This document shows, piece after piece, positions 1 to 64,000 of a stretch of 64,000 nt of DNA; positions within the stretch are counted from its first letter, which is position 1, and every line of letters starts with the position of its first letter. The stretch is taken from IMG/VR virus record IMGVR_UViG_2675903516_000002; one strand, given 5' to 3'. Below the pieces are notes generated by a model. That model was not told where the DNA came from, ran no database searches, and was given only the letters and a program-made list of their open reading frames with translations. The position numbers and the translations under genes are program-made. Origin of the DNA: an uncultured virus (IMG/VR IMGVR_UViG_2675903516_000002). Its lineage: Duplodnaviria; Heunggongvirae; Uroviricota; Caudoviricetes.

Positions 1-428
1 GTTTTCGAGTCATTAACCCATGCAGTCAGATCGCTCAAAGATGGAATAACCACAGTGGAACCATCAGGAGCAATAATGGTGACATCGCCTGTACCAGTGG
101 TTATATCTTGCCAGTCTTCTAATAACTTCTGATATAAAGCCAATTGCACGGCTGTTCTACGCGCCAAGTCAGACATTGAATTTGATACAGTCGTGACAAT
201 TGCATATTCAGAATTGGTAATTGCTATAGCAATATTTCGGGTTATTCGGATTTTAGTATCGCTATCGACAGCAAGTATTTCATATATTACAACCTGCCCA
301 GAGCCAGGAATAAATATCATCTGCCCAGGGGCGATTCCAAATATTGGGTTATTCCATAGCGTACCAACGCCAGTAATCACATTTGTCCCAGCTACGGACG
401 TGACTGTTCCTGCCTCATACCAAGACAT
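1..428 (-). CDS. Tail fiber protein, N-terminal part (truncated by window)
   Basis: Read by hand from ATG at 428: MSWYEAGTVTSVAGTNVITGVGTLWNNP...GTGDVTIIAPDGSTVVIPSL; open to window edge; distal tail position. Confidence 0.8.
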   Translation of the reverse strand, partial: MSWYEAGTVTSVAGTNVITGVGTLWNNPIFGIAPGQMIFIPGSGQVVIYEILAVDSDTKIRITRNIAIAITNSEYAIVTTVSNSMSDLARRTAVQLALYQKLLEDWQDITTGTGDVTIIAPDGSTVVIPSLSDLTAWVNDSK

Positions 429-453
429 AATTGTATTCCTATTAAGTTATTTG

Positions 454-1158
454 TTAGGCATAGCCGAGTGAGGCTTTGTAGTACTGGTCATACAGTGATG
501 TTTCTATATAAGCGCAACCTTTAGAAAATCCATCTGCGGAGCCGCCACCCGCGCTCTGGGAAATTTGCCTGAACACTGGGGTAATAATGCCGGACGAAAA
601 ACCTGTGAAGCAAAACAGAAAAATAAGTGCGGTCGGTGGGTTTGTCCCAGGAATACCTTGAGTTAGCTGCCTTGCTACTGAACAAATTGTGGCACATGGC
701 ATTGTGGGTGCAGGCGTCGTTAACTGTGGGCGCTCCCAAAACTTGATATCTAGCGGTAGGCAATTACCCGTATAAACGAGCTGCCCGTCCTTGTAGAAGT
801 AAATCCCCCACTCTGGGATGTTGGCTACAAATTCTGAGAACACATAAAATCGGATGGTGTGAGCTAATCCCGCTGTACCCGCTGTCGTGTGTACCCGCCA
901 AAAGCCATTCGGGCCTTGTTCGGCGTAGTGAAGAACGCCACCGCTAGCGCCTTGCTGGCTCCCAGTTGATAGTATCTTATGGAAAATGAAACACTTTTTG
1001 GCGTTTGGGACGATAGTTTCGTAATAATGCTGGGCTGATACATCGCCGGTGTAGTCTGCCGTCCTGTCCATCACCTGCACTAATACTGTGGGCGTAAACT
1101 CAGGGGAGGCAAATATCACCCCATCATCACGCGTTATTTGCATGCCAAAGCCGTCCAT
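454..1158 (-). CDS. Tail-tip-associated protein downstream of J
   Basis: MDGFGMQITRDDG and WGIYFYKDGQLVY motifs typical of post-J genes; coupled to upstream ORF. Confidence 0.6.
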   Translation of the reverse strand: MDGFGMQITRDDGVIFASPEFTPTVLVQVMDRTADYTGDVSAQHYYETIVPNAKKCFIFHKILSTGSQQGASGGVLHYAEQGPNGFWRVHTTAGTAGLAHTIRFYVFSEFVANIPEWGIYFYKDGQLVYTGNCLPLDIKFWERPQLTTPAPTMPCATICSVARQLTQGIPGTNPPTALIFLFCFTGFSSGIITPVFRQISQSAGGGSADGFSKGCAYIETSLYDQYYKASLGYA

Positions 1159-1424
1159 TACACTACCCACACGATTATTGAGTTACCCGCGGCGTTTGAC
1201 CACGAGACAGTTCCACCAGAGACAGACACGACTGCTTCTGTTGCAAATGACCCCGCTGTCGTGAAATAAGCTTTAGCCCGAAGGCTTTTTCCAGCAGGCA
1301 CGGTATACGATCGTGAGCCGCTATTGTTCCCAATAAAATAATCCATCATATAAGCAGGGAGAAACGCATTAATCACATCAAATGTACCGCCAGGCATAAA
1401 TAGTTGAGCACCCCATTTAGACAT
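1158..1424 (-). CDS. Small tail-tip-associated protein
   Basis: 88 aa, MSKWGAQLF start, immediately after J. Confidence 0.6.
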   Translation of the reverse strand: MSKWGAQLFMPGGTFDVINAFLPAYMMDYFIGNNSGSRSYTVPAGKSLRAKAYFTTAGSFATEAVVSVSGGTVSWSNAAGNSIIVWVV

Positions 1425-1426
1425 AT

Positions 1427-4400
1427 TTACACCTCCAGTTTTTTCCCAATAACGACGACGATTTGATCACTTTCATTAAATACTGTGATTCGGTTATTAA
1501 CTAACCTCAGTTTCCCTTCGCCAGCAACAGCGCCATTCATTTCAAATGAACCATCCGCAGCCATTCTCGTTCCCGTTTTGCCCGAAACAAAATTAGCTGA
1601 TTTCCATTCACCAATTTTTGCCAGAGTAATTGAGGCGTAATTAATGAATGCCTCATTAATAAACGTCTGCCCATTCTCTATTGCGAATGCAAGTTTATAA
1701 CTGTTATCGCTTGGGTTATAAACACCGAAAGTATTTGCGGAAAATAGAACCTGACTTGTCCAGTTGGCACCATCAAATTCGACCCCTATCGCCATTCCTG
1801 CTGATTTATATACCCCATTAAATTCAGCTCCAACTTTAAGCGTAGTAATGGCGCTGCCCGTACCATCAACTTTAACAACCGTTTCTGCTCGTCGTTCAAT
1901 AGCGGCTGAGTTTTCACCGACCTGTGATTGAACACCTTCAATTATTGTTGCTGTTGCTGCAAGTTCAGTAATAACTGTTTGACGTATATCGAATATTTCA
2001 GCCCTGAAATCACCGTTTTGTTTCTTCCAACGATGAACATCAGCATCATTAGCTAGAGCATTTTCAATAATTGCTTCAGCATTCATATCCAGATCGGATG
2101 ACAATTGCCCGAAGGTTTCTGATCCCTTTATAGCCTGGTCAATGTAATCAATCATGCCGGGAATATCTGACGATGCTACACCGGAGGCTTCAACAAACTC
2201 AGAAACACCAAACGCATTACGAGTCCTGACGTAAACATAATAAGTCGTGTCAGCCTTGAGCCCGTTCAGCGCCCATTGAGTTGAACGTCCTAAAAACTGA
2301 GCCTCACTTTCAATATTTGTCGCACTAGATGCTGGTATTTCTCCTGTCCACCAAAACTCAAAGGTAGTATCTGTTGTGGCTGTAATATTCATTACCGGCA
2401 CAACATCAGCAGAAAATACCCCAGGAGTCCATCTAACAGAAGATGGCATAGGGGGCACACCAATGAGCAAGCTGACCTGTGTTTCTGCGCCCTTCATACC
2501 ATTATCATTGCGTCCACGAACACCAAGAGAATATGTTCCGGCTGGGATGCCAAAGAAGTTATAGCGGAATTGAACTGTTTCGTATTGAGCGAATACTGCT
2601 CCATCCAAGGTATAGACCAACAGCTCAAACACCAGTTTTCTGGTTGTAGTGGCGGTTTCCCACGAAGCGCTTACTTGAACAGTTTCACTGTTCGTATTGA
2701 TGACCCGAAGATTCTCAATATTTGGGACACGATAGCCATTTAGTGTATCTGAAGGGACATCAAATACGGCTCCTTCGTCAACGATGGCTTGCTTATTGGG
2801 GTTATGCAACGTTGCAGATATGCTGTAGATAGAGTTATTTTCATCTTCAGAAATCCCCATTATGCGAAACAACCGCGTAGCTACTTCACTGGTTGAAATT
2901 GCAAACGTAGTACCATCTCTAACCCAGGCTGGAGCCACTTTCAGCGTGATAGTAGAACCATTAACTGAGGCAATTTCATATTTAGTGAACTTCGCGTTAG
3001 CGCCCATGATAGACATGGTGTCGCCATTCCCAGCCAATGTGGACACATCGGCATCAACATTGATCACTACGCCACTGTGACTAACTATACGTCCACCGAG
3101 CCTGGTTGCTGCTCGGTTGTTATCCATTAACTCAATGATGTCGCCTGGGATAAACCCAATAGCATCCCGCGCCATACGAAACGTTACTTTGTCCTTTTCA
3201 AGTTTGGCGCTTTCAACCAACCATTTTGCTGTCCTACGGGCCTGACCGCGTGACGTACAACCAAAGGCTTCAATGGTGGTCTCGTTGTATGCACCACTGC
3301 TGCTGATCATCTCATCATCAGAGTAGTATTCTTTCACTTGTTCCCAACCGTTATTGGGATCAGTCCAAGATACAACCACCGCGTTGTATCGCTCTGAGCG
3401 CTTCATTGCGCTATAAGTGAATAGCCCATCAACGACGCTGGCATTCGTTACAACAGCTACCGGGTCTTGTGGTCGGTCGATCATGATGGAAAAGCGCATG
3501 CCATCCCACAAAGCAATGCCGCGAAACATGCCCGCAATATCATCCAGCAGTTCGCGCGCGCTCTTCTGCTCGGTGATGTAGGCATTTAAGGTAAAGCGCG
3601 GTTCTTCTCCGCCGAAACCATCTTCTACTTTTTGATCACAGAACTGTGATAGTACGTACAGGCTGCCGTCATCAACATCAACGTATCCAGCGCGACGAGC
3701 CAACCCATAGCGCGTATTTTTAACCAACATGCGGAATATCCACGCCGGATTATTAGTCCATGCAGATTTGAAGCCACCTAACCAAAGCCCGGTATATGTG
3801 CGGGTTATTGGGTCATAATTATCGGGAACATCAACAATTATCCCTCTCAGATGGGAGGTTCGATTCGGTGTGTCGGTGTACTGGTCTCGGTCAATAACGG
3901 CACCACAAACAGCGGTGTATGGGTAAGAAAGGTTATCGTCAATGATTTCAGTGTAGCTATTCCACGCAGTGCCATTATTTAGAAGGTCACTCGTGCTATC
4001 TGGAGTTACGCGGCGCACACGGATATCAAATGGCTTGGTCTCTGGGGCATCAATAACATGGGCCTCCAGATATTCACCTGAAATCTTGCCTGTGATCGTT
4101 ACCGTTTTTATCGGCGTAAATGCACCATTTCCCACCCTTGTCTCAATAACCATCGTTACCGAGGTATTTCTTTGGTTACCCTGTGTATCCTGCTCAACCA
4201 AGGCATTAACGCCCACATTAAGCCGAACGCGCGTTACGTTATTATCAGTAACCGTGCGCACCAGAGGAGTGGCCTGCGTAACGTCTGTATTAACAATAGT
4301 GGTGGACTCTATAGCAGAGAAACCATTGATTGGGAGCTGCGTTGCTGATCCTGGGCGCCAAGCGACACTCACACCAGGGACACTGACGACACCGGTATTA

Positions 4401-4567
4401 TTGGTAATTGGCGTTTTATTCAATCTGAATGAGGAGAGGTGTTCCTGATCTACTGGGCCGTAAATTGGCCCCTCAGAAATAATGTCCAGAACGCGATAGA
4501 ACTGCTTTGACGTGAGGTTGTCATTAATAAGTGTTGGCGTACTTCCGCCACCGCCGCCTGAACTCAT
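1427..4567 (-). CDS. J: Tail tip / host specificity protein (lambda J-like)
   Basis: 1046 aa; ISEGPIYG, WTNNPAW, EPRFTLNAYI, AFGCTSRGQARR motifs. Confidence 0.95.
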   Translation of the reverse strand: MSSGGGGGSTPTLINDNLTSKQFYRVLDIISEGPIYGPVDQEHLSSFRLNKTPITNNTGVVSVPGVSVAWRPGSATQLPINGFSAIESTTIVNTDVTQATPLVRTVTDNNVTRVRLNVGVNALVEQDTQGNQRNTSVTMVIETRVGNGAFTPIKTVTITGKISGEYLEAHVIDAPETKPFDIRVRRVTPDSTSDLLNNGTAWNSYTEIIDDNLSYPYTAVCGAVIDRDQYTDTPNRTSHLRGIIVDVPDNYDPITRTYTGLWLGGFKSAWTNNPAWIFRMLVKNTRYGLARRAGYVDVDDGSLYVLSQFCDQKVEDGFGGEEPRFTLNAYITEQKSARELLDDIAGMFRGIALWDGMRFSIMIDRPQDPVAVVTNASVVDGLFTYSAMKRSERYNAVVVSWTDPNNGWEQVKEYYSDDEMISSSGAYNETTIEAFGCTSRGQARRTAKWLVESAKLEKDKVTFRMARDAIGFIPGDIIELMDNNRAATRLGGRIVSHSGVVINVDADVSTLAGNGDTMSIMGANAKFTKYEIASVNGSTITLKVAPAWVRDGTTFAISTSEVATRLFRIMGISEDENNSIYSISATLHNPNKQAIVDEGAVFDVPSDTLNGYRVPNIENLRVINTNSETVQVSASWETATTTRKLVFELLVYTLDGAVFAQYETVQFRYNFFGIPAGTYSLGVRGRNDNGMKGAETQVSLLIGVPPMPSSVRWTPGVFSADVVPVMNITATTDTTFEFWWTGEIPASSATNIESEAQFLGRSTQWALNGLKADTTYYVYVRTRNAFGVSEFVEASGVASSDIPGMIDYIDQAIKGSETFGQLSSDLDMNAEAIIENALANDADVHRWKKQNGDFRAEIFDIRQTVITELAATATIIEGVQSQVGENSAAIERRAETVVKVDGTGSAITTLKVGAEFNGVYKSAGMAIGVEFDGANWTSQVLFSANTFGVYNPSDNSYKLAFAIENGQTFINEAFINYASITLAKIGEWKSANFVSGKTGTRMAADGSFEMNGAVAGEGKLRLVNNRITVFNESDQIVVVIGKKLEV

Positions 4568-4576
4568 ATTTTCACC

Positions 4577-5104
4577 TTAGCTAATAGAGATGTTCCAGTC
4601 TTTGTTATTGCTGGTATCAATACCAAGTGACCCCACGTTTGACCCAACAACCATTTCACCCAACAGCAATGGAACAGGACGCCCCTGTCCGACTTTGTTT
4701 TCAGCGCTAGTGTATGAGTTGTTCGTTATCGAACCGCTTTGTGCTGATTCAGCCGAGGTCTTGGTTTTCATGTTCGAGGTCATATAGAGCGAATAAGCTA
4801 CAGAGGCCACGGTAACGGCGACCATGATCCACGCTGCGGCCACAGCAGTTATTGCCCCCTCAACAACCGGAACAAACAAGACCGTCGCGCCATCCCTTAA
4901 GTGCCGATCCATATGGAAATTAAGCGTGTCACTGGAAACGTCATTACCATCAATCCGTATTCGAATTTTTGATTTATAGAAGTCACGTTTGAATTCAGGA
5001 CATTGAGCGAGAAGAAGACGCAATCCCTGCGAGGTGGTATCAACTGTTAAAGTGACCTGGCGGAAATGTCGTCGAAGATTCCCCGCAAATCTAAATATGA
5101 GCAT
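4577..5104 (-). CDS. I: Tail assembly protein (lambda I-like)
   Basis: VPVVEGA and QGRPVPLLLGEMVVGS motifs; synteny. Confidence 0.9.
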   Translation of the reverse strand: MLIFRFAGNLRRHFRQVTLTVDTTSQGLRLLLAQCPEFKRDFYKSKIRIRIDGNDVSSDTLNFHMDRHLRDGATVLFVPVVEGAITAVAAAWIMVAVTVASVAYSLYMTSNMKTKTSAESAQSGSITNNSYTSAENKVGQGRPVPLLLGEMVVGSNVGSLGIDTSNNKDWNISIS

Positions 5105-5775
5105 TGTTCATGCCTCCAGACAGAATGGGTAAGGCGTAGGTAAGCTGGCCGTAGTTGTTCTCGACGGCTTAGACGTCCGATGTTTTCATGATGAAGAATG
5201 GTGTTATCACCGAGATAAATCATGGCGTGGCAAGGGTCGGTTTCAGGGAATGCACGCCGGATAAGCACATCACCTGGCTGAATATCTTGCATCTCAATCG
5301 GATGAAATCTATTGGCTGGCATGTTCTTCAAGTAAAGGTTTTCGCCTCGAAGCCACCAACCGTTAGTGCGTTCAAAATCAGGTAAGTCGATGCCGCATAA
5401 GTGGTAGGCGTCACGAAATAGCGTGTAGCAGTCCATCACACCATGCTTGAAAGTCCGACCTAGCAGGTACTCTACAGGTCTAAATTTCCGAAGCTTTCCA
5501 CCGCTAGCCAGCCACCAATCGATACCGGTTGCCAGTTGGGCTGTCCGATCTGCGCCAGATAGCACTAACTTTTGCCCTGGGTGAGAATGAAAAACGGCGG
5601 TGATTTCTCCCGCCGCTTCAGCATGCAACCAGTCATCGTCACTTATCCTGAAATGTCGCTCAGGTGTCGGATGCGCATTCCTGCACTTAATCAGACTCCT
5701 CCCATCAACTATCAGGCCGCAAACCTCATCACCAGACGAGGCCGCGAACTCAAGGCATTCATTTTCAAGCATCAT
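5047..5775 (-). CDS. K: Tail tip assembly protein (lambda K-like; JAB + NlpC/P60)
   Basis: EVCGL, HSHP...SGAD, DCYTLFRDAY motifs. Confidence 0.93.
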   Translation of the reverse strand: MMLENECLEFAASSGDEVCGLIVDGRSLIKCRNAHPTPERHFRISDDDWLHAEAAGEITAVFHSHPGQKLVLSGADRTAQLATGIDWWLASGGKLRKFRPVEYLLGRTFKHGVMDCYTLFRDAYHLCGIDLPDFERTNGWWLRGENLYLKNMPANRFHPIEMQDIQPGDVLIRRAFPETDPCHAMIYLGDNTILHHENIGRLSRREQLRPAYLRLTHSVWRHEQCSYLDLRGIFDDISARSL

Positions 5776-6476
5776 GACACCTTAGCTGAACCGGGGAAGC
5801 CGCCGAACGGCAGCGAGGAAGGTTTCGGATAGCGTTTACGGCACCCTGACGGATGCTTAGAACACTTATCTTTTGATGGGTCGGATGTCGGGATATCTTT
5901 ATCATCAGCAACTGGCGGCCCAGAGTAACCACAGCCATCACCGCGATATATCCACTGGCAAACATCAGCCAGGATAGTACGCGCGGGAATAATGGCATTA
6001 TCACAGTCAACAGGAGTGGCAAGGTTGTAAGTCACTGTCTCGAAAGTTTCCTCAACCATTTCTTCAATCACGTAGCGGGAAACAACTTCCATCGTGGTAT
6101 CCGAATCTGGATTGCCACCAGGAAAATTAACTGCATCAAGATTTTGAACCAGAACCTGCCGCCGCGTTACGATCGCGCCCAATGCATCATCAAAATCGCT
6201 GTTAATACCGGTGATTAGGCCGGTGATATTCGCAACCTTCATGGTCGGGCGAGAATATGTACCTTCTGATTTAACCTCAAAGCCTTCAACAGCTATCGGA
6301 TAAGCTGAGTATTGCCGCCCTTTCCAGATAACATCACCGTAATAACCGTTAGTTCCAGAGTGAAAGCGGATAACATCACCGCCGAATGACTGCAAATCAA
6401 CCTCGAATAGGTCAATCATTGCGCCAACGCCAGAGTCCACACTCTCAATTATTAAATTGGCTGGTATATCGCGCAC
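5772..6476 (-). CDS. L: Minor tail protein (lambda L-like)
   Basis: CQWIYRGDGCGY...DKCSK...GC...PFGGFPG Cys cluster. Confidence 0.95.
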   Translation of the reverse strand: MRDIPANLIIESVDSGVGAMIDLFEVDLQSFGGDVIRFHSGTNGYYGDVIWKGRQYSAYPIAVEGFEVKSEGTYSRPTMKVANITGLITGINSDFDDALGAIVTRRQVLVQNLDAVNFPGGNPDSDTTMEVVSRYVIEEMVEETFETVTYNLATPVDCDNAIIPARTILADVCQWIYRGDGCGYSGPPVADDKDIPTSDPSKDKCSKHPSGCRKRYPKPSSLPFGGFPGSAKVS

Positions 6477-6603
6477 GACTAACTCCCATTTAAAAAGCCA
6501 CCCAAAGGTGGCTACTGTCTGAATATCAGAGGTTATCTGAGTTGCATATGATAATGTTGGCCCCAGAGAACTTAGACATTTGCTGTCCGAGAGAGGAACC
6601 TAG

Positions 6604-7158
6604 ATGTTTGGCTGGCGTAAAAACAAGTACGATAATAACTATATCAAGTCATTGCTTAATATTCCGACTCATCCTCCTGAATGGCATCCCAATGTAGAGA
6701 TTGCTGTCGGAGGGTTAACAGAGGTGGGTTTCTCTCATCTACAAAATCACCTGTTGCTGGTCGTATCATCCTCGGGGCGGGGAGTATTCAACTGTATTAC
6801 TGGCGAAAAGGTTGCCAGAGATTTTGAAGAATACGGGGACTGGTACGATCCAATAAATTTAACCTGCAAAGGCATAGGGACATTAGCAGGTGAGGATATT
6901 TCCATTGCTGGCCTATGTGGCGGCGGATTGCCAATGTGTAATCATTACGGTGAAACATTGATACGGGCGGCACCAGAATGGCCTATTGAGGTCTTAATCT
7001 GGTGTCCACCAAGTAAAGATGCATTATGCATAGGCCATCAGGAGGGATGTTTCAAACTGGTTTCCGACCATTTCCGTTGCACGGGATTTTCGTGGGATGG
7101 TGATTTCATCATTTCCGCGACCAGTAGTGATATTACTATTTGGCATAGAAAACGATAG
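6604..7158 (+). CDS. Moron, hypothetical protein, antisense to tail operon
   Basis: 184 aa ORF with GAGG RBS inserted between M and L. Confidence 0.75.
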   Translation: MFGWRKNKYDNNYIKSLLNIPTHPPEWHPNVEIAVGGLTEVGFSHLQNHLLLVVSSSGRGVFNCITGEKVARDFEEYGDWYDPINLTCKGIGTLAGEDISIAGLCGGGLPMCNHYGETLIRAAPEWPIEVLIWCPPSKDALCIGHQEGCFKLVSDHFRCTGFSWDGDFIISATSSDITIWHRKR

Positions 7159-7171
7159 TTTCGCCAGAGCA

Positions 7172-7525
7172 CTACCGCGGAACTTGTTCAAATGTGGCGG
7201 CAAGTTCAAACAATATACCGGTCTTTGTCAAACTCCAGGAGCGACAGACAAACATCTTCTGCACCCCCGTATCAGGTGGTGTCCAGTAGAATGCCTCCAC
7301 AGACATTCGATTTTTGATAAATGCCTCAGCAGCTTTCGCAGCGTTTGGACGGTTACATTTACTGTCATCAATCCCTTTAAATGTCAGCGAGTAACTATCC
7401 ATCAGCGGATTAATGCCTTTAACTTGCCGCTGTTCGTAACCATCGCCAAGTTTAACGACGGCAACATTTGGCGCGCGGGAAGCCGTGAAGCCTTTTTGTG
7501 GGCTCCATGTGAATGTTTCTGGCAT
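7172..7525 (-). CDS. M: Minor tail protein (lambda M-like)
   Basis: ETFTWSP, GDGYEQR, AFYWTPP, ATFEQV motifs. Confidence 0.93.
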   Translation of the reverse strand: MPETFTWSPQKGFTASRAPNVAVVKLGDGYEQRQVKGINPLMDSYSLTFKGIDDSKCNRPNAAKAAEAFIKNRMSVEAFYWTPPDTGVQKMFVCRSWSLTKTGILFELAATFEQVPR

Positions 7526-7537
7526 GGGGTTTTCCTG

Positions 7538-10500
7538 TTACTTGCGGAGTAAGCCGTTTGGCCGCTGCTGGTCTTTAATGGTGTTAAGGCTGACTGTCTT
7601 CATCATTGCAGCCATTTTCTGCATTGTGGCGTCATCGATGCCGTTAGTCGTCTCGATGTGGAAATGAATTTCCTGCTGAACAACTGTGCCAGCACCACCA
7701 CTCCCACCCTGCATATCCTTATTGCTGATGACCTTGCCATTATCGCCGGGGATCATGTATTGCTTGCCGGTTCCCGCCTGGTATATCTCAGGTGCACCGC
7801 CCTCACCGACTCGATACATTTCGCCTGCTGATACAGGGCCTCCGTTTTTACGCGCGCCAGCCATGGCCAGTCCCTTAGACGCTGCTAGCGCTGTGCCATA
7901 AGCAGTGGTACCGACCGTAGAAGCTCCGCCCATTGTCGCGATGGAGGCGCTCACTGCCGCTGGTGCCCATGCCGCCGCTGCTGCGGTTGCCTGTGCTGCT
8001 GTTGCAGCAAGAGCAGTAGTAGCCGCCGCCTGCCCCATAATCATATTTTTGACCTGCTGCATACCCATTTGGACTAATGCATTAACACCCTCTTGGATTA
8101 TTGTTGCAGCAAGATTCTTCATAGCCTCTTCTGCTGACTGAGTACCCGTCAGAAGCCCAGTCAGCATATTGGTTGTGCGCTGACCTAAAGCATTAATGGA
8201 GCTCGCTAAATATTGGTTGGATTGGCTTTGGTTCCTCCATATTTCCCACTGAGCAGCTAGTCGAGCTTGTTCATACTGGGTATTGGCGGCATTGCGAAGA
8301 GCTAGTGCCTGCTGCTCAGTTAGCGTTTTATCCTCTTCAAATTTTTGAATCAGTGCTAACTTTTGAGCGTTTTCATTAGCCAACGCCTGCACCGGGTCAA
8401 CTAATGCGGCATTTTGCTGTTGTGGCATTACTGCGCTGGCGGCTGATGCCTCGGCAATAGCTCTGGAGTAGTCAGCGGATATTTGAGCACGACGTTGCTG
8501 TGACTGTTCGAAAGATATATCACCTGCCGCGAGCTGTCGGTCTAACTGTGATAAATCCAACTTACGTTGCTGCTCGGCCTTGGCGACACTATCAGCATCG
8601 ATCGCAGCCTTTTTATCAGCTATGCGTTGTTGAATATCAAATATCTGACCGGCTTGTTGTGTGGCCTGCTGGATCTGCTGCTGAGACGCGCCTGAACCTA
8701 AGTCCTGAACAGCAGCAAGTTGCGCGGCTTCACGATTGAGTCCTTTTGTCTTTAATTCAGCAACGGCCATTTCATTGCTTAAATCCTGCAATGATTTAAC
8801 CCGGCGTTTCTCTGCTGCTTCGGCGGCGGTTTCTTCCTTCGTGGCTGCGGCAGTTTCCTTTTTCAGCGCAGCCTGTGCAACTTGCTTATCATAAGCGGCA
8901 CCAGCCTGTTCGCGGCCAATTCTGACAGTATTGTCATCAGCATTAATAGCTCGAAGTTCTTGCTCTGTTTTTAGTTGTGCGCGCTTACGTAAGTCTGTTT
9001 CAGCAAGCAATTCATTTTGTTGGTATAGGTCATCTAAAACCTTTTGTGCTTTTGGGTCTCGTTGAATGGATAAGCTAGTTGAGTTAAACCGCTCTTTGGC
9101 CCCACTAGCGACGTTAATTGCTTGTCCTAACTTATTCATCATTCCAGCGACAACGCCCGCTTCCTGACCATCTCTTCTGAGGAGATCTATTCCTTCAAGC
9201 AAAGTTCCATTTAATGCAGCTCTGCCGATATTTACAGCGTTTTGTGTCTTATCTACTCTATTTTGTGCAATTGAAAGTTCATTGGCTGCAATCGCAAGCC
9301 TGTCTTGAGCACCAGTTAACGCCTCTGCCGCTTGTCGTCCCGTTGTCGTATTTAACCCGTAATCTTTTATTACTTTAGTGTAATTACTGACGCTATAAGC
9401 AGCGTTGTCATAGGCTTCTTGGGCCACTGCCAATGATTTATTTAATATTGGCATTGATGAATTGAGTTTTGCTATTTCAGCACCAAGCTGAACGTTACTC
9501 ATCTCTTTCATTTTTCCGACTAAAGCAGATACTCCGTCAGCAAGTTCATTAGCCTCTTTCTTGGCTTCCTGTGCTTTTTGGTAGAAATAGAATATTGCCC
9601 CGGCCGCTAATGTAGCTGCTCCAACAGGACCACCGACTAACGACAAAGCACCACGCAACAAGCCACCAGATATAGATGCCGCAGAGGCCGCCGCAGACGC
9701 TTGCTTTTGAGCCAAGACGTTAGCAACAAGCGCCCGATTATAATTACCAGTAGCAGTTGCTGCCTCAAGGCGAGCAGCCGATAATCTCACTTCGGCTGCT
9801 GTCGAGTTTGCAGCATTGAATGCACTCGCCTTTTGCATCTGCGCGAGTGTTATCTCCTCAATTGCTCTGACTTTCGCTGACTGAGCCGCAATAAGGTTAG
9901 CTACTGACTGATTAGCTGCGGCCTGTGCTGCAAGATTGTCAGCCAAAGCAGCTTGACGCGCTGATGATGCTTTTTGCACCTGAGCCGCCGATGCTAATGT
10001 GAGTGCAGCAACGTAGCGAGAACCGATTATTCCTGCAACAACACCAATAACAGTAGCGATCGATTCAAGGTTTTCACTGAGTGAAATAACTGATGAATTA
10101 AATACATTCAATGTTGTATTGACTGAAGATGATTCACCAACAAATTTAGTAATGTTATTAGAAGCAACGGTAAATGCCTGCCCCATAGTGAGAACGGTAT
10201 TGCCGAACTCTTTGGCGATCGCATCGCTTTGCTTCAGCAGTCCATTAACAACAACGTCGGTTGTTAACTTACCTTCAGCCGCCATAGCGCGTAGCTGACC
10301 AACGGTAACGCCGAGTGAATCAGCCAAACCAACGGCCAACCGGCTGCCGTTCTCTGAAATAGAGTTAAACTCTTCCCCGCGCAGCACACCAGAAGCTAAT
10401 GCTTGTGAAAGCTGGATCATGGTCGAACTGGCTTCTTCGGCCGTTGCGCCGGAAACTACCAACCCCTTGTTAATCGTGGTTGTTAATTTGGCTAGGTCTG

Positions 10501-10906
10501 CCGTACTGGTTCCCGCACTTCTCGTGGCCCTTTCTAATCGCCCGTATAACGTGGCGGTTGCCTCAAGACCAGCGCGTGTATCCTGAGAAATATCAAATAC
10601 ACGATTAGTTACGGTGAATAAATCTTCATTAGCCCTTACTGCGTTAACCAACTTATTATTTACTGTTACCCATGCATTTCCGTATTCGGCAACCTGCTGG
10701 ACTGACAACGCGGTTGCTAATGAGGTTGCCACACGACTTAACGAAAACATGGACTTTTCAGCGCGTTCAACTGACTTTGCAGTTGAATCAAATTTCCCTT
10801 CCATCTGATCAAGACGACTATTTACCTGTTGCTGTGACGTGATCAGCTTGCCTAATTCCATGTCTACCTGATAGACAATCCCGCCCACATCTTTTCCATC
10901 AGACAT
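7538..10906 (-). CDS. Tape measure protein
   Basis: 1122 aa Ala-rich; QLSQALASGVLRGEEFNSI motif; C-terminal GGPV...YRVGE. Confidence 0.95.
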   Translation of the reverse strand: MSDGKDVGGIVYQVDMELGKLITSQQQVNSRLDQMEGKFDSTAKSVERAEKSMFSLSRVATSLATALSVQQVAEYGNAWVTVNNKLVNAVRANEDLFTVTNRVFDISQDTRAGLEATATLYGRLERATRSAGTSTADLAKLTTTINKGLVVSGATAEEASSTMIQLSQALASGVLRGEEFNSISENGSRLAVGLADSLGVTVGQLRAMAAEGKLTTDVVVNGLLKQSDAIAKEFGNTVLTMGQAFTVASNNITKFVGESSSVNTTLNVFNSSVISLSENLESIATVIGVVAGIIGSRYVAALTLASAAQVQKASSARQAALADNLAAQAAANQSVANLIAAQSAKVRAIEEITLAQMQKASAFNAANSTAAEVRLSAARLEAATATGNYNRALVANVLAQKQASAAASAASISGGLLRGALSLVGGPVGAATLAAGAIFYFYQKAQEAKKEANELADGVSALVGKMKEMSNVQLGAEIAKLNSSMPILNKSLAVAQEAYDNAAYSVSNYTKVIKDYGLNTTTGRQAAEALTGAQDRLAIAANELSIAQNRVDKTQNAVNIGRAALNGTLLEGIDLLRRDGQEAGVVAGMMNKLGQAINVASGAKERFNSTSLSIQRDPKAQKVLDDLYQQNELLAETDLRKRAQLKTEQELRAINADDNTVRIGREQAGAAYDKQVAQAALKKETAAATKEETAAEAAEKRRVKSLQDLSNEMAVAELKTKGLNREAAQLAAVQDLGSGASQQQIQQATQQAGQIFDIQQRIADKKAAIDADSVAKAEQQRKLDLSQLDRQLAAGDISFEQSQQRRAQISADYSRAIAEASAASAVMPQQQNAALVDPVQALANENAQKLALIQKFEEDKTLTEQQALALRNAANTQYEQARLAAQWEIWRNQSQSNQYLASSINALGQRTTNMLTGLLTGTQSAEEAMKNLAATIIQEGVNALVQMGMQQVKNMIMGQAAATTALAATAAQATAAAAAWAPAAVSASIATMGGASTVGTTAYGTALAASKGLAMAGARKNGGPVSAGEMYRVGEGGAPEIYQAGTGKQYMIPGDNGKVISNKDMQGGSGGAGTVVQQEIHFHIETTNGIDDATMQKMAAMMKTVSLNTIKDQQRPNGLLRK

Positions 10907-11588
10907 TCTTCGCTAGCCTCGCCTTTTCTTGAGCAATTAAACGTTCCTGGAGGCGATCATCAGCATCCATGATTTCATCGTATTCTTCGCGGGTGAATCC
11001 TTTATCTTCTGGGTACTTAGCTTTGAGCAGCAACTGAAACTCGGTCATCGTTAACTGCTCGGCTTCAGCGCGGGACATGTTGAAATGAATTCTGGCTGAG
11101 TTGATATAATCCATTGCATTAAATTCGTTGCTGTAATCGTTGTTACCTTCATTCTTTTGTAGCTTTCTTATTTTGGCTTTGCCGATCACACCATGTTCAA
11201 TTAATTCTCTCGCAATGGTAATCACTGTTTCTTTTGAAACTTTGCCAGGCCGGTAAACAATACAATTTCGCCACCCTTTAAACTCGCCTATAAGCGCCGA
11301 TGCCGACTTATCACAACAAGCCTCGATAACTCTTATGGCCGCAGCCAACATATGCTCTGAGCATTTTTTGATTGCATTATTGGGCATTAATGATGCTGGC
11401 AGATTAGCGTTTATTGCAGGTGTTAATACCTGACTTAATTCAGAGCCACCCAGCAGCGCGTATATTTCGACTATCTCGGCCGCCGCCCCTATTTTTGTCA
11501 TATTCCTTAGTGATGGACGAAAGAAATAATCTTGCTGTTGCTCCGTGTCAGACAGGAGCATTTCGCCAATATCAAGCATCGGTGTCAT
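10899..11588 (-). CDS. Tail assembly chaperone
   Basis: Directly upstream of tape measure; EAEQLTMTEFQLLLKAKYP motif. Confidence 0.75.
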   Translation of the reverse strand: MTPMLDIGEMLLSDTEQQQDYFFRPSLRNMTKIGAAAEIVEIYALLGGSELSQVLTPAINANLPASLMPNNAIKKCSEHMLAAAIRVIEACCDKSASALIGEFKGWRNCIVYRPGKVSKETVITIARELIEHGVIGKAKIRKLQKNEGNNDYSNEFNAMDYINSARIHFNMSRAEAEQLTMTEFQLLLKAKYPEDKGFTREEYDEIMDADDRLQERLIAQEKARLAKNV

Positions 11589-11663
11589 GGGGTGTCCTGA
11601 AATTTAGGTAATAAAGAAACCCACAGTTAAGTGGGTTGGGTTTTGGTCGTAGGACTTAACTAA

Positions 11664-11741
11664 TTAAGCAACTTCAGCGCCGTGGATCAGGTGGCGCAGA
11701 GCTTCTACCACGTTAGCGTTGTAGCGGAACGCCTCAACTTG
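11664..11741 (-). pseudogene. 3' remnant of a phage antirepressor-like gene
   Basis: Translates QVEAFRYNANVVEALRHLIHGAEVA*, recalled as an antirepressor C-terminus; no 5' part present. Confidence 0.5.
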
Positions 11742-12003
11742 CCCTGTCAGCTGGATCCAAGAGGCGACAATAACTATCCAATTCACCGGTGTAATACCGA
11801 CGCCGAAGGAGGTATTTCGTAATTCGTCAGGTGATTTTTATCGCTGCTCTTGTGAATTGATCGATGATAATGGGAAAAGTTATACAACAAGTAATTATGG
11901 TTTTTGTAAGTTGCACTCACCACATAAAGAATTTAAGCGATTCACTGGTTAGGTAGAAAGAAAAATCCAATACGGATTCAACACAATAATAAGGGAAAAG
12001 AAT

Positions 12004-12189
12004 ATGGGCGAGTAGAACAAATCACTGTTTATAGTCATATGGATAATTACGTTCTTCCCATGCTACAGGATGGCAAGAAAAACTGGGTTTGGGTGGCCTA
12101 TGGCTATCTTGTTGTCCATTCCCGTTATCCACTACATAACACTATACTTCTTCGCTTTCAGAAAGTGGCCGACTTTGCCTAACGCATAA
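12004..12189 (+). pseudogene. Small two-TM membrane protein with in-frame TAG at codon 4
   Basis: MGE*NKSLFIVIWIITFFPCYRMARKTGFGWPMAILLSIPVIHYITLYFFAFRKWPTLPNA*; purine-rich RBS upstream. Confidence 0.6.
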
Positions 12190-12210
12190 CAGAAAGCCAG
12201 CCTGAGTGGG

Positions 12211-12444
12211 CTAATCAGTCTTTGTAGTTCTTTTCTTATAGACGCTTCTTATTATTCCTAACGCTGTAAATACAACCCCAAGAAAGATTAAGAGAGCACC
12301 ATAACGAATGTGATTTTCCCTTGCGGCTATCAGAAAAATGTTATCTACGCACTGCTGATCAATCAGTACGCAAGTGGACATGTTATACGCTATTATTGAC
12401 CATACAACCCCTGCAATCAATGCACCCAAACCCCAAGTCGTCAT
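12211..12444 (-). CDS. Small two-TM membrane protein (moron)
   Basis: MTTWGLGALIAGVVWSIIAY...YGALLIFLGVVFTALGII. Confidence 0.7.
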   Translation of the reverse strand: MTTWGLGALIAGVVWSIIAYNMSTCVLIDQQCVDNIFLIAARENHIRYGALLIFLGVVFTALGIIRSVYKKRTTKTD

Positions 12445-12509
12445 ATCCCATCCTTTTATGGTCTTTCGACATTTTAAATAAGCAAAAACCCGCCGGAGCG
12501 GGCTTGAAG

Positions 12510-12860
12510 TCAACTACCGTTGCGTTTTTTCGCAATATATTCCCCAATATTATTGGTTAGACTTTCACGAACTTTGACAATGGCTTGATCTCTTATGGTC
12601 GTTATAGCTTGCTTTTGATTATCGTCTAATTCTTCCCACTGAGATGCATCAGGGCCAATAGAATCATGATATTTATTCAATTCATCATCACAATGCCGAA
12701 ACGCCTTTGAGGAAATATCTGCGGTAGGGGCTGATGTGCCGGCTTGCGTATCTGCATAACTGAAAATGCATTTGCTCAAGCTTTCAGCTGTTTTTTCTAA
12801 ATCACTCGCATTCGCCCCAAAACAAACTAAAAACACTAAACTAATTATTCTTAAGTTCAT
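12510..12860 (-). CDS. Secreted helical protein (moron)
   Basis: Signal peptide MNLRIISLVFLVCFGANA; paired Cys; downstream hairpin. Confidence 0.7.
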   Translation of the reverse strand: MNLRIISLVFLVCFGANASDLEKTAESLSKCIFSYADTQAGTSAPTADISSKAFRHCDDELNKYHDSIGPDASQWEELDDNQKQAITTIRDQAIVKVRESLTNNIGEYIAKKRNGS

Positions 12861-12924
12861 ATGCGCATCCAATCGACAAAACCGCCAAAATCCTACCACG
12901 ACATTTTCTATAGCTACAATTGCT

Positions 12925-13155
12925 ATATAACAGAGAAAGGAATCGATTTCCTTCTAGATGATGGCGGGCTGAGTGCGATATTGAACGTTCAAACAGACTT
13001 ACTCAAGACAGACACGACTTCGCAAAAGCGCTAAATCAAAAACCTATATTCGAAAAGCTCAAGCAAGAACTCACTGACGCCCCATTTGATTTAGTTAAAG
13101 ACATTAGTAAAACGTGGCTAACCAAGCAAATAAAAGACAGGCTTGGCTTGATAGA
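12925..13155 (+). pseudogene. Fused remnants of two cargo genes
   Basis: ITEKGIDFLLDDGGLSAILNVQT, then in another frame RLTQDRHDFAKALNQKPIFEKLK (DUF2513-like C-terminus); no start. Confidence 0.45.
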
Positions 13156-13207
13156 TTCAGATATAGCTGAAGCTAGAACACAAAGACTCGCACTCGACGG
13201 GTTGTTT

Positions 13208-13759
13208 AGCGCACGGACGCGTTAGAAAGCAAAGCCCATTTCGGGTTTTGCTTGTGTAGGTACTATTATTTACTCTTCAAGATACCTACCACTTATCTCA
13301 TCCAATGCACAGGAAAGCATCTTAACTGCCCTGCATTGCCTGTCTTTCCCGGCACTTCTGTTGAATGGCGACTTACAAAACTGACTCATTTTCCCAGCCC
13401 AGTAAGCTTTAACTATTGAGGAGTCCACCAGCTTTATACATGCAGTATGTTCTTTCACGGAATAACTACGAATACATGCTGCTTCTGATACCAGAGCTAT
13501 CGCAGGTACTGGCATATTTTCATTTATCGGAGAGGAAACAGAAAACGCCGGACTTGATATAAGTAAGATGCTTAGAAGTAATTTCATGTTAATTCCTTGT
13601 GTAAAACATGTGAAATATAAAACTACCTCCTAATTAACTAAACTTCATATTAAGAATATTCCGTGCAAATATTACGATGTAAAAAAAAGTGTACGGTGAA
13701 GGAAACAAAAACCAACTGAGCGGTTGGTTTTTCAGTGTACGGACGCGCCAGAAAGCAAA
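13208..13759 (+). repeat. 26-bp direct repeats (13208-13233, 13734-13759) flanking a moron
   Basis: agcgcacggacgcgttagaaagcaaa vs agtgtacggacgcgccagaaagcaaa, 22/26 identical. Confidence 0.8.
13270..13587 (-). CDS. Secreted Cys-rich protein (moron)
   Basis: Signal peptide MKLLLSILLISSPAFS; five Cys; AAGGA RBS. Confidence 0.75.
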   Translation of the reverse strand: MKLLLSILLISSPAFSVSSPINENMPVPAIALVSEAACIRSYSVKEHTACIKLVDSSIVKAYWAGKMSQFCKSPFNRSAGKDRQCRAVKMLSCALDEISGRYLEE

Positions 13760-13798
13760 AGACCCGCATTCAACGGGTCTAATTTTGCATCTGCTGCC

Positions 13799-14146
13799 TT
13801 ACTTCGGCTTCTTGTAGTTTATGGTGACTTCCATTCCACTGGTTGGCTTATTGGGTTCATACTTCCATTTGTAGATAGAATCTAAGGCTGATTTCTCAAA
13901 GAGATTTCTCGGCTCAGCTTCAACCACCTTTGCATTCTCAACTTTTCCGGCAGCGTTAATATCATAAGCAATCTTCACATACCCTTCTTTATCGTGCACC
14001 CAGGCGCGGGAAGGATATATTTCAATATTTCGCTCAATTAACTGCGGGGCATTGTTATTTGAAACTAAATCATTCGCATTTGCTGTAATTTGAAAAAGAG
14101 ACGAAAAGCACAATGCCAGAAGCCCAATCTTCATTTTATTTTTCAT
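13799..14146 (-). CDS. Secreted stand-alone TonB C-terminal domain protein
   Basis: Signal peptide ending ANA, then YPSRA...EGYVKIAYDINAAGKVENAKVVEAEPRNLFEKSALDSIYKWKYEP. Confidence 0.88.
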   Translation of the reverse strand: MKNKMKIGLLALCFSSLFQITANANDLVSNNNAPQLIERNIEIYPSRAWVHDKEGYVKIAYDINAAGKVENAKVVEAEPRNLFEKSALDSIYKWKYEPNKPTSGMEVTINYKKPK

Positions 14147-14305
14147 GAATTTATCGCCTTTCTTATTTGTATAATTAACGATAGCAGTAATAAAGATAAG
14201 GGTATAATTGGTAATGCAGATCAATATCGCAATATTGATCGCTTAAAACGATCAACTTTTAAATAATCATCATCAAGAGCACCAATAAGATGCTCTTTGT
14301 GAGAA

Positions 14306-15055
14306 TTATGCGGTGATAGTAATATTACTCGTTCCGGTTTTAGCGCCATCATTCGTTGTGAATGTGATAGTCGCTGTACCGACTGCAACGCGGGTGACTA
14401 AACCCGTTGAGCTAACCGTTGCTTTGGTTGCGTCAGAGGTTGTCCATACACCAGTTTTATCAGTAGCGTCCGCAGGTAGAACGGTCGCGGTAAGCTGAAC
14501 TGTTGCAGCGACCGCGCCAATACTGGTTGCCGGAGCCACAGTTACGCCGGCAACTGGAATCGCCGAGCCATCAACGAAAGTGACAGAATCTGCATCAGCA
14601 ACTTTCCACTCACCGGAGTAAGTAGCGAAGTCAGAAGAACCGAAATCTGAACTCCATGAAGTGGTATTGAAGTAACCCTGAATATAGGTGCCATCATCCA
14701 CGCCGAGGAAATCAAAGCGAACCCATAGACCCGGCTGGCGGCCTGCCTGAACTTCATCGAAAATGTATTTCGACATTTTTACCGGGCCGACTTCCGTAGA
14801 CTTGGCTCGCTTCCGCCACTCGCCCTCACCTGAAATGGTCAAGTCCATGTTAGTGACCAGGTTCTCTACCAGCCCTTTTGCGTCATCCGCATCGGAAGAA
14901 ATGGTATTCATCGAGTAGTCGAGACCCTTGGTAGTCAGCGCACCCATGCGCTGCCAATCTGCCACTTCTGGTACTGTTTCAGGACAGCCAAACGCCATCC
15001 GTAAAACGGCGACGCGACCAACCAGCTTGCCGTAATCATTTTGGCAACCTTGCAT
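14306..15055 (-). CDS. Major tail tube protein with C-terminal Ig-like domain
   Basis: C-terminal TVQLTATVLPADATDKTGVWTTSD...GTATITFTT Ig-like motif; synteny. Confidence 0.9.
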   Translation of the reverse strand: MQGCQNDYGKLVGRVAVLRMAFGCPETVPEVADWQRMGALTTKGLDYSMNTISSDADDAKGLVENLVTNMDLTISGEGEWRKRAKSTEVGPVKMSKYIFDEVQAGRQPGLWVRFDFLGVDDGTYIQGYFNTTSWSSDFGSSDFATYSGEWKVADADSVTFVDGSAIPVAGVTVAPATSIGAVAATVQLTATVLPADATDKTGVWTTSDATKATVSSTGLVTRVAVGTATITFTTNDGAKTGTSNITITA

Positions 15056-15079
15056 ATTTTTTACCTCTGTTAGTTCGGC

Positions 15080-15463
15080 TTAGTCGCCGTATTTAATTGC
15101 GAATTGAAGTCTGTAGACCAAGCGGCCTTCAGTGGTTGTTACGGGGGATGGGATACTGCCGAGGTTTTCAATATAGCCAATGCAGTCATTCGGATTTGGA
15201 TTGGCCTGAACGTGCGCGATTATTGCCTGTGCTGCATTATCCGCCGCTTCATCCTCGTTAACCGCGCCAATCACATCAACCAGGACGTAATACTCACTGC
15301 CAAGGTCGTTGCGAATTGAACTGCCGCCGTTGGGCCGAAAAACAATAAACTGCTCTGTCAGCTTGCCGGTATCACGCCATTTGAGCATTTGAGTAGCGAA
15401 AGCAGTAGTTAACCCAGACTCGACAAAGTAATCGCGAACACGCCGGTGCATTGATGGAGTCAT
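15080..15463 (-). CDS. Tail terminator/completion protein
   Basis: Position before tail tube gene. Confidence 0.7.
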   Translation of the reverse strand: MTPSMHRRVRDYFVESGLTTAFATQMLKWRDTGKLTEQFIVFRPNGGSSIRNDLGSEYYVLVDVIGAVNEDEAADNAAQAIIAHVQANPNPNDCIGYIENLGSIPSPVTTTEGRLVYRLQFAIKYGD

Positions 15464-15828
15464 AGCTTCATTTCCTCCATAATTGCCTTTTCAATGGCTT
15501 GTTTACTATCCGCGAAACCTTTCGTAAGAAACTCTTTCTCAGCCATTGGCCTACGGAATACCTGCTTAACATTCGGATCGTGGACATATATCGCGTAATT
15601 AGCCGAATAGCCCACGCGCCCAGTCAGCCTGGTGCCATTCGCGCTGATATCACGAAACTGAGAATTGATAAGGGTTGATGTATCGATGGGGGTATAGAGT
15701 GCAGCCTGTGACGCTCCGATAATTAACGCCTTAGTCATCGCCCTGACAGCTTTCCGGCCTTGAATATCATTAATCAGCCTATTCAGATTAGCTTTAGCCT
15801 CTCTGATGCCTTTAACCTTCGCGCCCAT
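15460..15828 (-). CDS. HK97 gp10-like neck protein
   Basis: TPIDTSTLINS...VGYSANYAIYVH...FL motif. Confidence 0.8.
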   Translation of the reverse strand: MGAKVKGIREAKANLNRLINDIQGRKAVRAMTKALIIGASQAALYTPIDTSTLINSQFRDISANGTRLTGRVGYSANYAIYVHDPNVKQVFRRPMAEKEFLTKGFADSKQAIEKAIMEEMKL

Positions 15829-15829
15829 G

Positions 15830-16180
15830 TCAGACTCCCGTGATAATTGCGAAGTCGTCCGCAATGCGCTCGAATGTGTCAGCGTAACGAATGATATGCC
15901 TTACTTCGTCCGCGCCATCCACCTTGGTCGGGTCAGTCGCTACCGAATCGCCAATCAGGATATAGTCGCCCCGCTCAGCTTCGGCATACTCAGTCCAGTG
16001 CGTGTTTTTGATAACGAACTCTAAACCGAGTCCACCCAACTTCGCCGTAGCATCACCGCCGTAATCACACATGAGCTGAATAGGAGGTAGCCAAGCCTGC
16101 TTACCATAATCATCTGGCTTCCCGTTCTTCTTCCATAAAGTAGCGGTTGCCGTATAACTCCAGCTTGCGGCGCTGCTCAT
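15830..16180 (-). CDS. Head-tail adaptor/closure protein
   Basis: Synteny in neck module. Confidence 0.65.
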   Translation of the reverse strand: MSSAASWSYTATATLWKKNGKPDDYGKQAWLPPIQLMCDYGGDATAKLGGLGLEFVIKNTHWTEYAEAERGDYILIGDSVATDPTKVDGADEVRHIIRYADTFERIADDFAIITGV

Positions 16181-16491
16181 AAGTGGTACCGCTCATACTG
16201 GTATGGTTCGCATTCTTTACAGCCAACGACTGTGAATCCTGACAGCTGTTTGTCATCACCATAAATTGCAGCAAGATATCCAGTGCCAGGCGCTGCCAAT
16301 CCATTAAGTATCCCGACTGTGCCCACTGTTAAAACTCCTTGAGAGCCCCGACCTAACATAATCGGACAGTCTGATGATGCCATGACTTCATTAACAATGA
16401 CTCGGCTGGAAATAATGGACTCAACAGCTACTGGGTCAGACTTGAACATCATATTCATCAAGTCAGCGAGTTTTTTTGCTTCAATCATCAT
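16177..16491 (-). CDS. Hypothetical protein, homolog of 52472-52861
   Basis: Coupled ORF inside neck module; by-eye alignment to the P2-like gene. Confidence 0.75.
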   Translation of the reverse strand: MMIEAKKLADLMNMMFKSDPVAVESIISSRVIVNEVMASSDCPIMLGRGSQGVLTVGTVGILNGLAAPGTGYLAAIYGDDKQLSGFTVVGCKECEPYQYERYHL

Positions 16492-16862
16492 CAGCCTCCC
16501 ACCACATCAAAAAAACCAACCGATACGCCCACATCAATCGGTAGCGAACCTGTGCAACCAGCCGTATCTAGCGCCACCAAGCTATTTCGCATTGTCTTGA
16601 TATCACCACCATAATCGAATGACCGCCCCGCCCCTGAAGGCGCTGACTGAGACTTAATGCGCTGATTGAAAGCAGTAACCGCCATGAGGGTGACGGCATA
16701 CATCTGAATCAGCATCAAATCACATTCGTCGTAGCCAGCCGCCTCCAGGCACTGACTTATGCTTTCCAGTTTGCAAAGGTAGGCATCAATCATGAAATCA
16801 GGAATGGTGTAACCAAGCGCAGACAACTGCTGTTTAACCTGCGCGGCTGTTATCTGCGCCAT
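16491..16862 (-). CDS. Head-tail connector protein
   Basis: IKSQSAPSGAGRSFDY motif; synteny. Confidence 0.7.
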   Translation of the reverse strand: MAQITAAQVKQQLSALGYTIPDFMIDAYLCKLESISQCLEAAGYDECDLMLIQMYAVTLMAVTAFNQRIKSQSAPSGAGRSFDYGGDIKTMRNSLVALDTAGCTGSLPIDVGVSVGFFDVVGG

Positions 16863-16864
16863 AC

Positions 16865-17230
16865 TTACTTATCCTTTTTCGTTGCCGCAGCTAAAGCTGC
16901 TTCTGCGTCTTCTGCTCGCTTGGTTACCTGAGCGATAGCCTCAGCGTGTGCTGCTTCTGCGTCTTCGGATGCCGTGGTGAGTTCATCGATTCGGCCCAAT
17001 GCCTCATCAAGCTGGACTTGCAGCACGCTTCCATTGCTAACTGACACGGACGGCGTAGCCACTTCAAATACCAGCTTCTCGCCTTTCTTCTCTGTAGACT
17101 TCTCAGCCTTGCCACTTTCAATCCACTTCCCGGCAATCGCATCATCAACTTCGTAAGACTGGCCAACCTCCAATTTCTGGAAGCTGGCACCGGCGAAAAG
17201 GTTTGCTACTAAAACTTTTACAAGTGCCAT
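16865..17230 (-). CDS. Head accessory/hypothetical protein with coiled coil
   Basis: ORF directly after capsid gene. Confidence 0.6.
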   Translation of the reverse strand: MALVKVLVANLFAGASFQKLEVGQSYEVDDAIAGKWIESGKAEKSTEKKGEKLVFEVATPSVSVSNGSVLQVQLDEALGRIDELTTASEDAEAAHAEAIAQVTKRAEDAEAALAAATKKDK

Positions 17231-17239
17231 GATTTTTCC

Positions 17240-18316
17240 TTAGCTGGATGCGTGGATGACAGAGAAGTGACCGTTAATGTCCTGCTTAACCATCAGGCCA
17301 GCAGCACCCCATGAGCGCCACACGTAGTCCGAGTTGTAGAACTGGCGAGGATCGGCAACTGTACCGAATGCCTGCCCAACGATGGGAGCGATGACACCGG
17401 CTTGCAGAGGAACAATCACGATTTCGTTGCCAGTCAGTTCAACATCTTCTTTGATGGCTGAGATACCAGATAACTTCATGATTTCTTCCAGCACTGTACG
17501 GGTCGAATTCACATCAAAATACTGTTCCCAGTTAGAGATGATTTCGCTCGATACATACCAGGTCTGTTGTCCGTACTGGAAGTTTTGCAGCTTCAGTACA
17601 TCACGCAAGGCAATTGCACCGCCCCGCATGGCTTTAACATCCGTGCTGGTCGCAAAGTTAACAGTCAGCGTAACTTGGGCGACACGTTCGTCGTGGCGTA
17701 AACCTTTCCAAGTCTTACCATCGAAATTGATGTAGTTGCCTGCCGCGTCGCGGAAGCCTTCCCAGATGTAATCCACATACTGGCGACGAACGTCTTTGAT
17801 AGAGCCAGCCTGAGCATCAGACAAAGAAGCCAGGGCCGAGCCTTTGTTGAATACCGGATCACGCCAATTGAACTTAAAACCGCTGTCATGGATAGGAACC
17901 ATCGTGCCATCGAAGGTGTAGGACTTCGCATCTAGCGCCGCACCAATCTGTCCAGACATCGACGTGTGTGCCCAACCACGCCCGCCAGTACGAGCATACT
18001 CATACACTGATTCCTCCAGACGAACTGAGCGAGACAGCGGCATCAGGTCATTCAACAAAGTGAATTCCGTGTTTGGCTCAAACTCAGACAAAACAGTCTG
18101 ATCGTATGCTTTGTAAAGTCGGCGAATATCATCAACGGCATTCACTGCTGTCAGCTCAGGAGCATCTTCGGCATCGCCACGCCATTTTGTGCGGGCAATA
18201 AAGTCAGCTGCGGCCTGGGCACTGGCATTACGTGCTGAAGTCAACTTCCTGAACTGAGACGAGTTAACTTCAAGATTGCCAGTCTCAGTGGCTTTCTTCG
18301 TGGAAAATACAAACAT
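17240..18316 (-). CDS. Major capsid protein
   Basis: Start MFVFS after AAGGAG RBS; size and position after decoration gene. Confidence 0.85.
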   Translation of the reverse strand: MFVFSTKKATETGNLEVNSSQFRKLTSARNASAQAAADFIARTKWRGDAEDAPELTAVNAVDDIRRLYKAYDQTVLSEFEPNTEFTLLNDLMPLSRSVRLEESVYEYARTGGRGWAHTSMSGQIGAALDAKSYTFDGTMVPIHDSGFKFNWRDPVFNKGSALASLSDAQAGSIKDVRRQYVDYIWEGFRDAAGNYINFDGKTWKGLRHDERVAQVTLTVNFATSTDVKAMRGGAIALRDVLKLQNFQYGQQTWYVSSEIISNWEQYFDVNSTRTVLEEIMKLSGISAIKEDVELTGNEIVIVPLQAGVIAPIVGQAFGTVADPRQFYNSDYVWRSWGAAGLMVKQDINGHFSVIHASS

Positions 18317-18326
18317 TCGCGGCTCC

Positions 18327-18767
18327 TTACTTAATGACAACGCGCAGGAGCTGGCCTGCTGTCGCAATGGTGTATGAACGGTCTTCTTCTACATAAGCAC
18401 GAGTAGATTCGCCGGTTGCTTTCGCCTTAACTCGTCCATTGACGATAGAGAGAGGCTGGCCTTTGGTGTATGTGCCGGGTGCTGCCGGAACGTTGAAGAA
18501 AACGCCAGGGGTTGGATGCATCGCTACTACCCAATCACCCGCCGCAATGGTGTCATCCACCGTTTTGCAGCGCAGGTAGTCGTAGTTTGCGACATAAAGA
18601 ATTGCGTCTTCGTTGCCATCAACTGAGGCGGTGAATTTCTTCGTAGTGTTATCGAAAAAACCAACTGTTCCCGGTTGGGTTGCCGCTGCTGCCGCACCTT
18701 CACGATGCAACTGCGGATTTGCGAAGATGCCACCCGCGTGGATTACGTGCTTTCCATCTTTAGCCAT
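18327..18767 (-). CDS. Head decoration protein
   Basis: 146 aa between protease/scaffold and capsid genes. Confidence 0.7.
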   Translation of the reverse strand: MAKDGKHVIHAGGIFANPQLHREGAAAAATQPGTVGFFDNTTKKFTASVDGNEDAILYVANYDYLRCKTVDDTIAAGDWVVAMHPTPGVFFNVPAAPGTYTKGQPLSIVNGRVKAKATGESTRAYVEEDRSYTIATAGQLLRVVIK

Positions 18768-18770
18768 TGT

Positions 18771-20168
18771 TTACTCCGGCATTTCGCTAACTGATTGAGA
18801 GGAATTGGCCTGGCGGAAAGAGCCATTCAGACCGGTTGAGGTTGCGCATTGGGCGAATAGCCCATCGAGAGCAGCGCCGTCTAAAGCGTTTACTGCGATA
18901 TCTTCAAGGCCAAACTTAGCTTTAACTGCTGATCGCTTTTCAGTCTTCTCCTTGTCGGAGTTAACGCTCAAGCTATTCACCACTGAATCAACACGATCGG
19001 CGAGTGCTTTAGCCCATAACGGTATCTCTTCACTGTTGGTGGCTTTATCTTTGGTGGTCTTATCATCAGCCTCTTTCTTTTCGCGAACAGCCTTCTCTTC
19101 CGGCGTTTCAGTTTTGATCTTTGCTTCTTCTGCATTCATTTGGTTGTATGCATCAAGCAATTCAGCTTCGGTCTTGCCTTCGGTCGGCTTACCTTTTGCT
19201 TTCAGTGCGTTAACAATCATGTCTTTCATCGGGTTTTCAGCTCCGTTGGTTTTAATTTCGTACTCAGTGGGTTTGCGCACGACTTCTACAGGTTCGCCGA
19301 CGAATTCAGCTGTGCCGTCATCGTCGATGAGGTACTTCTGTTGATATGTTTTGCCTTTATCGTTGTAGATGAACTTGTCCGGCCATACGGAATCAGGCCA
19401 TGAGTAAAAGTCATCAGGCTTACCCTCACGCAGCTTTTGGCTGAGTGCTCGCTGGATGTCATCAAAGGAGTAATTAGAAGCATTAGTGAAGAAGAACTTG
19501 GCTTTATTCAGCAACCCCTCTTCTGTGCAATTGGACGCATCTGCGAGGTTCACGGTTTCTATTTGAAGCTGGTCACCCTGGGCATTAACAAAGATCCCTA
19601 CACCTTCTTGCGTCGTTCCGGCTGGCGTCTCGTGCAACAGGATGGCGCAGTGGTCGTAATCTTGGTTGCGGGCAACCCAGTTATATTTTTTACCCTTGGA
19701 AACTCCTTTCCCTTCCGCTCGATTTAGCCCGAGGCCAGTTGAAACGCCGATCGGCTCAACCTCTTTCCCCCCCTTCATATCATCCAGTCTATTAACGACC
19801 TCTTTGCCCTTATCCGTCGCTTCGGCATAACGGCGGTTAACACACATATCCATCAGTACACGATCGCCGTCTTTACGAACGTTACGGGCGAATGCCCCAA
19901 TGTGATATTCGTTCACGGCCCGCACATTACTTGCGCTGACGTACTGGCCTTCAATCTTCGGATGCCCATACGGCATGGGCTTACCTTCAAGGCTTTTGAA
20001 GCCTTTGGAAATCTCGTCTGCCGGGTACAGTCCGCCATTGAGCACGATATCGTCGATGACAGGACAGACGTCCTTCACAACGATGTGCTCAACGCCATCA
20101 ATGGTTTCAGAAGTGATGTTTGAAGCGGAGTTGATGACCGACAGCACGTTTACGCAGATGCGTGACAT
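18771..20168 (-). CDS. Prohead protease/scaffold (DUF2213-like)
   Basis: DDIVLNGGLYPADEI, GHP, VSTGL, DHCAILL motifs; charged C-terminal part. Confidence 0.8.
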   Translation of the reverse strand: MSRICVNVLSVINSASNITSETIDGVEHIVVKDVCPVIDDIVLNGGLYPADEISKGFKSLEGKPMPYGHPKIEGQYVSASNVRAVNEYHIGAFARNVRKDGDRVLMDMCVNRRYAEATDKGKEVVNRLDDMKGGKEVEPIGVSTGLGLNRAEGKGVSKGKKYNWVARNQDYDHCAILLHETPAGTTQEGVGIFVNAQGDQLQIETVNLADASNCTEEGLLNKAKFFFTNASNYSFDDIQRALSQKLREGKPDDFYSWPDSVWPDKFIYNDKGKTYQQKYLIDDDGTAEFVGEPVEVVRKPTEYEIKTNGAENPMKDMIVNALKAKGKPTEGKTEAELLDAYNQMNAEEAKIKTETPEEKAVREKKEADDKTTKDKATNSEEIPLWAKALADRVDSVVNSLSVNSDKEKTEKRSAVKAKFGLEDIAVNALDGAALDGLFAQCATSTGLNGSFRQANSSQSVSEMPE

Positions 20169-20337
20169 GCTGTGTCCTCTTTGGTGGATTTCAGGCAATA
20201 AAAAAGGCCGCCTTAGCGACCTCGGGTTCATTATTTTCTCAGGATCAACAGGTACATCCAAATAAGGCAAAATAGTTGCCCCAAGGAAAAACCAACTGCG
20301 AAAACAGGTAGAAAATCAAATTGCATTGGGCTACCTC

Positions 20338-21303
20338 TTAAGCGGACTGTTGCCACTCCTTGCGCTCTTTACTCAGCCTTTCAACGATTCCAGAATTAAC
20401 GATCATGCCATCAATATCCAGAATCACCGGAATCTGGCTGCAGTAGCAGTGATAACGGTTGCCATCGCGGCTATACCATTCTCGCACCTCTTCAACAGTG
20501 CGCGTCTTGCCATGCCAGAAAGCATGAGATGTTCTTGTGGTTGCCTTCAGCGCTGATAGATGCAGAAGTGCTGTGTTCAGAGCTAATCGCTCTTTAGCCC
20601 ACTCTGTTTCCGCCCATTGAGCCTGACGCAATGCGCCCACCTGTTCAGTCTGGGCTATCCGCTTGGCGCTACTCATCGAGACATTAAGTCGCTTACTGAT
20701 GATCCCCGCAGTCTCGCGTGGATTTACGCCACGACCGATTGAGTCAGATATGATATTGGCTAGATCAGCCCTTGCAGCGTCAGAGACGCCCTTCCAGTCG
20801 CTGTAAGTCGATATGAAAGCGGCGGCGATCTGATTCTGGTAAGCAGGAGTCGATAGCAGCGCGGACAACGTAGTTTGTTGTGCGTAAACCTGCGACTGCA
20901 CTGATAAATTGGTGAATGCGTTTAACGTGCCTCGCTGGTACTCATCAGAAACGTATGAGAGCGCCCAAATGTCCTGACCTATGCCTTCGAGCAGATAGTC
21001 GTCCAGAATCGTCTGCACACGCTCCAGCAGGTCGGCGAGTTGCTGCGCTGTCATGTCATAGATGTACGCTGACGCATTTACCTGATAGATGGTGTCGCCA
21101 TGCACTGCGAATGAAGTCTGGGTGTTACCTTCTCTCACCCTGCCAGTCAGTCGCTCATCAAATAGCCGCTTCAAGGCGGTTTTAATGCCTAAGTAACGCT
21201 CCTCGATATCCCGATACATCTTGTTAACGGCGCGGTAAGACTGAGTAGGGTCGGCTTTATTGCGCGGTACTATCGGTGTCCCGATTCTGGTCGCTGTCGC
21301 CAT
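20338..21303 (-). CDS. Head morphogenesis protein (SPP1 gp7-like)
   Basis: AKRIAQTE, TTRTSHA, HCYCS motifs. Confidence 0.88.
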   Translation of the reverse strand: MATATRIGTPIVPRNKADPTQSYRAVNKMYRDIEERYLGIKTALKRLFDERLTGRVREGNTQTSFAVHGDTIYQVNASAYIYDMTAQQLADLLERVQTILDDYLLEGIGQDIWALSYVSDEYQRGTLNAFTNLSVQSQVYAQQTTLSALLSTPAYQNQIAAAFISTYSDWKGVSDAARADLANIISDSIGRGVNPRETAGIISKRLNVSMSSAKRIAQTEQVGALRQAQWAETEWAKERLALNTALLHLSALKATTRTSHAFWHGKTRTVEEVREWYSRDGNRYHCYCSQIPVILDIDGMIVNSGIVERLSKERKEWQQSA

Positions 21304-22714
21304 CTCCATTCAGCGGATCCTTATCGGTTAGTTTTGCGTTAGGGTCTGGTTCTTTTGGCTCTTTGATTGTCTCAAGTTCACCAGCAGCGCGGATTTCGTT
21401 AATCTCTACCGCTGGCGTTCCGTATGCCTGCTGAGTTTTCTGCGCGATATCTGCAAGCTTGCCCATGTTGTCGAGCTTCTCACTGTCGCCCGGGGCGAGT
21501 AAATCCGACCAATCGACGGTAATTTCTCCCGCCTTAGGCTGAGGAATTACACCAAGATCACTCCACCTCTGAACGACGGTAGTGATGATGTAAGACAGCC
21601 AACTGCTTCTTCGGGAATTGCATCGAGCCGCCCACGCCTTCTTGTCCTCCGTTGAAGCAAGGTTCCCCGTTTGCTTGCCGAAAAGAATGTTGAATGGGCA
21701 ACGGATAGTTGCAGCGTAGCTGTTGGCAGATACAGTCCATGATGGCGTTGGGTCAGCAGCGGCCACCGATAGAACTGAAGCCTGACCGGCCTGCATAACC
21801 AGAGCGGAATCAGTCCCCCTATTCATCCTCACAATCTTATCGTTCAGTGCATCGCCGAGGTCTTTGAAACCGGCATCGGTGGCTGCCTTCTTCAGTGTCG
21901 CCATGTCAGTTTCTTTATCGAACTCAATTCCAAGCTGACGACTGGCGTTTTTCAGGAACCCCTCTGCGCTGCCGCCTTTGGTTTTCTCAATATCCAGCAG
22001 ATCATTATATCCGGCCTCATTGAGAGGTTCACCGGAAAGCATGTTGTCGTCTTCAGAGCCCTCGGCGAGAATTATCACCCGGTCTGGGTGCACTGTGATA
22101 CTTCTAACATTGCCGTATGTTCCGTCATCACCGATGGGCTGCTCATTGAACGTGTAGTTAACTGGCTGACTGTAAGTATCTGACCGCGTGTCGATGTCAT
22201 AACTGCCAGGCTTAATCTGTGATTCCCATGCGGGGATCAGCTTAACTAAAGCGGCCTCGCCTAGCTTTGCAACCAGCGCCTTATCTACAGGCTCTGACCA
22301 GTCACGATTGTCTTTTATTTGCAGAATGATCGCCGAGTAATGCCCGACCATGTTACGGCGGTCTGCATCCTTGATTTTTTCCCAATACTTTTTAAGAAGC
22401 TTGGTTACCGTCTTTTCCCAAGGCGTTTCTTTTTTCTTCTTATCAGCGAGAGGGCCATCAATGATGATTGGCTTATCAACCCAGCAGGAATCCAGCGTTA
22501 CGTGTACACCGGCATATGCAGCTGAGTTTCTGCGGTAAGTCCTATAGAAAGTTGCGAAACTTACAGTGTCCGGGTATCCAAATTCATCCCATAATGTTGT
22601 GCGCTTGGTGTTCCCGTTAAACTGACCGGCGTATAAAGCACGCTGGCGACCCACCGCGACTTGGTCAGCGAGGGCATTCACGAGGAACTGAACCTCGTTA
22701 TTGGTATCACTCAC
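21257..22714 (-). CDS. Portal protein (DUF1073-like)
   Basis: Follows TerL; IHPDRVII-type motif, PFNILFGKQTGNLASTED. Confidence 0.85.
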   Translation of the reverse strand: MSDTNNEVQFLVNALADQVAVGRQRALYAGQFNGNTKRTTLWDEFGYPDTVSFATFYRTYRRNSAAYAGVHVTLDSCWVDKPIIIDGPLADKKKKETPWEKTVTKLLKKYWEKIKDADRRNMVGHYSAIILQIKDNRDWSEPVDKALVAKLGEAALVKLIPAWESQIKPGSYDIDTRSDTYSQPVNYTFNEQPIGDDGTYGNVRSITVHPDRVIILAEGSEDDNMLSGEPLNEAGYNDLLDIEKTKGGSAEGFLKNASRQLGIEFDKETDMATLKKAATDAGFKDLGDALNDKIVRMNRGTDSALVMQAGQASVLSVAAADPTPSWTVSANSYAATIRCPFNILFGKQTGNLASTEDKKAWAARCNSRRSSWLSYIITTVVQRWSDLGVIPQPKAGEITVDWSDLLAPGDSEKLDNMGKLADIAQKTQQAYGTPAVEINEIRAAGELETIKEPKEPDPNAKLTDKDPLNGDGDSDQNRDTDSTAQ

Positions 22715-22724
22715 TGATTGCTCC

Positions 22725-24197
22725 TTAGAAGAATACAGCGCCGACTTGCTTGTGGTTGTTCTTGGCTACGGCAAAGTAGCGGAACGCATCAGAGCCGTGA
22801 GATGTGTGGTCATGTAATGGCTTGTCTTTCCAGCAGCCGCACTTGTCATCCCATTCCTTCCTGTAACCTTCCAAATGAGTGATGCCTTCTGCGCACTTCT
22901 CATCGTCAAAGACACATTTAGGGAGGATTTCACGCACTGACTCAATGCCGGTATCAACGCCGGTTTTCGGAACCACTTTGAATGTCATGGAGTAAACCTG
23001 ACCGTCGATTTCGTAGCCTTCGCGAGCCAGCTCTTTACGGGATTTGGCATCAGAGCCGAATTCACGGTTCTCAATGTCGTGTGGCCCCCAGTGGTCACCA
23101 TACTCATATCCTCGGTCTTTCAGCACTTTCATGTAGTGCCGCAGACCTTCACCGGAGTTTTCGTAGTAGTCGATGACGTGGAACTCTTCACCAACCTCTC
23201 GCACGAACCAGATAGCAGTAGAGTCACCCACGCCGATATCCCAGAACGTGTGAACGGGAAGGTGTGCGTTATCAGGAATTGAGTCGATACGTTTGTTGGT
23301 GTAGAGCCAGCGGAACTGTTTGGCGTAATACGCGCCTTCCACTGATTGCTGGAATGCCTCAGACGGGATAGTTGGGTATTCCCGCTTCATGTCATCGCCG
23401 AGAGTCTTCTCTTTGGCGTAATACCAGGCTTTCTGGCGCTCGTTTAGATGAACGCCGTGCTTGGCTTCCATCTCTGCAAAGTAATCAACCAGGCGCTGAG
23501 GTAAAGCCTCAACCGGGTCAATTGCGTACTGCGGGTTTCGCCACCAGGTGAAGAAGAAGAACTTCCAATCGAGGTTAGAAAGTTTCTTTCCCTGAAGCTG
23601 TGCTTTTTCTGCTGTTTGGCAATAGTCGAAGAAGTAACCAGCGCGACCTTCCGCTGTACTTTCGATAGTGGTAAAGCAGTCAGTTGATACCGCTTCCAAT
23701 GCGCCAGTGACAATCTCACGCGCTTTGTCAGGATACTTGGCGCATATCTTACCGAACTCTGAAACATGCAGGTAACGCAGCGTACCGCCACGAAATGAGG
23801 TGCTGACGTAGAGTGAGCCGCCTTTGTTAAATACCAACTCGCCAGCGGAATCATTACTTGCCGGATTGGCTGCTTTGATTTCATCGGGCAACTTGTCGTA
23901 GGCGTATTTCACCTTTTCGCGAAACAGACGCCTGGCGTCATTCAGTGTGTGGGCAATCAGGGCACATTTGGCCGATTCGAACAGCGCGGCATCTAACTGA
24001 ATAATGCAAACCTCAGTCGTGAAGCCAAGCTGACGAGCTTTAAGAATGATATTACGAGTATGGATACCTTCGAAGTATTCGCGCTGCTCAGGCGTCATCC
24101 TGAAGCGTATCGGCTTACCTTCTTTGTCGGTGATCCAGTAAAGATTATTCAGCCGCCAGTCTTTATCTGCCAGCAGCTTGAGGTGCTCAGGTCTCAT
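22725..24197 (-). CDS. terL: Terminase large subunit
   Basis: LKARQLGFTT Walker A, LHVSE, ESTAEG, WDIGVGD, HGSDAFRY. Confidence 0.95.
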   Translation of the reverse strand: MRPEHLKLLADKDWRLNNLYWITDKEGKPIRFRMTPEQREYFEGIHTRNIILKARQLGFTTEVCIIQLDAALFESAKCALIAHTLNDARRLFREKVKYAYDKLPDEIKAANPASNDSAGELVFNKGGSLYVSTSFRGGTLRYLHVSEFGKICAKYPDKAREIVTGALEAVSTDCFTTIESTAEGRAGYFFDYCQTAEKAQLQGKKLSNLDWKFFFFTWWRNPQYAIDPVEALPQRLVDYFAEMEAKHGVHLNERQKAWYYAKEKTLGDDMKREYPTIPSEAFQQSVEGAYYAKQFRWLYTNKRIDSIPDNAHLPVHTFWDIGVGDSTAIWFVREVGEEFHVIDYYENSGEGLRHYMKVLKDRGYEYGDHWGPHDIENREFGSDAKSRKELAREGYEIDGQVYSMTFKVVPKTGVDTGIESVREILPKCVFDDEKCAEGITHLEGYRKEWDDKCGCWKDKPLHDHTSHGSDAFRYFAVAKNNHKQVGAVFF

Positions 24198-24799
24198 TAT
24201 GCCCCCTGAGACAATGAATCCATCAGGTCAGAAAGTTTCTTAACAGAGTTGTCGCCTTCCGGCCCGTCGATGTCGTATGCCTGACGCTCAAGTCCGATGA
24301 GGTTCTTCAATGCATCGCTAAGCGCCTTAACCGACTTAACCCGATCCGGCATGCTGATGACCTTATGATAAATCTCATTCAGGCGATCCTGTCCCTTATC
24401 GTCTGGGTTGAACATTAACTCACCGAGCTTTTCCAGAGTAGCGACATCAGCACACTCAGCTCCAAGCTCATCAAATAGAGCGTTGGTGATTGCCCTAGCA
24501 CGACGAATATCGCCACGATGCTCCATGCGAACGTTGGCAATGACTTCTGCGTTAGCCTCAATCAGTATCCGCTCGTTGGTAGCCGTTTCAGTGGATACCT
24601 TGCTGGATACCTCGCGTTTGGATACCAGCGCATCTGCCTTGGCTTTTATCTTCGCCTTGAGGTCACGCTCCCAGCCGTCACGCTTTGCTCGCTTGTTAAT
24701 AGCGCCGTGAGTGATGCCGTGTTGTGATGCTATTTCTCGGATAGACATCAAGCCAGCTCGGTACGCCGATTCGATGGCCTCCCAATCTGGTTTGGTCAT
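24197..24799 (-). CDS. terS: Terminase small subunit
   Basis: PDWEAIESAYRAG...HTH...GWER; precedes TerL. Confidence 0.88.
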   Translation of the reverse strand: MTKPDWEAIESAYRAGLMSIREIASQHGITHGAINKRAKRDGWERDLKAKIKAKADALVSKREVSSKVSTETATNERILIEANAEVIANVRMEHRGDIRRARAITNALFDELGAECADVATLEKLGELMFNPDDKGQDRLNEIYHKVISMPDRVKSVKALSDALKNLIGLERQAYDIDGPEGDNSVKKLSDLMDSLSQGA

Positions 24800-24911
24800 T
24801 CGCTATTCCTTTTGTCGTTATAAATCTTTGTGAAGCGCCATTATGGTGAAGCTTGGCAGAGTTTTATAAATAGCATCCAATAAAAAACCGCTCGGAGGCG
24901 GCTTGTGATGA

Positions 24912-25196
24912 TTACCTGACGCAGTATCTAATGCTGTACAACACACTTGGTCCGAAGCTCACTATCAGTGATGCGAGGATCCCGCAGATACTGGAAATGC
25001 GAATACCGGGAGCCGTTAAATAGTCAAACAAAGGAGTCCCGAAAATAGCGGCGTACTGTAGAGCGGTGAAAGCAAGAATAAGTACCAAAAAAAGCAGCGC
25101 ACTTTTCAGCGTGAAGAATATCCATTCTCTTATCCCGAGTCCGATATACCCATTGCGTCTAAACGCCCCTTTGTAGTCCCTTATGAACTTTGCCAT
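24912..25196 (-). CDS. Small membrane protein between lysis and packaging genes
   Basis: Two hydrophobic segments; downstream hairpin. Confidence 0.55.
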   Translation of the reverse strand: MAKFIRDYKGAFRRNGYIGLGIREWIFFTLKSALLFLVLILAFTALQYAAIFGTPLFDYLTAPGIRISSICGILASLIVSFGPSVLYSIRYCVR

Positions 25197-25297
25197 GCCT
25201 TGCAACCTTGAGCTTAAATCGTTCCTTATCATTGCATAGATTGTCTGTTATTGGGTATCTACTGAGAGCCGTTGTGGCAGTGCTTCCCAATTTGCAA

Positions 25298-25558
25298 TCA
25301 TGTTTTCCTCCCAACGTTCTGGCGCCAGTCAATAACCTCATCAAGCCGACCTTTGCAGATTCGTAGTTCCCGCTTTAGTTCCATCGCGTACAACCCGCCA
25401 TCTCCCCATGTAGTACCGGTAAATTCTGGAACCTCACAAGGGGTAAGCGCTGACTCTGCGGGTAATAATAGGGCTGGTTCGGTAATGGGTGGTTTAACGG
25501 GATTATTCACGCATGACGTTAATGACATCACCAGGCATAGGCTTGATAGCACAATCAT
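25298..25558 (-). CDS. Outer-membrane spanin (Rz1-like)
   Basis: Lipobox LTSC, Pro-rich, overlaps Rz-like gene. Confidence 0.85.
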   Translation of the reverse strand: MIVLSSLCLVMSLTSCVNNPVKPPITEPALLLPAESALTPCEVPEFTGTTWGDGGLYAMELKRELRICKGRLDEVIDWRQNVGRKT

Positions 25559-25835
25559 CACTCGCCGCTGCTGCTTTAAACCGTGCAACCTGTAATTCAC
25601 TTTCATTGCGTAGTTTCCTTTCGTTCTCAAGCTGACGGGTTGTGGCTGCTCGGTTGGCGGCTTCATTCACCTGGTATGCATCGATGATGTTGCCCAGTGC
25701 TGTGTTTGTGGCTTGCTCATCACTCAGCGCTTTTTCCGCTTTTTGGATATCATTTGAGAGGCGATAACTGTTAAAGAACAGAGCCGACGCAATAACCACC
25801 AGCACAGCAATGACTAATCCAATGGCCTTATTCAT
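25503..25835 (-). CDS. Inner-membrane spanin (Rz-like)
   Basis: N-terminal TM plus coiled coil. Confidence 0.85.
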   Translation of the reverse strand: MNKAIGLVIAVLVVIASALFFNSYRLSNDIQKAEKALSDEQATNTALGNIIDAYQVNEAANRAATTRQLENERKLRNESELQVARFKAAAASDDCAIKPMPGDVINVMRE

Positions 25836-26361
25836 CCAGCCCCCAGCACGTCAGTTCGCTTTCTTGCGCACGGCGTTCTATCTGCCCGTAACAGTTGTTG
25901 GAGCGAATGCGGCAATCTTTCCCGCCGTCCCTGATCCAGCGCTTGATCTCAGCACATGCGCCTTTACGGTCGCCAGCGTTGAGTTTGTAATAAAACGTAG
26001 ATGGTAGGCATTTGGCAGGGCCAATGTTGTAAGGACAGAATGAAGCTATACCGGCTTTCTGTGGTTCTGTCAGTGGAACGTGAACATTCCGTTCAACCCA
26101 GGCTATGGCAGCGGCTGATTCTTTCTGGTTTAACTTGTCGCATTGAGCGGCGGTAAGTCTCATCCCCATCAGCACTGGTTTGCCGTCGATATAAGTAATA
26201 CCACGGCAAATAGTCGGCTTTCCTTGCCCATCCCGATAAGCTGAAAGGCGATTCCCCTCTCTCTCATCAAGGTAGTGATCAAGAATTATCGATGCCGGTG
26301 CGCCAGCTAGCACAACACCCAGAACGGTAGCGCTGAGCTTGCTCTTTGTTGATATCGACAT
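25828..26361 (-). CDS. SAR endolysin (T4-lysozyme-like muramidase)
   Basis: Weakly hydrophobic Gly/Ala N-terminus then E-8-D-5-T catalytic pattern (REGNRLSAYRDGQGKPT). Confidence 0.9.
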   Translation of the reverse strand: MSISTKSKLSATVLGVVLAGAPASIILDHYLDEREGNRLSAYRDGQGKPTICRGITYIDGKPVLMGMRLTAAQCDKLNQKESAAAIAWVERNVHVPLTEPQKAGIASFCPYNIGPAKCLPSTFYYKLNAGDRKGACAEIKRWIRDGGKDCRIRSNNCYGQIERRAQESELTCWGLDE

Positions 26362-26627
26362 TAACGATCCTCCGACATCAATATGTGCATCTCTTCATCT
26401 GTCAGGTTTTTGTTTTTCCGATTAAGGTACTCTCTGAGGAGTTTTTGCCGCTGGCACTTAAACCACACGCCAGAAGCGCACCCGATTATCGTGGTGATGA
26501 TGCCAACGATAATGCCTAAAATCATCCATTCGCTCGGGGCAAGGTAGTTAATCAAACTAAATAAAACTGAGCCGATACCGCCGCCATAAGTGGCATTGTC
26601 TGCAATCCTCTCCTGCATGTTTTTCAT
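26361..26627 (-). CDS. Holin with dual-start motif (Met-Lys-Asn-Met)
   Basis: Two TM segments, precedes endolysin. Confidence 0.85.
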   Translation of the reverse strand: MKNMQERIADNATYGGGIGSVLFSLINYLAPSEWMILGIIVGIITTIIGCASGVWFKCQRQKLLREYLNRKNKNLTDEEMHILMSEDR

Positions 26628-26689
26628 CCTCACCCCCCGGTACCGGTTGGCATAAAAAAGGCCACGCAAAAGCGCAGCCTGAAAAAGTA

Positions 26690-26890
26690 TCGCCACTTCT
26701 CGCAGTGGCCACGCTCATGCCCTTGAGTCTCTGCCGCCTTAAGCCGCTAATAACCGGTGTTAGTGTGGCTTGCTAACTGCTTTACCGGTGCGATTTCTCC
26801 CATTAACCCTCACCAGTTCGCCCCCAGCTTTTTACCTGAGACTGGCTACCCGCAACTTTGGGTATTCGGGGTCGCATCATGACTGCGACA
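26690..26890 (-). ncRNA. Candidate structured RNA in late leader
   Basis: At least five stems in a non-coding gap between tR' and holin. Confidence 0.45.
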
Positions 26891-26977
26891 TATACGTGCG
26901 GCCTAACCGTTTTGCTACAGCATTTTCCTATCCTCCAGAAATGACAAAGCCCCACCGATTGGTGAGGCCAAAAATAG

Positions 26978-27008
26978 AAAAACCCGCACAGATGGCGGGT
27001 TTCTTTTA
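26978..27008 (-). terminator. tR'-like intrinsic terminator
   Basis: aaaacccgc-loop-gcgggtttt hairpin with T tracts. Confidence 0.75.
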
Positions 27009-27050
27009 ATTTCGTCGCTTGCGTGTATAGCTCCGCGAGCTTATGTCTAA

Positions 27051-27078
27051 ATCATATATTTTTTGTTCAAATAGTCAA
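27051..27078 (-). promoter_or_regulatory. pR'-like late promoter
   Basis: TTGACT-16-TATGAT at the end of the Q-like gene. Confidence 0.6.
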
Positions 27079-27639
27079 AGTTTTTTTCTCGAATCTTTTT
27101 ATGTCTTTATCAAAAGCGTCGCTCATGGGGCGATAAAGCATGTATTCGGCGGTATTAATCCATACATCAATACGGCGGCGGCACGTTGAAATTGATAGGT
27201 CTGGGTGCGCTTCCTGCATTTCTTCTGCCATCGTGTAGCGTTTCTTTTTAAAAATATAATGCTGTTGCAGTATACCAATTAACCCAGGGGTTGATTGTAG
27301 AACCAAGCCAACAACCGAATCCATTAGTAACCCCTCATCATCAGTGCAATAGATTAGATTACTGTGGGCCTTGGGGTTGTTAAGGTCTCCAAATATCTCG
27401 AACAGCTCCTCTCTGGATAAGCCTGATTTTCTCAGTTGGCTAATAGCTGCTTTTAATGCGGCTTTAGTTATTTGTTGTTTAGCCAATAATCGGGAGAATA
27501 CCCCCTGAGCACCACCCGTTTTTGCTATGCGAGACCAGCGCCCCCACATCTTCAGTTTACCCTTGAGCCAAATAAGCTCTAACGTATTTAAGTGTAACTC
27601 GTTGCCATCAGCCTTACCGCACGTCGTTGGATAAATCAT
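27067..27639 (-). CDS. Late antiterminator Q-like (DUF1133 family)
   Basis: WLKGKLKMWGRWS motif; position before pR' and lysis genes. Confidence 0.8.
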   Translation of the reverse strand: MIYPTTCGKADGNELHLNTLELIWLKGKLKMWGRWSRIAKTGGAQGVFSRLLAKQQITKAALKAAISQLRKSGLSREELFEIFGDLNNPKAHSNLIYCTDDEGLLMDSVVGLVLQSTPGLIGILQQHYIFKKKRYTMAEEMQEAHPDLSISTCRRRIDVWINTAEYMLYRPMSDAFDKDIKRFEKKTLTI

Positions 27640-27920
27640 AATTTTCCTTCCTTTCTCAATATATTCTGTGTGCGCATAACGCCCTCGGCGTGATATAGGC
27701 GTGCCGTGTCGCCATCAATTAAACGAGTGCGCCGGTCACATTCGTCATGGCATGCACTACATCCCCACGCGGCCTGTTCATCAGAGGGTTTAATTCCGGT
27801 ACCGCAGGTTCCTGCCAGCCGATAATGAGTCAGCACCACTGTTTCAGGGTTACCATTGCACACACCAGGAATACGGACCTGGCATTCACGGCCCTTTGCC
27901 TCTTTGCGTAAATTAGCCAT
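27636..27920 (-). CDS. DUF1364/YbcO-like nuclease-fold protein
   Basis: GRECQVRIPGVCNGNPETVVLTH...CSACHD. Confidence 0.88.
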   Translation of the reverse strand: MANLRKEAKGRECQVRIPGVCNGNPETVVLTHYRLAGTCGTGIKPSDEQAAWGCSACHDECDRRTRLIDGDTARLYHAEGVMRTQNILRKEGKL

Positions 27921-27928
27921 GATTGCTC

Positions 27929-28522
27929 CTAAGCTGCGTAGCTCATTAATTGACTGGCGGCGTTCTCCGCCTCGGATGGATGACTGAATGATTTACTGAG
28001 AATGAAAGTCCACAGAACATTCAGCACTGATTTGTATAAATCGTTGAATTCCAGCTCGTCCATTTTTGCGAATGAAATAGAACGGGGCTCACGCAGCGTT
28101 GAGCCGTCCGGTAATTCGAACAGATCATAATGTCCTGACTCGACAGTCACCCAACGGCGGAAAGCATGGAATGATTTTGCTGTAGATAAGTTCGCCGCTC
28201 GTTTACCGGCCACCAGCGCCAGATAATCGTCAGCTATTTCATGAAGTACGCCCTCATTCCCCACATAGGAAATAAGTTGGCTTACATAGCCGCGCAGGAA
28301 TTTTACTTCGAATGGTGATATCGCCCCACCCTTTGGCTCCCAATATTCAAAGCCAAGGTTGAGTAACGAGAAGAATTTACGGTGAAACGGCGCATTACGC
28401 ACACGTTTAAATTCGCCAGTGACAATAGTCCCCAGCTTGGTATTTTTGACAAAATCCTCAGCATCCGGCGTGGCCGGTACCAAGATCCCACCTGTTGATT
28501 TGGTAAAACTATACTGTGCCAT
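27929..28522 (-). CDS. DUF1367 family protein
   Basis: RNAPFHRKFFSLL...PRSISFAKMDE. Confidence 0.88.
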   Translation of the reverse strand: MAQYSFTKSTGGILVPATPDAEDFVKNTKLGTIVTGEFKRVRNAPFHRKFFSLLNLGFEYWEPKGGAISPFEVKFLRGYVSQLISYVGNEGVLHEIADDYLALVAGKRAANLSTAKSFHAFRRWVTVESGHYDLFELPDGSTLREPRSISFAKMDELEFNDLYKSVLNVLWTFILSKSFSHPSEAENAASQLMSYAA

Positions 28523-28625
28523 TTCCGCCCCCGGATGTATGGCACAGCAGCACGATATTTAGGTTGCCAGTTGTTCAGGCTGGCGATAATGATTATATCA
28601 GCTAATTAGACTCATCAAACATTAA

Positions 28626-28889
28626 TCATAAATTAATCTTGATGTTATTTGCACCTGCGGCGATTTTTATAAAATAATTTATCAATTTTAAGTCCATCCA
28701 GTTCTTTTCGGATAATTGAATAACATGGCTTAAAATTGCCTCATGTGTCGAACATGAAGACAAAGGTATCTGATATGGATAGTCAACATTCAATGTAATG
28801 TAATCTCCATCCACATATATCTGTTTTTGAAGACGCTGAAAATCTTCAATAATCTTTTTTTTCATATTCTCATTATCCGCAAACTTCAT
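28626..28889 (-). CDS. AT-rich hypothetical protein
   Basis: 87 aa with GGAG RBS. Confidence 0.6.
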   Translation of the reverse strand: MKFADNENMKKKIIEDFQRLQKQIYVDGDYITLNVDYPYQIPLSSCSTHEAILSHVIQLSEKNWMDLKLINYFIKIAAGANNIKINL

Positions 28890-28931
28890 TCTTTATCTCC
28901 ATTTATTATAGTTATGTGACATGTCGCATCA

Positions 28932-29285
28932 CTATATAGTTAATTTAGTCTCATGCCAGCCAAGAGTTTGCCAGCATTCACTTTCACCTATAAATGCACA
29001 GCCCTGACTATCACCAGGTAGGGCATCGCCACATTTACCGCACTTGCGCCCAGCTTGCTCTTTGAGCTGCGCCTGTAGCTCTGCGTTATCTTTGCGTATC
29101 AACATAGTTATGTACTCGTCCATGTCATACGGCTCGCGCTGCGGCCGACGCAAGGCGCAGTTCTGCTGTAACATTTCCTTTTCTTGCTGGTCTATCGTCG
29201 CTATTAATTTATAACTGCCGTTCTCACGTTCTTTTTGCCGTTGTAGGCGTTTACGGGCCGTAGCCCGTTCCTTGGTGTCAGTCAT
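28932..29285 (-). CDS. Cys-rich putative DNA-binding protein, homolog of 51374-51733
   Basis: Basic N-terminus, YDMDEYITMLIRKDN, CGKCGDALPG...C...CWQT. Confidence 0.8.
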   Translation of the reverse strand: MTDTKERATARKRLQRQKERENGSYKLIATIDQQEKEMLQQNCALRRPQREPYDMDEYITMLIRKDNAELQAQLKEQAGRKCGKCGDALPGDSQGCAFIGESECWQTLGWHETKLTI

Positions 29286-31447
29286 GCCGCCATCCTCCAA
29301 ATACACAACTCTGGCATATTCGCCCTTACCAATGCCTCGGCAAAAGGTGGCGGTACCGCATTACCACACCTTGCCACCTGCTCAGATTTAGGCCAGATTG
29401 TGCCGTCAATATCTCGGTCAATAATGTAGTCTGGCGGGAACCCACTAGCGTTGTACAGTTCACGCGCAATCAGCATGCGCATACAAATATCAACGATGAT
29501 GTATTCGCCTACCGATAGAAATTGTGGCCGTGGTGCAGGGAATAAATGCCAGTCGTCCGGCAAATCGCTGAAATGATCCACCAGCCGCGCGCAGTTCCAT
29601 GCGTTGTAGCGTTGCTCGTCGGTCAGTGGTTCGGCATCAAGATTGCTTTCCACCAAGCCAAAACGTTCTTTGGTTGTCACAGCATGTATCGGCTCTGATA
29701 AATCCACCTCGCCGCCAGTGCCGTAATACTTGGTCAGAAATGCGTTTACCAGTCCGACATGATTACCGCCCGCGGTTAAAGTCGGTACCGGTTCGGTGAT
29801 GGGTTTACCATCGCGACATGTACCACGCAGTTGTACCAGGTGAGATGTACAAAGCGCATGGTGATCGACCGTAGTGATAGTATGCAATGGCTCGTTAATA
29901 TCGATGCCTGCACCGGTGTAATTTCCACCGTAATGCTTAACAAGGTTAGCAGTGGCGATTGCTGTATGTGACTGAGTAGCAATGGTGTTGATTGGTGAAT
30001 TGATATCTCGTGGTTTTCCTGAGTATGTTGGGCCACCGGCCCCCACCAATACCGCACTGGCTAACTGGCTTTTACCGCCCCCACCCGCTGTAACGGTACC
30101 CAGCGGCGTATTGATATCATTTGCCGTACTGTTACCGAACTGACGTACAACTACCGGCGCAGCAATAGCAAAACCATGCGTTCTGGTTATGGTCTGTAAC
30201 GGATCGCGCAATGACTGCCCACGGAAACAATCATATTTGGTTTTGGTGCTGGTGTGATTGCACTTCACCGCATACGGCTCCAGCAACAAATGCTCGGCCT
30301 TACTGGTAATTGTGGTTAGTGGCTGGTCTATTGGGTATTGCAGACGGTCACCACCAAAACCAGTTTGTCCCAGTCGCACAATAAACGGATCGGGGTTATC
30401 AATAACAAACCGCTGTAATCCTTTGACGATGCGCCGCAAGGTGTTATCAGCCAAATCCTTTTTGCGACCGAAAATAGAACGTGTTGGCTGGCTCCAGTCG
30501 ATACACTCCGCCGCCGTTCGCCAAGGTTGCAGCATGCCAGAAAGCACATCAGTAGAGTTGGGTGCGCCGTGGCTTGGCTCCGGCCAGACAACTGGCTCAC
30601 CGTCACAACGCCCAACCACAAACAACCGTTTTCTAATAGTGGGTGTGCCGTAATCACAGGCTTTCAGTTCCCGGTGATCAACGTTATAACCCAGCCCTGA
30701 AACCAACCTTGCTGCTTCAGGGCCATTGATATCTATCTTCAAGAATTCACACACTTCGACCAGTGCGGGGTGATTAGCATCAATCCCAGTACCTAGCATG
30801 CCAATAAACGCTTTGAACGTTTCGCCTTTACGGGCTGGATCAGGTCGGTGATTGCCTTCACTATCCGTCAAAAGTGGCCCCCAGCCGCGAAATTCTTCGA
30901 CGTTCTCCAGCATCAGAAAACGTGGGCGTACTGCCAGCGCCCAGCGCAATACGACCCATGCCAGACCACGAATCTCTTTCTTGACTGGCGTTCCGCCCTT
31001 GGCCTTAGAGAAATGGCGGCAATCAGGACTAAACCAACCCAGTAATACCGGTAAACCGCCCGTTGAGATGAGCGGATCAACACTGAAAATATCCTCAGGG
31101 TAATGCAGCGTGCGCGGGTGATTAATGGCATGCATCGCCATGGCTACCGGATTATGGTTCATCGCGATGTGTGGTTCATAGCCTAATGCTTGCTTGATTC
31201 CCTCGCAGCTCCCACCGCCACCAGCGAACCCAACGACAACCAGACCATCCTGCAAATCAGGTCGTGCAACTGTGATTTCTTTGCGCCGCGCCCATGCATG
31301 AGCCGCCTTTTGAATGTTGCGCGGGTCTTCTCGCGTCAAAAACATTTGGTTCATATTGGCCAGTAGCTGCTGTTGCTCTGGCTCACTCATTGGGTGAACA
31401 GGAATGACTGATGAGGCACATTGCTGAACTTCAGTAGGCCAGATCAT
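29282..31447 (-). CDS. Phage DNA cytosine-5 methyltransferase
   Basis: FAGGGG, PDCRHFS, ENV, RKR, GNAVPP motifs; repeated PLxTIT segments. Confidence 0.92.
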   Translation of the reverse strand: MIWPTEVQQCASSVIPVHPMSEPEQQQLLANMNQMFLTREDPRNIQKAAHAWARRKEITVARPDLQDGLVVVGFAGGGGSCEGIKQALGYEPHIAMNHNPVAMAMHAINHPRTLHYPEDIFSVDPLISTGGLPVLLGWFSPDCRHFSKAKGGTPVKKEIRGLAWVVLRWALAVRPRFLMLENVEEFRGWGPLLTDSEGNHRPDPARKGETFKAFIGMLGTGIDANHPALVEVCEFLKIDINGPEAARLVSGLGYNVDHRELKACDYGTPTIRKRLFVVGRCDGEPVVWPEPSHGAPNSTDVLSGMLQPWRTAAECIDWSQPTRSIFGRKKDLADNTLRRIVKGLQRFVIDNPDPFIVRLGQTGFGGDRLQYPIDQPLTTITSKAEHLLLEPYAVKCNHTSTKTKYDCFRGQSLRDPLQTITRTHGFAIAAPVVVRQFGNSTANDINTPLGTVTAGGGGKSQLASAVLVGAGGPTYSGKPRDINSPINTIATQSHTAIATANLVKHYGGNYTGAGIDINEPLHTITTVDHHALCTSHLVQLRGTCRDGKPITEPVPTLTAGGNHVGLVNAFLTKYYGTGGEVDLSEPIHAVTTKERFGLVESNLDAEPLTDEQRYNAWNCARLVDHFSDLPDDWHLFPAPRPQFLSVGEYIIVDICMRMLIARELYNASGFPPDYIIDRDIDGTIWPKSEQVARCGNAVPPPFAEALVRANMPELCIWRMAA

Positions 31448-31950
31448 TGCGCCCCCTCACGTAGTCTTGCTGCGAAATCAAGAATATTGGAAATCTCGCC
31501 TGTATCTGCCATTACACCAACGTCAAAGGCTTGTACGTGACGGTGCTGCGCAAATTTTTCAACACCACTCGCCTCTACATCATTAAGAGCCAGAATGGTT
31601 GCAGGGACACTAATTACTTCGTATAGCGCCTCAAATGCATCTTCTTCATAGTCGCCACATGAAGAGATGCCATCTACCGTATTCAGATGCCCCCTGTTGT
31701 AACCAGCGTTATATACATGGACGCAGGATTGTTGAAGTGCTGCGTTCTCGGCAACAATCACATTATATTTCCCCTGCCACTCCAAACACTCCCGCTCATA
31801 ATGCTTCGCTGTGCGCCGGTTCTTATTAGCTGAGGTCACCAGCTCCGCTATGCGATCAGCGATGCCGTTTAGCACCTCACTTTCACGTGGTTCCACTCTT
31901 TCCGCTGCTGAACGAATTGCAGCAATCATGCCATCGGTTGAAATATTCAT
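31444..31950 (-). CDS. Ead/Ea22-like hypothetical protein
   Basis: AENAAL...GVEKFA...FAARLREG pattern. Confidence 0.55.
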   Translation of the reverse strand: MNISTDGMIAAIRSAAERVEPRESEVLNGIADRIAELVTSANKNRRTAKHYERECLEWQGKYNVIVAENAALQQSCVHVYNAGYNRGHLNTVDGISSCGDYEEDAFEALYEVISVPATILALNDVEASGVEKFAQHRHVQAFDVGVMADTGEISNILDFAARLREGAQ

Positions 31951-32198
31951 TTGGTCTCGCCTCTGTGGTCTCTACGGTCACGCCAGTAATTTAAGCGCTC
32001 TTTAAAAAACTCTCGGTAATGCACCGGTACCCGTTCAATCGCTTCAAGTACATGAGCGCGGTTGGTCCTGCGCTCGTACAGGTTTTTGATTAAGCCGCTG
32101 GCTCTCAAATCAAGATTTAGCTTTTCTTGGTATTCCTGAGGCCAGAGGCAAATGTTGTACGGGAGTCCGGGCGGGAGATAATCAGATTGCCCGGACAT
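31947..32198 (-). CDS. Hypothetical protein
   Basis: Coupled ORF with GGAG RBS. Confidence 0.7.
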   Translation of the reverse strand: MSGQSDYLPPGLPYNICLWPQEYQEKLNLDLRASGLIKNLYERRTNRAHVLEAIERVPVHYREFFKERLNYWRDRRDHRGETK

Positions 32199-32202
32199 GG
32201 TA

Positions 32203-32583
32203 TTAACTCCCCATGCCTACAGTGCTCATCAGTTGATTTATTCGGGATGCTCGCAAGCAGTACGCCAACTCCTTATCATCAAATGGCATTCTGGCGGGTT
32301 TAGTTCGGGGTTCGCTTTTATTGCGTTTGACTTGTGTGTCAGAGAATCGGAAAAAATCCTCTGAGATACTGTTGAGGGTGTATTGAGTCTTTCGACCATT
32401 GCGGCGGGTAATGTCTGCATGAGGTGAGAGCACCATGCTTCTCACACGGATACGCAGTACGTTAATAGGCATTTCAGCATTAGGGAATTTTAAAGCTATA
32501 GCCTCGATAATCTGGCTGTAGCTCATGCTTTGGCCCAGCATAACCTCAGCCAATTCACGGGTAGTTAGTTCACGTTTTTTCAT
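32203..32583 (-). CDS. Hypothetical protein (possible winged HTH)
   Basis: 126 aa after helicase gene. Confidence 0.7.
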   Translation of the reverse strand: MKKRELTTRELAEVMLGQSMSYSQIIEAIALKFPNAEMPINVLRIRVRSMVLSPHADITRRNGRKTQYTLNSISEDFFRFSDTQVKRNKSEPRTKPARMPFDDKELAYCLRASRINQLMSTVGMGS

Positions 32584-32627
32584 GGTCTTGCCTCTTTTGG
32601 GGTTACTTAAACGCTGGTCAGGCGCGG

Positions 32628-33989
32628 TTAAAATTTTTTTGTTGAGTAACTTCTATTGTTTGATTTTGCTTCCTGCTGCATACGGCATACTTGCTCTGCA
32701 CTAGTTTGGTTAGTTGGCATGTAATGCCCATTTTTAAATTGCTGGTACACGACACCCGGAATGCCAAATCTATCTTTAGCTAAAATCAATTCGGCGTAGT
32801 CCTTGGCTGGACTGAGTGGGTTATAAATAACATCGCGGTAGGTGAAAATTATTCGGTCAGCGTCTTGTTCAACAGAACCAGAGTCACGCAGATCGGCGGG
32901 AACGGGACGACGCATACCCGCGGGCCTTTCGTCCACCTTTCTAGATAGTTGGCTTAAGGCGATAACAGGCGTATGGATGCGTTTTGCAAGGGCTTTGAGG
33001 CCACCGGATATTTTGCCAACGGCCAGATCATGCCGCTCAGCTTTTGGTGTGGTAATTAGCCCCATGTAATCAACAAATACGCCACTCAAGTGCGGGTAAC
33101 GGCGTTTATGCGTTTCAGAAATGGCGCGTATCTGATCAATGGTGAGTTCGCTGGCATCAACAATCCAAATATCCTGATTAACCAACTCGCCAAGGCTGTT
33201 AGATATGCGCGCCCAATCCTCCTCATAAAGTACGCCAGAACGCAATTTGGATACGGGTAGTTGGGCAGATCCGGCAATGGTACGTTCGGTAATCTGCTGT
33301 GCTGCCATCTCCATAGAGAACAACAAAGCGCCACCACCATTACGGGTCATGCCGTTAATCATGCTTAACGCCAACTCTGTTTTACCCATGCCGGGGCGTC
33401 CGGCCAGTATAATTAAATCGGTGGGGTTAAAGCCTCCGGTCAACTGATCCAGCGGTTCAATGCCGGTCATGATCATGCGGGTTTCTTCTGCGCCTAAGTT
33501 CCGTTTTTCCAGCGTGTCGACATAGGTATCCATCAATTCCTTGATGTGTACCGGCATTAAGCCGCCACTTTCGCTTGTTAATTCGGTCATGGTGACCATG
33601 AATTCAGCTACAGCAAACTTGGCCTGTTCATGACTGTGAGAGGCGGCCAATTGCTGCTGCCCTTTTTGGATTGCTGCCGTCAACGCACGTACATGCCAAT
33701 ATTCGCGAACCAGGTCTGCATAGCCCTTGAGATTTGCAGCGCTCCAACAGCTTTTTGCTGTGCTTAAGACGTTGGCAAAATCATCACCCCCCATCGACTC
33801 GCCGACTAAGATCGGATCAATGACTGACGTCCCCAGCGCCTGACGCTTAATCTCGATATACACGCGGCGGAAGAATGCCGTATTAAAGGCGTCCTCAGGC
33901 AAAGTGGCAATAACGTCATAGGCATCTGGTGTAGCGCCACCGAGCAGCAGGCCACCCACTACCGCTGACTCTAAATCGTATGCATTCAT
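32628..33989 (-). CDS. dnaB: Replicative helicase (DnaB-like)
   Basis: AGRPGMGKT, FSMEM, DYMGL, LSQLSR, DLRDSGSVEQDAD. Confidence 0.95.
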   Translation of the reverse strand: MNAYDLESAVVGGLLLGGATPDAYDVIATLPEDAFNTAFFRRVYIEIKRQALGTSVIDPILVGESMGGDDFANVLSTAKSCWSAANLKGYADLVREYWHVRALTAAIQKGQQQLAASHSHEQAKFAVAEFMVTMTELTSESGGLMPVHIKELMDTYVDTLEKRNLGAEETRMIMTGIEPLDQLTGGFNPTDLIILAGRPGMGKTELALSMINGMTRNGGGALLFSMEMAAQQITERTIAGSAQLPVSKLRSGVLYEEDWARISNSLGELVNQDIWIVDASELTIDQIRAISETHKRRYPHLSGVFVDYMGLITTPKAERHDLAVGKISGGLKALAKRIHTPVIALSQLSRKVDERPAGMRRPVPADLRDSGSVEQDADRIIFTYRDVIYNPLSPAKDYAELILAKDRFGIPGVVYQQFKNGHYMPTNQTSAEQVCRMQQEAKSNNRSYSTKKF

Positions 33990-34960
33990 AGCGCACCATC
34001 ACGGGTTTTTCTTAAAACTTCCGGTTTCATCAGATAATCAAAGTTTGCCCGCCAGCCTGCCCCATCATCACCACCGAAATAAAACACGGTTGCCTGTCCG
34101 CGAAAGGCTTCGAAGTAGCTCTGGAACGCTTCAAGGTCTTTGGTTTTGAGGTATTGGAGTAATTCGCGGATGGCGTGTTTACGGTCCTGATCGATTTCAG
34201 CCGGTGGCAAAACATCGCTGAATACACGGTTATACGCAGCAATGACCTCATCGCAATCAATCCGCCCGGCAGACTCAGACCATGCGCGGGCATCAGCCAG
34301 ATAACCATCGAACCGGTTTACACGGCAGATATTCGCAGGTTTGGCATACTTGCCGTTGCGGGGTTTCCATGTGCTGACTACCCATAGGGCCACCAGTTGC
34401 AAATCAGCCAGCGCGTAGGCTTTGCGTGATTTCGTTGCCGTCAGCAAGGTTTCGAATGGGCTAGAATCTTCACACCGAGTGTGAGTGAGTTCGTTGTAAT
34501 ACGCCAAAGCCTTTTCAGCGTCAGCGAGAATATTTTCGGTTTCCCCTTGAGGGGTAAGGGGTGTATTTGGATCTATGACTGGTTCAAAAGAGTGACTGGT
34601 TCTGGGTGCAGCATTTGCACCACTAACCGGTGCACCATTTACACCAGAGGGTGCAGGAGATTCACCATAGGGTGCAGCATTTGCACCAGCGGAATTTAAG
34701 CGCAGGTGATAAACATTTGAACGATTCAGGCCATTATCAGATTTACGTTCTTCAATCCTAACCAGCCCACTTTTGACCAGTTCTTGAATATGATTCTGTA
34801 CCGAGCGTTCGGATATTTCACACTGATCGGCAATGTAGGGAACCGATGGCCAGCACTCGCCCTGATCGTTCGCATTATCAGCTAATTTTATCAGCACTAA
34901 CTTTCGTAACGGGTTGCCGACTTTGATATTCATGGCCCGAGCCATTAGATTCATGCTCAT
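33986..34960 (-). CDS. Replication initiator (N-terminal HTH)
   Basis: KLVLIKLADNANDQGECWPS; internal iterons; WRANFDYL. Confidence 0.9.
   Translation of the reverse strand: MSMNLMARAMNIKVGNPLRKLVLIKLADNANDQGECWPSVPYIADQCEISERSVQNHIQELVKSGLVRIEERKSDNGLNRSNVYHLRLNSAGANAAPYGESPAPSGVNGAPVSGANAAPRTSHSFEPVIDPNTPLTPQGETENILADAEKALAYYNELTHTRCEDSSPFETLLTATKSRKAYALADLQLVALWVVSTWKPRNGKYAKPANICRVNRFDGYLADARAWSESAGRIDCDEVIAAYNRVFSDVLPPAEIDQDRKHAIRELLQYLKTKDLEAFQSYFEAFRGQATVFYFGGDDGAGWRANFDYLMKPEVLRKTRDGAL
34605..34687. repeat. Four 17-bp iterons (replication origin)
   Basis: ggtgcagcatttgcacc-like units at 34605, 34629, 34650, 34671. Confidence 0.85.
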
Positions 34961-34962
34961 AG

Positions 34963-35187
34963 TCAGATCCCTAGCGCTTCGGCTATTTGCCGACAGGCAG
35001 ACTGATAATCGTCAGGCGATAGGTTCATCCCGCGCAGGTCGGCTTTCTTTTGTTCATACTGCTCCCACACGCTATAGGCGGCTACCTGACGCCCGGCAAA
35101 AATAGGGGCGATGTCAACCATGCTTGCCGGTTGGCCGTTAAGCCGGAATCCGTTGCGCCAGGTGATTTTGTCGATAGATGTAAGCAT
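34963..35187 (-). CDS. Hypothetical protein
   Basis: 74 aa between cII-like and initiator genes. Confidence 0.7.
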   Translation of the reverse strand: MLTSIDKITWRNGFRLNGQPASMVDIAPIFAGRQVAAYSVWEQYEQKKADLRGMNLSPDDYQSACRQIAEALGI

Positions 35188-35203
35188 TGGTCTTGCCTCT
35201 GTT

Positions 35204-35668
35204 TTATACGGTGGTCAGCCGGTGGTGTTGTGGTCTGATTGCGTGAAGTGCCGCAACAGCGCCCGATATCCTTTGTGACATGTCACAGCCATCTAATAGA
35301 ACCGCGCTAATTGCTGCGGCAAACTCTCGACTGGCAATCGAAACCAAATAATTCACGGTCTCGCCATTCACCCTGGCCCGCCGTTCTGCCGGGAGTGCCG
35401 CTTTAAGTACCGGTGATAATTCCAAGACCTTGCGCATTGATGCTTTTGAATCCCCGCGCAGCCAGCGAAATAACTGCTGCCGGTTGTTGTTAATAGACTT
35501 CCAATCAGCGCCGCCCTGCCCGTTTTCAATGGGAGTGAGACGAACTGAACCGGTGTTGATATTGAGCAAGAAAAACATTCTGCTGATCTCGATAGCTACA
35601 TGCTCCTGCCCCCGCTCTGCCGCCCACGCCTGAACTTCGGCTTTAAGGGCTTTAATTTCTTGTTCCAC
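35204..35668 (-). CDS. YdaT-family CII-like regulator
   Basis: VQAWAAERGQEHVA...NRQQLFRWL; cII position. Confidence 0.8.
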   Translation of the reverse strand: MEQEIKALKAEVQAWAAERGQEHVAIEISRMFFLLNINTGSVRLTPIENGQGGADWKSINNNRQQLFRWLRGDSKASMRKVLELSPVLKAALPAERRARVNGETVNYLVSIASREFAAAISAVLLDGCDMSQRISGAVAALHAIRPQHHRLTTV

Positions 35669-35691
35669 GTTGCGTCTCCTGTCGCAGGAAA

Positions 35692-35709
35692 TTGATTATT
35701 GATAATCAG
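35692..35709. promoter_or_regulatory. YdaT-type site TTGATT-N6-AATCAG (pRE position)
   Basis: One mismatch from the TTGATT-N6-AATCAA operator I recall for CP-933P YdaT; second copy at 40667-40684. Confidence 0.65.
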
Positions 35710-35728
35710 ATTTGTGAGTGGGATTGGG

Positions 35729-35914
35729 TTAGGCTGCACTTCGATACATAGCGGGGTCATATTTCAGTTCGCCATGAGTCATGCGTTCAATCTTCATTGC
35801 CTGTTTCTCAGGGATAATTGCCCCCCAACGGCAAACTGCTGGGTGCTTTATGCCTAAGGCCGTGGCGGTATTCACTACCCCACCAAAAAACTTGACGACA
35901 TCTTTCTTGTTCAT
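35729..35914 (-). CDS. cro: Cro-like repressor
   Basis: DVVKFFGG...ALGIKHPAVCRWGAIIPE; divergent from cI. Confidence 0.9.
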   Translation of the reverse strand: MNKKDVVKFFGGVVNTATALGIKHPAVCRWGAIIPEKQAMKIERMTHGELKYDPAMYRSAA

Positions 35915-35944
35915 AGGAACTCCTTGTTTAACTCAGGATGAAAG

Positions 35945-36006
35945 GTAACAAAAGGTACATAACAATGCAAACACTTTTCACATCGCTATGGCGTAACATT
36001 GGTTAC
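35945..36006. promoter_or_regulatory. OR operators (GTAAC-N4-GKTAC)
   Basis: gtaacaaaaggtac 35945-35958; gtaacattggttac 35993-36006. Confidence 0.7.
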
Positions 36007-36669
36007 ATGAAAAATGAAATGAATGACCGCATCCGTCTTCGCAGACTGCAGCTAGATCTCACGCAAGTCCAATTAGCCAAAGCTATTGGGGTGAGCCGTG
36101 TATCAGTGACAAAATGGGAGTCAGGAATCACTAAACCAGATGGGGAAAATCTTCACCGGCTGGCGCAAATACTTTCATGCACGCCAGAGTGGTTACTCTA
36201 TGGTACCGGAGATTTACGTCAGGTTGACGATACGAAGATTAAGCCCCTCGTCGCTGTGCCTAATGCCATACCTGTCATCTCATCCGTTCAAGCCGGTGCC
36301 TGGACAGAAACCTACTCCGCCGCCCGTATCTCTGATGTTCTTAGATGGTGCAACACCACAGTGAAGGTTTCTGAAAACGCATTTGGTTTGGATGTTCGGG
36401 GTGAGTCAATGACCAACCCCAATGGTTCCCCTTCTATCCCCGAGGGGTCTACCGTTATCGTAGAACCTAATTATGGTTCTATTGATGATTTGTACGGTAA
36501 AATAGTGGTCGCCATCATTGATGGCAGCTCCGAGGCCACCATTAAAAAGTTAGTTGTTGATGGCCCCAATAAATACCTAATGCCTTTAAATCCCAATTTC
36601 AAACCCATCGAAATAAACGGCAATTGCCGTATTCTCGGTCGCGTTGTTCAGGTTACCCAAGACCTGTAA
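36007..36669 (+). CDS. cI: CI repressor (HTH + S24 autopeptidase)
   Basis: HTH, VQAGAW cleavage site, GESM serine and TIKKL lysine. Confidence 0.95.
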   Translation: MKNEMNDRIRLRRLQLDLTQVQLAKAIGVSRVSVTKWESGITKPDGENLHRLAQILSCTPEWLLYGTGDLRQVDDTKIKPLVAVPNAIPVISSVQAGAWTETYSAARISDVLRWCNTTVKVSENAFGLDVRGESMTNPNGSPSIPEGSTVIVEPNYGSIDDLYGKIVVAIIDGSSEATIKKLVVDGPNKYLMPLNPNFKPIEINGNCRILGRVVQVTQDL

Positions 36670-36712
36670 TCAATAGCCCATCCCCCTGATGGGCTTTTTT
36701 ATGCCCCTAAAT

Positions 36713-36764
36713 GTAACTATTGGAACACCCCCTTATTGACACGAAAGGTAACTATAGGTACATT
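36713..36764 (+). promoter_or_regulatory. pL promoter with OL operators
   Basis: TTGACA(36736)-17-TACATT; operator copies at 36713-36726 and 36748-36761. Confidence 0.75.
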
Positions 36765-36909
36765 TCTCTCATCAACACGGCACAGTAGCCGATGCGAACA
36801 GGCAGGACGCCCACGAAGTAGCTGCCGGTGGCATACGAAACACCGGATGATTCGCAAGTTTAGGTTTAGTACGTTCTGGCAGCCGGGAAGACGGCAAAAG
36901 AGGGAAGTT

Positions 36910-37065
36910 ATGAAAGCAACTAAAAAGCAAGCGAGTAAATTCCAGATCCAATATCGCTACTGTGGAATGTGGGCTAACGGAAATACTTACCCAACTCGCA
37001 AAGAAGCTGATGATTACGCACGTAATACTGGCCGTGATTATCAAGTAGTCAAAGTACGGCAATAA
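36910..37065 (+). CDS. Small early protein
   Basis: 51 aa MKATKKQ with GAGGG RBS. Confidence 0.55.
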   Translation: MKATKKQASKFQIQYRYCGMWANGNTYPTRKEADDYARNTGRDYQVVKVRQ

Positions 37066-37375
37066 CAGAATTTGGGTTGTTGCATTGGAGGAGAACCCCG
37101 CGCCAAGGCTCGGCATGATTACCACAGTGCAGCAGCCCAAACCAATAACGTAGCCACGACGGGAAAGTGTGGTGAGGCAAGACCGAAGATCTGACCCGCT
37201 GGCCCGGCGTAATGGGCACCAAATTACAGACGTAAAAAAACCCACCGAAGTGGGCTTCTTTACCCCGGGTCACCGACCAAAGTTAACCGGGAAGCTAACG
37301 GGGACCAACCCGTTAACAGAGGCAAGACCAACGGCTTACGCCATCAATCTTAAAATAAGTATATCAGGAGTTGCT

Positions 37376-37711
37376 ATGACAGCACTACAGATAACCACCA
37401 AGCTCTACATCCATACCAATCCATATTCAACATCAAAAGATGATCGCTTTACCGTGTACACCTGTGACATGTCACAGGTTGAGCCAGCGCATGTTTTACT
37501 CGAAACCCGAGAAATTACGATTCCTTTTGACGAACCCGACCCTTTTGAAATCATCAGCAAGCATGTCGATTCACTCCATAGCAAAAAGGAACAGATTGCG
37601 GCTGAGTCATATCGTAAGCAGTCACTAATTGATGATCAGATTCAGGCGTTGCTATGCATCGAGCACAGCACTCCATCGAACGTATCTGATGATACCGAAA
37701 TTCCTTTTTAA
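37376..37711 (+). CDS. Hypothetical early protein
   Basis: AGGAG RBS; ends in DDTEIPF, like an SSB acidic tail. Confidence 0.75.
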   Translation: MTALQITTKLYIHTNPYSTSKDDRFTVYTCDMSQVEPAHVLLETREITIPFDEPDPFEIISKHVDSLHSKKEQIAAESYRKQSLIDDQIQALLCIEHSTPSNVSDDTEIPF

Positions 37712-37766
37712 TTAGTCATACATCAAAGACCAAGATCCGTTTAAAAACCAAAGAGGCAAGACCAAC

Positions 37767-39965
37767 ATGACTGTATTTATTTGTTTATTCGAGCCGAAAA
37801 AAGCGGCTCTCAAAAATGGGGCTATACCGCTTGTTATAGCTCTGGAAGCCATAAATAAGAAAATGGCATCCGCACTGGCCATCGGGAAATTATGGGAAGC
37901 TTACCCCGCTGCCGGTGATAACTTTGCTGATCCGAAAATCTGTGAGGATACTGTCGGGCAACCGCGCCCGGTTGTTGGTGAGTTCGATGAGCAGTTCGCA
38001 CAGGATAATACCTTTGATGGCAAAGTATGGACGCCTAATGCTGTACCGTTGCCTGAGGATGGTAATGAAGACAACGGCGAGGTAAGTGAGGACATTACTA
38101 CTACTACTCCGGTTGATTTCAACAAACTGGGTATTGGAGCTAAAGTTGGTAGCGTAATGTTGTACGGTGCGCGTGACATTGATTCACATGAGCTATCACT
38201 TGTGTATGACTTAATTAATGATGACGACGCTGAGCCGGAAATAAGTTCGATATACATGGCGCTCACATGTATTCCTGCAATTGGCGCGATGTATCCGCAG
38301 TCAATTAAAAATCTTATTGATGCGATAAATAAGAAATTCCCCAAAATACCTGGATTCAGGGAAGTACGTAGCTTTGCTGAAAAATGGGTTAATGAACCCA
38401 GCAATCGTGACGAGTTAACCGGTACTAAAAAAGTTGCCCGTATTGACACGCCGGCTCCTGATGCGCCAATCAAACGCAGCTTTGAGCACACATATAAAAC
38501 GCTCGATCTCGAAGTCGCTCTCGCCTTATTGCCTGCTGATTTTAACTGCTGGGATGTCATGTCGGCAGAGATGAAGCAAGCAAAAGAGCTGATGGATAAC
38601 AATGATGATGCCTGGCGTAAATGGTCAACCGATTTTCGCGTTCGCAACAATGTGTTATCTATTCCACGTGAAAGCATCTTTGAAGTGATCCGCGCGGGTA
38701 AAAAGCAACCTATCTTCCTGACCGATGCCTCAGCACGAAAGGAATTTATCACTCAGTGTTTAGCCGTTAAAAACCCACAACCCGCAGTAACCAATCTGGG
38801 TGATGGCAAGTTCTCTATTGATGGTCTAGCCGGTGGTGAACCGCAACCAGCGGCAAACAATGAAACAAAACTGGCGCTGGTTGCCAATTCTGAGCCAGAA
38901 ACTGAAACAAAACCGCCAATTGTTGAAACAGAACAGGAAAACCCTGAACTGGAACCTATCACTGATAACGCAGCTCAACAGGCTAAAGAGACGTTGGATC
39001 AGTTGGGTTACAGCGTTTATGCCTCAGTTGAGGAGAAGCCGACAGAGGTTATTGAAGAGGCGCAGCAAAGCGCTATTCCTACTGTAGATGTTACTGCTGA
39101 TGAATTTCAGCAGCGAGCCGTCATCATTGAAGAGGATATATCTTCACAGCCACAAGATGTGCAGGACAACATGAATCTGTGGCGCTCGGTGCAAAGAACC
39201 GATGAACGCTTTACTAAAGCATTCTCAAATAACGGTGGTGGCACGTCGATTAACGGCACCTATATGGTTATGCAAGCAACAAAATTGCTTGGGCCACAAG
39301 GTATCAACTGGCGGGTGGAGATTTTAGAAGAACGCTTTGATAACGGTGCACCGATCATGCGGTCAGTCAAAGGTGCTGATGGAAATTATATAAAAGAAGT
39401 CATACCCAACGGATCTGGCGGCTATCTAACTGAGATCAATCATGTCATTAAAATACGCTTAATCTACACCCTGCGTGGTGAGCGTGGCGAAATCCCTGCA
39501 TATGGTTGCACCCCATATATCTACAACACCAAAAACGGTCTCACCTGTGATAGTGAAGTCACCAAAAAATCACTAACGGATGCGACTAAAAAGGCACTGT
39601 CACAACTTGGTTTCTCTGCTGATGTATTCCTCGGTCTTTTTGATGATCTCGGATACCGCACTGATAACGCCGCTGAGTTTGCTATCAAGAACGCAAGTGA
39701 GAAAGCCGGTGACTCAGTTCGTCTGCGCAAAGAGCTGGATGAGAAGTTAACCAAAGTAGGCAATACCATTACGAGCGCCGTCACCACCAACGAAGTGAAC
39801 AAGGTTTACAGCACCATTGCGCGTGAAGTTGATGTACACCGCAAAGATGCAGAAGCCAAAGCCGATCACGAACACGCCAATTACCTCAAAACCCGCCTGC
39901 TGGCGTTACACCGCTTAACTGAAAAACGGGTTGCTGAACTTACCGCACAGGAGCCGACATTATGA
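37767..39965 (+). CDS. RecE-like N-terminal region fused to Rad52/Sak-like annealase domain
   Basis: HTYKTLDLEVALAL RecE-N-like segment; LWRSVQRTD...LGPQGINW...KKSLTDATKKALSQLGFSADVFLG C-terminus. Confidence 0.7.
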   Translation: MTVFICLFEPKKAALKNGAIPLVIALEAINKKMASALAIGKLWEAYPAAGDNFADPKICEDTVGQPRPVVGEFDEQFAQDNTFDGKVWTPNAVPLPEDGNEDNGEVSEDITTTTPVDFNKLGIGAKVGSVMLYGARDIDSHELSLVYDLINDDDAEPEISSIYMALTCIPAIGAMYPQSIKNLIDAINKKFPKIPGFREVRSFAEKWVNEPSNRDELTGTKKVARIDTPAPDAPIKRSFEHTYKTLDLEVALALLPADFNCWDVMSAEMKQAKELMDNNDDAWRKWSTDFRVRNNVLSIPRESIFEVIRAGKKQPIFLTDASARKEFITQCLAVKNPQPAVTNLGDGKFSIDGLAGGEPQPAANNETKLALVANSEPETETKPPIVETEQENPELEPITDNAAQQAKETLDQLGYSVYASVEEKPTEVIEEAQQSAIPTVDVTADEFQQRAVIIEEDISSQPQDVQDNMNLWRSVQRTDERFTKAFSNNGGGTSINGTYMVMQATKLLGPQGINWRVEILEERFDNGAPIMRSVKGADGNYIKEVIPNGSGGYLTEINHVIKIRLIYTLRGERGEIPAYGCTPYIYNTKNGLTCDSEVTKKSLTDATKKALSQLGFSADVFLGLFDDLGYRTDNAAEFAIKNASEKAGDSVRLRKELDEKLTKVGNTITSAVTTNEVNKVYSTIAREVDVHRKDAEAKADHEHANYLKTRLLALHRLTEKRVAELTAQEPTL

Positions 39966-40462
39966 GCAATACAGCAATCGCATTAGCCGCAGACCTTTTC
40001 AAACTGCAACAGTTGGTTGAGTCCTCAGAGGAACTCACGCCAGAAATGATCGCCGATACGCTTGAGGGGTTAGAGGGTGCCCTGGGGGATAAGCTGGATG
40101 CAACCTACGTCTTTGTTCGCAATCTTGAGGGGCAAGCAAAGACCTGTGATGAGGAAGCTAAACGTCTGGCTGAGCGGAAAAGGTCATTCGAGAATCGGGC
40201 CAAATCGATCAAACAGTACGTCCTTAACTGCTTATTGGCCGCAGATATGAACACACTTAAAACGCCGTATAACACATTCACCGCACGCAAAGGTGTGGCC
40301 AGTGTGGTGATCGACAATGAAGACTTATTGTCCAGTGAATTGGTGACAGTGCAAACCACCGTAGCGCCCGATAAAAAAGCCATTAAGGAAGCCATAGAGA
40401 ATGGTGTTGATGTTAAAGGTGCGCATATCGAGATCGGTAGCCGTAGCCTGCAGGTTCGCTAA
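39962..40462 (+). CDS. Siphovirus Gp157 family protein
   Basis: IADTLEG...EAKRLAERK...PDKKAIKEAI...GAHIE. Confidence 0.88.
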   Translation: MSNTAIALAADLFKLQQLVESSEELTPEMIADTLEGLEGALGDKLDATYVFVRNLEGQAKTCDEEAKRLAERKRSFENRAKSIKQYVLNCLLAADMNTLKTPYNTFTARKGVASVVIDNEDLLSSELVTVQTTVAPDKKAIKEAIENGVDVKGAHIEIGSRSLQVR

Positions 40463-40507
40463 TTTCATCCCGCCCCAAACCAACGGGGCATTACTGAGGC
40501 AACACCC

Positions 40508-40690
40508 ATGCTAAAGCGTACTCACAAACGCGGTGAAAAGTCCTATATCACACTCCCCGATGGACGAACAGGCACCATCCACACTGATCGCCGTTGTGAT
40601 GTTCACTACGATTTTCCGGTAGATGTTCGAATTAGCAGCACCCCACCGCAGAAAGCACCCGAAAAATTGATTTTGCATAATCAGAAATAA
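40508..40690 (+). CDS. CsrA/RsmA-like small protein
   Basis: MLKRTHKRGEKSYI...CDVHYDFPVDVRISS aligns by eye with CsrA MLILTRRVGETLMI...VRIGVNAPKEVSVHR. Confidence 0.55.
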   Translation: MLKRTHKRGEKSYITLPDGRTGTIHTDRRCDVHYDFPVDVRISSTPPQKAPEKLILHNQK

Positions 40691-40739
40691 TCAACCTGCC
40701 CCGCTAGCATGGTGGAAATCCAACACCAGGGAAACCACC

Positions 40740-40946
40740 ATGCAGCCATGGCAACCGGGCAAACGCCTATTAACCGACTTAGATATTAAGATCGGCAAAT
40801 TATCAGCCAGTGTACGGAAACAACAACTCACCGACCACGATATACAGCGGGCCTGTTCTGCGACCGACAGAGCAATAACCCAAATGATACAGGGGCAAGA
40901 CCATGAAAAACGACCACGACATAATCACCAAAGAGGAGATGATTGA
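40740..40946 (+). CDS. Hypothetical protein overlapping xis start
   Basis: 68 aa with CAGGG RBS. Confidence 0.55.
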   Translation: MQPWQPGKRLLTDLDIKIGKLSASVRKQQLTDHDIQRACSATDRAITQMIQGQDHEKRPRHNHQRGDD

Positions 40947-41139
40947 GTTGACCGGTCATCACTACAAAACCAAACAATGTGACTCTTTACGCCGCTCGGG
41001 GATCTTTTTTATCCGACGCCCAGACGGACACCCGAAAACCACTTGGGGCCATTTTTTGAATCCAATCAGTTTACGCGGTAAGCCGCTAGAGCCAGAAAAA
41101 GAAGAACCCAATTTCGAGGCCATGAACAGTGGCCGGTAA
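40903..41139 (+). CDS. xis: Excisionase-like protein (DUF4224)
   Basis: EMIELTG...KQCDSL...GIFFIRRPDGHP...EPNF; overlaps int start. Confidence 0.85.
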   Translation: MKNDHDIITKEEMIELTGHHYKTKQCDSLRRSGIFFIRRPDGHPKTTWGHFLNPISLRGKPLEPEKEEPNFEAMNSGR

Positions 41140-42145
41140 ACGCAAGAACGCCGCAGACACGGCATTACCACCTCGGGTGTATCGTGGAAAATCGAAATAT
41201 GAATTCCACCCCGCCCGCGGTGGCTCAATATCGCTATGCCCATTGGATGCACCTATTTCTCAAGTATGGTCATGCTACGAAAAAATAAATAATGAGCCAT
41301 TAGAAAAAGCCAACTTGAATAAACTCATTGAACAGTTTTTCCGCTCTGTTGATTTTAATGAGTTAGCTGTTGAGACGCAGAAAGACTACCGCAAATATTC
41401 ACTTAGAGTATTACCAGTTTTCGGGAAAATGGAACCAGACAACATAAAACCTGAACATATCAGGAAATATATGGATAGACGCGGGGTTGCCAGTAGAACA
41501 CAGGCAAACCGTGAGAAAACTTTCCTATCGCGGGTTTATCGTTGGGGTTATGAGAGGGGAATGGTAAAAGGCAACCCATGCAAGGGTGTTAAGCAATTTA
41601 AAGAGGTTAGCAGGGAACGATACATTACTGACGCTGAATATAGCGCTCTCTACAACGTAGCTCCGCCGATTGTAAAAGCGGCAATGGAACTCGCCTATCT
41701 TTGTTGCGCTCGGCAAGCAGACATCCTCGCCTTAAAAAAGTCACAGCTAATAGATGCCGGGGTATTTATACAGCAAGGGAAAACAGGAAAGAAACAGATC
41801 AAGGCATGGACGGAAAGATTACAGCAGGCCATCAAAATTGCAGATGGAATAGAAATCGCTCCAGGTGTGAGCAGTATTTATGTACTACATCAGCGGTCTG
41901 GGCATGGCTACACAAGAGATGGTTTCAATAGTCGGTGGCGCAACGCAAAATTATTGGCCGCAAAAACATTTTCCGAATTGGACTTTGATTTCACGTTTCA
42001 TGATTTAAAAGCCAAGGGAATATCAGACTTAGAGGGAACCCTCGCAGAGAAGCAAGCCATTTCAGGGCACAAGAATACAGCCCAAACAGCAAGATATGAT
42101 AGGAAAACAGAAATTGTGCCAGTGGTAGGCGGTCAGAAAAAGTGA
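41129..42145 (+). CDS. int: Tyrosine integrase (lambdoid prophage)
   Basis: ARQAD, FHDLKAK, SGH...TARY catalytic motifs. Confidence 0.95.
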   Translation: MAGKRKNAADTALPPRVYRGKSKYEFHPARGGSISLCPLDAPISQVWSCYEKINNEPLEKANLNKLIEQFFRSVDFNELAVETQKDYRKYSLRVLPVFGKMEPDNIKPEHIRKYMDRRGVASRTQANREKTFLSRVYRWGYERGMVKGNPCKGVKQFKEVSRERYITDAEYSALYNVAPPIVKAAMELAYLCCARQADILALKKSQLIDAGVFIQQGKTGKKQIKAWTERLQQAIKIADGIEIAPGVSSIYVLHQRSGHGYTRDGFNSRWRNAKLLAAKTFSELDFDFTFHDLKAKGISDLEGTLAEKQAISGHKNTAQTARYDRKTEIVPVVGGQKK

Positions 42146-42170
42146 ATTTTTATTCAGATAACCGAAATCA

Positions 42171-42203
42171 TGTTAGGAAATGATGTTAGGAACATCTTAG
42201 GAA
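42171..42203 (+). repeat. Three TSTTAGGAA direct repeats, likely Int arm sites
   Basis: Copies at 42171, 42184, 42195 between int and att core. Confidence 0.65.
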
Positions 42204-42218
42204 TGAGATTTCAGGCAC

Positions 42219-42241
42219 AAAAAAACCGCCTCTCGGCGGTT
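42219..42241 (-). terminator. Intrinsic terminator downstream of tRNA 3' end
   Basis: aaccgcc-gaga-ggcggtt plus T tract on minus strand. Confidence 0.8.
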
Positions 42242-42285
42242 AACGACATACTCATACTACTTTGTTTTACTTAGATTTGTTTCCA

Positions 42286-42339
42286 TGGTGCCCGGGGCGG
42301 GACTTGAACCCGCACAGCCATAAGCCGAGGGATTTTAAA
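42286..42339 (-). pseudogene. leuZ: 3' half of tRNA-Leu(UAA); att junction between the two prophages
   Basis: Minus strand TTTAAAATCCCTCGGC...GGGTTCAAGTCCCGCCCCGGGCACCA: anticodon loop to CCA; 5' half absent; IHF-like aatcaatcactta at 42360. Confidence 0.9.
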
Positions 42340-42449
42340 AACTCTCACGGCATTATGGAAATCAATCACTTACGTAAAATCAGTAAGTTACCAAACACGA
42401 TGGCGGGTTAGTTTGGGTTGTTGCGGGGGTGGTAGTCACTCAATAAACG

Positions 42450-43424
42450 CTAGTCTTTACTTTTAAGAGCTTTCTTTTTTTCCACATATGCCAAGAAAGA
42501 TAGCCCTTTCTGTGTTGTTGCATATCTTCTGTATCTAACAGAAGGAACTTTTTCATTCAAAACTAAGCCATGAATTTGTAACTTTGGACATAGAGTAAAA
42601 TACATAAAACCAGCTTCTGCACTTTCACCAATTCCATTAGTAACTCCATTAATTAGACTTTCTTTAAGCGTTAAGAACATATGTAGTAGATGTAATTCTT
42701 TTTCTTCTTCTAAATGCCATAAACCAGTGGGAACTAATATTTTTGTATTAAGCAAAATTTTATATAACTCTTCATTATCAGCATCTTTTTCTTTTTTATT
42801 ATTATTAATTTTACTAATTTGGGTTGTAAGTTTTACGTGCTCTACTTTGAGTTCTGAGTTCTCTTGCACGAGTCGACTAATTTCATCAACAAGTACTTTT
42901 GTGTCTGGAACCTCACTTCCAGAAATCCAACCAGATAAATCACGAGTTCGAGCTATTTCTGGTAAACTTTCTAGCACACATAATTTTATATCCTTAACAT
43001 CATCATAAAAGGATGACATGTTAGAAAGTACTTTTTCCCGAAATATTTTTAACTGTTTAGGATTATCTCTTTCTAAAGCATCACTCCCAAAAATTTTAAC
43101 TTTATTCTCCAAAGCATTATCTTTGATAACAACAGAAAATAACGGTTTATTAGTCTCTAACGCATAATTATATTCTAATTCTGTATAGCTAATACCAGAC
43201 TCAGGTTCAACGGAGCCATATCGACCACCTAAGATAAGCATATATACATCGGATTCATCTATCCAATTTTTTATTGTTTCCCATTGACTACGGTCACCAG
43301 CAGTGAACAACTCCATCCCTGCCGGGATATGACCTGTTTTCAAAATAGCTGAAACTGCGGCTTGCCTTTCGTCCTTTAAATCATTGAAAGTAGAAGATAC
43401 AAACACTTGTAATCTTTTTCTCAT
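42450..43424 (-). CDS. DUF4062-domain protein, candidate defense cargo
   Basis: QVFVSSTFNDLKDER...PAGMELF...IDESDVYMLILGGRYGS...SYTELEY; AT-rich. Confidence 0.88.
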   Translation of the reverse strand: MRKRLQVFVSSTFNDLKDERQAAVSAILKTGHIPAGMELFTAGDRSQWETIKNWIDESDVYMLILGGRYGSVEPESGISYTELEYNYALETNKPLFSVVIKDNALENKVKIFGSDALERDNPKQLKIFREKVLSNMSSFYDDVKDIKLCVLESLPEIARTRDLSGWISGSEVPDTKVLVDEISRLVQENSELKVEHVKLTTQISKINNNKKEKDADNEELYKILLNTKILVPTGLWHLEEEKELHLLHMFLTLKESLINGVTNGIGESAEAGFMYFTLCPKLQIHGLVLNEKVPSVRYRRYATTQKGLSFLAYVEKKKALKSKD

Positions 43425-43435
43425 TACGAAACCTT

Positions 43436-44467
43436 TTAGAATATCTTTAATCGATCATATGGATTCAAACTCACTGCCGCTTCTAAATGATCCGGTGCAA
43501 AGTGGCTATAACGCATGGTCATTTGGATAGTGGAGTGCCCGAGGATTTGTTGCAGTACTAATATGTTGCCACCGTTCATCATAAAATGACTGGCGAATGT
43601 ATGGCGTAGAACGTGGGTTAACTGGCCGGTAGGTAGCACCAGTTTAGCCCGGTCGATAGCTTGACCAAATGCATCATAGGCATTGGCGAATAAGCGCCCT
43701 TTCATCTTTGGAATTAGTTTATGCAGTTCCGCAGAAATAGGGACTGTTCGGTTCTTTTTACTCTTGGTGTTGATATAAGTAATTTTATTTGGCATCACCT
43801 GAGCTTGTCTTAGTTGCTCCGCTTCACTCCAGCGTGCACCGGTAGCCAGACAGATACGAACGATGATACCGAGATCTTTGTTACTGGAACTGTCACACTC
43901 ATGCAGCAGACGCTTAATATCGTCCTCATAAAGGAAAGTTAATTCGTTTTCACTTTCACGAAATAACCTGACGCCATCCAGCGGATTCGCATGATTCCAA
44001 TGCCCTAGCCTTTTCAACTCATTAAAGACAGCTCGCAGATAAGCATGTTCGCGGTTGACCGTTGCCTCTTTTGGCGGTTTAACGATTCCGTGTTTTGGCT
44101 TACGACTAAACTCACCGGCTAAACGCTGCTTGCGGTATTTGGCGAACACTTCCCGGTCAAAATCAGCAACAGCAGGATCGCCCAAGTTATCACACAGGAT
44201 ATTGAGTTTATCTAATCTTGCTTTACCGTCACTCAAAGAGCGCCCGTGGAGTTCATACCACTGACCGACCAATGTTTTTAACCTCTGCGCGGCAGTCTCT
44301 GCCGGTGTGTAGTCAATATCCAGATCACCACGTTGCGCTAACTGCTCACGTTCAAAGCGCAACGCCTCGCCGCGAGTAACAAAGGTTTTCCTAACCCGCT
44401 TACTGTCACGTCCATCTGAGTAAAAATCACAGACCCACTTTCCGTTGGGTAACTTCCGTACTGCCAT
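43436..44467 (-). CDS. int: Tyrosine integrase (186/HP1-like)
   Basis: TGARWSEA, HVLRHTFASHFM, LGH...TMRYSH. Confidence 0.96.
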   Translation of the reverse strand: MAVRKLPNGKWVCDFYSDGRDSKRVRKTFVTRGEALRFEREQLAQRGDLDIDYTPAETAAQRLKTLVGQWYELHGRSLSDGKARLDKLNILCDNLGDPAVADFDREVFAKYRKQRLAGEFSRKPKHGIVKPPKEATVNREHAYLRAVFNELKRLGHWNHANPLDGVRLFRESENELTFLYEDDIKRLLHECDSSSNKDLGIIVRICLATGARWSEAEQLRQAQVMPNKITYINTKSKKNRTVPISAELHKLIPKMKGRLFANAYDAFGQAIDRAKLVLPTGQLTHVLRHTFASHFMMNGGNILVLQQILGHSTIQMTMRYSHFAPDHLEAAVSLNPYDRLKIF

Positions 44468-44502
44468 AAATAAGTCCTCAAGAATAATCCCTTGGGCCTA
44501 TT

Positions 44503-44522
44503 TACTGTATATAAAAACAGTA
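44503..44522. promoter_or_regulatory. LexA box upstream of int
   Basis: TACTGTATATAAAAACAGTA next to TTGACT on minus strand. Confidence 0.85.
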
Positions 44523-44564
44523 GTCAATGTTTGATATGCAACACGACAAACATCTGATTAAAAA

Positions 44565-44765
44565 CTAACGTGTACAGGTTTTCTTTGATTTACTGATAGA
44601 GCCATCATTGCAGACAAATTTCTCATTTTCACAATGGGATACCCCGCCCTTTTTGCCGGAACAGGGGTAATTTCTAGCCATTGATACCGTTGGTAAAGAC
44701 AGAAGCAAAGCACCAATAATCGCTGTAGTTAAGATTTTCATCACAACTCCATGTATGTTCGCCAA
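44565..44765 (-). CDS. YdcA-like small secreted Cys protein
   Basis: Signal peptide plus NYPCSGKKGGVSHC...FVCNDGSISKSKKTC. Confidence 0.8.
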   Translation of the reverse strand: MANIHGVVMKILTTAIIGALLLSLPTVSMARNYPCSGKKGGVSHCENEKFVCNDGSISKSKKTCTR

Positions 44766-45650
44766 TCAAACGGCAAAGCTTTTCCATTGTTCTTCACTAA
44801 TGATTTTTAAAGGGACACCCTTTTCATCACGATAGTTAATAGCTAACTCTATTTTTCTGCCATAGCTTTGGAAACGCCAATCACGGGAGCTTAAAGCGCC
44901 AATAATTAGGTAGTCTATTTTTTGAGTTATCGTATCCACGACAATGCCACCGGCAGCCTCTATTTCTGTCTTGCATTGATTGCGGCTTCCGCACAAAAAC
45001 TTACCCGTCAGACAGACTACAGAATCTTGCAAATCAATATTATCTACATGCTCAATAGGCAATCGTGTTGCCATTCCATCCACAACTCCATTGGCTATAT
45101 CACAACCGGTAAAATCAATCAGCGCTTGTTTTAAGGCTTCTCTTTCATCTGGAGTTATAATGCCATCGGCTAAAATATCTTTAACTAACTTGTACAGCTC
45201 TTTGCCGGGATAATTATTCTTCAACATACCATTCTGAGAAAGCCACCAGTCAAGATAGCGGACTTCACTTTCTATCAATTGGTGATTTGCCAGCATGCCT
45301 TTGCATAATCCCTCAAGCAAATGCTGGTCTGATTCAGATGAGTAAAGATCGATATCTGGCGTGTCGAGCAAGTTTTGTTGGATGTCAATCAGGTCAATTT
45401 TAAACTGAGCCAGTTCTTCTTTTTCAATAACACCATCTTCTAAAATGGCAGCTATTTTTGTTCGAATTGCATCAACACAATAATTTTCACAAATAATTTC
45501 AGATTCTAATAACCATGTATCCAAAAAGACGAGTTCTCGGGTATCAACTTCACCATCACAAATAATACCTTCGATCAAATTAATTAGATTAGTTAACAGT
45601 TTTTCTCTATTGCGTGAGTAGTTAAAAACACTGAGTTTCTTATCATCCAT
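44766..45650 (-). CDS. Protein with duplicated TerB-like helical unit and C-terminal BRCT domain
   Basis: Repeated ILxDGxI..EE/DE motif; VCLTGKFLCGSR...GG...IDYLIIG...GRKIELA...IISEEQW. Confidence 0.8.
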   Translation of the reverse strand: MDDKKLSVFNYSRNREKLLTNLINLIEGIICDGEVDTRELVFLDTWLLESEIICENYCVDAIRTKIAAILEDGVIEKEELAQFKIDLIDIQQNLLDTPDIDLYSSESDQHLLEGLCKGMLANHQLIESEVRYLDWWLSQNGMLKNNYPGKELYKLVKDILADGIITPDEREALKQALIDFTGCDIANGVVDGMATRLPIEHVDNIDLQDSVVCLTGKFLCGSRNQCKTEIEAAGGIVVDTITQKIDYLIIGALSSRDWRFQSYGRKIELAINYRDEKGVPLKIISEEQWKSFAV

Positions 45651-45690
45651 AAAGACTCCGTGAAGCTACAAAATTATTTAGAATTAGGTA

Positions 45691-46266
45691 TCAATAGCCC
45701 GTAATTTCACCGACAACTTTCGCCAGTATATTAACCTCACTAACCGGCCAATTGACATCATTGATTCGCCATACATCACTGGGTAAACGAGCAATATTGC
45801 TAATTGAGGTCACACCTGCTTTTTCAATCAACCAAAGACCGTCAGCAACATTTTTAAATTGGCGTTCGACCAGAAAATAGCGTTTCTCATTAGGGAACGA
45901 AATTAATTCAGGTTCAACAATCTGAACAGGCAATAATTCTGAATCAAGCAATACAGGGGATGCATCTATCAGCAAGCCATCTTCAAGGCTTTTATGAGCA
46001 ATAGATTTTGCGGTTTCATGTGCGGCAGGTTTAACCGGTTCCTGAGGTTCCCCCTCACCAGTTGCAAGCCAATGTAATGAAACACCAGTTTCTAAAGCAC
46101 AGAGCACAATCTCTTTGCCCGGAAAGTAATCACGTTTGATCCAAGTGCTGATTGTTCCCGTTCCTGCACCTAGATAAGCCGCTAATTCTCTTTGTACTTT
46201 AAAACCATAGGCTTGCATCATTCTTTCTACTGCTGCAATCCCGCCGCTTAGTTTTTTATCATCCAC
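45691..46266 (-). CDS. cI: 186-like CI repressor
   Basis: ERMMQAYGF...ISTWIKRDYFPG...CALETGVSLHWLATGEG. Confidence 0.9.
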   Translation of the reverse strand: MDDKKLSGGIAAVERMMQAYGFKVQRELAAYLGAGTGTISTWIKRDYFPGKEIVLCALETGVSLHWLATGEGEPQEPVKPAAHETAKSIAHKSLEDGLLIDASPVLLDSELLPVQIVEPELISFPNEKRYFLVERQFKNVADGLWLIEKAGVTSISNIARLPSDVWRINDVNWPVSEVNILAKVVGEITGY

Positions 46267-46372
46267 GCTCGCAAAAACCCCTTTACATACTCGCATATGC
46301 ATAGTTTAATTCGTGAATTGATGGCAAATACCCACCAATACCTATATTAACCACCATCAAACAGGATGCCCT

Positions 46373-46570
46373 ATGAATCAGAACCTTGCAATAACAGTTA
46401 CGTCGCCCTATTTGTCACTTACTGAGTTCTCAAAATTGAGCGGAATCCCTTATGAAACCTGCCGTGGCATGGTGAAAGATGGTCGTTTACCTATCCGCCA
46501 GAAAGTTCGCAAAATGGAAAAGGTTCTCGTAAATATGATCGCTCTCACTAAAGAAGCGGCAAACCAGTAA
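46373..46570 (+). CDS. apl: Apl/Cox-like regulator-excisionase
   Basis: PYLSLTEFSKLSGIP...GRLPIR...VNMIAL; divergent from cI. Confidence 0.85.
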   Translation: MNQNLAITVTSPYLSLTEFSKLSGIPYETCRGMVKDGRLPIRQKVRKMEKVLVNMIALTKEAANQ

Positions 46571-46624
46571 TGTTCGATATTCAAATTTGCCAACTAATTG
46601 TCGGCATATGTGAGGAAGTAAGCC

Positions 46625-47134
46625 ATGTTTGATTTTTCAGTGTCCAAACATCCGCACTTTGACAACGCCTGCCGTCAGTTTGCTTTAAAGCACAATTTAG
46701 TCGAGTTGGCAGCAAACGCAGGGATCTCGGCGCAAGTGTTGCGTAACAAATTGAATCCTGACCAGCCACACCGCCTGACCGTTGACGAACTGCTGTACAT
46801 CACCGACCTGACCGAAGACCCAACGTTATTAGACGGCCTGCTGTCACAAATCAATTGCATGCCGTCAGTGCCAGTCAATGAAGCCTGCCCCGGCAATATC
46901 CCGACTTATGCGCTACATGCTACAGCCGCCGTGGGTTCTATTGCTGCCGCTGCGGTACAAGGCAACCATAAAACAGCATTCAGCAAATCTGCTCTGCTGG
47001 ATAGCGTTAATACTGCGATTCGCCACCTGTCACTAATTGGCCTGACAGTGCAGGCGCGCATTCAGTCAACCCCCGCGTTAGCTTCAACCGTTGATGTTAT
47101 TAGCGGCTTGAGTGCTGTCGCTGGTTTGAGTTGA
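46625..47134 (+). CDS. cII: 186-like CII
   Basis: MFDFSVSKHPHFD...LRNKLNPDQPHRLT. Confidence 0.92.
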   Translation: MFDFSVSKHPHFDNACRQFALKHNLVELAANAGISAQVLRNKLNPDQPHRLTVDELLYITDLTEDPTLLDGLLSQINCMPSVPVNEACPGNIPTYALHATAAVGSIAAAAVQGNHKTAFSKSALLDSVNTAIRHLSLIGLTVQARIQSTPALASTVDVISGLSAVAGLS

Positions 47135-47143
47135 GGTGTCTTT

Positions 47144-47329
47144 ATGATTATTTCTATTGCCCCATTGTTGAAACAGCAAAGCCCGGTAAACCTGCGCCAT
47201 TTCGGTAACGGTGTGCTGGAATTGAAGAGCGGCCAGCGCTGGAAGCCGGGAAGTAATCAAAAGGCGCTTTTACAAGAATTGTCCTCTGCAATGAAGACGC
47301 CAATATTACGTCGTCTGTTCGGACGTTGA
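47144..47329 (+). CDS. Fil-like small protein
   Basis: SIAPLLKQQSP...FGNG...GQRWKP; follows cII. Confidence 0.65.
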   Translation: MIISIAPLLKQQSPVNLRHFGNGVLELKSGQRWKPGSNQKALLQELSSAMKTPILRRLFGR

Positions 47330-47340
47330 TTGGGGGTTAT

Positions 47341-47652
47341 ATGCTGCAATTAACGGAAGCTGAAAAATTAAGAATGACGGGTATTGCTCGTATTGCTGAA
47401 TTAAAAGAAACGCATTTCCGTAATAGAAAGAATGTTGCTCTGGAGGCTTTTGATAAATCACCGGCACATTTGCGGAAAACAATCTGTTTTCATGCTGGGT
47501 TAAAAAGCCGTCATGTGAATATGCAGTTTTCAGAATTAACGCCAGCAGAAAGAGAATCTGTTGTTGAAACGTTGAATTACTTAATTGAGTTTACTCGTTC
47601 GTTGCCGTCATTTGTCAGTAATGATGACTGCACACTGAATATTATTAATTAA
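47341..47652 (+). CDS. P2 gpB-related protein (DUF5347-like)
   Basis: TICFHAGLKSRH...FSELTPAERE resembles P2 B. Confidence 0.65.
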   Translation: MLQLTEAEKLRMTGIARIAELKETHFRNRKNVALEAFDKSPAHLRKTICFHAGLKSRHVNMQFSELTPAERESVVETLNYLIEFTRSLPSFVSNDDCTLNIIN

Positions 47653-47717
47653 CCGAATCCGAAATATATGGCGTTTTACTCGCCGGGATTTCCATTACCT
47701 AAAATAAGGTTATAGAA

Positions 47718-48224
47718 ATGAAAAAGACAGATGTATATACCGTGCTGGAAGAAATTGAGCGTGCTCGTGATGTTTTTTCGCATCTGAAGAGATCCAACTA
47801 CACTAAAAATAGAGAAGTAAATGAGGTTGAGATATTTGGTCATTTGTCAAAGGCTATGGTTGCAGCAAACTTAATTTATGTGAAGTCAAAAAATAATAAT
47901 CAAGTACCAGAGAAAAAAGAAAAAGAATGTATAGCATCACCAAAAACTCATCAATTAAAAATTCTACCTGAGTATTATCAGGCTGTAATTGAGGGGAAGA
48001 AAAAAGCGGAGTTACGAGAAAATGACCGAGGTTACTCTATTGGTGATTATTTACTTTTGGCTGAGTGGGATTTTAAAGGCGATGTATATACCGGGCGTAA
48101 AGTCATAGTAGAAGTTACAGATATTACTCTATGTGATTTTGCCACTCCTAATTTTGTCATGCTTTCATTTGATGGCATCGACTCTATCAATACTCATTCT
48201 TTTGATGGAGGCATCCCATTTTGA
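47718..48224 (+). CDS. DUF3850 (ASCH/PUA-like) protein
   Basis: HQLKILPEYYQAVIEGKKKAELRENDRGYSIGD...YTGR. Confidence 0.85.
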   Translation: MKKTDVYTVLEEIERARDVFSHLKRSNYTKNREVNEVEIFGHLSKAMVAANLIYVKSKNNNQVPEKKEKECIASPKTHQLKILPEYYQAVIEGKKKAELRENDRGYSIGDYLLLAEWDFKGDVYTGRKVIVEVTDITLCDFATPNFVMLSFDGIDSINTHSFDGGIPF

Positions 48225-48499
48225 ATAACACTCATCCAGCACAAAATATATGGGTGGGTGTAGACCCCGCCAAGCCGGGCAGTGACAGCTCAGTCACAAT
48301 GATGTCAGTTGAATCAATGGAACTAATGCTCAATGAAGCGCGCATGGATGAAAGAAAGAATCAGGCAGCGCTGGTTTCATTTCGTTTGGATGAGATTGCT
48401 AATCAAATTCTAAACCGAGAATTGAACGGTGTAGAGGCGGCGGAGCTGCTTAACTACATCGCCGAGGGGATTCTTAACCAAGCGCAGGCACAACACTGA
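48221..48499 (+). CDS. DUF2732-like protein
   Basis: LNEARMDERK...EAAELL. Confidence 0.75.
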   Translation: MNNTHPAQNIWVGVDPAKPGSDSSVTMMSVESMELMLNEARMDERKNQAALVSFRLDEIANQILNRELNGVEAAELLNYIAEGILNQAQAQH

Positions 48500-48804
48500 T
48501 GGTTGACGAAATTGTCATTGATGCTCGTTACGCAATTACTTTGTGTGAGCCAACCAAAACTCTAGGCCGAATTCCAAACCTCGTGCTTAACGAGATTAAA
48601 TTCACCAAAGAAAATGAGAGGGTATTGGCGGTAATTGCTCACTATCCTACAAGGGTTAGTTTAGTAAGTGATTTAATTCATCATCGTATTTATCGCTCTG
48701 GCGTTAATTCTATTCCGGCATTGGTTGAAGAAACCAAACGCCTTGCTGAATTATGTGAGAAAGGATTTAAAGATTTTCACTCTCCTAACTTATTACCTAA
48801 ATAA
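48499..48804 (+). CDS. DUF5405-like protein (divergent copy)
   Basis: LNE...IAHYP...LVSDLI...S...L...RLAELC pattern. Confidence 0.55.
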   Translation: MVDEIVIDARYAITLCEPTKTLGRIPNLVLNEIKFTKENERVLAVIAHYPTRVSLVSDLIHHRIYRSGVNSIPALVEETKRLAELCEKGFKDFHSPNLLPK

Positions 48805-48814
48805 AGAGTTTATT

Positions 48815-49078
48815 ATGCATATTAAAATTGGTGAAAAACACGTTGTTACTTCTGGCAGTCTGCAATTTATTCTTAATGAAGTAAAAGTAAGTCAGAAAGG
48901 TAAAAGTGAGGGGCAGGAACGTTTAGAGCCTATTGCTTATTATCCAGCTATTGCACAACTGGTTGAGGGATTAATAAAGCGCAATATAGGTGAAGCGCAA
49001 ATTAATAGTTTTGCATCACTTGGGAATGAAATTGGTCGCATCGGTAAACTGTGCCAAGAAGCCTTTTCAGCCAAATGA
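48815..49078 (+). CDS. DUF5405-like protein
   Basis: IKIGEKHVVTS...QFILNE...IAYYP...LCQEAF. Confidence 0.7.
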   Translation: MHIKIGEKHVVTSGSLQFILNEVKVSQKGKSEGQERLEPIAYYPAIAQLVEGLIKRNIGEAQINSFASLGNEIGRIGKLCQEAFSAK

Positions 49079-51354
49079 CAGATTCAATCCGTGGCCGTAT
49101 TACCCCAACTCCGCCGTTGCCTTATCCGGGCAGCGGCGCTGCTGTTCCTGCCTATACCTACCCCGGCAGCAAACCGCGCGAAACTTTGCCCGGTATTCAA
49201 AGACCGCTTACCCGTGAACAACTGATTCAGGGGCAAGCCGCTTTAGACAAAATCAATAACCTGCCTCACTTTCTGCGTAGCCAGTTTATTTCTCGCTATC
49301 AATACCTGTTAGCCAATAAAGGGCTAAACGACGCTAACAAATGGCTGGTGTTTGTCTTTGACCAGCGTATTTGGCCGCGTATTCAGGTGGTCAATAGTAA
49401 AAATGTTATGCGCCTTAGTGCGTCAATGAGCTTTTCCACTGATGCCCCAACCTATGCCAGCCTCGCGGGTATGCATGATAAAGAGCTGCGCCGCTTTGCC
49501 CGCAAAATCGGTGATGCGCTAATGGTGGCGTACAACCATCATTGTGATGAATGCATTAAGGCTAATCAGGGTGACAGGGCCGTTTTATTGCAGGCCGATA
49601 CACAGGTACGGATATTCGGCGATCTTGCCAGAATGGCGCGCGCTTTTAATATCACCCCGATGCACTGGCGCAAATACCTGAAAGGCCGTTTAGATATCAC
49701 GTCTGCTATCGCCAGTCTGTCACGGCTGGTTAACCCTGAGTGGTGGGAGCGCAAACTCAAAGCGCAGCGCACCCGTTGGCGGGAAGCATTATTGATTGCT
49801 GTCGGTAATGTTAGCCGGGATATTTCAGCATCTTCTTATGCCAGTAAGCAGGCTATCCGCGAAGTGTTCGCCCGTCGCCAGTCTAATCTGGAATATCTCA
49901 AAAGCTGCCAGTTAGAAAATATTGAAACCGGTGAGCGCATCGACCTGATTGATAAGGTGATGGCGAGCATTTCTAATCCAGAAATTCGCCGCATGGAGCT
50001 AATGAACACCATCGCTTTCACGGAAAAATATGCTGCCGGGCAAAAGCACGTCGGTATGTTCCTGACCATCACCACCCCGTCCAAATATCACCCGACTCGC
50101 GTTGTTGGGAAAGGTGACAACGAGAAAGTCCAGCTTAATCATAAGTGGAATGATGAAGCCTATTCACCAAAAGACGGCCAGCGCTATCTCTGCAAGATTT
50201 GGAGCAAGATGCGCACCGCCTTTAAAGACAACGAATTAAGTGTCTACGGAATGCGCGTAGTTGAGCCACACCATGACGGTACGCCGCACTGGCACATGAT
50301 GCTGTTTTGCCAACGCCGCCAGCGCCAGCAGGTAATCGACATCATGCGCCGCTATGCGTTGAAAGAAGATGGTGACGAGCGCGGAGCCGCTAAATACCGC
50401 TTTGAGTGTAAGCACATGAACAAAGGCGGGGCCGCTGGCTACATCGCTAAATACATTGCCAAGAATATCGACGGCTACGCGCTTGAGGGTGAACGTGATC
50501 ATGAAACCGGTGAGCTGCTGACTGACTCCGCTGCGGCGGTAACAGCGTGGGCGGCAACGTGGCGCATCCCTCAGTTTCGCCCGATTGGGCTTCCCTCCAT
50601 GGGAGTCTATCGCGAGTGTCGCCGTATCCGTTCTATTAGTCTGGCTGAGACTTTTGACGAAACCGTGGAAGCTGTGCGTCATGCGGCTGATGAGGGTGAT
50701 TTTGCTGCCTACATCATGGCGCAAGGTGGCACCAATTGCGGCAATCAGACCGTCCGGTTAGCCAAGCGCGTCGCCGATGAACTCAACGCCTACGATGAAG
50801 AAGTACAGAAAGTCGTCGGTATCTACGCGCCGCATTTAGGCGCTGACCATATTCATGAAACCCGCACAACCCAATGGCGCATCGTTGCTGGTGCCGTTGA
50901 CGTTGAGCTTTTGACTTTGAAAAGCGCCTCTGGCGCGCCTCGGAGTCCTGTCAATAACTGTGGGTTAGGTGGAAACACCCAAGCGCCAAATGACCCCAAC
51001 GGGCAGGATAAAACGCCTGTGGCGGCGATGGAATACCCACCGGACGCCGTTATTGACTGGTCGGACACTGCCGCCGTGAGGGCGATTGTGGCCCGCGTTA
51101 AAGAGAAACAGCCAACGATAAGCAAGATGCAACGCAGTTATGACCCCACCAAGGGCCGACTTATTGCGCCATCCGCCCGTTTAACCCGCGAAGAACGCCA
51201 GCGCATCCCCCAAATCCGCAACGATTTACTGTTGAAAGATATCAGCGCCCAACGTTGGGAGCTGGAATCGTTAGCGCGTGGGGCTTCAATGACGTTTAAC
51301 GACACAGTTATTCAATATCCGGCCTTGTCCGACTGGCCGGAATTCGATGATTAA
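49075..51354 (+). CDS. A: Rolling-circle replication initiator gpA
   Basis: EPHHDGTPHWH and GYIAKYIAKNIDG motifs. Confidence 0.96.
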   Translation: MTDSIRGRITPTPPLPYPGSGAAVPAYTYPGSKPRETLPGIQRPLTREQLIQGQAALDKINNLPHFLRSQFISRYQYLLANKGLNDANKWLVFVFDQRIWPRIQVVNSKNVMRLSASMSFSTDAPTYASLAGMHDKELRRFARKIGDALMVAYNHHCDECIKANQGDRAVLLQADTQVRIFGDLARMARAFNITPMHWRKYLKGRLDITSAIASLSRLVNPEWWERKLKAQRTRWREALLIAVGNVSRDISASSYASKQAIREVFARRQSNLEYLKSCQLENIETGERIDLIDKVMASISNPEIRRMELMNTIAFTEKYAAGQKHVGMFLTITTPSKYHPTRVVGKGDNEKVQLNHKWNDEAYSPKDGQRYLCKIWSKMRTAFKDNELSVYGMRVVEPHHDGTPHWHMMLFCQRRQRQQVIDIMRRYALKEDGDERGAAKYRFECKHMNKGGAAGYIAKYIAKNIDGYALEGERDHETGELLTDSAAAVTAWAATWRIPQFRPIGLPSMGVYRECRRIRSISLAETFDETVEAVRHAADEGDFAAYIMAQGGTNCGNQTVRLAKRVADELNAYDEEVQKVVGIYAPHLGADHIHETRTTQWRIVAGAVDVELLTLKSASGAPRSPVNNCGLGGNTQAPNDPNGQDKTPVAAMEYPPDAVIDWSDTAAVRAIVARVKEKQPTISKMQRSYDPTKGRLIAPSARLTREERQRIPQIRNDLLLKDISAQRWELESLARGASMTFNDTVIQYPALSDWPEFDD
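50935..50962 (+). other. P2-type replication origin (nick site)
   Basis: GCGCCTCGGAGTCCTGTCAATAACTGTG within A. Confidence 0.85.
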
Positions 51355-51373
51355 TCTACCTGAGAGGAAAACC

Positions 51374-51733
51374 ATGACTAAAACCGACGCCACTACCCGT
51401 AAACAGGCACAGCGCCAGCGTGATAAATCCGCCGGTATCAATGAAATTCGCGCCCGACTGGAGCCAGAAGAGTTCGCCATGCTAATCGAGGGCATGACCG
51501 CCCGGCGTCTGTTCCGGCCAGCTTACGATTTACCGGAATATATCGCGCTGCTGATTCGACAAGATAACCAGCGACTAAAAGAGCAACAAGCCGAGCTGGG
51601 TAAACAACGCTGTGGCAAATGTGGCGATACCTTGCCGGGCGATCCAAATGGGTGTTGTTTACGGGGTGAAGCGGCGTGTTGGCAAACCAAAGGTATCAAC
51701 AGCTTATTAATTAGTGCAGTTAAACCATTGTGA
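51374..51733 (+). CDS. Cys-rich putative DNA-binding protein, homolog of 28932-29285
   Basis: YDLPEYIALLIRQDN, CGKCGDTLPGD...CWQT. Confidence 0.8.
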   Translation: MTKTDATTRKQAQRQRDKSAGINEIRARLEPEEFAMLIEGMTARRLFRPAYDLPEYIALLIRQDNQRLKEQQAELGKQRCGKCGDTLPGDPNGCCLRGEAACWQTKGINSLLISAVKPL

Positions 51734-51809
51734 CGCGTCACGGCGGATTACTTTTACAACATATAGCGCGTCACAAGCATCTGATTTAACTAAACAGCCA
51801 TATACAGTA

Positions 51810-51854
51810 TTGACCTGAATATTGTTTTACTCGATACTGTATATAAATACAGTA
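51810..51854 (+). promoter_or_regulatory. SOS promoter of tum with LexA box
   Basis: TTGACC-17-GATACT; TACTGTATATAAATACAGTA at 51835-51854. Confidence 0.88.
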
Positions 51855-51870
51855 TAATAAGGAGCCTGCA

Positions 51871-52065
51871 TTGAAACCCGTTGATAAAATAGAATTAACA
51901 CTATCAAGAATTCAGTTTATTGCTGAAGTTTCGCAAGTTGCACAGTGTAGTAATAGCGAGTTTCTTGTCGCCATGTCGTTGATATCAGACCTGACCAGCC
52001 AGATAGTCACGAGCCAAAATTATGATGAGATTTTCTATAACGCCGACGGTAAAAAATCGCACTGA
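51871..52065 (+). CDS. tum: Tum-like SOS-induced antirepressor
   Basis: LSRIQFIAEVS...AMSLISDL; LexA box; position as in phage 186. Confidence 0.75.
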   Translation: MKPVDKIELTLSRIQFIAEVSQVAQCSNSEFLVAMSLISDLTSQIVTSQNYDEIFYNADGKKSH

Positions 52066-52241
52066 TAAATCCCCCATAAAATAATGCATGTGTGGCCTCC
52101 CATCGTGATTTGGGTCATGCATGCATATAGTGCATGATTCCGCATGTTGATCCCCTCCCCTATTTCCCCTGTTAGCGCCAGTTCCGGCGCGGATCTCAAT
52201 GGATCATGCAAGTGCATGAAAAGCGACCTGCAAAGCGCGCA

Positions 52242-52260
52242 GGCGTGGCGGGGATAGCAT
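52242..52260 (+). other. cos site (19-nt cohesive end)
   Basis: GGCGTGGCGGGGATAGCAT, near-identical to the 186/P2 cos as recalled. Confidence 0.88.
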
Positions 52261-52423
52261 TGCGCGCAAAGGGTTTTGATACCCTTATTTATAGATCTTG
52301 GGCGGGCCGTGGTGCTGCGTTCGGTTGGGTTGGGAATCAATGCGTGTTCATGGGTTGCGAGGGCGTAGCGGGCGTCTGGTGGCGTATGGTGCGAGGTGTT
52401 GGAATTGCTACTTTTCGGGCATG

Positions 52424-52447
52424 AAAAAGCCGCCCGGTTCGGCGGCT
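52424..52447 (-). terminator. Terminator of P-Q operon
   Basis: agccgcc-loop-ggcggct plus T tract on minus strand. Confidence 0.7.
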
Positions 52448-52471
52448 ATGATATTCAAAAATATCAATTAA

Positions 52472-52861
52472 CTATTTGCAAACTTGAAACGCCGCCAACT
52501 TATTGTCATCCGTAAACTGTGCGGCAACAACGCCGTCTTTGACCAGTGAATTAATAATTCCAAGCGCGCCAGTCATGTATTTGCCTTTAGACATACCGCA
52601 AGCTACCTCAGAGTCATGGGCTAACGTCGCGTTACACTCTATTCGATGCGATACCAGCGCAGTAATACAATCCGGGTCAAGTGACAACGCTTGATTAAGA
52701 ATATCAACAGCCAGTTGCGCTGTGATTTTCTGGTTAGTTTGAGTTTCCATAATTATTACTCGTTTCGTTTCGCATTTTTGGGGTGGCTGAGGCGGTGGCG
52801 CGGGCCTCTTCACAATATCGCCGGGGTTATATGGCGGTGGTGTTGGCGCTTTACGTCCCAT
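52472..52861 (-). CDS. Hypothetical protein, homolog of 16177-16491 (alternative start 52750)
   Basis: Starts right after portal stop; Pro-rich N-terminus. Confidence 0.7.
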   Translation of the reverse strand: MGRKAPTPPPYNPGDIVKRPAPPPQPPQKCETKRVIIMETQTNQKITAQLAVDILNQALSLDPDCITALVSHRIECNATLAHDSEVACGMSKGKYMTGALGIINSLVKDGVVAAQFTDDNKLAAFQVCK

Positions 52862-52862
52862 A

Positions 52863-53900
52863 TCAATCCTCGCTTATCAGTTCATAAGGCTTGAACCGGA
52901 TCACCTCTTGCCCTATCCAGTCATTCACCTCTTTCAATCGTTCTTGCAACGGCGTTAACTCATTGCGGACAAAGACTTGTGAGGCTTTCGCCACGTCACC
53001 GAAACCGCCAGTATTGTTGGGAATAATCCCCATCATCTGCGGTGGCACCCGGTGCACACTGAGCAGGTCGTCGCGGGTGGCGTTCTTGATATTAAAAAAG
53101 TCATCTTTGGTGGCGACTTCGCTCAACGGTAAAATCTGGATACCGTCTTTCTTGCCATTAGGTGCGTACATAAACAGGTTGCGGAAATTGCCTAACCCTT
53201 TAGTGTCGCGCATCGCTTTACGCATTGCCTCAATATCGCTGCTACTTTGCGCGGCGTCAGTCATATACAGGATGTATCCCGCGTGAGCGCCGTTCTGGTA
53301 ATACTTGCGTCGAAACAGCGTGGCCGCTTCGTTGAGCCAGGCAGAGTTTAAGCCGCTGAGATATTCCGGCAGGCCATAAAGTTCCTGATTAATATCCGGC
53401 TCTATCAAGTGGAAAATGCTACCAGCTTCAAACAAGTGTTCATTTTTCCAGTTCTGCACAAACCAATAGCAATCTTTTTCCAGCCCCCGGCGGGTGTACT
53501 TGGCCGGGCTGGGGTCGAGTCGCAGTGGCGCGCCAAGTTGATTGCGGCGAACCTCTAAAAACGCATTGCCAAACACCAGATAATCCAGTGCATAGCGGCT
53601 AAATGATTGCTGACTGAGCATCGAATGTGGAATAAAGGTACTCGCCAGAATATTGCGCTTCACATACAGCGGTGAGCTGTGATGCACCGCCGCCCGGAAG
53701 CTGCGCGCCAGCCCATCAAAGCTAATCGGCGGGTCATACCATTTACCGTTACCGGTGCATTCGATGTAATCCAGTATTTCCCGCTTATCAAGAACGGCGG
53801 AGGGCTCGCCAAAGGTGAAAGCCTCCACCGGCTGCTGTTGACTGGCGGTGTGATTAGTTGCCGGGCGACTTAATGCCTTGCGGCCCTTGCGCTTACTCAT
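52863..53900 (-). CDS. Q: Portal protein
   Basis: EAFTFGEP, YGLPEYL, YYQNGAHAG, HRVPPQMMG. Confidence 0.96.
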   Translation of the reverse strand: MSKRKGRKALSRPATNHTASQQQPVEAFTFGEPSAVLDKREILDYIECTGNGKWYDPPISFDGLARSFRAAVHHSSPLYVKRNILASTFIPHSMLSQQSFSRYALDYLVFGNAFLEVRRNQLGAPLRLDPSPAKYTRRGLEKDCYWFVQNWKNEHLFEAGSIFHLIEPDINQELYGLPEYLSGLNSAWLNEAATLFRRKYYQNGAHAGYILYMTDAAQSSSDIEAMRKAMRDTKGLGNFRNLFMYAPNGKKDGIQILPLSEVATKDDFFNIKNATRDDLLSVHRVPPQMMGIIPNNTGGFGDVAKASQVFVRNELTPLQERLKEVNDWIGQEVIRFKPYELISED

Positions 53901-54661
53901 TTCACTTCTCCTGCATTGTTTGCCGCTTGTGACCAGTCGCACAAATATAAGAGCTTGAAATCATCCGCCGTCATGTGTTTTTCCAGCCAACCCTTATCCC
54001 AATCTTTTTCCCATAACGTGCAGCCTTGTTGAATGGCATCATCAGTCGTGACCGATTGACGAAATACATCATCAGCACAAAAAACGCCGTTATTTGTGTG
54101 TATCACCGGTGCTGTTTTTCGTGGGTGTTGCAGTGAACTATTCCAAATCTTGAACGCAATATGTGAGCGGGAGGGTGTGGTATAGAGCGTTAAACGATGA
54201 TTTTTGTGCATCGCTATCCCCTTAGCCATTTGCAGTATTGAACGCGGGTTTTTAGCCCATGCATATTCACCCAGATACACATTCCCGGTTTGAGCGGCTG
54301 CGTGACTGTTTTCACCGTGAAAGGCGATAAGCGCGCCATTACCTAGCAGCAGGTTACTCGGCGAGAATGGGTGCACGTTTACCCCAACTACTCGGCAAAA
54401 CTCGGCAATATAAGCGCGGGTATTCAAGGCGCTTGGTCTGGTGCAGGTTAAAAAATGCTGATTGCGGCCGCTGGTAATGGCATCCAGTAACGCTTCAAAA
54501 GCGAAAAGCCAGTCGGCCCCAATCTGGCGCGACTTGGTGAGACTGCGATCTGTGCCGGTCTGCCCCACGCGATACCACGTCTTTTGATAGTCAAAGGCCG
54601 CGTTTTCGAAATGTTCGCGCAGGCCGTCAACTTGACCAGCAGTGAAAATCATTGATTTCAT
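53897..54661 (-). CDS. Truncated terminase ATPase paralog
   Basis: FDYQ, KSRQIGA, GRNQ, GNVYLGEY; lacks the HTH and nuclease regions of gpP. Confidence 0.85.
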   Translation of the reverse strand: MKSMIFTAGQVDGLREHFENAAFDYQKTWYRVGQTGTDRSLTKSRQIGADWLFAFEALLDAITSGRNQHFLTCTRPSALNTRAYIAEFCRVVGVNVHPFSPSNLLLGNGALIAFHGENSHAAAQTGNVYLGEYAWAKNPRSILQMAKGIAMHKNHRLTLYTTPSRSHIAFKIWNSSLQHPRKTAPVIHTNNGVFCADDVFRQSVTTDDAIQQGCTLWEKDWDKGWLEKHMTADDFKLLYLCDWSQAANNAGEVK

Positions 54662-56430
54662 CCGTAAAACTCCAAAAAATTAGGGCTGTGACCGCCATAT
54701 GTCGCGGTAAGGGGTTCATTTAACAGAGCGTGCATAATTGCCCACGCCACATCGGCATGGCTGGCTTCTTCACTGCGGCTGGCGACATAAGTGGAACTCT
54801 TACCGCTGGCGGTCATAGTCTTGCGAATGGCCATAAATGACTGGGTGATATCGGTGTGGCCAGTGTCATATTCCAGACGGCCGTTATTAATGGTGTGCTT
54901 GGCTTTCAGCACCATGGCGGTTTTGATTTCAGGGGTGTATTTGATTTCCCTTGCGGCTGGGAAGAACTGGCGCACCAACTGGAAAACGCCTTGGCCGACG
55001 GTAGTGGCATCAATACCGATATATTCCACACAATACTTATGCGTCAGCTCTTCGATATGTTTAGCCTGCGCTTCAAAATCCATCCCTTTCCACTGGTGGC
55101 GCTCCAATACGCGGAACTTGCCGCCCGGCACCATTGGCGGTGCGATCCCCGCGCACCCGGCACTGTCGCCGCCGTTGGCCTCGGACGGGTCGTAACCAAT
55201 CCACACCGGGCGATGCCCAAACGGCCGCAACGAATACGGGTTGTAGTCTTCCCACTCTTCCAGACTGTCCACCATACAAGCCTGCAACTCGGCGAACGGG
55301 AAGACGGACGCTTGATCGTCCACAAACTCGCACATCAACAGGTTTTGATATTCTGACGGGCCGTATTCCAGTGAGAGCTGGTTGAGGTCAAACAGGTTAC
55401 AGCCGCCCGCCAGTGCATCTTCAACTGTGACTATCTGCCGCCACTGACCATCATCACACAGCGCACCACGAGCCAAATGGCTGTGGCTTAAATCCAGTTG
55501 GATATGGTCGGATTTATTGCGGCGGCCTTTATTGAACAGCTCACCAGACCAGAACGGATAGGCACTGTGCGCCAGACTCGACGGCGTGGAGAAATAGGTG
55601 GTACGCCATTTTTTATGTAATGACATGCCGCTTGCGACTTTGCGCAGTTCCTGAAACTTGGGTATCCAGAAATATTCATCAAGATAGAGATTGCCGGTGT
55701 AGCTCTGCGCAGTACGTACGTTCGTGCCGAGAAAGAACAGGCGCGCCCCGTTGGGTAGCACCATCGGGTCGCCTTTCAGGTCAACATCAACCATGCGGGC
55801 AAAGTCGATAATGTAGCTTTTGAACACGTGCGCCTGTGCCTTACTGGCGGACAAAAATATCTGGTTACGCCCGGTGGTGATGGCATCTAACAGCGCTTCG
55901 CGGGCAAAGAAGAAGGTAGCGCCAATCTGACGCGACTTCAGGATATTGCGGATACGGTGGGCTAGCCCGGCCTCAAACCAATTACGCTGATAATCAAAGA
56001 TATTTTCGTGAAAAATAGATTCCAGTTTTTCAATCGCGGATTCACTGAACAGGTTTTTATCCGGGATTTTGCGCTCCCCTTTGTTGCGGTTCGCCACATT
56101 TGGATTTAAATCCGCTTCGCTGCCGGTCTGGCTATAGCGGTTCACCCGCGCCAGCCGTTCAATCTGGCGGCCTAACAGGTCAATCTCTTTAAAATCCCGC
56201 CCCTCTTTGGCGTCTTTCATGATGAGCTGAATCAACCGCGCTTCCATGCTGGTTTCTACACGAGAAATGGGCGCAATAGCATCCCACCCGTCGCGCTTCT
56301 TCCAGCTCTGCACAGTCGGCGATTTCAGGCTTAGCTGGTCTGCGATTTGGCGCACAGAAAAACCCTGCCAGTAAAGCAAGGCCGCCTGTCGCCGTGGGTC
56401 GCTGATAATGGTGCTCGGTGTCGTATTCAT
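54658..56430 (-). CDS. P: Terminase ATPase subunit
   Basis: LKSRQIGAT, GNLYLDEYFW, WIGYDP, HADVAWA. Confidence 0.96.
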   Translation of the reverse strand: MNTTPSTIISDPRRQAALLYWQGFSVRQIADQLSLKSPTVQSWKKRDGWDAIAPISRVETSMEARLIQLIMKDAKEGRDFKEIDLLGRQIERLARVNRYSQTGSEADLNPNVANRNKGERKIPDKNLFSESAIEKLESIFHENIFDYQRNWFEAGLAHRIRNILKSRQIGATFFFAREALLDAITTGRNQIFLSASKAQAHVFKSYIIDFARMVDVDLKGDPMVLPNGARLFFLGTNVRTAQSYTGNLYLDEYFWIPKFQELRKVASGMSLHKKWRTTYFSTPSSLAHSAYPFWSGELFNKGRRNKSDHIQLDLSHSHLARGALCDDGQWRQIVTVEDALAGGCNLFDLNQLSLEYGPSEYQNLLMCEFVDDQASVFPFAELQACMVDSLEEWEDYNPYSLRPFGHRPVWIGYDPSEANGGDSAGCAGIAPPMVPGGKFRVLERHQWKGMDFEAQAKHIEELTHKYCVEYIGIDATTVGQGVFQLVRQFFPAAREIKYTPEIKTAMVLKAKHTINNGRLEYDTGHTDITQSFMAIRKTMTASGKSSTYVASRSEEASHADVAWAIMHALLNEPLTATYGGHSPNFLEFYG

Positions 56431-56476
56431 GCCATTAGGCTACGCGACCAGCCCGACCCTCTGCGCGTACTCGCTG

Positions 56477-56496
56477 TTGTGCCAGCCCCGTCACAA
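56477..56496. promoter_or_regulatory. Ogr/B-type late activator site between P and O
   Basis: tTGT-N12-ACAa. Confidence 0.75.
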
Positions 56497-56583
56497 CTGG
56501 CTTTCGTTGTTGCTGCCGCCATACATCAGGAAACTAAGCCCCGAACCGAATAATAATAATCACACTGAATGGAGCAGCCACTT

Positions 56584-57438
56584 ATGGCTAAGAAAGTATC
56601 AAAATGGTTTCGTATCGGCGTTGAGGGTGATACCTGCGACGGGCGAGTGATTGACGCCGACGATATCAACCAGATGGCAGAGTCATTTGATCCGCGCGTC
56701 TACGGTTGCCGCATCAATCTGGAGCATCTGAAAAGTTACTCACCGGACAGCACTTTCCGCCGTTATGGCGATGTATCAGCACTTAAAGCGGAAACCATTG
56801 CAGACGATTCAATCCTGAACGGTAAGCGTGCGTTGTTCGCCCAAATCAGCCCAACCGATGATTTGGTGCAGATGAACAAAGCCTTACAGAAAATCTATAC
56901 CTCCATGGAAATTCGCCCGAACTTTGCCAATACCGGTAAAGCCTATCTGGTCGGGCTGGCGGTGACTGATGACCCCGCCAGCCTCGGCACTGAAATGCTG
57001 GAATTCAGCGCCAAAGCCAAACACAACCCACTGGCCGCCCGTAAGTCTCACCCGGATAACTTTTTCTCTGCGGCGGTTGAAGTGCAACTGGAATTTGAAG
57101 ACGTGGCCGAACCGGGTGCCACCTTACTCAGCATGGTGAAGTCAGTATTCAGTCGCAAACATGCAACTGATGACGCCCGTTTTAATGATGTGCATGAGGC
57201 AGTGAATGCCGTGGCAGTGCATGTGCAGGAACAGGGAGAAACCATTGAGGCCCGTTTTACCTCTATTGAGAAGCAATTTGCTGACCAAGTGGTGGAGCTA
57301 AAACAGAGCATCGAAAAGGGAAAACAAGGGGTTACGTCCCTCGAAACCAAACTTTCTATCACTGAAAACTTTAGCCAGACCAAACGCCCGGAATCCACCG
57401 GCGGTAACAATCAAAACGATGTATTGACCGACTGCTAG
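56584..57438 (+). CDS. O: Capsid scaffold/protease
   Basis: EGDTCDGR, INLEH, YLVGLAVTDDPASLGTE. Confidence 0.95.
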   Translation: MAKKVSKWFRIGVEGDTCDGRVIDADDINQMAESFDPRVYGCRINLEHLKSYSPDSTFRRYGDVSALKAETIADDSILNGKRALFAQISPTDDLVQMNKALQKIYTSMEIRPNFANTGKAYLVGLAVTDDPASLGTEMLEFSAKAKHNPLAARKSHPDNFFSAAVEVQLEFEDVAEPGATLLSMVKSVFSRKHATDDARFNDVHEAVNAVAVHVQEQGETIEARFTSIEKQFADQVVELKQSIEKGKQGVTSLETKLSITENFSQTKRPESTGGNNQNDVLTDC

Positions 57439-57512
57439 TTGGGGTCACTGGCCGCCAGCTGTGCGGCCCACTGGTTATTTCACCCATATTATTTAACTGA
57501 ATCAGGATTATT

Positions 57513-58742
57513 ATGCGCCCAGCAACCCGTTTTAAATTTAATGCCTATCTAACCCGTCAAGCCGAGCTGAACGGGGTAGAAACAGGCGACCTGAATAAAA
57601 AATTCAGCGTCGAACCCTCTGTTACGCAAACCATCATGACCCGCGTGCAAGAGTCCTCAGAATTTCTGAGCCGCATCAATATTGTGCCGGTATCGGAGTT
57701 GACCGCCGAAAAGGTCGGTCTTGGTGTCAATGGCTCGGTTGCCAGCACCACCGATACTGACGGTGGCGACGAACGCGAAACTGCCGAGTTTGCCTCACTA
57801 GACAGTGAGAAGTATTTCTGTGAGCAGGTGAACTACGATTTCCATATTCGCTATAACACCCTTGACCTGTGGGCGCGCTATCAGGACTTCCAGACCCGTT
57901 TGCGCGACGCCATTATCAAGCGGCAGGCACTTGACCGCATCATGGCAGGCTTCAATGGCACTCACCGCGCCAAAACCTCTAACCGCGCACTCAACCCGCT
58001 GTTGCAGGATATCGCGCCGGGCTGGTTACAAAAATACCGCACCAATGCGCCAACCCGCGTAATGAGTAACATCATCGGTGAAGATGGTGCGGTTGTGTCA
58101 GAAAAAATCCGTGTCGGTCATGGCGGTGATTACGTCAATCTGGATGCGCTGGTGATGGATGCCACCAATAACATGATTGCTGAATGGCATCAGGAAGACC
58201 CTGAACTGGTGGTTATCACTGGCCGCCAGTTGATGCAGGATAAATATTTCCCCATCGTCAACAAAGAGCAGGAAAACAGCGAAACCCTCGCCGCTGACTT
58301 GATTATTAGCCAGAAACGTATCGGCAATTTACCGGCTATCCGTGTGCCTTTCTTCCCGGCTAACGCATTCATGATAACCCGCCTCGATAACCTGTCTATT
58401 TACTGGCTGGAAGACTCGCACCGCCGCCATATCGATGAGAACGCCAAGCGTGACCGCATCGAAAACTACGAGTCCATTAAACAGGATTATGTCGTGGAAG
58501 ATTACACCTGTGGCTGTCTGGTGGAAAACATCGAAATCTTACCGGCGAAAAAAGACAGCACCTCGTCCCCGGCTGCGGCCGCATTGATGGTATCGGAAGC
58601 CCCGAACTATGACGGCCTGGCTGCGGCGATCATGGCAGCGGTGAAAGTGGCGTCGAACCCGGAGGATGCCACAGTGGAAACCGCTACTGAAACTCCCCCG
58701 GAAACCACAGAAGAAGCACCGGCAACCAAAGGGAGCAAATAA
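57513..58742 (+). CDS. N: Major capsid protein with C-terminal extension
   Basis: KFSVEPSV, DRIMAGFNG, NLSIYW, YVVEDY. Confidence 0.96.
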   Translation: MRPATRFKFNAYLTRQAELNGVETGDLNKKFSVEPSVTQTIMTRVQESSEFLSRINIVPVSELTAEKVGLGVNGSVASTTDTDGGDERETAEFASLDSEKYFCEQVNYDFHIRYNTLDLWARYQDFQTRLRDAIIKRQALDRIMAGFNGTHRAKTSNRALNPLLQDIAPGWLQKYRTNAPTRVMSNIIGEDGAVVSEKIRVGHGGDYVNLDALVMDATNNMIAEWHQEDPELVVITGRQLMQDKYFPIVNKEQENSETLAADLIISQKRIGNLPAIRVPFFPANAFMITRLDNLSIYWLEDSHRRHIDENAKRDRIENYESIKQDYVVEDYTCGCLVENIEILPAKKDSTSSPAAAALMVSEAPNYDGLAAAIMAAVKVASNPEDATVETATETPPETTEEAPATKGSK

Positions 58743-58745
58743 ACC

Positions 58746-59405
58746 ATGACCAGTCCTGCGCGCCGCCACTTTCTGAGACAGTCGGCTATTGCTGCCTCAC
58801 AGCTGCGGGATAACCCGCTGCGCCACGCCACCGGCTACGAGCTGATGTTGCTCAAGCTCAATGAAGATAAGCGCAAGCTGAAACAGGTGCGTTCAAATGA
58901 GCGTAAAGCCGAGCTGAAGCGGCAGTTATTGCCGGATTACCTGCCGTGGATCTCTGGCGTGTTGAGTGAGGGGAAAGGCGCGCAGGACGCCATTGTAATG
59001 ACCATCATGATTTGGCGTCTGGATGCCGGGGATATCCCCGGTGCACTGGATATCGCCCGTTATGCCCTGCGTTATCAGTTAGTGCCAACTGACCGCTTTA
59101 CCCGCTCTACCGCCTACCTGATTGCCGAGGAAGTCGCGGACGCTGCGGCGCGCGCCTATGCCACCGGTAAGCCGATTGATATTGAGCCTCTGCTGCAAAC
59201 CATTGAGCTGATGGAAGATGAAGACATGCCCGACCAAGTGCGCGCCAAACTGCACAAAATCACCGGCTATGTGCTGCGTGACAGTGACCGGGGCGAACTG
59301 GCCCTGAGCCACCTTCACCGCGCACTCCAATTGCATACCGGTTGTGGCGTCAAGAAAGACATTGAGCGACTGGCCGTGAAGTTAAAGAACGCCGCCAGCC
59401 GCTAA
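58746..59405 (+). CDS. M: Terminase endonuclease subunit
   Basis: MTSPARRH, VRAKLHK, GVKKDIERL. Confidence 0.93.
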   Translation: MTSPARRHFLRQSAIAASQLRDNPLRHATGYELMLLKLNEDKRKLKQVRSNERKAELKRQLLPDYLPWISGVLSEGKGAQDAIVMTIMIWRLDAGDIPGALDIARYALRYQLVPTDRFTRSTAYLIAEEVADAAARAYATGKPIDIEPLLQTIELMEDEDMPDQVRAKLHKITGYVLRDSDRGELALSHLHRALQLHTGCGVKKDIERLAVKLKNAASR

Positions 59406-59504
59406 CCCGAACGCTCCCCGAGCCGGGCGGCACGATGGCCGCAACAGGGTTTACCTTGTTAACGCCGTCGTCCACCGCCCACCCATTCTGATATTGAGGT
59501 TGCC

Positions 59505-59978
59505 ATGACCACTGTTGTTATCCCCGCGCCACGGCCTGACAAAACGGCCGAACCGGTGATTGAAAATACCTTTTTCTGGCCTGCGGTTGACCCGATAAAA
59601 CTGCGCGAGCTGTTGCGCCTTGAGGGAACCGTCACCGCCGAGCGCCTGCGCTTTACCATCAAAGGCGCTATTGCGGAGGTTAACGCTGAACTGTACGAGT
59701 ACCGCCGTGACCAGATGGCGGCAGGCTTTAAAACACTGGCCGAAGTACAGGCTGAGCAACTGGACGGTGAAAGCATCCAGTTGGCCGAGTACCAGCGCGC
59801 GGTCTGTGCCATTACGGCCGCACTGTTGGCCGAGCGTTATCGCGGCTATGACGCCAGCACGCGTGGTGATAAACGCGCGGAGGCCATTGAAAGTACGGTT
59901 GATGAGTTGTGGCGTGATGCGCGGATTAGCATTCGCAACATTGCCGGTAAGCCTCACAACATTATTGGCCTTATCTGA
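59505..59978 (+). CDS. L: Head completion protein
   Basis: IENTFFWP...LWRDAR. Confidence 0.92.
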   Translation: MTTVVIPAPRPDKTAEPVIENTFFWPAVDPIKLRELLRLEGTVTAERLRFTIKGAIAEVNAELYEYRRDQMAAGFKTLAEVQAEQLDGESIQLAEYQRAVCAITAALLAERYRGYDASTRGDKRAEAIESTVDELWRDARISIRNIAGKPHNIIGLI

Positions 59979-60181
59979 TGCAGGTCAACGCGTTGCAAGG
60001 CGACACGCTCGACGCATTGTGCTGGCGCTATTACGGGCGCACGCAAGATGTGCTGGAGAAAGTCTATGACGCGAATCCGGGGCTGTCGGAGCTGGGGGCC
60101 ATTCTGCCGCATGGTTATCCGGTGGCGTTGCCCGACATGGCCCCGGCGGCCCAACGTGAAACCGTTCAATTATGGGATTGA
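59978..60181 (+). CDS. X: Tail protein X
   Basis: QGDTLDALCWRYYGRT...ANPGL...VQLWD. Confidence 0.93.
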   Translation: MQVNALQGDTLDALCWRYYGRTQDVLEKVYDANPGLSELGAILPHGYPVALPDMAPAAQRETVQLWD

Positions 60182-60183
60182 AA

Positions 60184-60393
60184 ATGGAGAAATTTAGCTC
60201 TGCGGTAGCCTATGTATTGGCGCTGGTACTGGCGTTTATTGGCGCACTGAGTCCGCAAGATATCGCGTTTTATGTGGCGGCGGTGGCCGCTGCAGCGACC
60301 TGTTTTATCAACTGGTACTACCGGCGCAAGAGCTATTTCTTGCTGAAAGAGTTGGCTATCAGGCGGGAGGTGTTCGATGAACTCAATCGTTAA
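60184..60393 (+). CDS. Holin (HP1-like)
   Basis: Hydrophobic; INWYYRRK. Confidence 0.85.
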   Translation: MEKFSSAVAYVLALVLAFIGALSPQDIAFYVAAVAAAATCFINWYYRRKSYFLLKELAIRREVFDELNR

Positions 60394-60883
60394 GCGCTGT
60401 TTGATCGGGGCGATTCTGGCGCTGGCCGCCACCTTGCCAAATTACCAGACGCTCAACACATCGCCCGCCGGGCTAAAACTGATTGCCGATTATGAGGGCT
60501 GCCAGCTCAACGCCTACCAGTGTAGCGCCAATGTCTGGACAAATGGCATCGGTCATACGGCAGGCGTTAAGTCGGGCAGCGTTATCAGTGAGCGACAGGT
60601 GGCGGTCAATCTGGTCGCTGACGTGCAGCGGGTCGAACGGGCTATGGCGGTGTGTATGCCGGTTGCCATGCCGCAACCGGTGTATGACGCCGTGGTGTCG
60701 TTTGCCTTTAACGTGGGTACGGGGGCGGCCTGTCGCTCGACGCTGGCCTTTTTTGTCAACAAGGACGACTGGCGCAGCGCCTGCAATCAGCTGCCACGCT
60801 GGGTGTACGTCAACGGCGTGAAAACCAAAGGGTTAGAGCGTCGCCGCACCACCGAACAAACACACTGTCTGAGCGGGGTCTGA
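60377..60883 (+). CDS. Endolysin
   Basis: YEGC...WTNGIGHT...FNVG...GLERRR. Confidence 0.92.
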   Translation: MNSIVKRCLIGAILALAATLPNYQTLNTSPAGLKLIADYEGCQLNAYQCSANVWTNGIGHTAGVKSGSVISERQVAVNLVADVQRVERAMAVCMPVAMPQPVYDAVVSFAFNVGTGAACRSTLAFFVNKDDWRSACNQLPRWVYVNGVKTKGLERRRTTEQTHCLSGV

Positions 60884-60884
60884 T

Positions 60885-61301
60885 ATGCGCACATTACTTC
60901 TGTTATGGGTTTTGATGATGGGGGTGCTGGCGTGGCACGCCCATAACCTTAAAAAAGAGTTAGACAGCGCCAAACTGGTGATTGGCACTTTATCCGCCGG
61001 AATTGAGAGCCGGGACAACGCGATCACCCGCCTGCAAGATGAGGCCCGGCAACAGGCAGACAATGAGCGGGCATTACGCCAATCACTGAGCCACGCCAGC
61101 ACCTTGTCATTATCTCGTGAACAGAGAATTCAAAGGTTACTCAATGAAAATAAAGTCTTGCGTGATTGGTTCGCTACTGCTTTGCCTGCTGGCGTTATCC
61201 GGCTGCACCAGCGCCCCGCGTTCGCCAACCCCAACGATTATTTACGTTGGCTGTCCGACGGTGAGCAGTTGCCCGCTGCCGGGCAGCACACCGGCGGTTA
61301 A
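60885..61301 (+). CDS. lysB: LysB i-spanin
   Basis: TM plus coiled coil, ENKVLRDW...LP. Confidence 0.85.
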   Translation: MRTLLLLWVLMMGVLAWHAHNLKKELDSAKLVIGTLSAGIESRDNAITRLQDEARQQADNERALRQSLSHASTLSLSREQRIQRLLNENKVLRDWFATALPAGVIRLHQRPAFANPNDYLRWLSDGEQLPAAGQHTGG

Positions 61302-61458
61302 CGGTGATTTAAGTGCCGATATCCGCCAGTTAGAAGCCGCACTGGTGGCCTGCGGGCTGCAAGTGGAAGCCGTTAAACAGTGTCAGGAACAACACCATGT
61401 TAAAACCCAAACTGTTACGCCAAGCCTTAACCGACAGTCTGCAACTGTTCCAGACTAA
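61144..61458 (+). CDS. lysC: LysC o-spanin
   Basis: Lipobox LSGC; NGDL...C...CQ. Confidence 0.85.
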   Translation: MKIKSCVIGSLLLCLLALSGCTSAPRSPTPTIIYVGCPTVSSCPLPGSTPAVNGDLSADIRQLEAALVACGLQVEAVKQCQEQHHVKTQTVTPSLNRQSATVPD

Positions 61459-61852
61459 CCCGGAGCGGCTGAAAATGTTTGTTGATGGCGGGCGCATTGT
61501 CTCAACACTGGCCCCGTCGCTGTCTTTTGAAAATCAATATACGCTGACGCTGTTTATTGAGGATTTCCCCGATGATGTTGATTATCTCTTTGTGCCGATA
61601 CTGGCATGGTTGCGGGAACATCAACCGGACATCATGGCAACAGAAGAAAAACGCCGCACCGGCTTTATTCATAAGGTTGATGTGATGAGCGACGTGTTGA
61701 GTGATATCCGTATCGACCTGCAACTGACTGAGCGGGCTATTGTGAAAGAGGTAGACGGTGCATTGCATGTTGACCATGCGCTGGAACCGGCGTGGCCGGG
61801 AACGCCAACACGACCAACAGCCATCTACTTTAACGGTGAAACGGTCAAATGA
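61397..61852 (+). CDS. R: Tail completion protein R
   Basis: MLKPKLLRQAL...WLREHQPD...LQLTER. Confidence 0.92.
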   Translation: MLKPKLLRQALTDSLQLFQTNPERLKMFVDGGRIVSTLAPSLSFENQYTLTLFIEDFPDDVDYLFVPILAWLREHQPDIMATEEKRRTGFIHKVDVMSDVLSDIRIDLQLTERAIVKEVDGALHVDHALEPAWPGTPTRPTAIYFNGETVK

Positions 61853-62298
61853 ATGAACTGAAACCATTTGATGACGCATTGGCCGGGCTGATTGCCAGTC
61901 TGACACCCAAAGCCCGCAAAGCGCTGGCGGTGACGGTTGCAAAACGCCTGCGGGCCAGTCAGCAACAACGCATCAAACGCCAGCAAGCGCCCGACGGCAC
62001 CCCGTATGCGGCGCGTAAATCTCAACCGTTACGTAAACCCAAGGGCCGGATTAAGCGGGAAATGTTCGCCAAGTTGCGCACCTCGCGCTATATGAAAGCC
62101 AACAGTAGTCCCGATGAGGCGGTGGTTGAGTTTGCCGGGCGCGTGGAACGGATGGCGGCAGTGCATCATTTTGGCCTGCGTGACCGTCCGAACGTGCACA
62201 GCAAAGATGTGCAGTATGATGAGCGACCGTTGCTCGGTTTTAGTCAGCAAGATATTTGGAACATTACAGACGAAATGCTAAATCACTTGTCAAAATAA
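61849..62298 (+). CDS. S: Tail completion protein S
   Basis: QQAPDGTPY, VHHFG, RPLLGF. Confidence 0.92.
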   Translation: MNELKPFDDALAGLIASLTPKARKALAVTVAKRLRASQQQRIKRQQAPDGTPYAARKSQPLRKPKGRIKREMFAKLRTSRYMKANSSPDEAVVEFAGRVERMAAVHHFGLRDRPNVHSKDVQYDERPLLGFSQQDIWNITDEMLNHLSK

Positions 62299-63367
62299 GG
62301 AATTCATGAGGAACAACTTGATTAATTGATGGTGACTTATTGGCATTAAGAATACTGTTCAAAACTGAATAGCACTCTTTATAGATATCAGGTTGCCTTT
62401 CTTTTTTAATACAAGTGTTTTGAATGTATCGCATACAAAAACCAGCGACAAGATCAGCTATTTGAATTCCTTTTTTTTTCGTTGATGATTCGAATGACAA
62501 GTTAGCTATTTCGTTGAAGTTATAATTAGATGCCGGAGTGTAAGCATTGATATTGTTTTTTTCTATCTGTACTTTCGCGGCCTTGATGATTTCATCAAAC
62601 TGCACTTGCTCGTCATGAATAAATTTAACATTAGCTATTTTACCTCGCATGCTTTTGTTAACTCTAGCATATACATTACAGAAAGATGATAGATTAGGTA
62701 GCATCCATGAGGGGCTACCATTTTTTAATAAATCCTTACTGGGAATATATGTATTATGCCTATTAACATTCTCATTTAACGCATTGTTTATGTCATCTTT
62801 AGTCATCAGCACTGAGTGCAATAAACATGAAGCTATAGGAGTAGTATCTTGAACCATGTTTTGGTAGTGTTCTACAATGCTTGAAATTACTTTTAAAGTG
62901 TCTTGTATCGTTCCACTTTCACATGAGTCTATAAATAAATGTAGAGTGGAATCTGGTAGGTTATTATATAGACTCCACGCAAAAGACTGCCTTATAAAAT
63001 TTGATTTTTCACTTTCCGTTTGCAATGCGGGCAAAACAATGTAATTAGTGATATGCGCTATTAAGAAATACCTTTTATCAACAATCTCAACAAATACAGG
63101 GAATTCATTTTTCTTTAAAAAACAAAACAACTCGACTAACAGTTCTGGTTTTTTGTAGTAGATGTTTTTTGATTTAAATTCATGCCCCTGAATTTTATGT
63201 TTTAACTTTAAACCTTCCATGAAATTAAATATATCATCTTCTTTATTATCTGGAATACCAACACAACCTAATGAAAAAACTGGTTGAGATGAAAAGTTGA
63301 ATTTCTCATCAGCATTAGCTACATCACCAGTGTTACCACTCTCATCTAGATAAAAATTGTAAGTCAT
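62264..63367 (-). CDS. DUF3800-like (RNase H-fold) protein, AT-rich cargo
   Basis: FYLDESGNTG...EFKS...HDEQ...IQIADLVAG. Confidence 0.85.
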   Translation of the reverse strand: MTYNFYLDESGNTGDVANADEKFNFSSQPVFSLGCVGIPDNKEDDIFNFMEGLKLKHKIQGHEFKSKNIYYKKPELLVELFCFLKKNEFPVFVEIVDKRYFLIAHITNYIVLPALQTESEKSNFIRQSFAWSLYNNLPDSTLHLFIDSCESGTIQDTLKVISSIVEHYQNMVQDTTPIASCLLHSVLMTKDDINNALNENVNRHNTYIPSKDLLKNGSPSWMLPNLSSFCNVYARVNKSMRGKIANVKFIHDEQVQFDEIIKAAKVQIEKNNINAYTPASNYNFNEIANLSFESSTKKKGIQIADLVAGFCMRYIQNTCIKKERQPDIYKECYSVLNSILNANKSPSINQVVPHEFLILTSDLAFRL

Positions 63368-63400
63368 GTAATTAGCTCCCTGTGTATTCCAATAAACTAT

Positions 63401-63418
63401 TGTGCCATGTCTCATACA
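63401..63418 (+). promoter_or_regulatory. Ogr/B-type late activator site upstream of V
   Basis: TGT-gccatgtctcat-ACA. Confidence 0.75.
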
Positions 63419-63464
63419 ACATGGATAAGTTTATTAGTTTTACCCTGCGTGACAAATTGTCTAC

Positions 63465-64000
63465 ATGAACACACAAACCCAAATCACTGAAATTCTGCGC
63501 CTGCTGCGTAACCTGATCCGTATTGGTACGGTGGCCGAGGTCGATCTCGACCAAGCCCTGTGCCGTGTGGCGACGGGAGACAATACCACCGGCTGGCTTA
63601 ACTGGCTGACGCTGCGCGCCGGTCAATCGCGATCATGGTGGGCACCGTCTGAGGGTGAGCAGGTGTTGATATTATCCCTCGGCGGCGAACTGGACACCGC
63701 CTTTGTGCTGCCGGGCATTTTCTCTGATGACTTCCCGCCGCCGTCGGCCTCGGCGAATGGCTTGTATATCGCCTTTCCTGACGGTGCCACGTTGCACTAT
63801 GAACCTGAGAGCGGCGAGTTGCAGGCTGATGGCATCAAAACGGCGGTTATCAATGCCAGTGAATCGATAAATGCCACTGCCCCTACTATCACCTGTGCCG
63901 CCTTGGTCAAAATCCTGCTGGACACACCCGAAGTGGAATGCACCAACAACCTGACTACCGGCACGTTGAACGTGAAGAAAGGCGGCACGATGAGCGGCAA
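63465..64000 (+). CDS. V: Baseplate spike protein V (truncated by window)
   Basis: Read by hand: MNTQTQITEILRLLRNLIRIGTV...WWAPSEGEQV...FPDGA. Confidence 0.93.
   Translation, partial: MNTQTQITEILRLLRNLIRIGTVAEVDLDQALCRVATGDNTTGWLNWLTLRAGQSRSWWAPSEGEQVLILSLGGELDTAFVLPGIFSDDFPPPSASANGLYIAFPDGATLHYEPESGELQADGIKTAVINASESINATAPTITCAALVKILLDTPEVECTNNLTTGTLNVKKGGTMSG

Follow-up and report, generated by a model that had tools for sequence, protein, structure and literature searches.

The receptor-blocking exclusion proteins known so far are lipoproteins that each serve a single receptor. Cor (phi80, N15, T1, mEp167), Llp of T5 and Rtp45 are small, exported proteins of this kind that act on the periplasmic face of the receptor, and blocking by Cor has been shown experimentally (PMC13673623). 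In small siphoviruses, the genes that follow J encode the receptor-binding protein (RBP) and a cognate exclusion protein (PMC8594841; bioRxiv 2026.04.02.716166), and the available portions of PMC13164509, PMC13673623 and bioRxiv 2025.07.22.666180 treat Cor and FhuA without TonB-domain proteins. For phage IsaakIselin, AlphaFold2 and Foldseek have led to the proposal that in SIP-1 (QXV80559, bas10_0024) a TonB C-terminus has been repurposed to block superinfection, and AlphaFold2 positions the protein at the periplasmic face of PqqU (PMC12124388). In the accessible text of that source the function of SIP-1 is an AlphaFold2 prediction only; the gene lies at the RBP locus of this lytic phage, which uses PqqU, and its product falls in PHROG 25729, below detection by Pfam TonB_C. 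As for TonB itself, its strand beta3 pairs with the TonB box of FhuA (PMC11658791), and over-expressing the TonB domain in the periplasm of E. coli inhibits the import of iron (as cited in PMC9841981).

Like SIP-1, the protein described here combines a phage-encoded signal peptide with a TonB C-terminal fold, and we propose for it the same role, namely binding of a transporter from the periplasmic side and a block of superinfection. Its gene lies in the window, by which we mean the whole stretch of 64,000 nucleotides of virus record IMGVR_UViG_2675903516_000002 that was analysed, and has the following parts:

13799..14146, minus strand: stand-alone TonB C-terminal-domain gene, an ORF of 115 codons (115 aa), located as a moron within a Yersinia prophage tail operon
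13811..14050, minus strand: TonB C-terminal domain, residues 33-112, from alignment and Foldseek
14075..14146, minus strand: predicted signal-peptidase-I leader, residues 1-24, from sequence pattern, low hydropathy, lack of His and low pLDDT; presumably cleaved
13760..13780, minus strand: intrinsic-terminator-like hairpin, 19 nt past the stop of the TonB-domain gene

The product is a TonB C-terminal domain by profile and by fold. Pfam TonB_C (PF03544) matches residues 44-111 (E 1.8e-14, 54.4 bits against a cut-off of 24.6), and phmmer aligns residues 21-112 of the 115-aa protein without gaps to residues 140-231 of E. coli TonB; identity is ~40% to host TonB and 36-46% to enterobacterial TonB-like domains. 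The AlphaFold2 model (mean pLDDT 80.7, and 83-97 from residue 31 onward) agrees in Foldseek to an rmsd of 0.8-1.0 A with 1U07, 2GSK_B and 2GRX_C, that is, with free TonB and with TonB bound to BtuB and FhuA, and a fold search with the window protein among viral predicted structures returned no match at E<=0.001. The protein shares the fold and key residues of the host TonB of the TonB-ExbB-ExbD system, retaining in the phmmer alignment R158, Y163, R166, G174, G186, F202, W213 and Y215 of TonB, with Tyr in place of F180 and F230. The replacement of Q160, V225 and L229 by I41, E106 and N110 counts against the decoy reading developed below.

At the N-terminus the two proteins part ways. Host TonB (~250 aa) has a His-bearing anchor and a Pro-rich, periplasm-spanning linker, whereas the window protein lacks the linker, has no His in residues 1-40 (one in host TonB) and reaches a best 19-residue hydropathy of 1.29, against 1.86 for a Yersinia host TonB anchor. 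Its N-terminus carries three lysines and a hydrophobic run of 12 residues, with Ala-Asn-Ala at positions 22-24, a pattern after which leader cleavage would be expected. The conserved anchor His of TonB has a role in energy transduction; with neither that residue nor the linker, the window protein therefore should provide no energy coupling, and it scores far below the cut-offs of the NCBIfam full-length TonB equivalog. It is thus not an energy-transducing TonB, nor is it a Cor, having neither Cor homology nor a lipobox, nor a spanin. The ORF, profile, alignment and hydropathy bear out the original prediction of a signal-type leader followed by the TonB C-terminal domain alone, with no anchor or Pro-rich linker; its word "secreted" is better replaced by periplasmic, the destination that a Sec signal would give. 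A lipoprotein reading was rejected on account of Cys13, which lies outside any lipobox and is replaced by Tyr in the relative from Y. intermedia, and a spanin label on account of the globular TonB fold and the separate spanin-like genes at 25298-25835.

The gene sits in an AT-rich moron block of a lambdoid prophage, between the major tail gene and the tail chaperone, next to these genes:

14306..15055, minus strand: major tail protein, PHROG 853, the upstream boundary of the moron block
13270..13587, minus strand: neighbouring 105-aa moron of no family, with a signal-like N-terminus, which often co-travels with the TonB-domain gene

Three morons, 13270-13587 (-), 12510-12899 (-) and 12211-12513 (-), lie 3' of the TonB-domain gene and often travel with it; two of them have signal-like N-termini and paired cysteines, and the three have no Pfam or NCBIfam family and a single weak PHROG match among them. 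The product of 13270-13587 matches no family, with Atlas scores below 0.8, and a PHROG 3983 gene fragment with no clear start lies between the morons at 12911-13200.

Copies of the TonB-domain gene at 75-100% identity occur in 15 viral contigs, and relatives of the protein are found in Yersinia intermedia (75%), Y. entomophaga (86%) and Y. massiliensis (90%); the host keeps its own TonB genes alongside the prophage domain. Among the copies listed, the insertion site is after the major tail gene (8), after a K-like gene (4) or between I and J (3), and the carriers span two tail backbones with J proteins ~31% identical. Across 11 compared loci the gene keeps its terminator and ~115-130 nt of the DNA 5' of it, and a hairpin with a T-run stands 3' of it in the alleles compared. 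The gene is under purifying selection: dN/dS is 0.08-0.14 in six of seven pairs, two of which are identical alleles, and 0.02-0.05 within the domain where computable, the seventh pair having only 4 changes and none in the domain. Furthermore, two RNA-library runs of one sample each yielded a contig of its own, limited to the ORF (13809-14140 and 13797-14132), at depths of 62 and 76, with 18 differences and without the conserved upstream DNA; the other runs among the four compared gave patchy low depth across the region (X1) or zero reads (X20). These contigs, which carry no strand or level, suggest a discrete transcript.

The upstream DNA contains a recognizable promoter module:

14170..14255, minus strand: promoter module homologous to the phi80 cor promoter, with two palindromes, a -35 region and an extended -10 at 14186-14178

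The 86-nt module shares 77% identity with the phi80 cor promoter across 64 nt, with the extended -10 in the same columns, and colinearity with the phi80 cor annotation (FN582354) would place the start site near 14170; a consensus promoter scan made no call at this promoter. An alternative upstream TTG start (141 aa) was discarded, as it lies 5' of this predicted transcription start and the loci L013-L015 have the 115-aa frame only. When a profile made of just three Yersinia copies, with phi80 left out, was scanned over 339 loci (3.7 Mb), the top match beyond the Yersinia copies was phi80 cor (E 6e-8), followed by one unrelated ORF (L130) and then, in 14 loci, by sites upstream of genes of the SIP-1 family (E 3e-4 to 1e-2). 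A blastn search with the module gave 35 records at E<=1; in three of the four inspected it directly precedes cor (phi80, mEp390, HK225), genes that share with the window gene both the homologous module and the moron layout, and in the fourth an unrelated ORF. Across viral contigs, the exact promoter pattern occurs in 11, all of them carriers of the TonB-domain gene, and the motif was found upstream of none of the 26 TonB genes of the cor slot considered below. Given that the hits precede cor genes and also unrelated ORFs, the module appears to be a mobile moron promoter that is much used by exclusion genes and is not exclusive to them; its presence before ORFs unlike exclusion proteins (L130, vB_YenM_29.18) counts against the decoy reading. 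Those ORFs, in L213/L130 and L341 (vB_YenM_29.18), encode cytoplasmic-looking products of 69 and 75 aa and stand beside tail-fibre genes of Yersinia phages. The two palindromes of the module may bind a regulator.

With respect to the receptor, the relevant genes lie at the other end of the tail operon, 13 kb from the TonB-domain gene, a distance that also counts against the decoy reading:

454..1158, minus strand: phi80 gp23-like RBP, 234 aa, PHROG 425, with BtuB-type RBPs as its nearest characterised relatives
1158..1424, minus strand: phi80 gp22-like RBP partner, 88 aa, PHROG 557, 31-32% identical to BtuB-type partners
1427..4567, minus strand: central tail tip protein J, from profile matches
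429..453, no strand: empty cor slot of 25 nt between the RBP and the side tail fibre, in the gene order of phi80

The best matches of the RBP are Bas06 (E 1e-14, 32%) and Bas04 (8e-11), both BtuB-type, ahead of FhuA-type proteins (1e-8), and in a tree its clade is sister to BtuB-type RBPs (support 92/86), outside the FhuA/Cor group. At only 27-32% identity to BtuB-type RBPs, this placement indicates that the receptor is probably a TonB-dependent transporter, with BtuB or its kin as the best guess; Y. massiliensis has ten such transporters, BtuB among them. The FhuA use assumed in the original prediction finds no support in the position of the RBP beside BtuB-type proteins.

The TonB-domain gene is linked to this RBP. 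Thirteen contigs carry the RBP at 79-100% identity and 10 of them also carry the gene; the others are an 8-kb piece, a remnant cut from its J, and L032, a complete prophage with an RBP 79% identical and no TonB domain, which counts against the linkage. A comparison on the same backbone (gpI at least 91% identical; 18 full-length matches among 77 loci, five of which were dropped as shorter than 10 kb or broken in J) found the gene in 4/4 prophages with the window RBP versus 0/9 with other tips (Fisher p 0.0014, the relatives not being independent); of the nine contigs with other tips three are 53-61% complete, and one below-cut-off TolA-like gene was scored absent. L013, in which the gene is paired with an LptD-like RBP, is an exception, and P400 and L183 have related RBPs and an empty cor slot. 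At L024:9027-10717, an integrase gene of the P2-like type extends into the start of the RBP gene, a second element having apparently inserted in the gp22-like gene.

As predicted from the window alone, no cor is present between 428 and 454: the 25-nt slot holds no gene, phmmer found no match to phi80 Cor in positions 1-20000, and there is no PHROG 1119 match. In other phages this slot is occupied by TonB domains. L133 and L171 encode a 95-aa TonB domain with a signal peptide exactly between the RBP and the tail fibre; the L171 RBP belongs to the same clade as the window RBP (98/94 support), and that of L133 is of the YncD/PqqU type, 36% identical to the IsaakIselin RBP. A survey of the best 80 of 180 YncD/PqqU-type RBP loci, ranked by likeness to L133 and hence biased towards it, found directly after the RBP 26 clear TonB domains and 52 PHROG 25729 genes (78/80), no Cor, one locus with neither and one that is cut; among annotated YncD-type phages inspected, 4/8 have no TonB-domain or SIP-1-type gene right after the RBP. 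The PHROG 25729 profile matches 16/26 of the clear slot TonB domains, and its profile-profile comparison with the window family gives P 63.5 and E 7e-5, which points to a diverged relative of TonB domains. The window protein itself has no direct PHROG 25729 match, only this remote link, and its alignment with the single SIP-1 sequence is weak (P 4.8, E 0.008); unlike SIP-1, it is encoded by a prophage moron away from the slot and accompanies a BtuB-like RBP.

Characterised BtuB phages already have a Cor-like lipoprotein in use, as do prophages with a fused RBP, which counts against the decoy reading. After J in L135, L136, L169 and L180, the gene for a Cor-like lipoprotein lies antisense behind that for a fused gp22+gp23 RBP (~327 aa) of the window RBP clade, so that the partner of an RBP of this clade can be a Cor-like protein or a TonB domain. 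HK639 has, at L215:2107-2469 (-), an unannotated 120-aa SIP-1-family lipoprotein gene in antisense directly after a YncD-type RBP. The mutual exclusion with cor that had been anticipated is suggestive: among 50 whole contigs, TonB domains are found in 0/9 with a clear Cor, against a base rate of only 5/50, and one of the 14 contigs with a weak Cor-like gene has both.

Taken with the fold and the leader, these data make it fairly probable, in our assessment, that the unanchored TonB domain occupies TonB boxes, displaces host TonB and renders the receptor unusable for the tail tip. As a moron of lysogenic conversion, the prophage would express the TonB C-terminal domain from its own cor-type promoter; Sec export and removal of the leader would free the domain into the periplasm, where, without an ExbBD-coupled anchor, it would deliver no energy and yet keep the sheet that pairs with TonB boxes. 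Such a decoy could bind the periplasmic face of TonB-dependent outer-membrane transporters in place of host TonB and hold them ligand-loaded and closed, or otherwise shifted, so that the tail tip cannot use them. Reportedly, a periplasmic C-terminal fragment of TonB inhibits infection by phi80, a finding ascribed to Howard and co-workers in 2001. The main target would be the transporter that is read by the RBP of the phage itself, with BtuB or its kin again as the best guess, and the job would equal that of Cor in FhuA phages, done with an unrelated fold. A PqqU phage with a TonB-fold protein in the slot still infects a tonB deletion strain (PMC12124388), and starvation for TonB energy therefore cannot be the whole mechanism. 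Moreover, 1000-fold less PQQ blocks IsaakIselin in the tonB deletion strain (PMC12124388), from which we infer that a decoy could achieve exclusion if it trapped the receptor in its ligand-closed state. The idea of a superinfection-exclusion decoy is accordingly strengthened by the cor-type promoter, the linkage to one RBP allele and the occupation of the cor slot by TonB domains in other phages, and it has to be detached from FhuA. The concept was already predicted for SIP-1, and the window protein most likely works like Cor and SIP-1.

A rather unlikely alternative keeps the binding to TonB boxes and assigns it to broad protection of the lysogen from unrelated TonB-dependent phages, group B colicins and microcins, and siderophore-mimic antibiotics, the RBP linkage reflecting shared ancestry. 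It would suit the lipoprotein relatives that follow the lysis genes in lambdoid phages of E. coli and Klebsiella (15 GenBank records), near bor and in phages with a lambda-type J, as in PhiR47_2, which has no gp22/gp23 pair; such a relative, under a generic or wrong label, occurs in 1617/5426 complete E. coli genomes (30%), and even a modest effect on phages, colicins or iron uptake would be widespread. The pairing with an LptD-like RBP in L013 fits it too, as does the fact that the window domain is far nearer than SIP-1 to host TonB, as expected of a binder of many transporters. The absence of the gene from all same-backbone prophages with other tips, the slot position of relatives and the cor-type promoter argue for exclusion at the receptor of the phage instead.

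We give little credence to a positive modulator of TonB-dependent uptake or phage entry, acting by receptor priming, by periplasmic scavenging of the TonB boxes of colicins that leaves transporters untouched, or by tuning iron uptake. Stand-alone TonB domains with signal peptides also occur among unnamed bacterial proteins, so that non-phage roles may exist, and pan-inhibition of iron and B12 uptake would cost the host; against this, a protein without anchor His or linker would have no energy coupling, the unanchored domain cited above inhibits import, and the phage's own virion gains no help in entering a new cell from a gene that is expressed in the resident one. Very improbable, too, is another periplasmic partner reached through the fold common to TonB and TolA, such as filamentous-phage g3p, Tol-dependent colicins or envelope proteins: TolA domain III complexes (2X9A, 3QDR) appear low in the fold search and one related prophage contig ends in a TolA-like lipoprotein gene, whereas both sequence and structure are those of TonB (fold search E 6e-9 versus 0.6 for TolA). 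That lipoprotein-like ORF, of 134 aa with a TolA/TonB_2-like C-terminal domain (L213:5532-5936 (+), at the end of the L130 contig), may be an analogous decoy for Tol or belong to the host. A TonB remnant that decays neutrally and hitch-hikes in the prophage, as the "partial" or "fragment" notes on relatives in GenBank might imply, is largely refuted by the purifying selection, the conserved promoter, leader and terminator, the three insertion sites and the RNA-library contigs.

The lipoproteins of phage 21 (gene 73), JLK-2012 and CP-933N resemble the window protein as exported stand-alone TonB domains of temperate phages in PHROG 1267 and differ from it in their lipobox, their position after Rz/bor, their identity of 27-33% and their separate clade. 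The PHROG 1267 label "Rz-like spanin" is a mis-annotation that hides the family, the members being stand-alone TonB C-terminal domains, often encoded after Rz. The E. coli and Klebsiella proteins are annotated, and the literature searched held no study of them; nor did it hold a description of the window gene beyond bare listings of TonB-like prophage genes, most subscription papers lying outside its scope.

A 40-row tree separates the Yersinia form from the lipoproteins (98/97) and both from the slot proteins (100/98). The slot clade joins enterobacterial TonB at 96/97, and the window protein lies outside the slot clade, which counts against the decoy reading; the alignment has 96 columns and the backbone is without resolution, and several captures of the TonB domain by phages are plausible. 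Possible, if on balance doubtful, is the wider idea that temperate and lytic enterobacterial phages repeatedly captured the TonB C-terminal domain (as the Yersinia periplasmic form, the lysis-region lipoprotein and an RBP-slot form grading into SIP-1) as a dominant-negative decoy for multiple receptors, a second structural class of exclusion beside Cor/Llp that would also alter iron and B12 uptake and sensitivity to TonB-dependent bacteriocins in the lysogen. Should the host TonB domain indeed serve as an inhibitor, it would be a second solution, aimed at a motif common to all TonB-dependent transporters. The proteins would form a natural series from the near-host sequence of the window protein to the specialised, barely recognisable SIP-1, a series that would make the SIP-1 prediction directly testable and show how specificity for one transporter can evolve.

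A second, P2-like prophage adjoins the first at 41129-64000 of the window. Two integrase genes, 41129-42145 (+) and 43436-44467 (-), lie around a cargo gene for 324 aa (42450-43424), and the integrase type seen at L024 also flanks this prophage. Its cargo at 44766-45650 and 62264-63415 is, we presume from resemblance, defence-like.

Follow-up and report, generated by a model that had tools for sequence, protein, structure and literature searches.

The window, by which we mean the whole 64-kb stretch of DNA that was analysed, holds two genes of one small family, PHROG 536, each in a different prophage. In the ORF list, copy 1 (117 amino acids) lies on the minus strand at 28932..29285 in a lambdoid, ZF40-like prophage, and copy 2 (119 amino acids) lies on the plus strand at 51374..51733 in a P2/186-like prophage. 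An earlier inspection of the letters alone (the sequence-only reading) had taken the two for homologs, and rightly so: the proteins are 43% identical over 115 residues (E 2e-32) and both belong to PHROG 536. The ATG of copy 1 overlaps the stop codon of an upstream 721-aa ORF by four nucleotides (ATGA); the ZF40 counterpart of that ORF is annotated as a DNA methyltransferase, and ZF40 gp22, to which copy 1 is 59% identical, is likewise placed after the methyltransferase gene. Copy 2 directly follows a 767-aa ORF that corresponds to the annotated replication protein GpA of a Yersinia P2-like phage; the product of copy 2 shares 93-98% identity with proteins from P2-like phages of Yersinia enterocolitica.

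The same reading had placed a palindrome at the end of each gene, and both are where it described them. At copy 2 a perfect site with centre CG (GTGACGCGTCAC, 51730..51741; no strand is assigned to this or to the other sites) contains the TGA stop codon (51731-51733) in its left half, and this layout of a stop inside the palindrome is repeated in two Yersinia P2-like phages (L205 and L306). The extra half-site that had been noted near 51770 is GCGTCAC at 51766..51772, 25 nt past the palindrome; in L205 a second, imperfect site likewise lies downstream of the gene-end palindrome. About 100 nt past the palindrome of copy 2, a LexA-box-like sequence (CTGTATATAAATACAG, 51837..51852, plus strand) stands upstream of ORF 51871-52065, whose matching gene in L205 is annotated 'tum protein'. 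At copy 1 the palindrome is GTGACATGTCGC, with one mismatch, at 28916..28927, about 2-4 nt past the TAG stop codon; 5 nt downstream of it begins a TATAAT hexamer, followed by ORF 28626-28889. Because close relatives (L128, L129, L137, and L143) have a perfect palindrome at this gene-end position, we regard the window site as a degenerate copy.

Two further perfect sites lie inside reading frames. One, GTGACATGTCAC at 35275..35286, is in the 3' part of ORF 35204-35668 (minus strand), which is read as YdaT/CII-like from its position and from the ZF40 annotation, and it is ~640 nt downstream of the start of a cro-like gene. The other, at 37464..37475, is the core of a palindrome of 20 bp (37460-37479) and lies within an early-left ORF (frame 37169-37711, plus strand). 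The two are 2189 bp apart, with the cI-like repressor gene (35938-36669) and the cro-like gene between them. Over the window as a whole, the exact pattern GTGACNNGTCAC occurs three times (at 35275, 37464, and 51730) against an expectation of 0.06, which comes from 100 dinucleotide shuffles, none of which reached three, and which agrees with the chance figure of the sequence-only reading. With up to one mismatch there are six matches versus 1.16 expected; the one-mismatch matches at 22294 and 53929 probably reflect chance. Other spacers (0, 1, and 3 to 8) gave zero or one match each in the window, and a spacer of 3 gave none. Three raw RNA runs with the same species label and one metatranscriptome do not contain the prophage, having yielded 0 to 4 partial reads and one 162-nt contig.

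Both window proteins match the PHROG 536 profile with E values of 2.9e-40 (copy 1) and 2.9e-41 (copy 2), and the matches are full-length, covering profile positions 2 to 114 of 115. The label of the family, 'transcriptional regulator', is an annotation name that does not derive from experiment. Its members, proteins of about 115 amino acids, include N15 gp46, epsilon15 gp49, and ZF40 gp22; phiV10 and Vibrio phages are also carriers, as are P2-like and lambdoid prophages of Yersinia, Escherichia, Salmonella, and Klebsiella. The family is small, with 214 representatives at E up to 1e-3 among 1.84 billion. Neither window protein matched any Pfam or NCBIfam model at E up to 1, a profile search of solved structures at E up to 10 returned no match, and in the literature searched nothing was found on the family, nor any paper with the exact 12-mer.

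The AF2 model (mean pLDDT 77.6) consists of a helix at residues 3-21, helices at 33-46 and 55-78, and a Cys-rich tail; in this monomer, residues 22-32 are extended between helices and are not called as a strand. Foldseek gave weak matches, with E above 2, mostly to ribbon-helix-helix (RHH) proteins. The best matches of a wide structural search with VIA were again nearly all RHH proteins, among them MazE, MatP-matS, TraM, TacA, NikR, ParD, PutA, and AmrZ, and nearly all spanned residues 22-82, with alignments beginning at residue 22-30. Their Z scores, 4 to 5.7, are below the level that the tool considers safe, and we therefore call the predicted fold RHH-like, with a four-Cys tail, and do not assign family membership. 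In A1, an alignment of 17 homologs, the motif C-x2-C-x9-11-C-x7-C is kept in both window copies and in 13 of the 15 other sequences; the deviations are a P at the first Cys in one sequence and frameshifts in two. The motif is also found in the N15, epsilon15, Vibrio, and Providencia homologs, and a C-terminal knuckle formed by the four cysteines would probably bind zinc.

The association of gene and palindrome was followed through IMG/VR in 80 loci, the best of no fewer than 563 related ones, taken with 10-kb flanks (1.35 Mb); the loci are from related phages, some of them identical, and their counts are not independent events. GTGACNNGTCAC is present in 78 of the 80 loci, at 138 copies versus ~1.3 expected under a uniform model. 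Spacers of 0, 1, and 3 to 8 yielded 0 to 5 copies, with a single copy for spacer 3 in the 1.35 Mb, and reversed and everted control palindromes yielded 0 to 4. The 2-bp spacer alone is enriched, the 3-bp spacer never. In 46 loci the site begins one base 5' of the stop codon, so that TGA forms part of GTGAC, and 10 more have a site within -20 to +40 nt of the stop: in six of them it is at -12 to +40 nt, and in four the protein reads through the site. Among the remaining 24 loci, six have a one-mismatch gene-end site like that of the window and one is cut by the locus end; about 17 have no site at the gene end. The layout recurs in epsilon15-like podoviruses (homolog gp49), ZF40-like lambdoid phages (gp22), N15-like plasmid prophages (gene 46), and Yersinia P2-like phages, and the proposal of the sequence-only reading that gene and palindrome form a linked unit thus holds in at least four phage backbones. 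An Aeromonas homolog had no site within the 6.9 kb scanned.

Scanning IMG/VR reciprocally for the 14-mer TGTGACATGTCACA, a PHROG 536 gene was found within the 6-kb flanks in 22 of 80 loci and in eight of the 20 whole records searched. Five proviruses rated as 94-100% complete (G007, G008, G012, G013, and G015) have two sites within 12 kb and no PHROG 536 match at E up to 1, and one of the five (L059) has the immunity-region sequence of the window. Sites can thus persist without the gene in cis; a host copy elsewhere, recent loss, or another binder would each explain them.

Across the family the half-sites are constant, and the central pair tracks the protein clade. The centre is CA/TG in all nine sites from three N15-like phages, namely N15 itself and two others whose homologs share 90% and 80% identity with its gp46. 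It is CG in all three copies from the P2-like prophage of the window and two Yersinia P2-like phages, and AT in 3/3 sites of epsilon15, in 3/3 of ZF40, and in most sites of the 80 viral loci. The sites of one Vibrio phage have centres AC, AC, and CG. Some second sites in the AT group have other centres, and the clade rule is not absolute. Along with the site centre varies the putative RHH strand stretch, which is YKLIATI in the lambdoid copy, NEIRARL in the P2-like copy, and RRDWVLE in N15; residues R11, K12, and R16 of the N-terminal helix are invariant. It would fit these patterns if the variable strand read the variable centre and the constant basic arm read the constant GTGAC. The sequence-only reading had suggested that the two phages of the window might act on each other's sites, but this is doubtful because the centre is clade-specific (AT in the lambdoid group, CG in the Yersinia P2-like group) and the putative strand residues differ. 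A clade-specific central dinucleotide would amount to a ready-made specificity code.

Whole bacterial genomes were searched for the AT-centred 12-mer only, so sites with other centres are missed in these counts. Every one of a set of 28 bacterial genomes encoding a homolog contained GTGACATGTCAC; one of these, G026, is flagged as unpublished, and no conclusion given here depends on it. With Providencia burhodogranariea (G044) left out, the other 27 have 62 copies versus two of the reversed control, and 32 of the 62 fall no more than 10 kb from the gene, a space that makes up 0.5 Mb of ~130 Mb. For the sequence-only reading, a motif equally frequent in phages that lack the gene would have spoken against its module, and on whole genomes the module passed this test: in a sample of 121 genomes drawn evenly from the same GTDB family, the motif is rarer where the gene is lacking, the 12-mer being present in seven of nine genomes with the gene versus 10 of 112 without it (Fisher p 9e-6). 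Those 112 genomes hold 11 copies, and a control pattern had five matches in all 121. Among 24 Providencia genomes, each of the 14 with a strong match has at least two sites (2 to 87 copies), versus two of the seven without a match (0, 0, 1, 4, 0, 0, and 2 copies). Homologs without any AT-centred 12-mer were found in G073, G093, and G175, the last of which carries two divergent copies. In bacterial genomes, then, the 12-mer is essentially confined to those that bear the gene.

The largest number of copies is in P. burhodogranariea, which has a single homolog, outside any prophage, whose neighbours are LysR, aldo-keto reductase, MFS, RlmA, MntP, and PTS genes; a palindrome lies 33 nt upstream of its start codon. 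The 12-mer occurs 87 times in this genome and 36 times in another Providencia species. A sample of 45 P. burhodogranariea copies from one contig has only YGTGACATGTCACR in common, within AT-rich surroundings. A larger repeated or mobile element around these sites was considered and ruled out, as only 14 bases carry information. Nearly all sampled sites (42/45) are intergenic, and 40 of these could be classed: 11 are convergent, 25 tandem (17 of them nearer the end of the upstream gene), and four divergent. When set against the proportions of convergent, tandem, and divergent intergenic regions assumed as general background, the apparent avoidance of divergent spacers agrees with a role at gene ends. 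The case looks like a phage regulator that has been adopted by the chromosome, and the expansion of its sites would be a natural instance of such a regulator turned chromosomal factor.

These distributions bear on what binds the palindrome. A host factor or some other phage protein might do so, the PHROG 536 gene being linked to the site only by shared ancestry of the segment, and both the five near-complete proviruses with two sites and no gene and the Providencia genomes with 87 and 36 sites for only one or two gene copies would be accommodated by it. We nevertheless consider this very unlikely. Against it stand the linkage in four backbones unrelated to one another, the site enclosing the stop codon, and the dependence of the centre on the protein clade; in genomes that lack the gene, the 12-mer drops to chance level; and a host factor present throughout the Enterobacterales predicts chromosomal sites, none of which was seen outside Providencia. 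Linkage, genome-wide exclusivity, spacing, and co-variation together make it probable that the PHROG 536 protein is itself the ligand, and the gene-palindrome pair is very likely an unstudied regulator that travels with its own binding site.

The positions of the other sites are conserved as well. ZF40 has the same pair as the window, at 5125 and 7622, and the pair is also present in L124-L136; in the window and ZF40 its members are 2.2 to 2.5 kb apart and flank the repressor gene. The place of site 35275 is kept in ZF40 gp12, which is annotated as CII-like, and in 11 unique relatives. In these 11 sequences the site is invariant, whereas its flanks are 75% conserved, and all of its codons are fixed (xGT GAC ATG TCA Cxx). 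Such fixed synonymous choices suggest that the DNA itself is under selection, although the D-M-S tripeptide may be of importance in the protein as well. The dispersed sites had been described as intragenic in the sequence-only reading, and this is borne out, with conservation at the DNA level. In epsilon15 all three sites are between a stop codon and a terminator hairpin: one at the gp49 stop, one beside the hairpin downstream of the large terminase gene, and one at the stop of gp18, which closes the series of genes ahead of the terminator at 19531-19556. As one epsilon15 site is just upstream of the small terminase gene, a cos or pac site was considered but rejected by reasoning: a genome carries several copies, each perfectly self-complementary, and the sequence is found in P2-like and lambdoid settings too. 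The N15 sites are at the stop of gene 46, inside repA ~620 nt from its start, and in the interval from gene 33 to the promoter-like element ahead of genes 32-30.

Since sites often stand between a stop codon and a terminator, and a palindrome is identical in transcripts of either strand, it might be thought that the element acts as RNA, as a 3'-end hairpin for stability, termination, or protein binding. This is extremely unlikely: conservation is limited to 12 to 14 bases, and the flanks do not lengthen the stem. Folding energies of the four window sites run from -4.9 to -12 kcal/mol, three of them no better than those of shuffles (z -0.35, +0.44, and -1.31; the fourth, -2.44), and the central pair, which would be in the loop, nonetheless co-varies with the protein clade.

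Promoter-like sequences past the gene-end site suggest that it could be the operator of the next downstream promoter, often an SOS-controlled one, which the protein would activate or co-repress, the other sites being secondary. In 19 related loci a LexA-box-like sequence is 39 to 44 nt past the gene-end site, and five of these loci, read in sequence, have a TTGAC(T/G) hexamer beginning 6 or 7 nt past that site; in the window and the Yersinia P2-like phages, a LexA-box-like sequence is 100 to 165 nt downstream. The third N15 site is 24 nt upstream of TTGACG, with TAGAGT 17 nt on, and the P. burhodogranariea palindrome precedes the gene's own start codon. Against these cases, in epsilon15 and many relatives a terminator and not a promoter follows the gene-end site, other sites are inside genes or between convergent genes, and the distance to the downstream promoter ranges from 6 to about 300 nt; we judge a promoter-proximal operator of this kind distinctly unlikely. 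LexA was also considered as the binder. The LexA operator, or SOS box, has the consensus CTGT-N8-ACAG, and its arms formally fit the window site at 37462 and 12 sites of the related loci, but most sites are without the outer CT/AG, and LexA is ruled out; the LexA-box-like sequences are separate from the palindrome and downstream of it.

The occurrence of several sites per genome raises the further question of whether they act together. Most phages outside the P2-like group have two or three sites at conserved places. Pairs are 2.1 to 2.9 kb apart, flanking the immunity region in the window and other ZF40-like phages and the terminase genes in epsilon15-like phages, and the three epsilon15 sites divide the genome at operon ends. 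Dimers bound at two or three sites might associate through the long helix that follows the RHH core in the AF2 model, or through the Cys-rich tail, and so bridge or insulate DNA, folding the genome into loops based at the boundaries of operons and the immunity region, in the manner of MatP-matS or the lambda OL-OR loop but unrelated to either. One of the best structural matches, 3vea_B (Z 5.5, rmsd 1.3, 46 residues), is a structure of MatP-matS. However, there is no homology to MatP, the contents of the putative loops vary between phage types, and the Yersinia P2-like phages retain the module with a single site, which argues against bridging or segregation as the core function; on balance we regard bridging as unlikely, if not negligibly so.

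The reading that we prefer begins with the protein binding, as an RHH dimer, the palindrome YGTGAC-NN-GTCACR; its predicted plan is an N-terminal basic helix, the RHH core, the long helix, and the C-terminal four-cysteine knuckle. One palindrome would be at the 3' end of its own gene, with the TGA stop inside it in most relatives, and up to two more would be at fixed places in each phage; in the lambdoid prophage of the window, these lie on either side of the immunity region, some hundreds of bases past the two early promoters. Made from an early operon, the protein would, once bound, damp transcription passing the sites. Transcription of its own gene would be included, because a block at the 3' end of a gene is a feedback device, and so would read-through into the next unit, be it the SOS-controlled tum-like gene, the nin/Q region, or the terminase genes. 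Such a barrier fits the sites downstream of early promoters, the sites before terminators, and the P2-like phages that have one site only. That there is a single mode of action is an assumption, as the site positions differ between phage types. We hold the complete reading, in which binding is joined to a transcription barrier or operator with 3'-end feedback, at somewhat less than even confidence, its barrier component being drawn from the positions of the sites.

On a broader and rather speculative view, which we think improbable as a whole, PHROG 536 would be a phage-borne boundary factor and its Providencia copy a new nucleoid or termination-zone factor. The factor would use a 14-bp palindrome to mark where transcription units end and where the immunity region is flanked, and there it would block or insulate transcription and possibly loop DNA, its own level being checked through the site at the stop codon; P. 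burhodogranariea would then use ~90 free-standing sites between genes, mostly away from promoters.

Small RHH regulators with palindromic operators are familiar, but PHROG 536 is a family for which no Pfam or NCBIfam model and no paper was found, and its layout is unusual: a putative operator fused to the stop codon of its own gene, conserved intragenic sites flanking an immunity region, and sites between stop codons and terminators. Because the family is present in well-known phages, a layer of control that has gone unrecognised may exist in model systems where it can be tested.

Several known systems invite comparison, first of all MatP/matS, the Ter macrodomain organiser of the Enterobacterales and Vibrio, whose site has the 13-bp consensus GTGAC-N3-GTCAC with a 3-bp spacer. 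The half-sites GTGAC/GTCAC are the same, both systems have a few dispersed sites per replicon in the same host groups, and the RHH element with a long helix after it in MatP has a predicted, RHH-like counterpart in PHROG 536, as seen in the match to 3vea_B and in a weak Foldseek match to 3veb_A. The sequence-only reading had looked towards MatP because of the half-sites and proposed a structural comparison with MatP and RHH proteins; only an RHH-like fold is predicted to be shared, and kinship with MatP is rejected. There is no match to the Pfam MatP model (PF06303) at E up to 1, hhalign of A1 against MatP sequences from four genomes gave a probability of 1.4%, and the spacer is 2, not 3, in 138/138 enriched sites. 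The PHROG 536 model has a single N-terminal helix before the core instead of a helical-bundle domain, its four-Cys tail is not seen in MatP sequences, and its gene is phage-borne with a site at its own end. Gene and palindrome form a real, conserved protein-site module, and the link to MatP is an analogy only.

SlmA, a TetR-family protein, binds sites with the consensus GTGAGTACTCAC. They too are 12-bp palindromes, of the form GTGAx-NN-xTCAC, with limited chromosomal copies, but they differ at the fifth base.

Closer in kind are the small RHH repressors (CopG, CopB/RepA2, P22 Arc, Mnt, and the RHH antitoxins), which have a basic arm and short palindromic operators. PHROG 536 resembles them in size, in its RHH-like fold, in its basic N-terminal arm, and in the use of short palindromic or pseudo-palindromic operators, and RHH antitoxins and TraM head the lists of structural matches. 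A homolog is called 'RepB-like replication regulatory protein' in one phage record. Among named Atlas clusters, PF10723 (RepB-RCR_reg/CopB) comes nearest, with a score of 0.84; 16% of the members of that cluster carry the family, and the score is a lead only. The window proteins have no sequence match to PF10723 at E up to 1. PHROG 536 differs from these repressors in adding the four-Cys tail and in having its putative operators at the 3' end of its gene, inside other genes, and at operon ends, and not at its own promoter.

For the layout at the stop codon, the nearest parallel is LacI, whose operator O3 is at the 3' end of lacI and reportedly acts as a roadblock that gives a truncated message and tmRNA tagging. 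In both cases the site of a repressor, putative in PHROG 536, overlaps the end of the repressor's own coding sequence, where a block to polymerase before the stop codon can give feedback. The LacI fold is unrelated, and the PHROG 536 overlap is conserved across the family and in several phage types.

The genome of Providencia burhodogranariea (G044) carries an orphan chromosomal homolog of the PHROG 536 family (locus L232, 9957-10330), and a copy of GTGAC-N2-GTCAC, the proposed binding site of the family protein, lies 33 nt 5' of its start codon. The same genome contains 87 free-standing copies of YGTGACATGTCACR, which lie in AT-rich intergenic DNA (sites sampled as loci L238-L297), and its sites include a 33-bp tandem triple (L244); the palindrome also occurs 36 times in G185, a different Providencia species. 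A divergent PHROG 536 subfamily is found in Providencia G175 and G153 as open frames of 129 amino acids (E about 1e-19 to 1e-21). The AT-centred site is absent from the genomes or places that hold this subfamily, the specificity of which may be different from that of the main family.

Two perfect sites, separated by 3.3 to 5.8 kb, are present in each of five near-complete proviruses (L008, L015, L051, L059, and L066, from records G007, G008, G012, G013, and G015), in none of which was a PHROG 536 gene found. One of them, L059, has immunity-region sequence in common with the window. The epsilon15 locus (L208) has a palindrome copy at 19517-19528 that encloses the stop codon of gp18, a gene unrelated to the family and the last before the terminator that directly follows.

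A LexA-box-like sequence was detected 39 to 44 nt 3' of the gene-end site in 19 loci, including L159, L168, L170, L179, and L202. These five sequences were read, and in all of them a TTGAC(T/G) hexamer begins 6 or 7 nt past the site; the next ORF in L168, L179, and L202 starts with MGFPSP, which we take to be UmuD-like. The window contains a LexA-box-like sequence at 51837-51852, the matching ORF being annotated as tum in a related phage, and a second, CTGTATATAAAAACAG, at 44505-44520 in the P2-like prophage, between the ORFs at 43436-44467 and 44766-45650. The window site at 37460-37479 is a perfect 20-bp palindrome and, because of its CT/AG flanks, matches the formal LexA pattern CTGT-N8-ACAG, but most family sites do not.

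The start of the small window gene (28932-29285) overlaps the stop of a large upstream ORF (29282-31447) by 4 nt (ATGA). The larger partner is annotated as a DNA methyltransferase in phage ZF40; cytosine methyltransferase genes are also present in epsilon15 and N15, but elsewhere in their genomes. ZF40 gp21 and gp22 have the same 4-nt ATGA start/stop overlap as the window pair, and this overlap suggests that the large ORF and the small gene are translationally coupled.

Follow-up and report, generated by a model that had tools for sequence, protein, structure and literature searches.

Several small phage RNAs, among them c4 of P1/P7, sar of P22, OOP of lambda and the CI RNA of P4, pair with early transcripts of their own phage and cover ribosome-binding sites. 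Of the two sites with which the two exposed stretches of c4 pair, one covers a ribosome-binding site, and each of the RNAs named serves one operon or gene. On the protein side, CsrA occupies one site in a hairpin loop and one at the Shine-Dalgarno (SD) sequence, with Arg44 as an important residue. A further prophage sRNA, IsrB (RF01386; Gifsy-1 and Gifsy-2), is encoded antisense just upstream of the exonuclease (sbcA-type) gene and has conserved stem-loops and a Rho-independent terminator. According to the available parts of the respective reports, IsrB of Salmonella was detected as an 88/94-nt RNA (PMC2330248) and is expressed from the prophage in a Salmonella lysogen (PMC7067206), while its binding to Hfq is thinly supported (4 vs 2 cDNA reads; PMC2515195); these parts assign no function to it. 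Start-associated sequences (SAS/ESAS) of Cluster K mycobacteriophages are described, in the portion of the source at hand, as an asymmetric 13-bp word with an SD sequence that occurs in 11-19 copies, 3-7 bp before start codons with ATG preferred, in the non-structural half of the genome only and not in the host. An inverted repeat lies upstream of about half of the SAS copies, and the ESAS arms, which do not support RNA pairing, are regarded there as DNA sites with no known reader (PMC3203893).

Here, a stretch of 64,000 nucleotides from an uncultured virus (IMGVR_UViG_2675903516_000002; hereafter the window) was analyzed. It carries a lambdoid Yersinia-type prophage whose early region contains recurrent copies of the 11-base word GAGGCAAGACC. 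This word probably is the shared docking site of an antisense sRNA encoded in the same region, forming a trans-acting regulon at early-gene starts, and most likely not a code read by a CsrA-like protein. The copies of the word (motif) and the promoter-like site of the early-left operon are:

31953-31963, minus strand: one-mismatch motif GAGGCGAGACC, precedes the 168-aa gene (31444-31950)
32584-32594, minus strand: motif, precedes the 126-aa gene (32203-32583)
35189-35199, minus strand: motif, precedes the 74-aa gene (34963-35187, phrog_2465)
36736-36764, plus strand: promoter-like site of the early-left operon, TTGACA-17-TACATT, a consensus match only, downstream of the cI terminator (36675-36695)
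37174-37184, plus strand: motif copy A in the early-left leader, without an ORF downstream
37319-37329, plus strand: motif copy B, with ACG in place of ATG and without an ORF; its complement is the sRNA anti-motif
37753-37763, plus strand: motif, precedes the 732-aa exonuclease gene (37767-39965)
40496-40506, plus strand: one-mismatch motif GAGGCAACACC, precedes the 60-aa gene; the upstream hairpin loop is altered to AACCAA
40892-40902, plus strand: one-mismatch motif GGGGCAAGACC, precedes xis (40903-41139)

The initial annotation had reported exactly five copies of GAGGCAAGACC, all in the early region, which was confirmed by counting (32584-, 35189-, 37174+, 37319+, 37753+) and by dinucleotide shuffles of the window, with 0.00 copies expected and 0 of 100 shuffles reaching five. 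The three variant copies that it listed are present as one-mismatch copies of the early region, two of them displaced by 1-2 nt from the positions given (31951 and 40891, now 31953 and 40892). A fourth one-mismatch copy was found at 19170(-) with no start codon after it, and at two mismatches the word is at chance level (15 seen vs 13.4 expected). An ATG follows within 0-3 nt in 6/8 copies (31953, 32584, 35189, 37753, 40496 and 40892), so that the proposed link of the word with start codons of the two divergent early operons holds, and no start lies downstream of the copies at 37174 and 37319. The word is an SD sequence, GAGG, plus a fixed spacer, usually then followed by A-ATG.

The motif was kept in the same role in 57 related Enterobacterales prophage loci, phage ZF40 among them, and host chromosomes are at chance level, in agreement with the earlier view that the word is private to the phage. 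In three host genomes 7/7, 7/8 and 6/9 motif copies were inside the prophage (0-2 for a reversed-word control). A copy with at most one mismatch precedes the exo gene in all 22 of the first loci, and the orientation of the motif is always that of the gene, at a fixed distance to the ATG. At the place of copy A the relatives have 1-3 partly degenerate motif copies, and copy B stays beside the hairpin H2 (see below) even without a start codon downstream. ZF40, a Pectobacterium phage in culture, has the sRNA gene, eight motif copies and a homologue of the 60-aa protein, gp05. Like the mycobacteriophage words, GAGGCAAGACC is asymmetric, contains an SD sequence, lies near starts in one orientation, belongs to non-structural genes only and is absent from the host. 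The SAS sequence, GGGATAGGAGCCC, and its hosts are unrelated to those of the window, which in addition encodes a candidate RNA reader beside the sites.

This candidate is a predicted sRNA gene that lies antisense in the early-left leader, between cI and the exonuclease gene, and would occupy the minus strand from about 37351 down to 37234. Its parts and the further elements referred to below are:

37234-37351, minus strand: predicted IsrB-family antisense sRNA gene (Rfam isrB at 37235-37321(-); our own model R1 at 37231-37331(-), 116 bits)
37358-37366, minus strand: extended -10-like box TG-n-TATACT for the sRNA, read from the sequence as a consensus match only
37295-37317, both strands: hairpin H2, loop GACCAA on the plus strand and UUGGUC on the sRNA strand
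37264-37291, both strands: hairpin H1, stem CCCGG/CCGGG, with a large loop that holds CCGACCAAAG on the plus strand
37234-37254, both strands: terminator hairpin CCCAC-CGAA-GTGGG; A7 on the plus side is U7 on the sRNA strand; (nearly) invariant in 15 lineages
35209-35221, minus strand: mRNA hairpin CGG-CTGACCA-CCG upstream of the 74-aa gene (class of 22 sequences, 5/5 pairs covary)
32611-32625, minus strand: mRNA hairpin (G)CGC-CTGACCA-GCG upstream of the 126-aa gene
40508-40690, plus strand: p60, 60-aa protein (phrog_2482), remote CsrA-superfamily relative by profile bridge and ESM Atlas

From 5' to 3' the predicted sRNA consists of a 5' hairpin followed by the anti-motif (which complements 37319-37331), H2' with the loop UUGGUC, H1' with the loop CUUUGGUCGGUGA, and the terminator with its U7 tail. 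The anti-motif, UUGGUCUUGCCUC, is the exact complement of the motif, and its GCCUC end is predicted to be single-stranded. Both stem-loops of the sRNA display UUGGUC, which is complementary to the GACCA(A) loops of the initial annotation. The Rfam isrB model was matched over positions 1-87 of 87, about 88 nt, with 35.0 bits, a computed score that is barely at threshold, being exactly the gathering score of 35 (E 0.0027 when 11.5 kb were searched, 9.4e-5 when 401 nt were searched); no other Rfam family reached its gathering score within 31000-42500. With the isrB consensus the window sRNA shares the H1 loop, CUUUGGUCGGUGA, and the terminator, whereas its first stem-loop has UUGGUC in place of UAUA and upstream of it lies the complement of the early-start word. 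The true IsrB of Gifsy-2 scored 99.3 bits at 5993-6080(+), with exoVIII starting at 5955(-). No recurring word complementary to IsrB was found among 21 early-gene start sites of Gifsy-2, and therefore the regulon would not be a general property of the IsrB family. The P1/P7 c4 model of Rfam had no match at E up to 1 in 31000-42500, and the likeness to c4 is one of mode of action only.

The window and 56 further sources each have a match to the sRNA, antisense and upstream of p2479/exo. Model R1 gave one strong match (88-119 bits) in 54/56 sources and weaker syntenic matches of 36.5 and 35.3 bits in the remaining two; its score in ZF40 was 81 bits. Across 15 lineages, 91.4% of cells pair compared to 82.7% after shuffling, a value that was reached in 0/500 shuffles, and ten pairs show changes on both sides. 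For H2, 8/8 pairs covary and 86.7% of cells pair (55.3% shuffled; 0/500 shuffles reach this), and in H1, which is helix 2 of the sRNA alignment, 3/5 pairs were changed on both sides with 93.3% of cells pairing. The two strands differ in G.U pairs: 51 cells have G.U on the sRNA strand vs 3 with G.U solely on the mRNA strand. Covariation and G.U pairs together place the conserved predicted structure on the antisense strand, and the best-conserved GACCAA-loop hairpin (37295-37317) is a stem-loop of the antisense sRNA rather than an mRNA site.

Transcription of this gene in the phage group is suggested by the -10-like hexamer, which is found (at least 5/6 matches) at 20-31 nt before the anti-motif in 56/57 sources, one of them a perfect TGTTATAAT; the 5' end near 37351 was deduced from this box. 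Of 12 lineages that were folded, 11 have a predicted 5' hairpin containing part of the anti-motif. Some observations point against the sRNA reading. Folding of the 118-nt RNA is predicted to pair the UUGGUCUU half of the anti-motif within the 5' hairpin, the 88/94-nt ends of Salmonella IsrB would upon alignment place the start inside the anti-motif and leave at most about 9 nt of it, and in one related locus (L155) a second promoter-like site, TTAAAA-18-TATCAT, agrees with a start inside the anti-motif. No RNA run containing the stretch was found, and three RNA-seq runs, all of them without the prophage, contained 4, 0 and 1 partly fitting reads.

On the mRNA side, the hairpin loops are complementary to the sRNA loop UGGUCGG, and 5/5 hairpin pairs covary (89.1% pairing vs 66.1% shuffled, reached in 0/500 shuffles). 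All four GACC-loop hairpins named in the initial annotation are present; two classes are strongly supported by comparison, and those at xis (40855-40873) and exo (near 37722) show no conservation in the relatives. Under a loose definition GACC within a hairpin is common (358/1778 GACC sites when the window is taken together with the first 21 related loci), so that such hairpins carry little weight in the window by itself; 3/66 GACC hairpins lie at most 40 nt upstream of a motif copy, where our own estimate expects about 0.17. When the anti-motif was paired with the 318 ORF starts of the window, the five best duplexes were those at 35187, 37767, 31950, 40903 and 32583, with -31 to -25 kcal/mol compared to a median of -9.2, a ranking that is partly circular because these early genes carry the motif. 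At the one-mismatch motif of the 60-aa gene (40496) the duplex energy was only -16.9 kcal/mol.

Motif and sRNA also vary together. Among the 57 sources the copy within the sRNA gene reads GAGGCAAGACC in 50, GAGGAAAGACC in 3 (Serratia), GAGGTATGACC in 2 (Izhakiella, Mixta) and AAGGCAAGACC in 2 (Pectobacterium). Besides this copy, each locus has 1-7 exact copies of its own motif class, 258 in total, with an ATG within 6 nt in 245/258. Two variant forms of the motif change jointly with the sRNA copy; in the third, that of the Pectobacterium pair, the sRNA copy has AAGG and most start sites have GAGG, so that it matches part of the sites only. These joint changes are only two or three independent events and could have arisen through gene conversion or any shared reader as well.

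In the proposal of the initial annotation, early-gene translation is controlled by the 60-aa CsrA-like protein, which would recognize GACC(A) at two places, a hairpin loop and a site beside the SD. The ORF with its variant motif exists as described (40508-40690), and p60 is plausibly a remote relative of the CsrA family. Its family profile (A2) finds protein P0037 with E 2.1e-5 among 1.84 billion proteins; P0037 matches Pfam CsrA (PF02599) with 36 bits (cut-off 27) and is 44% identical to p60 (P0001) over 45 aa by BLASTP (E 1e-6), this singleton cluster being the sole bridge between the two. The ESM Atlas gave a TM of 0.68 to viral CsrA clusters, a lead only, and the five predicted strands of p60 have the CsrA-like order of this small all-beta protein in a monomer model, which cannot reveal a swapped dimer. 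Binding of the motif by p60 would also agree with the presence of its gene in 20/22 IMG/VR records and most genome loci, with the motif that this gene usually bears itself, and with a spacing of 17-32 nt between loop and SD sites, within the range of dual sites of CsrA. Fold searches with p60 had no CsrA chain among their results, p60 matched no Pfam family, CsrA included, at E up to 10, nor did 10 further family members match Pfam CsrA, six-frame CsrA searches of five records gave 0/5 at E up to 1, and hhalign of p60 with host CsrA returned a probability of 0.35. The C-terminal helix of CsrA is replaced by a Pro-rich tail, in a by-eye alignment the Yersinia/Proteus branch has a residue other than Arg at the Arg44 position, the motif lacks a GGA core on the mRNA strand, and the best hairpin is part of the antisense RNA. 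Moreover, the motif outlasts the loss of p60 in two prophages, an outcome that the initial annotation had named as refuting its proposal. That of X. ehlersii has the gene cleanly deleted, with none elsewhere in the genome, and keeps seven exact motif copies together with the sRNA, and a second one (G013) keeps five copies beside a truncated p60 remnant; the Izhakiella and Mixta prophages carry a variant motif without p60, p74 and p68. As far as these genomes tell, p60 is dispensable for keeping the motif, and its role as the reader of the word is improbable.

Two explanations would do without a trans-acting RNA. The word may be a start-associated translation signal for the ribosome or for another phage or host protein, as also allowed for in the case of mycobacteriophage SAS, with the sRNA acting in cis only on the early-left leader and copy B being an ordinary copy. 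This agrees with the nearness of ATG in 245/258 further copies and an SD-to-ATG spacing near the usual optimum, with the Salmonella IsrB ends, which would leave out most of the anti-motif, and with Gifsy-2, whose IsrB has no such regulon; p74, p68 and a cII/YdaT-like gene, which occur with the main motif class in every locus covering their place, could be taken in its favour as well. We nevertheless consider such a signal rather unlikely, since 11-13 invariant bases in loci of 34-51% G+C exceed what an SD or a protein site would require, copy B is retained without a start codon, p74 and p68 are missing from the Izhakiella and Mixta loci despite the variant motif, the sRNA loops are complementary to the mRNA hairpin loops, and the 5' hairpin and -10 box argue for a transcribed anti-motif. 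The word might instead be a linker, a short piece of identical DNA placed where genes meet, that guides recombination of modules and has no role in RNA, an alternative already mentioned in the initial annotation. Mosaic joints do occur at the motif, as in two loci (L155 and L156) whose sequences are unrelated as far as the exo copy and identical beyond it, and the phage has genes for an exonuclease of its own and for a Gam-like protein. The direction of the word is that of the gene at a fixed distance to the ATG, 11-15 bases are very short for homologous exchange, and covarying RNA hairpins with complementary loops would be left unexplained; the linker is not needed and appears very improbable.

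Under the favoured reading of the word as an sRNA docking site, the IsrB-family sRNA would pair with the SD-spacer word that precedes genes for replication, recombination and excision, in each of the two divergent operons, and thus match at least six starts, unlike c4, sar, OOP and the P4 CI RNA. Its loops would kiss the C(Y)GACCA hairpin loops 17-29 nt upstream of some start sites. Pairing in vivo would block ribosome entry and keep the translation of early genes low, e.g. in the lysogen, and Hfq or p60 may act as a protein helper. A more far-reaching version, which we put forward only tentatively, is that a lineage of temperate phages of Enterobacterales possesses a private ribosome-binding word for its whole early gene set, matched by one complementary antisense sRNA, with kissing loops as the first contact and p60 as an optional partner that binds UUGGUC loops or kissing complexes.

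Our literature search found no description of an sRNA that matches a shared start word of early genes. The locus links IsrB, known since 2008 and without an assigned function in the sources available to us, to phage start-associated sequences, known since 2011 without a known reader. It offers the concrete hypothesis that one sRNA matches the starts of replication, recombination and excision genes, which can be tested in the cultured Pectobacterium phage ZF40. If this is true, temperate phages can couple numerous early genes to a single post-transcriptional switch by means of a private SD-spacer word, and the natural variant words would be ready-made orthogonal pairs. Should the more tentative version hold as well, it would constitute an orthogonal translational switch between lysogeny and lytic growth and may answer what phage start-associated sequences are for.

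The 11-mer GAGGCAAGACC, hereafter the motif, combines a Shine-Dalgarno (SD) GAGG with its spacer and occurs exactly five times in the window (32584 and 35189, minus strand; 37174, 37319 and 37753, plus strand), where shuffles led to an expectation of 0.00. Copies with one mismatch lie in the same region at 31953 (minus), 40496 and 40892 (both plus). These positions agree within 2 nt with those of the initial annotation. An ATG follows after 0-3 nt in six of the eight early-region copies, the exceptions being 37174 (copy A) and 37319 (copy B); a further one-mismatch copy at 19170 (minus) is not followed by a start codon. The prophage is lambdoid, and its motif-bearing early region contains the following features:

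35729-35914, minus strand: cro
minus-strand operon: cII/YdaT-like gene
minus-strand operon: p74, a 74-aa gene (phrog_2465)
minus-strand operon: O-like initiator gene and DnaB gene
minus-strand operon: 126-aa gene
31947-32198, minus strand: Pol III theta-like gene (encodes a homologue of the DNA polymerase III theta subunit)
minus-strand operon: 168-aa gene
29282-31447, minus strand: C5 cytosine methyltransferase, 721 aa
35938-36669, plus strand: cI, with terminator
36736-36764, plus strand: promoter-like site
36910-37065, plus strand: Lys-rich 51-aa ORF with an ordinary SD, first early-left gene past the promoter-like site (no family match)
plus strand, after the 51-aa ORF: early-left leader, 310 nt
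37376-37711, plus strand: p2479
plus strand: 732-aa exonuclease gene (exo), then a Gam-like gene
plus strand: 60-aa gene (p60), 68-aa gene (p68), xis and int, in that order

Among phages, no close DNA relative covering at least 80% of the query was found, and the exonuclease protein matched 198 records, four of them at this coverage. A pattern scan of IMG/VR returned many contigs with several motif copies; 22 provirus records held 4-8 exact copies apiece, compared to 0-1 for the reversed word. A profile search with the exonuclease in one-per-species genomes yielded 37 loci in Yersinia, Serratia, Pectobacterium, Rouxiella, Providencia, Proteus, Morganella, Photorhabdus, Xenorhabdus, Izhakiella, Mixta and Erwinia, nearly all of which carry 2-8 exact copies despite a locus G+C content of 34-51%. 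In the first 22 loci the motif precedes the same genes, namely exo (22 of 22), p74 (19), p60 (18), a 100-aa Cys-rich gene (16) and xis (8). That the motif is private to the phage was borne out by whole-genome counts, in which 7/7 copies in Proteus, 7/8 in X. ehlersii and 6/9 in Y. frederiksenii lie inside the prophage. Literature matches listed for the 11-mer were only unrelated biomedical papers, mostly on GPX4/ferroptosis. Upstream of exo, two related loci (L155, position 4879; L156, position 6145) are unrelated 5' of the motif copy and identical 3' of it, which indicates a mosaic joint at or beside the word.

It had been proposed initially that the motif is read by the protein encoded by p60 (40508-40690, plus strand), regarded as CsrA-like. 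Direct comparisons did not bear out the latter: no Pfam family was obtained even at E up to 10, and Foldseek searches of the PDB with two models (pLDDT 74.6 and 80.0) gave no match at E up to 0.001, CsrA chains being absent from the matches listed. Likewise, a wide fold search (VIA) reached best Z values of 3.6 and 3.9 for the two models with no CsrA among the matches listed, BFVD yielded nothing at E up to 0.001, and hhalign of the family alignment against one host CsrA gave a probability of 0.35. Sequence searches of the PDB matched a Bap repeat alone, weakly (E 0.017 and 0.0096). Indirect support was obtained from the family profile, which among 1.84 billion proteins matched P0037 (E 2.1e-5; 44% identity to p60 over 45 residues), a protein that itself exceeds the Pfam CsrA cut-off (36 bits vs 27) and found only itself in a neighbour search. 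In the ESM Atlas, p60 lies near viral clusters carrying CsrA (TM 0.68), which serves as a lead only. The profile also matches Ig-like repeats of giant adhesins via a 'TLPDG..G' stretch. Its long matches, P0016, P0017 and P0022 among them, are repeat units of adhesin-like proteins 1,100-4,300 aa in length, in which as many as 29 stretches were matched, and two shorter matching proteins that were scanned (P0033, P0040) carry Ig-like domains of the Big_1 and Big_6 types. Yersinia is the source of all named p60 homologues. On balance, we regard a remote relationship of p60 to CsrA as fairly likely.

Irrespective of its ancestry, the evidence is against p60 as the reader of the motif, since the motif is kept where the gene is lost. 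Relative to its X. thuongxuanensis twin, the X. ehlersii prophage has a clean deletion of p60, no copy was found elsewhere in that genome, and seven exact motif copies are retained; in G013, another related prophage, five copies stand beside a truncated p60 remnant. In the Izhakiella and Mixta prophages, p60, p74 and p68 are all missing. The site before p60 in the window (40462-40512, plus) and in the related locus L174 is altered twice, with the loop AACCAA for GACCAA and the word GAGGCAACACC, while loop and word are both intact in the Yersinia relatives L161 and L186, as if the two contacts had been lost together at this one gene.

The most conserved stretch across the related phages is the leader between cI and exo. 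On its minus strand, Rfam isrB matched 37235-37321 over the whole model with 35.0 bits, exactly the gathering score, having the loop CUUUGGUCGGUGA and the terminator in common; the terminator has a U7 tail, which is seen on the plus strand as an A7 run. Three helices were followed through 15 lineages, in which 91.4% of cells are paired (82.7% in shuffles) and ten pairs show changes on both sides. A hairpin with a GACCAA loop, which the initial annotation had spotted, covaries in 8/8 pairs. G.U cells number 51 on the antisense strand and three solely on the mRNA strand, a bias showing that the structure is selected in an antisense RNA. Our own model of the sRNA (R1) found one match in each of 56 sources as well as in Pectobacterium phage ZF40 (NC_019522), invariably antisense and just 5' of p2479/exo, and Gifsy-2 carries a true isrB (99.3 bits) in the same place. 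By score, place and structure the predicted sRNA (about 37351-37234, minus) is a member of the IsrB family, though at the threshold. IsrB is described in PMC2330248 as a starvation-induced RNA of 88/94 nt, and in PMC7067206 as made from the prophage in the lysogen. No RNA data set containing the stretch was among those listed, a matching contig from a relative may be DNA, and three RNA-seq runs contained 4, 0 and 1 partly fitting reads, which is no evidence either way on transcription of the sRNA.

Other assignments of this region were discarded. The leader hairpin loops, which we take to resemble the P22 boxB loop, had suggested N-type nut sites; the strand test, however, assigned both hairpins (H1 and H2) to the antisense RNA, and the genes observed included none like N. 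A long-range pairing UUGCCUC/GGGGUAA proposed by RNAalifold never varies and clashes with the covarying H1, and an rsmX match stays below threshold (23.6 bits, gathering score 56). A sub-threshold match to a CRISPR direct-repeat model at the predicted 5' hairpin (37324-37360, minus; 23 bits, gathering score 39) is taken as chance. In ZF40 the annotated gp08 (4919-5407) spans the predicted sRNA gene (5260-5366), and, judging from the relatives, the protein probably starts further downstream than annotated.

The sRNA is linked to the motif by copy B (37319-37329), which adjoins the first sRNA stem and reads as the motif complement (anti-motif) on the sRNA strand. A -10-like box lies 20-31 nt upstream of the anti-motif in 56/57 sources, in Izhakiella as a perfect TGTTATAAT. 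Transcription from this promoter would give an sRNA of about 118 nt that contains the whole anti-motif. In 11/12 folded lineages, a 5' hairpin including the UUGGUC half is predicted from differing sequences, and in the 118-nt form the GCCUC end is predicted to be free (unpaired probability about 0.94). Sequence changes in the sRNA and at start sites go together. Izhakiella and Mixta, seemingly motif-less with one and no main-form copy in the whole genome, have the variant GAGGTATGACC in the sRNA copy, exactly at three or four other places per locus, and before exo in a form with a single mismatch. In Serratia, GAGGAAAGACC is found in the sRNA copy and at 4-5 start sites and the main form is absent. 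Across the 57 sources, 1-7 further exact copies of the own word class were counted per locus (258 in total), 245 of them with an ATG within 6 nt; because many sources are closely related, only two or three of the joint changes are independent. The sixth-best duplex with the anti-motif (10906, minus; -23.4 kcal/mol) lies beyond the early region, at the start of a 1122-aa ORF, and may be due to chance. The leader 5' of the terminator hairpin (37174-37230, plus) holds one motif copy (copy A) and no ORF. Relatives show 1-3 degenerate repeats of it; in the leaders of three related loci (L162, L175, L211), as many as three or four partly degenerate copies stand in tandem, with a conserved small hairpin after them ('..ctcggaaagacgggc..'). 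These leader copies might act as a decoy or offer the sRNA a second target.

Hairpins were also found on the mRNA side, 17-29 nt 5' of the motif at p74, the gene after DnaB, p60 (some Yersinia phages) and exo (Serratia). They share a covarying 4-5-bp stem and the loop C(U/C/A)GACCA, all five pairs covary (89.1% paired, 66.1% in shuffles), and their G.U pairs fall on the mRNA strand. The loop has its complement, UGGUCGG, in the large sRNA loop, and GACCAA of the motif has its own in the sRNA hexaloop UUGGUC. Of four sites at which a second GACC in a loop had been named initially, two are real, whereas conservation is lacking for the hairpins at xis and exo; a loose GACC-hairpin definition is unspecific.

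With moderate confidence we favor a model in which the sRNA, assisted by loop-loop contacts, would base-pair with the SD-spacer word in front of the early genes of each operon and thereby block translation initiation. The comparisons establish the sRNA gene, its structure and strand, its presence at every locus, the complementarity and the joint change of word and sRNA copy; transcription in this phage group, the 5' end, in vivo pairing and the sign of the effect are inferred. Several observations speak against it. By alignment, an sRNA with the ends mapped for Salmonella IsrB would retain about 9 nt of the anti-motif at most, and an alternative promoter-like site in L155 would lead to the same start; the predicted fold has half of the anti-motif base-paired; and the Pectobacterium sRNA copy has AAGG where most start sites have GAGG. 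IsrB of Gifsy-2 occupies the same antisense place as the window sRNA, yet Gifsy-2 lacks a matching word, as no words complementary to IsrB recur at its 21 early start sites.

The start-associated sequences of Cluster K mycobacteriophages are like the motif in every formal respect, although the sequences are unrelated; PMC3203893 gives their reader as not known. CsrA provides an analogy for the geometry only. Being antisense to the early-left leader over its full length, the sRNA may additionally act there in cis. Phage antisense RNAs such as c4 and sar cover ribosome binding sites, and the mode of the proposed sRNA resembles theirs, except that it would act on many targets spread over both operons.
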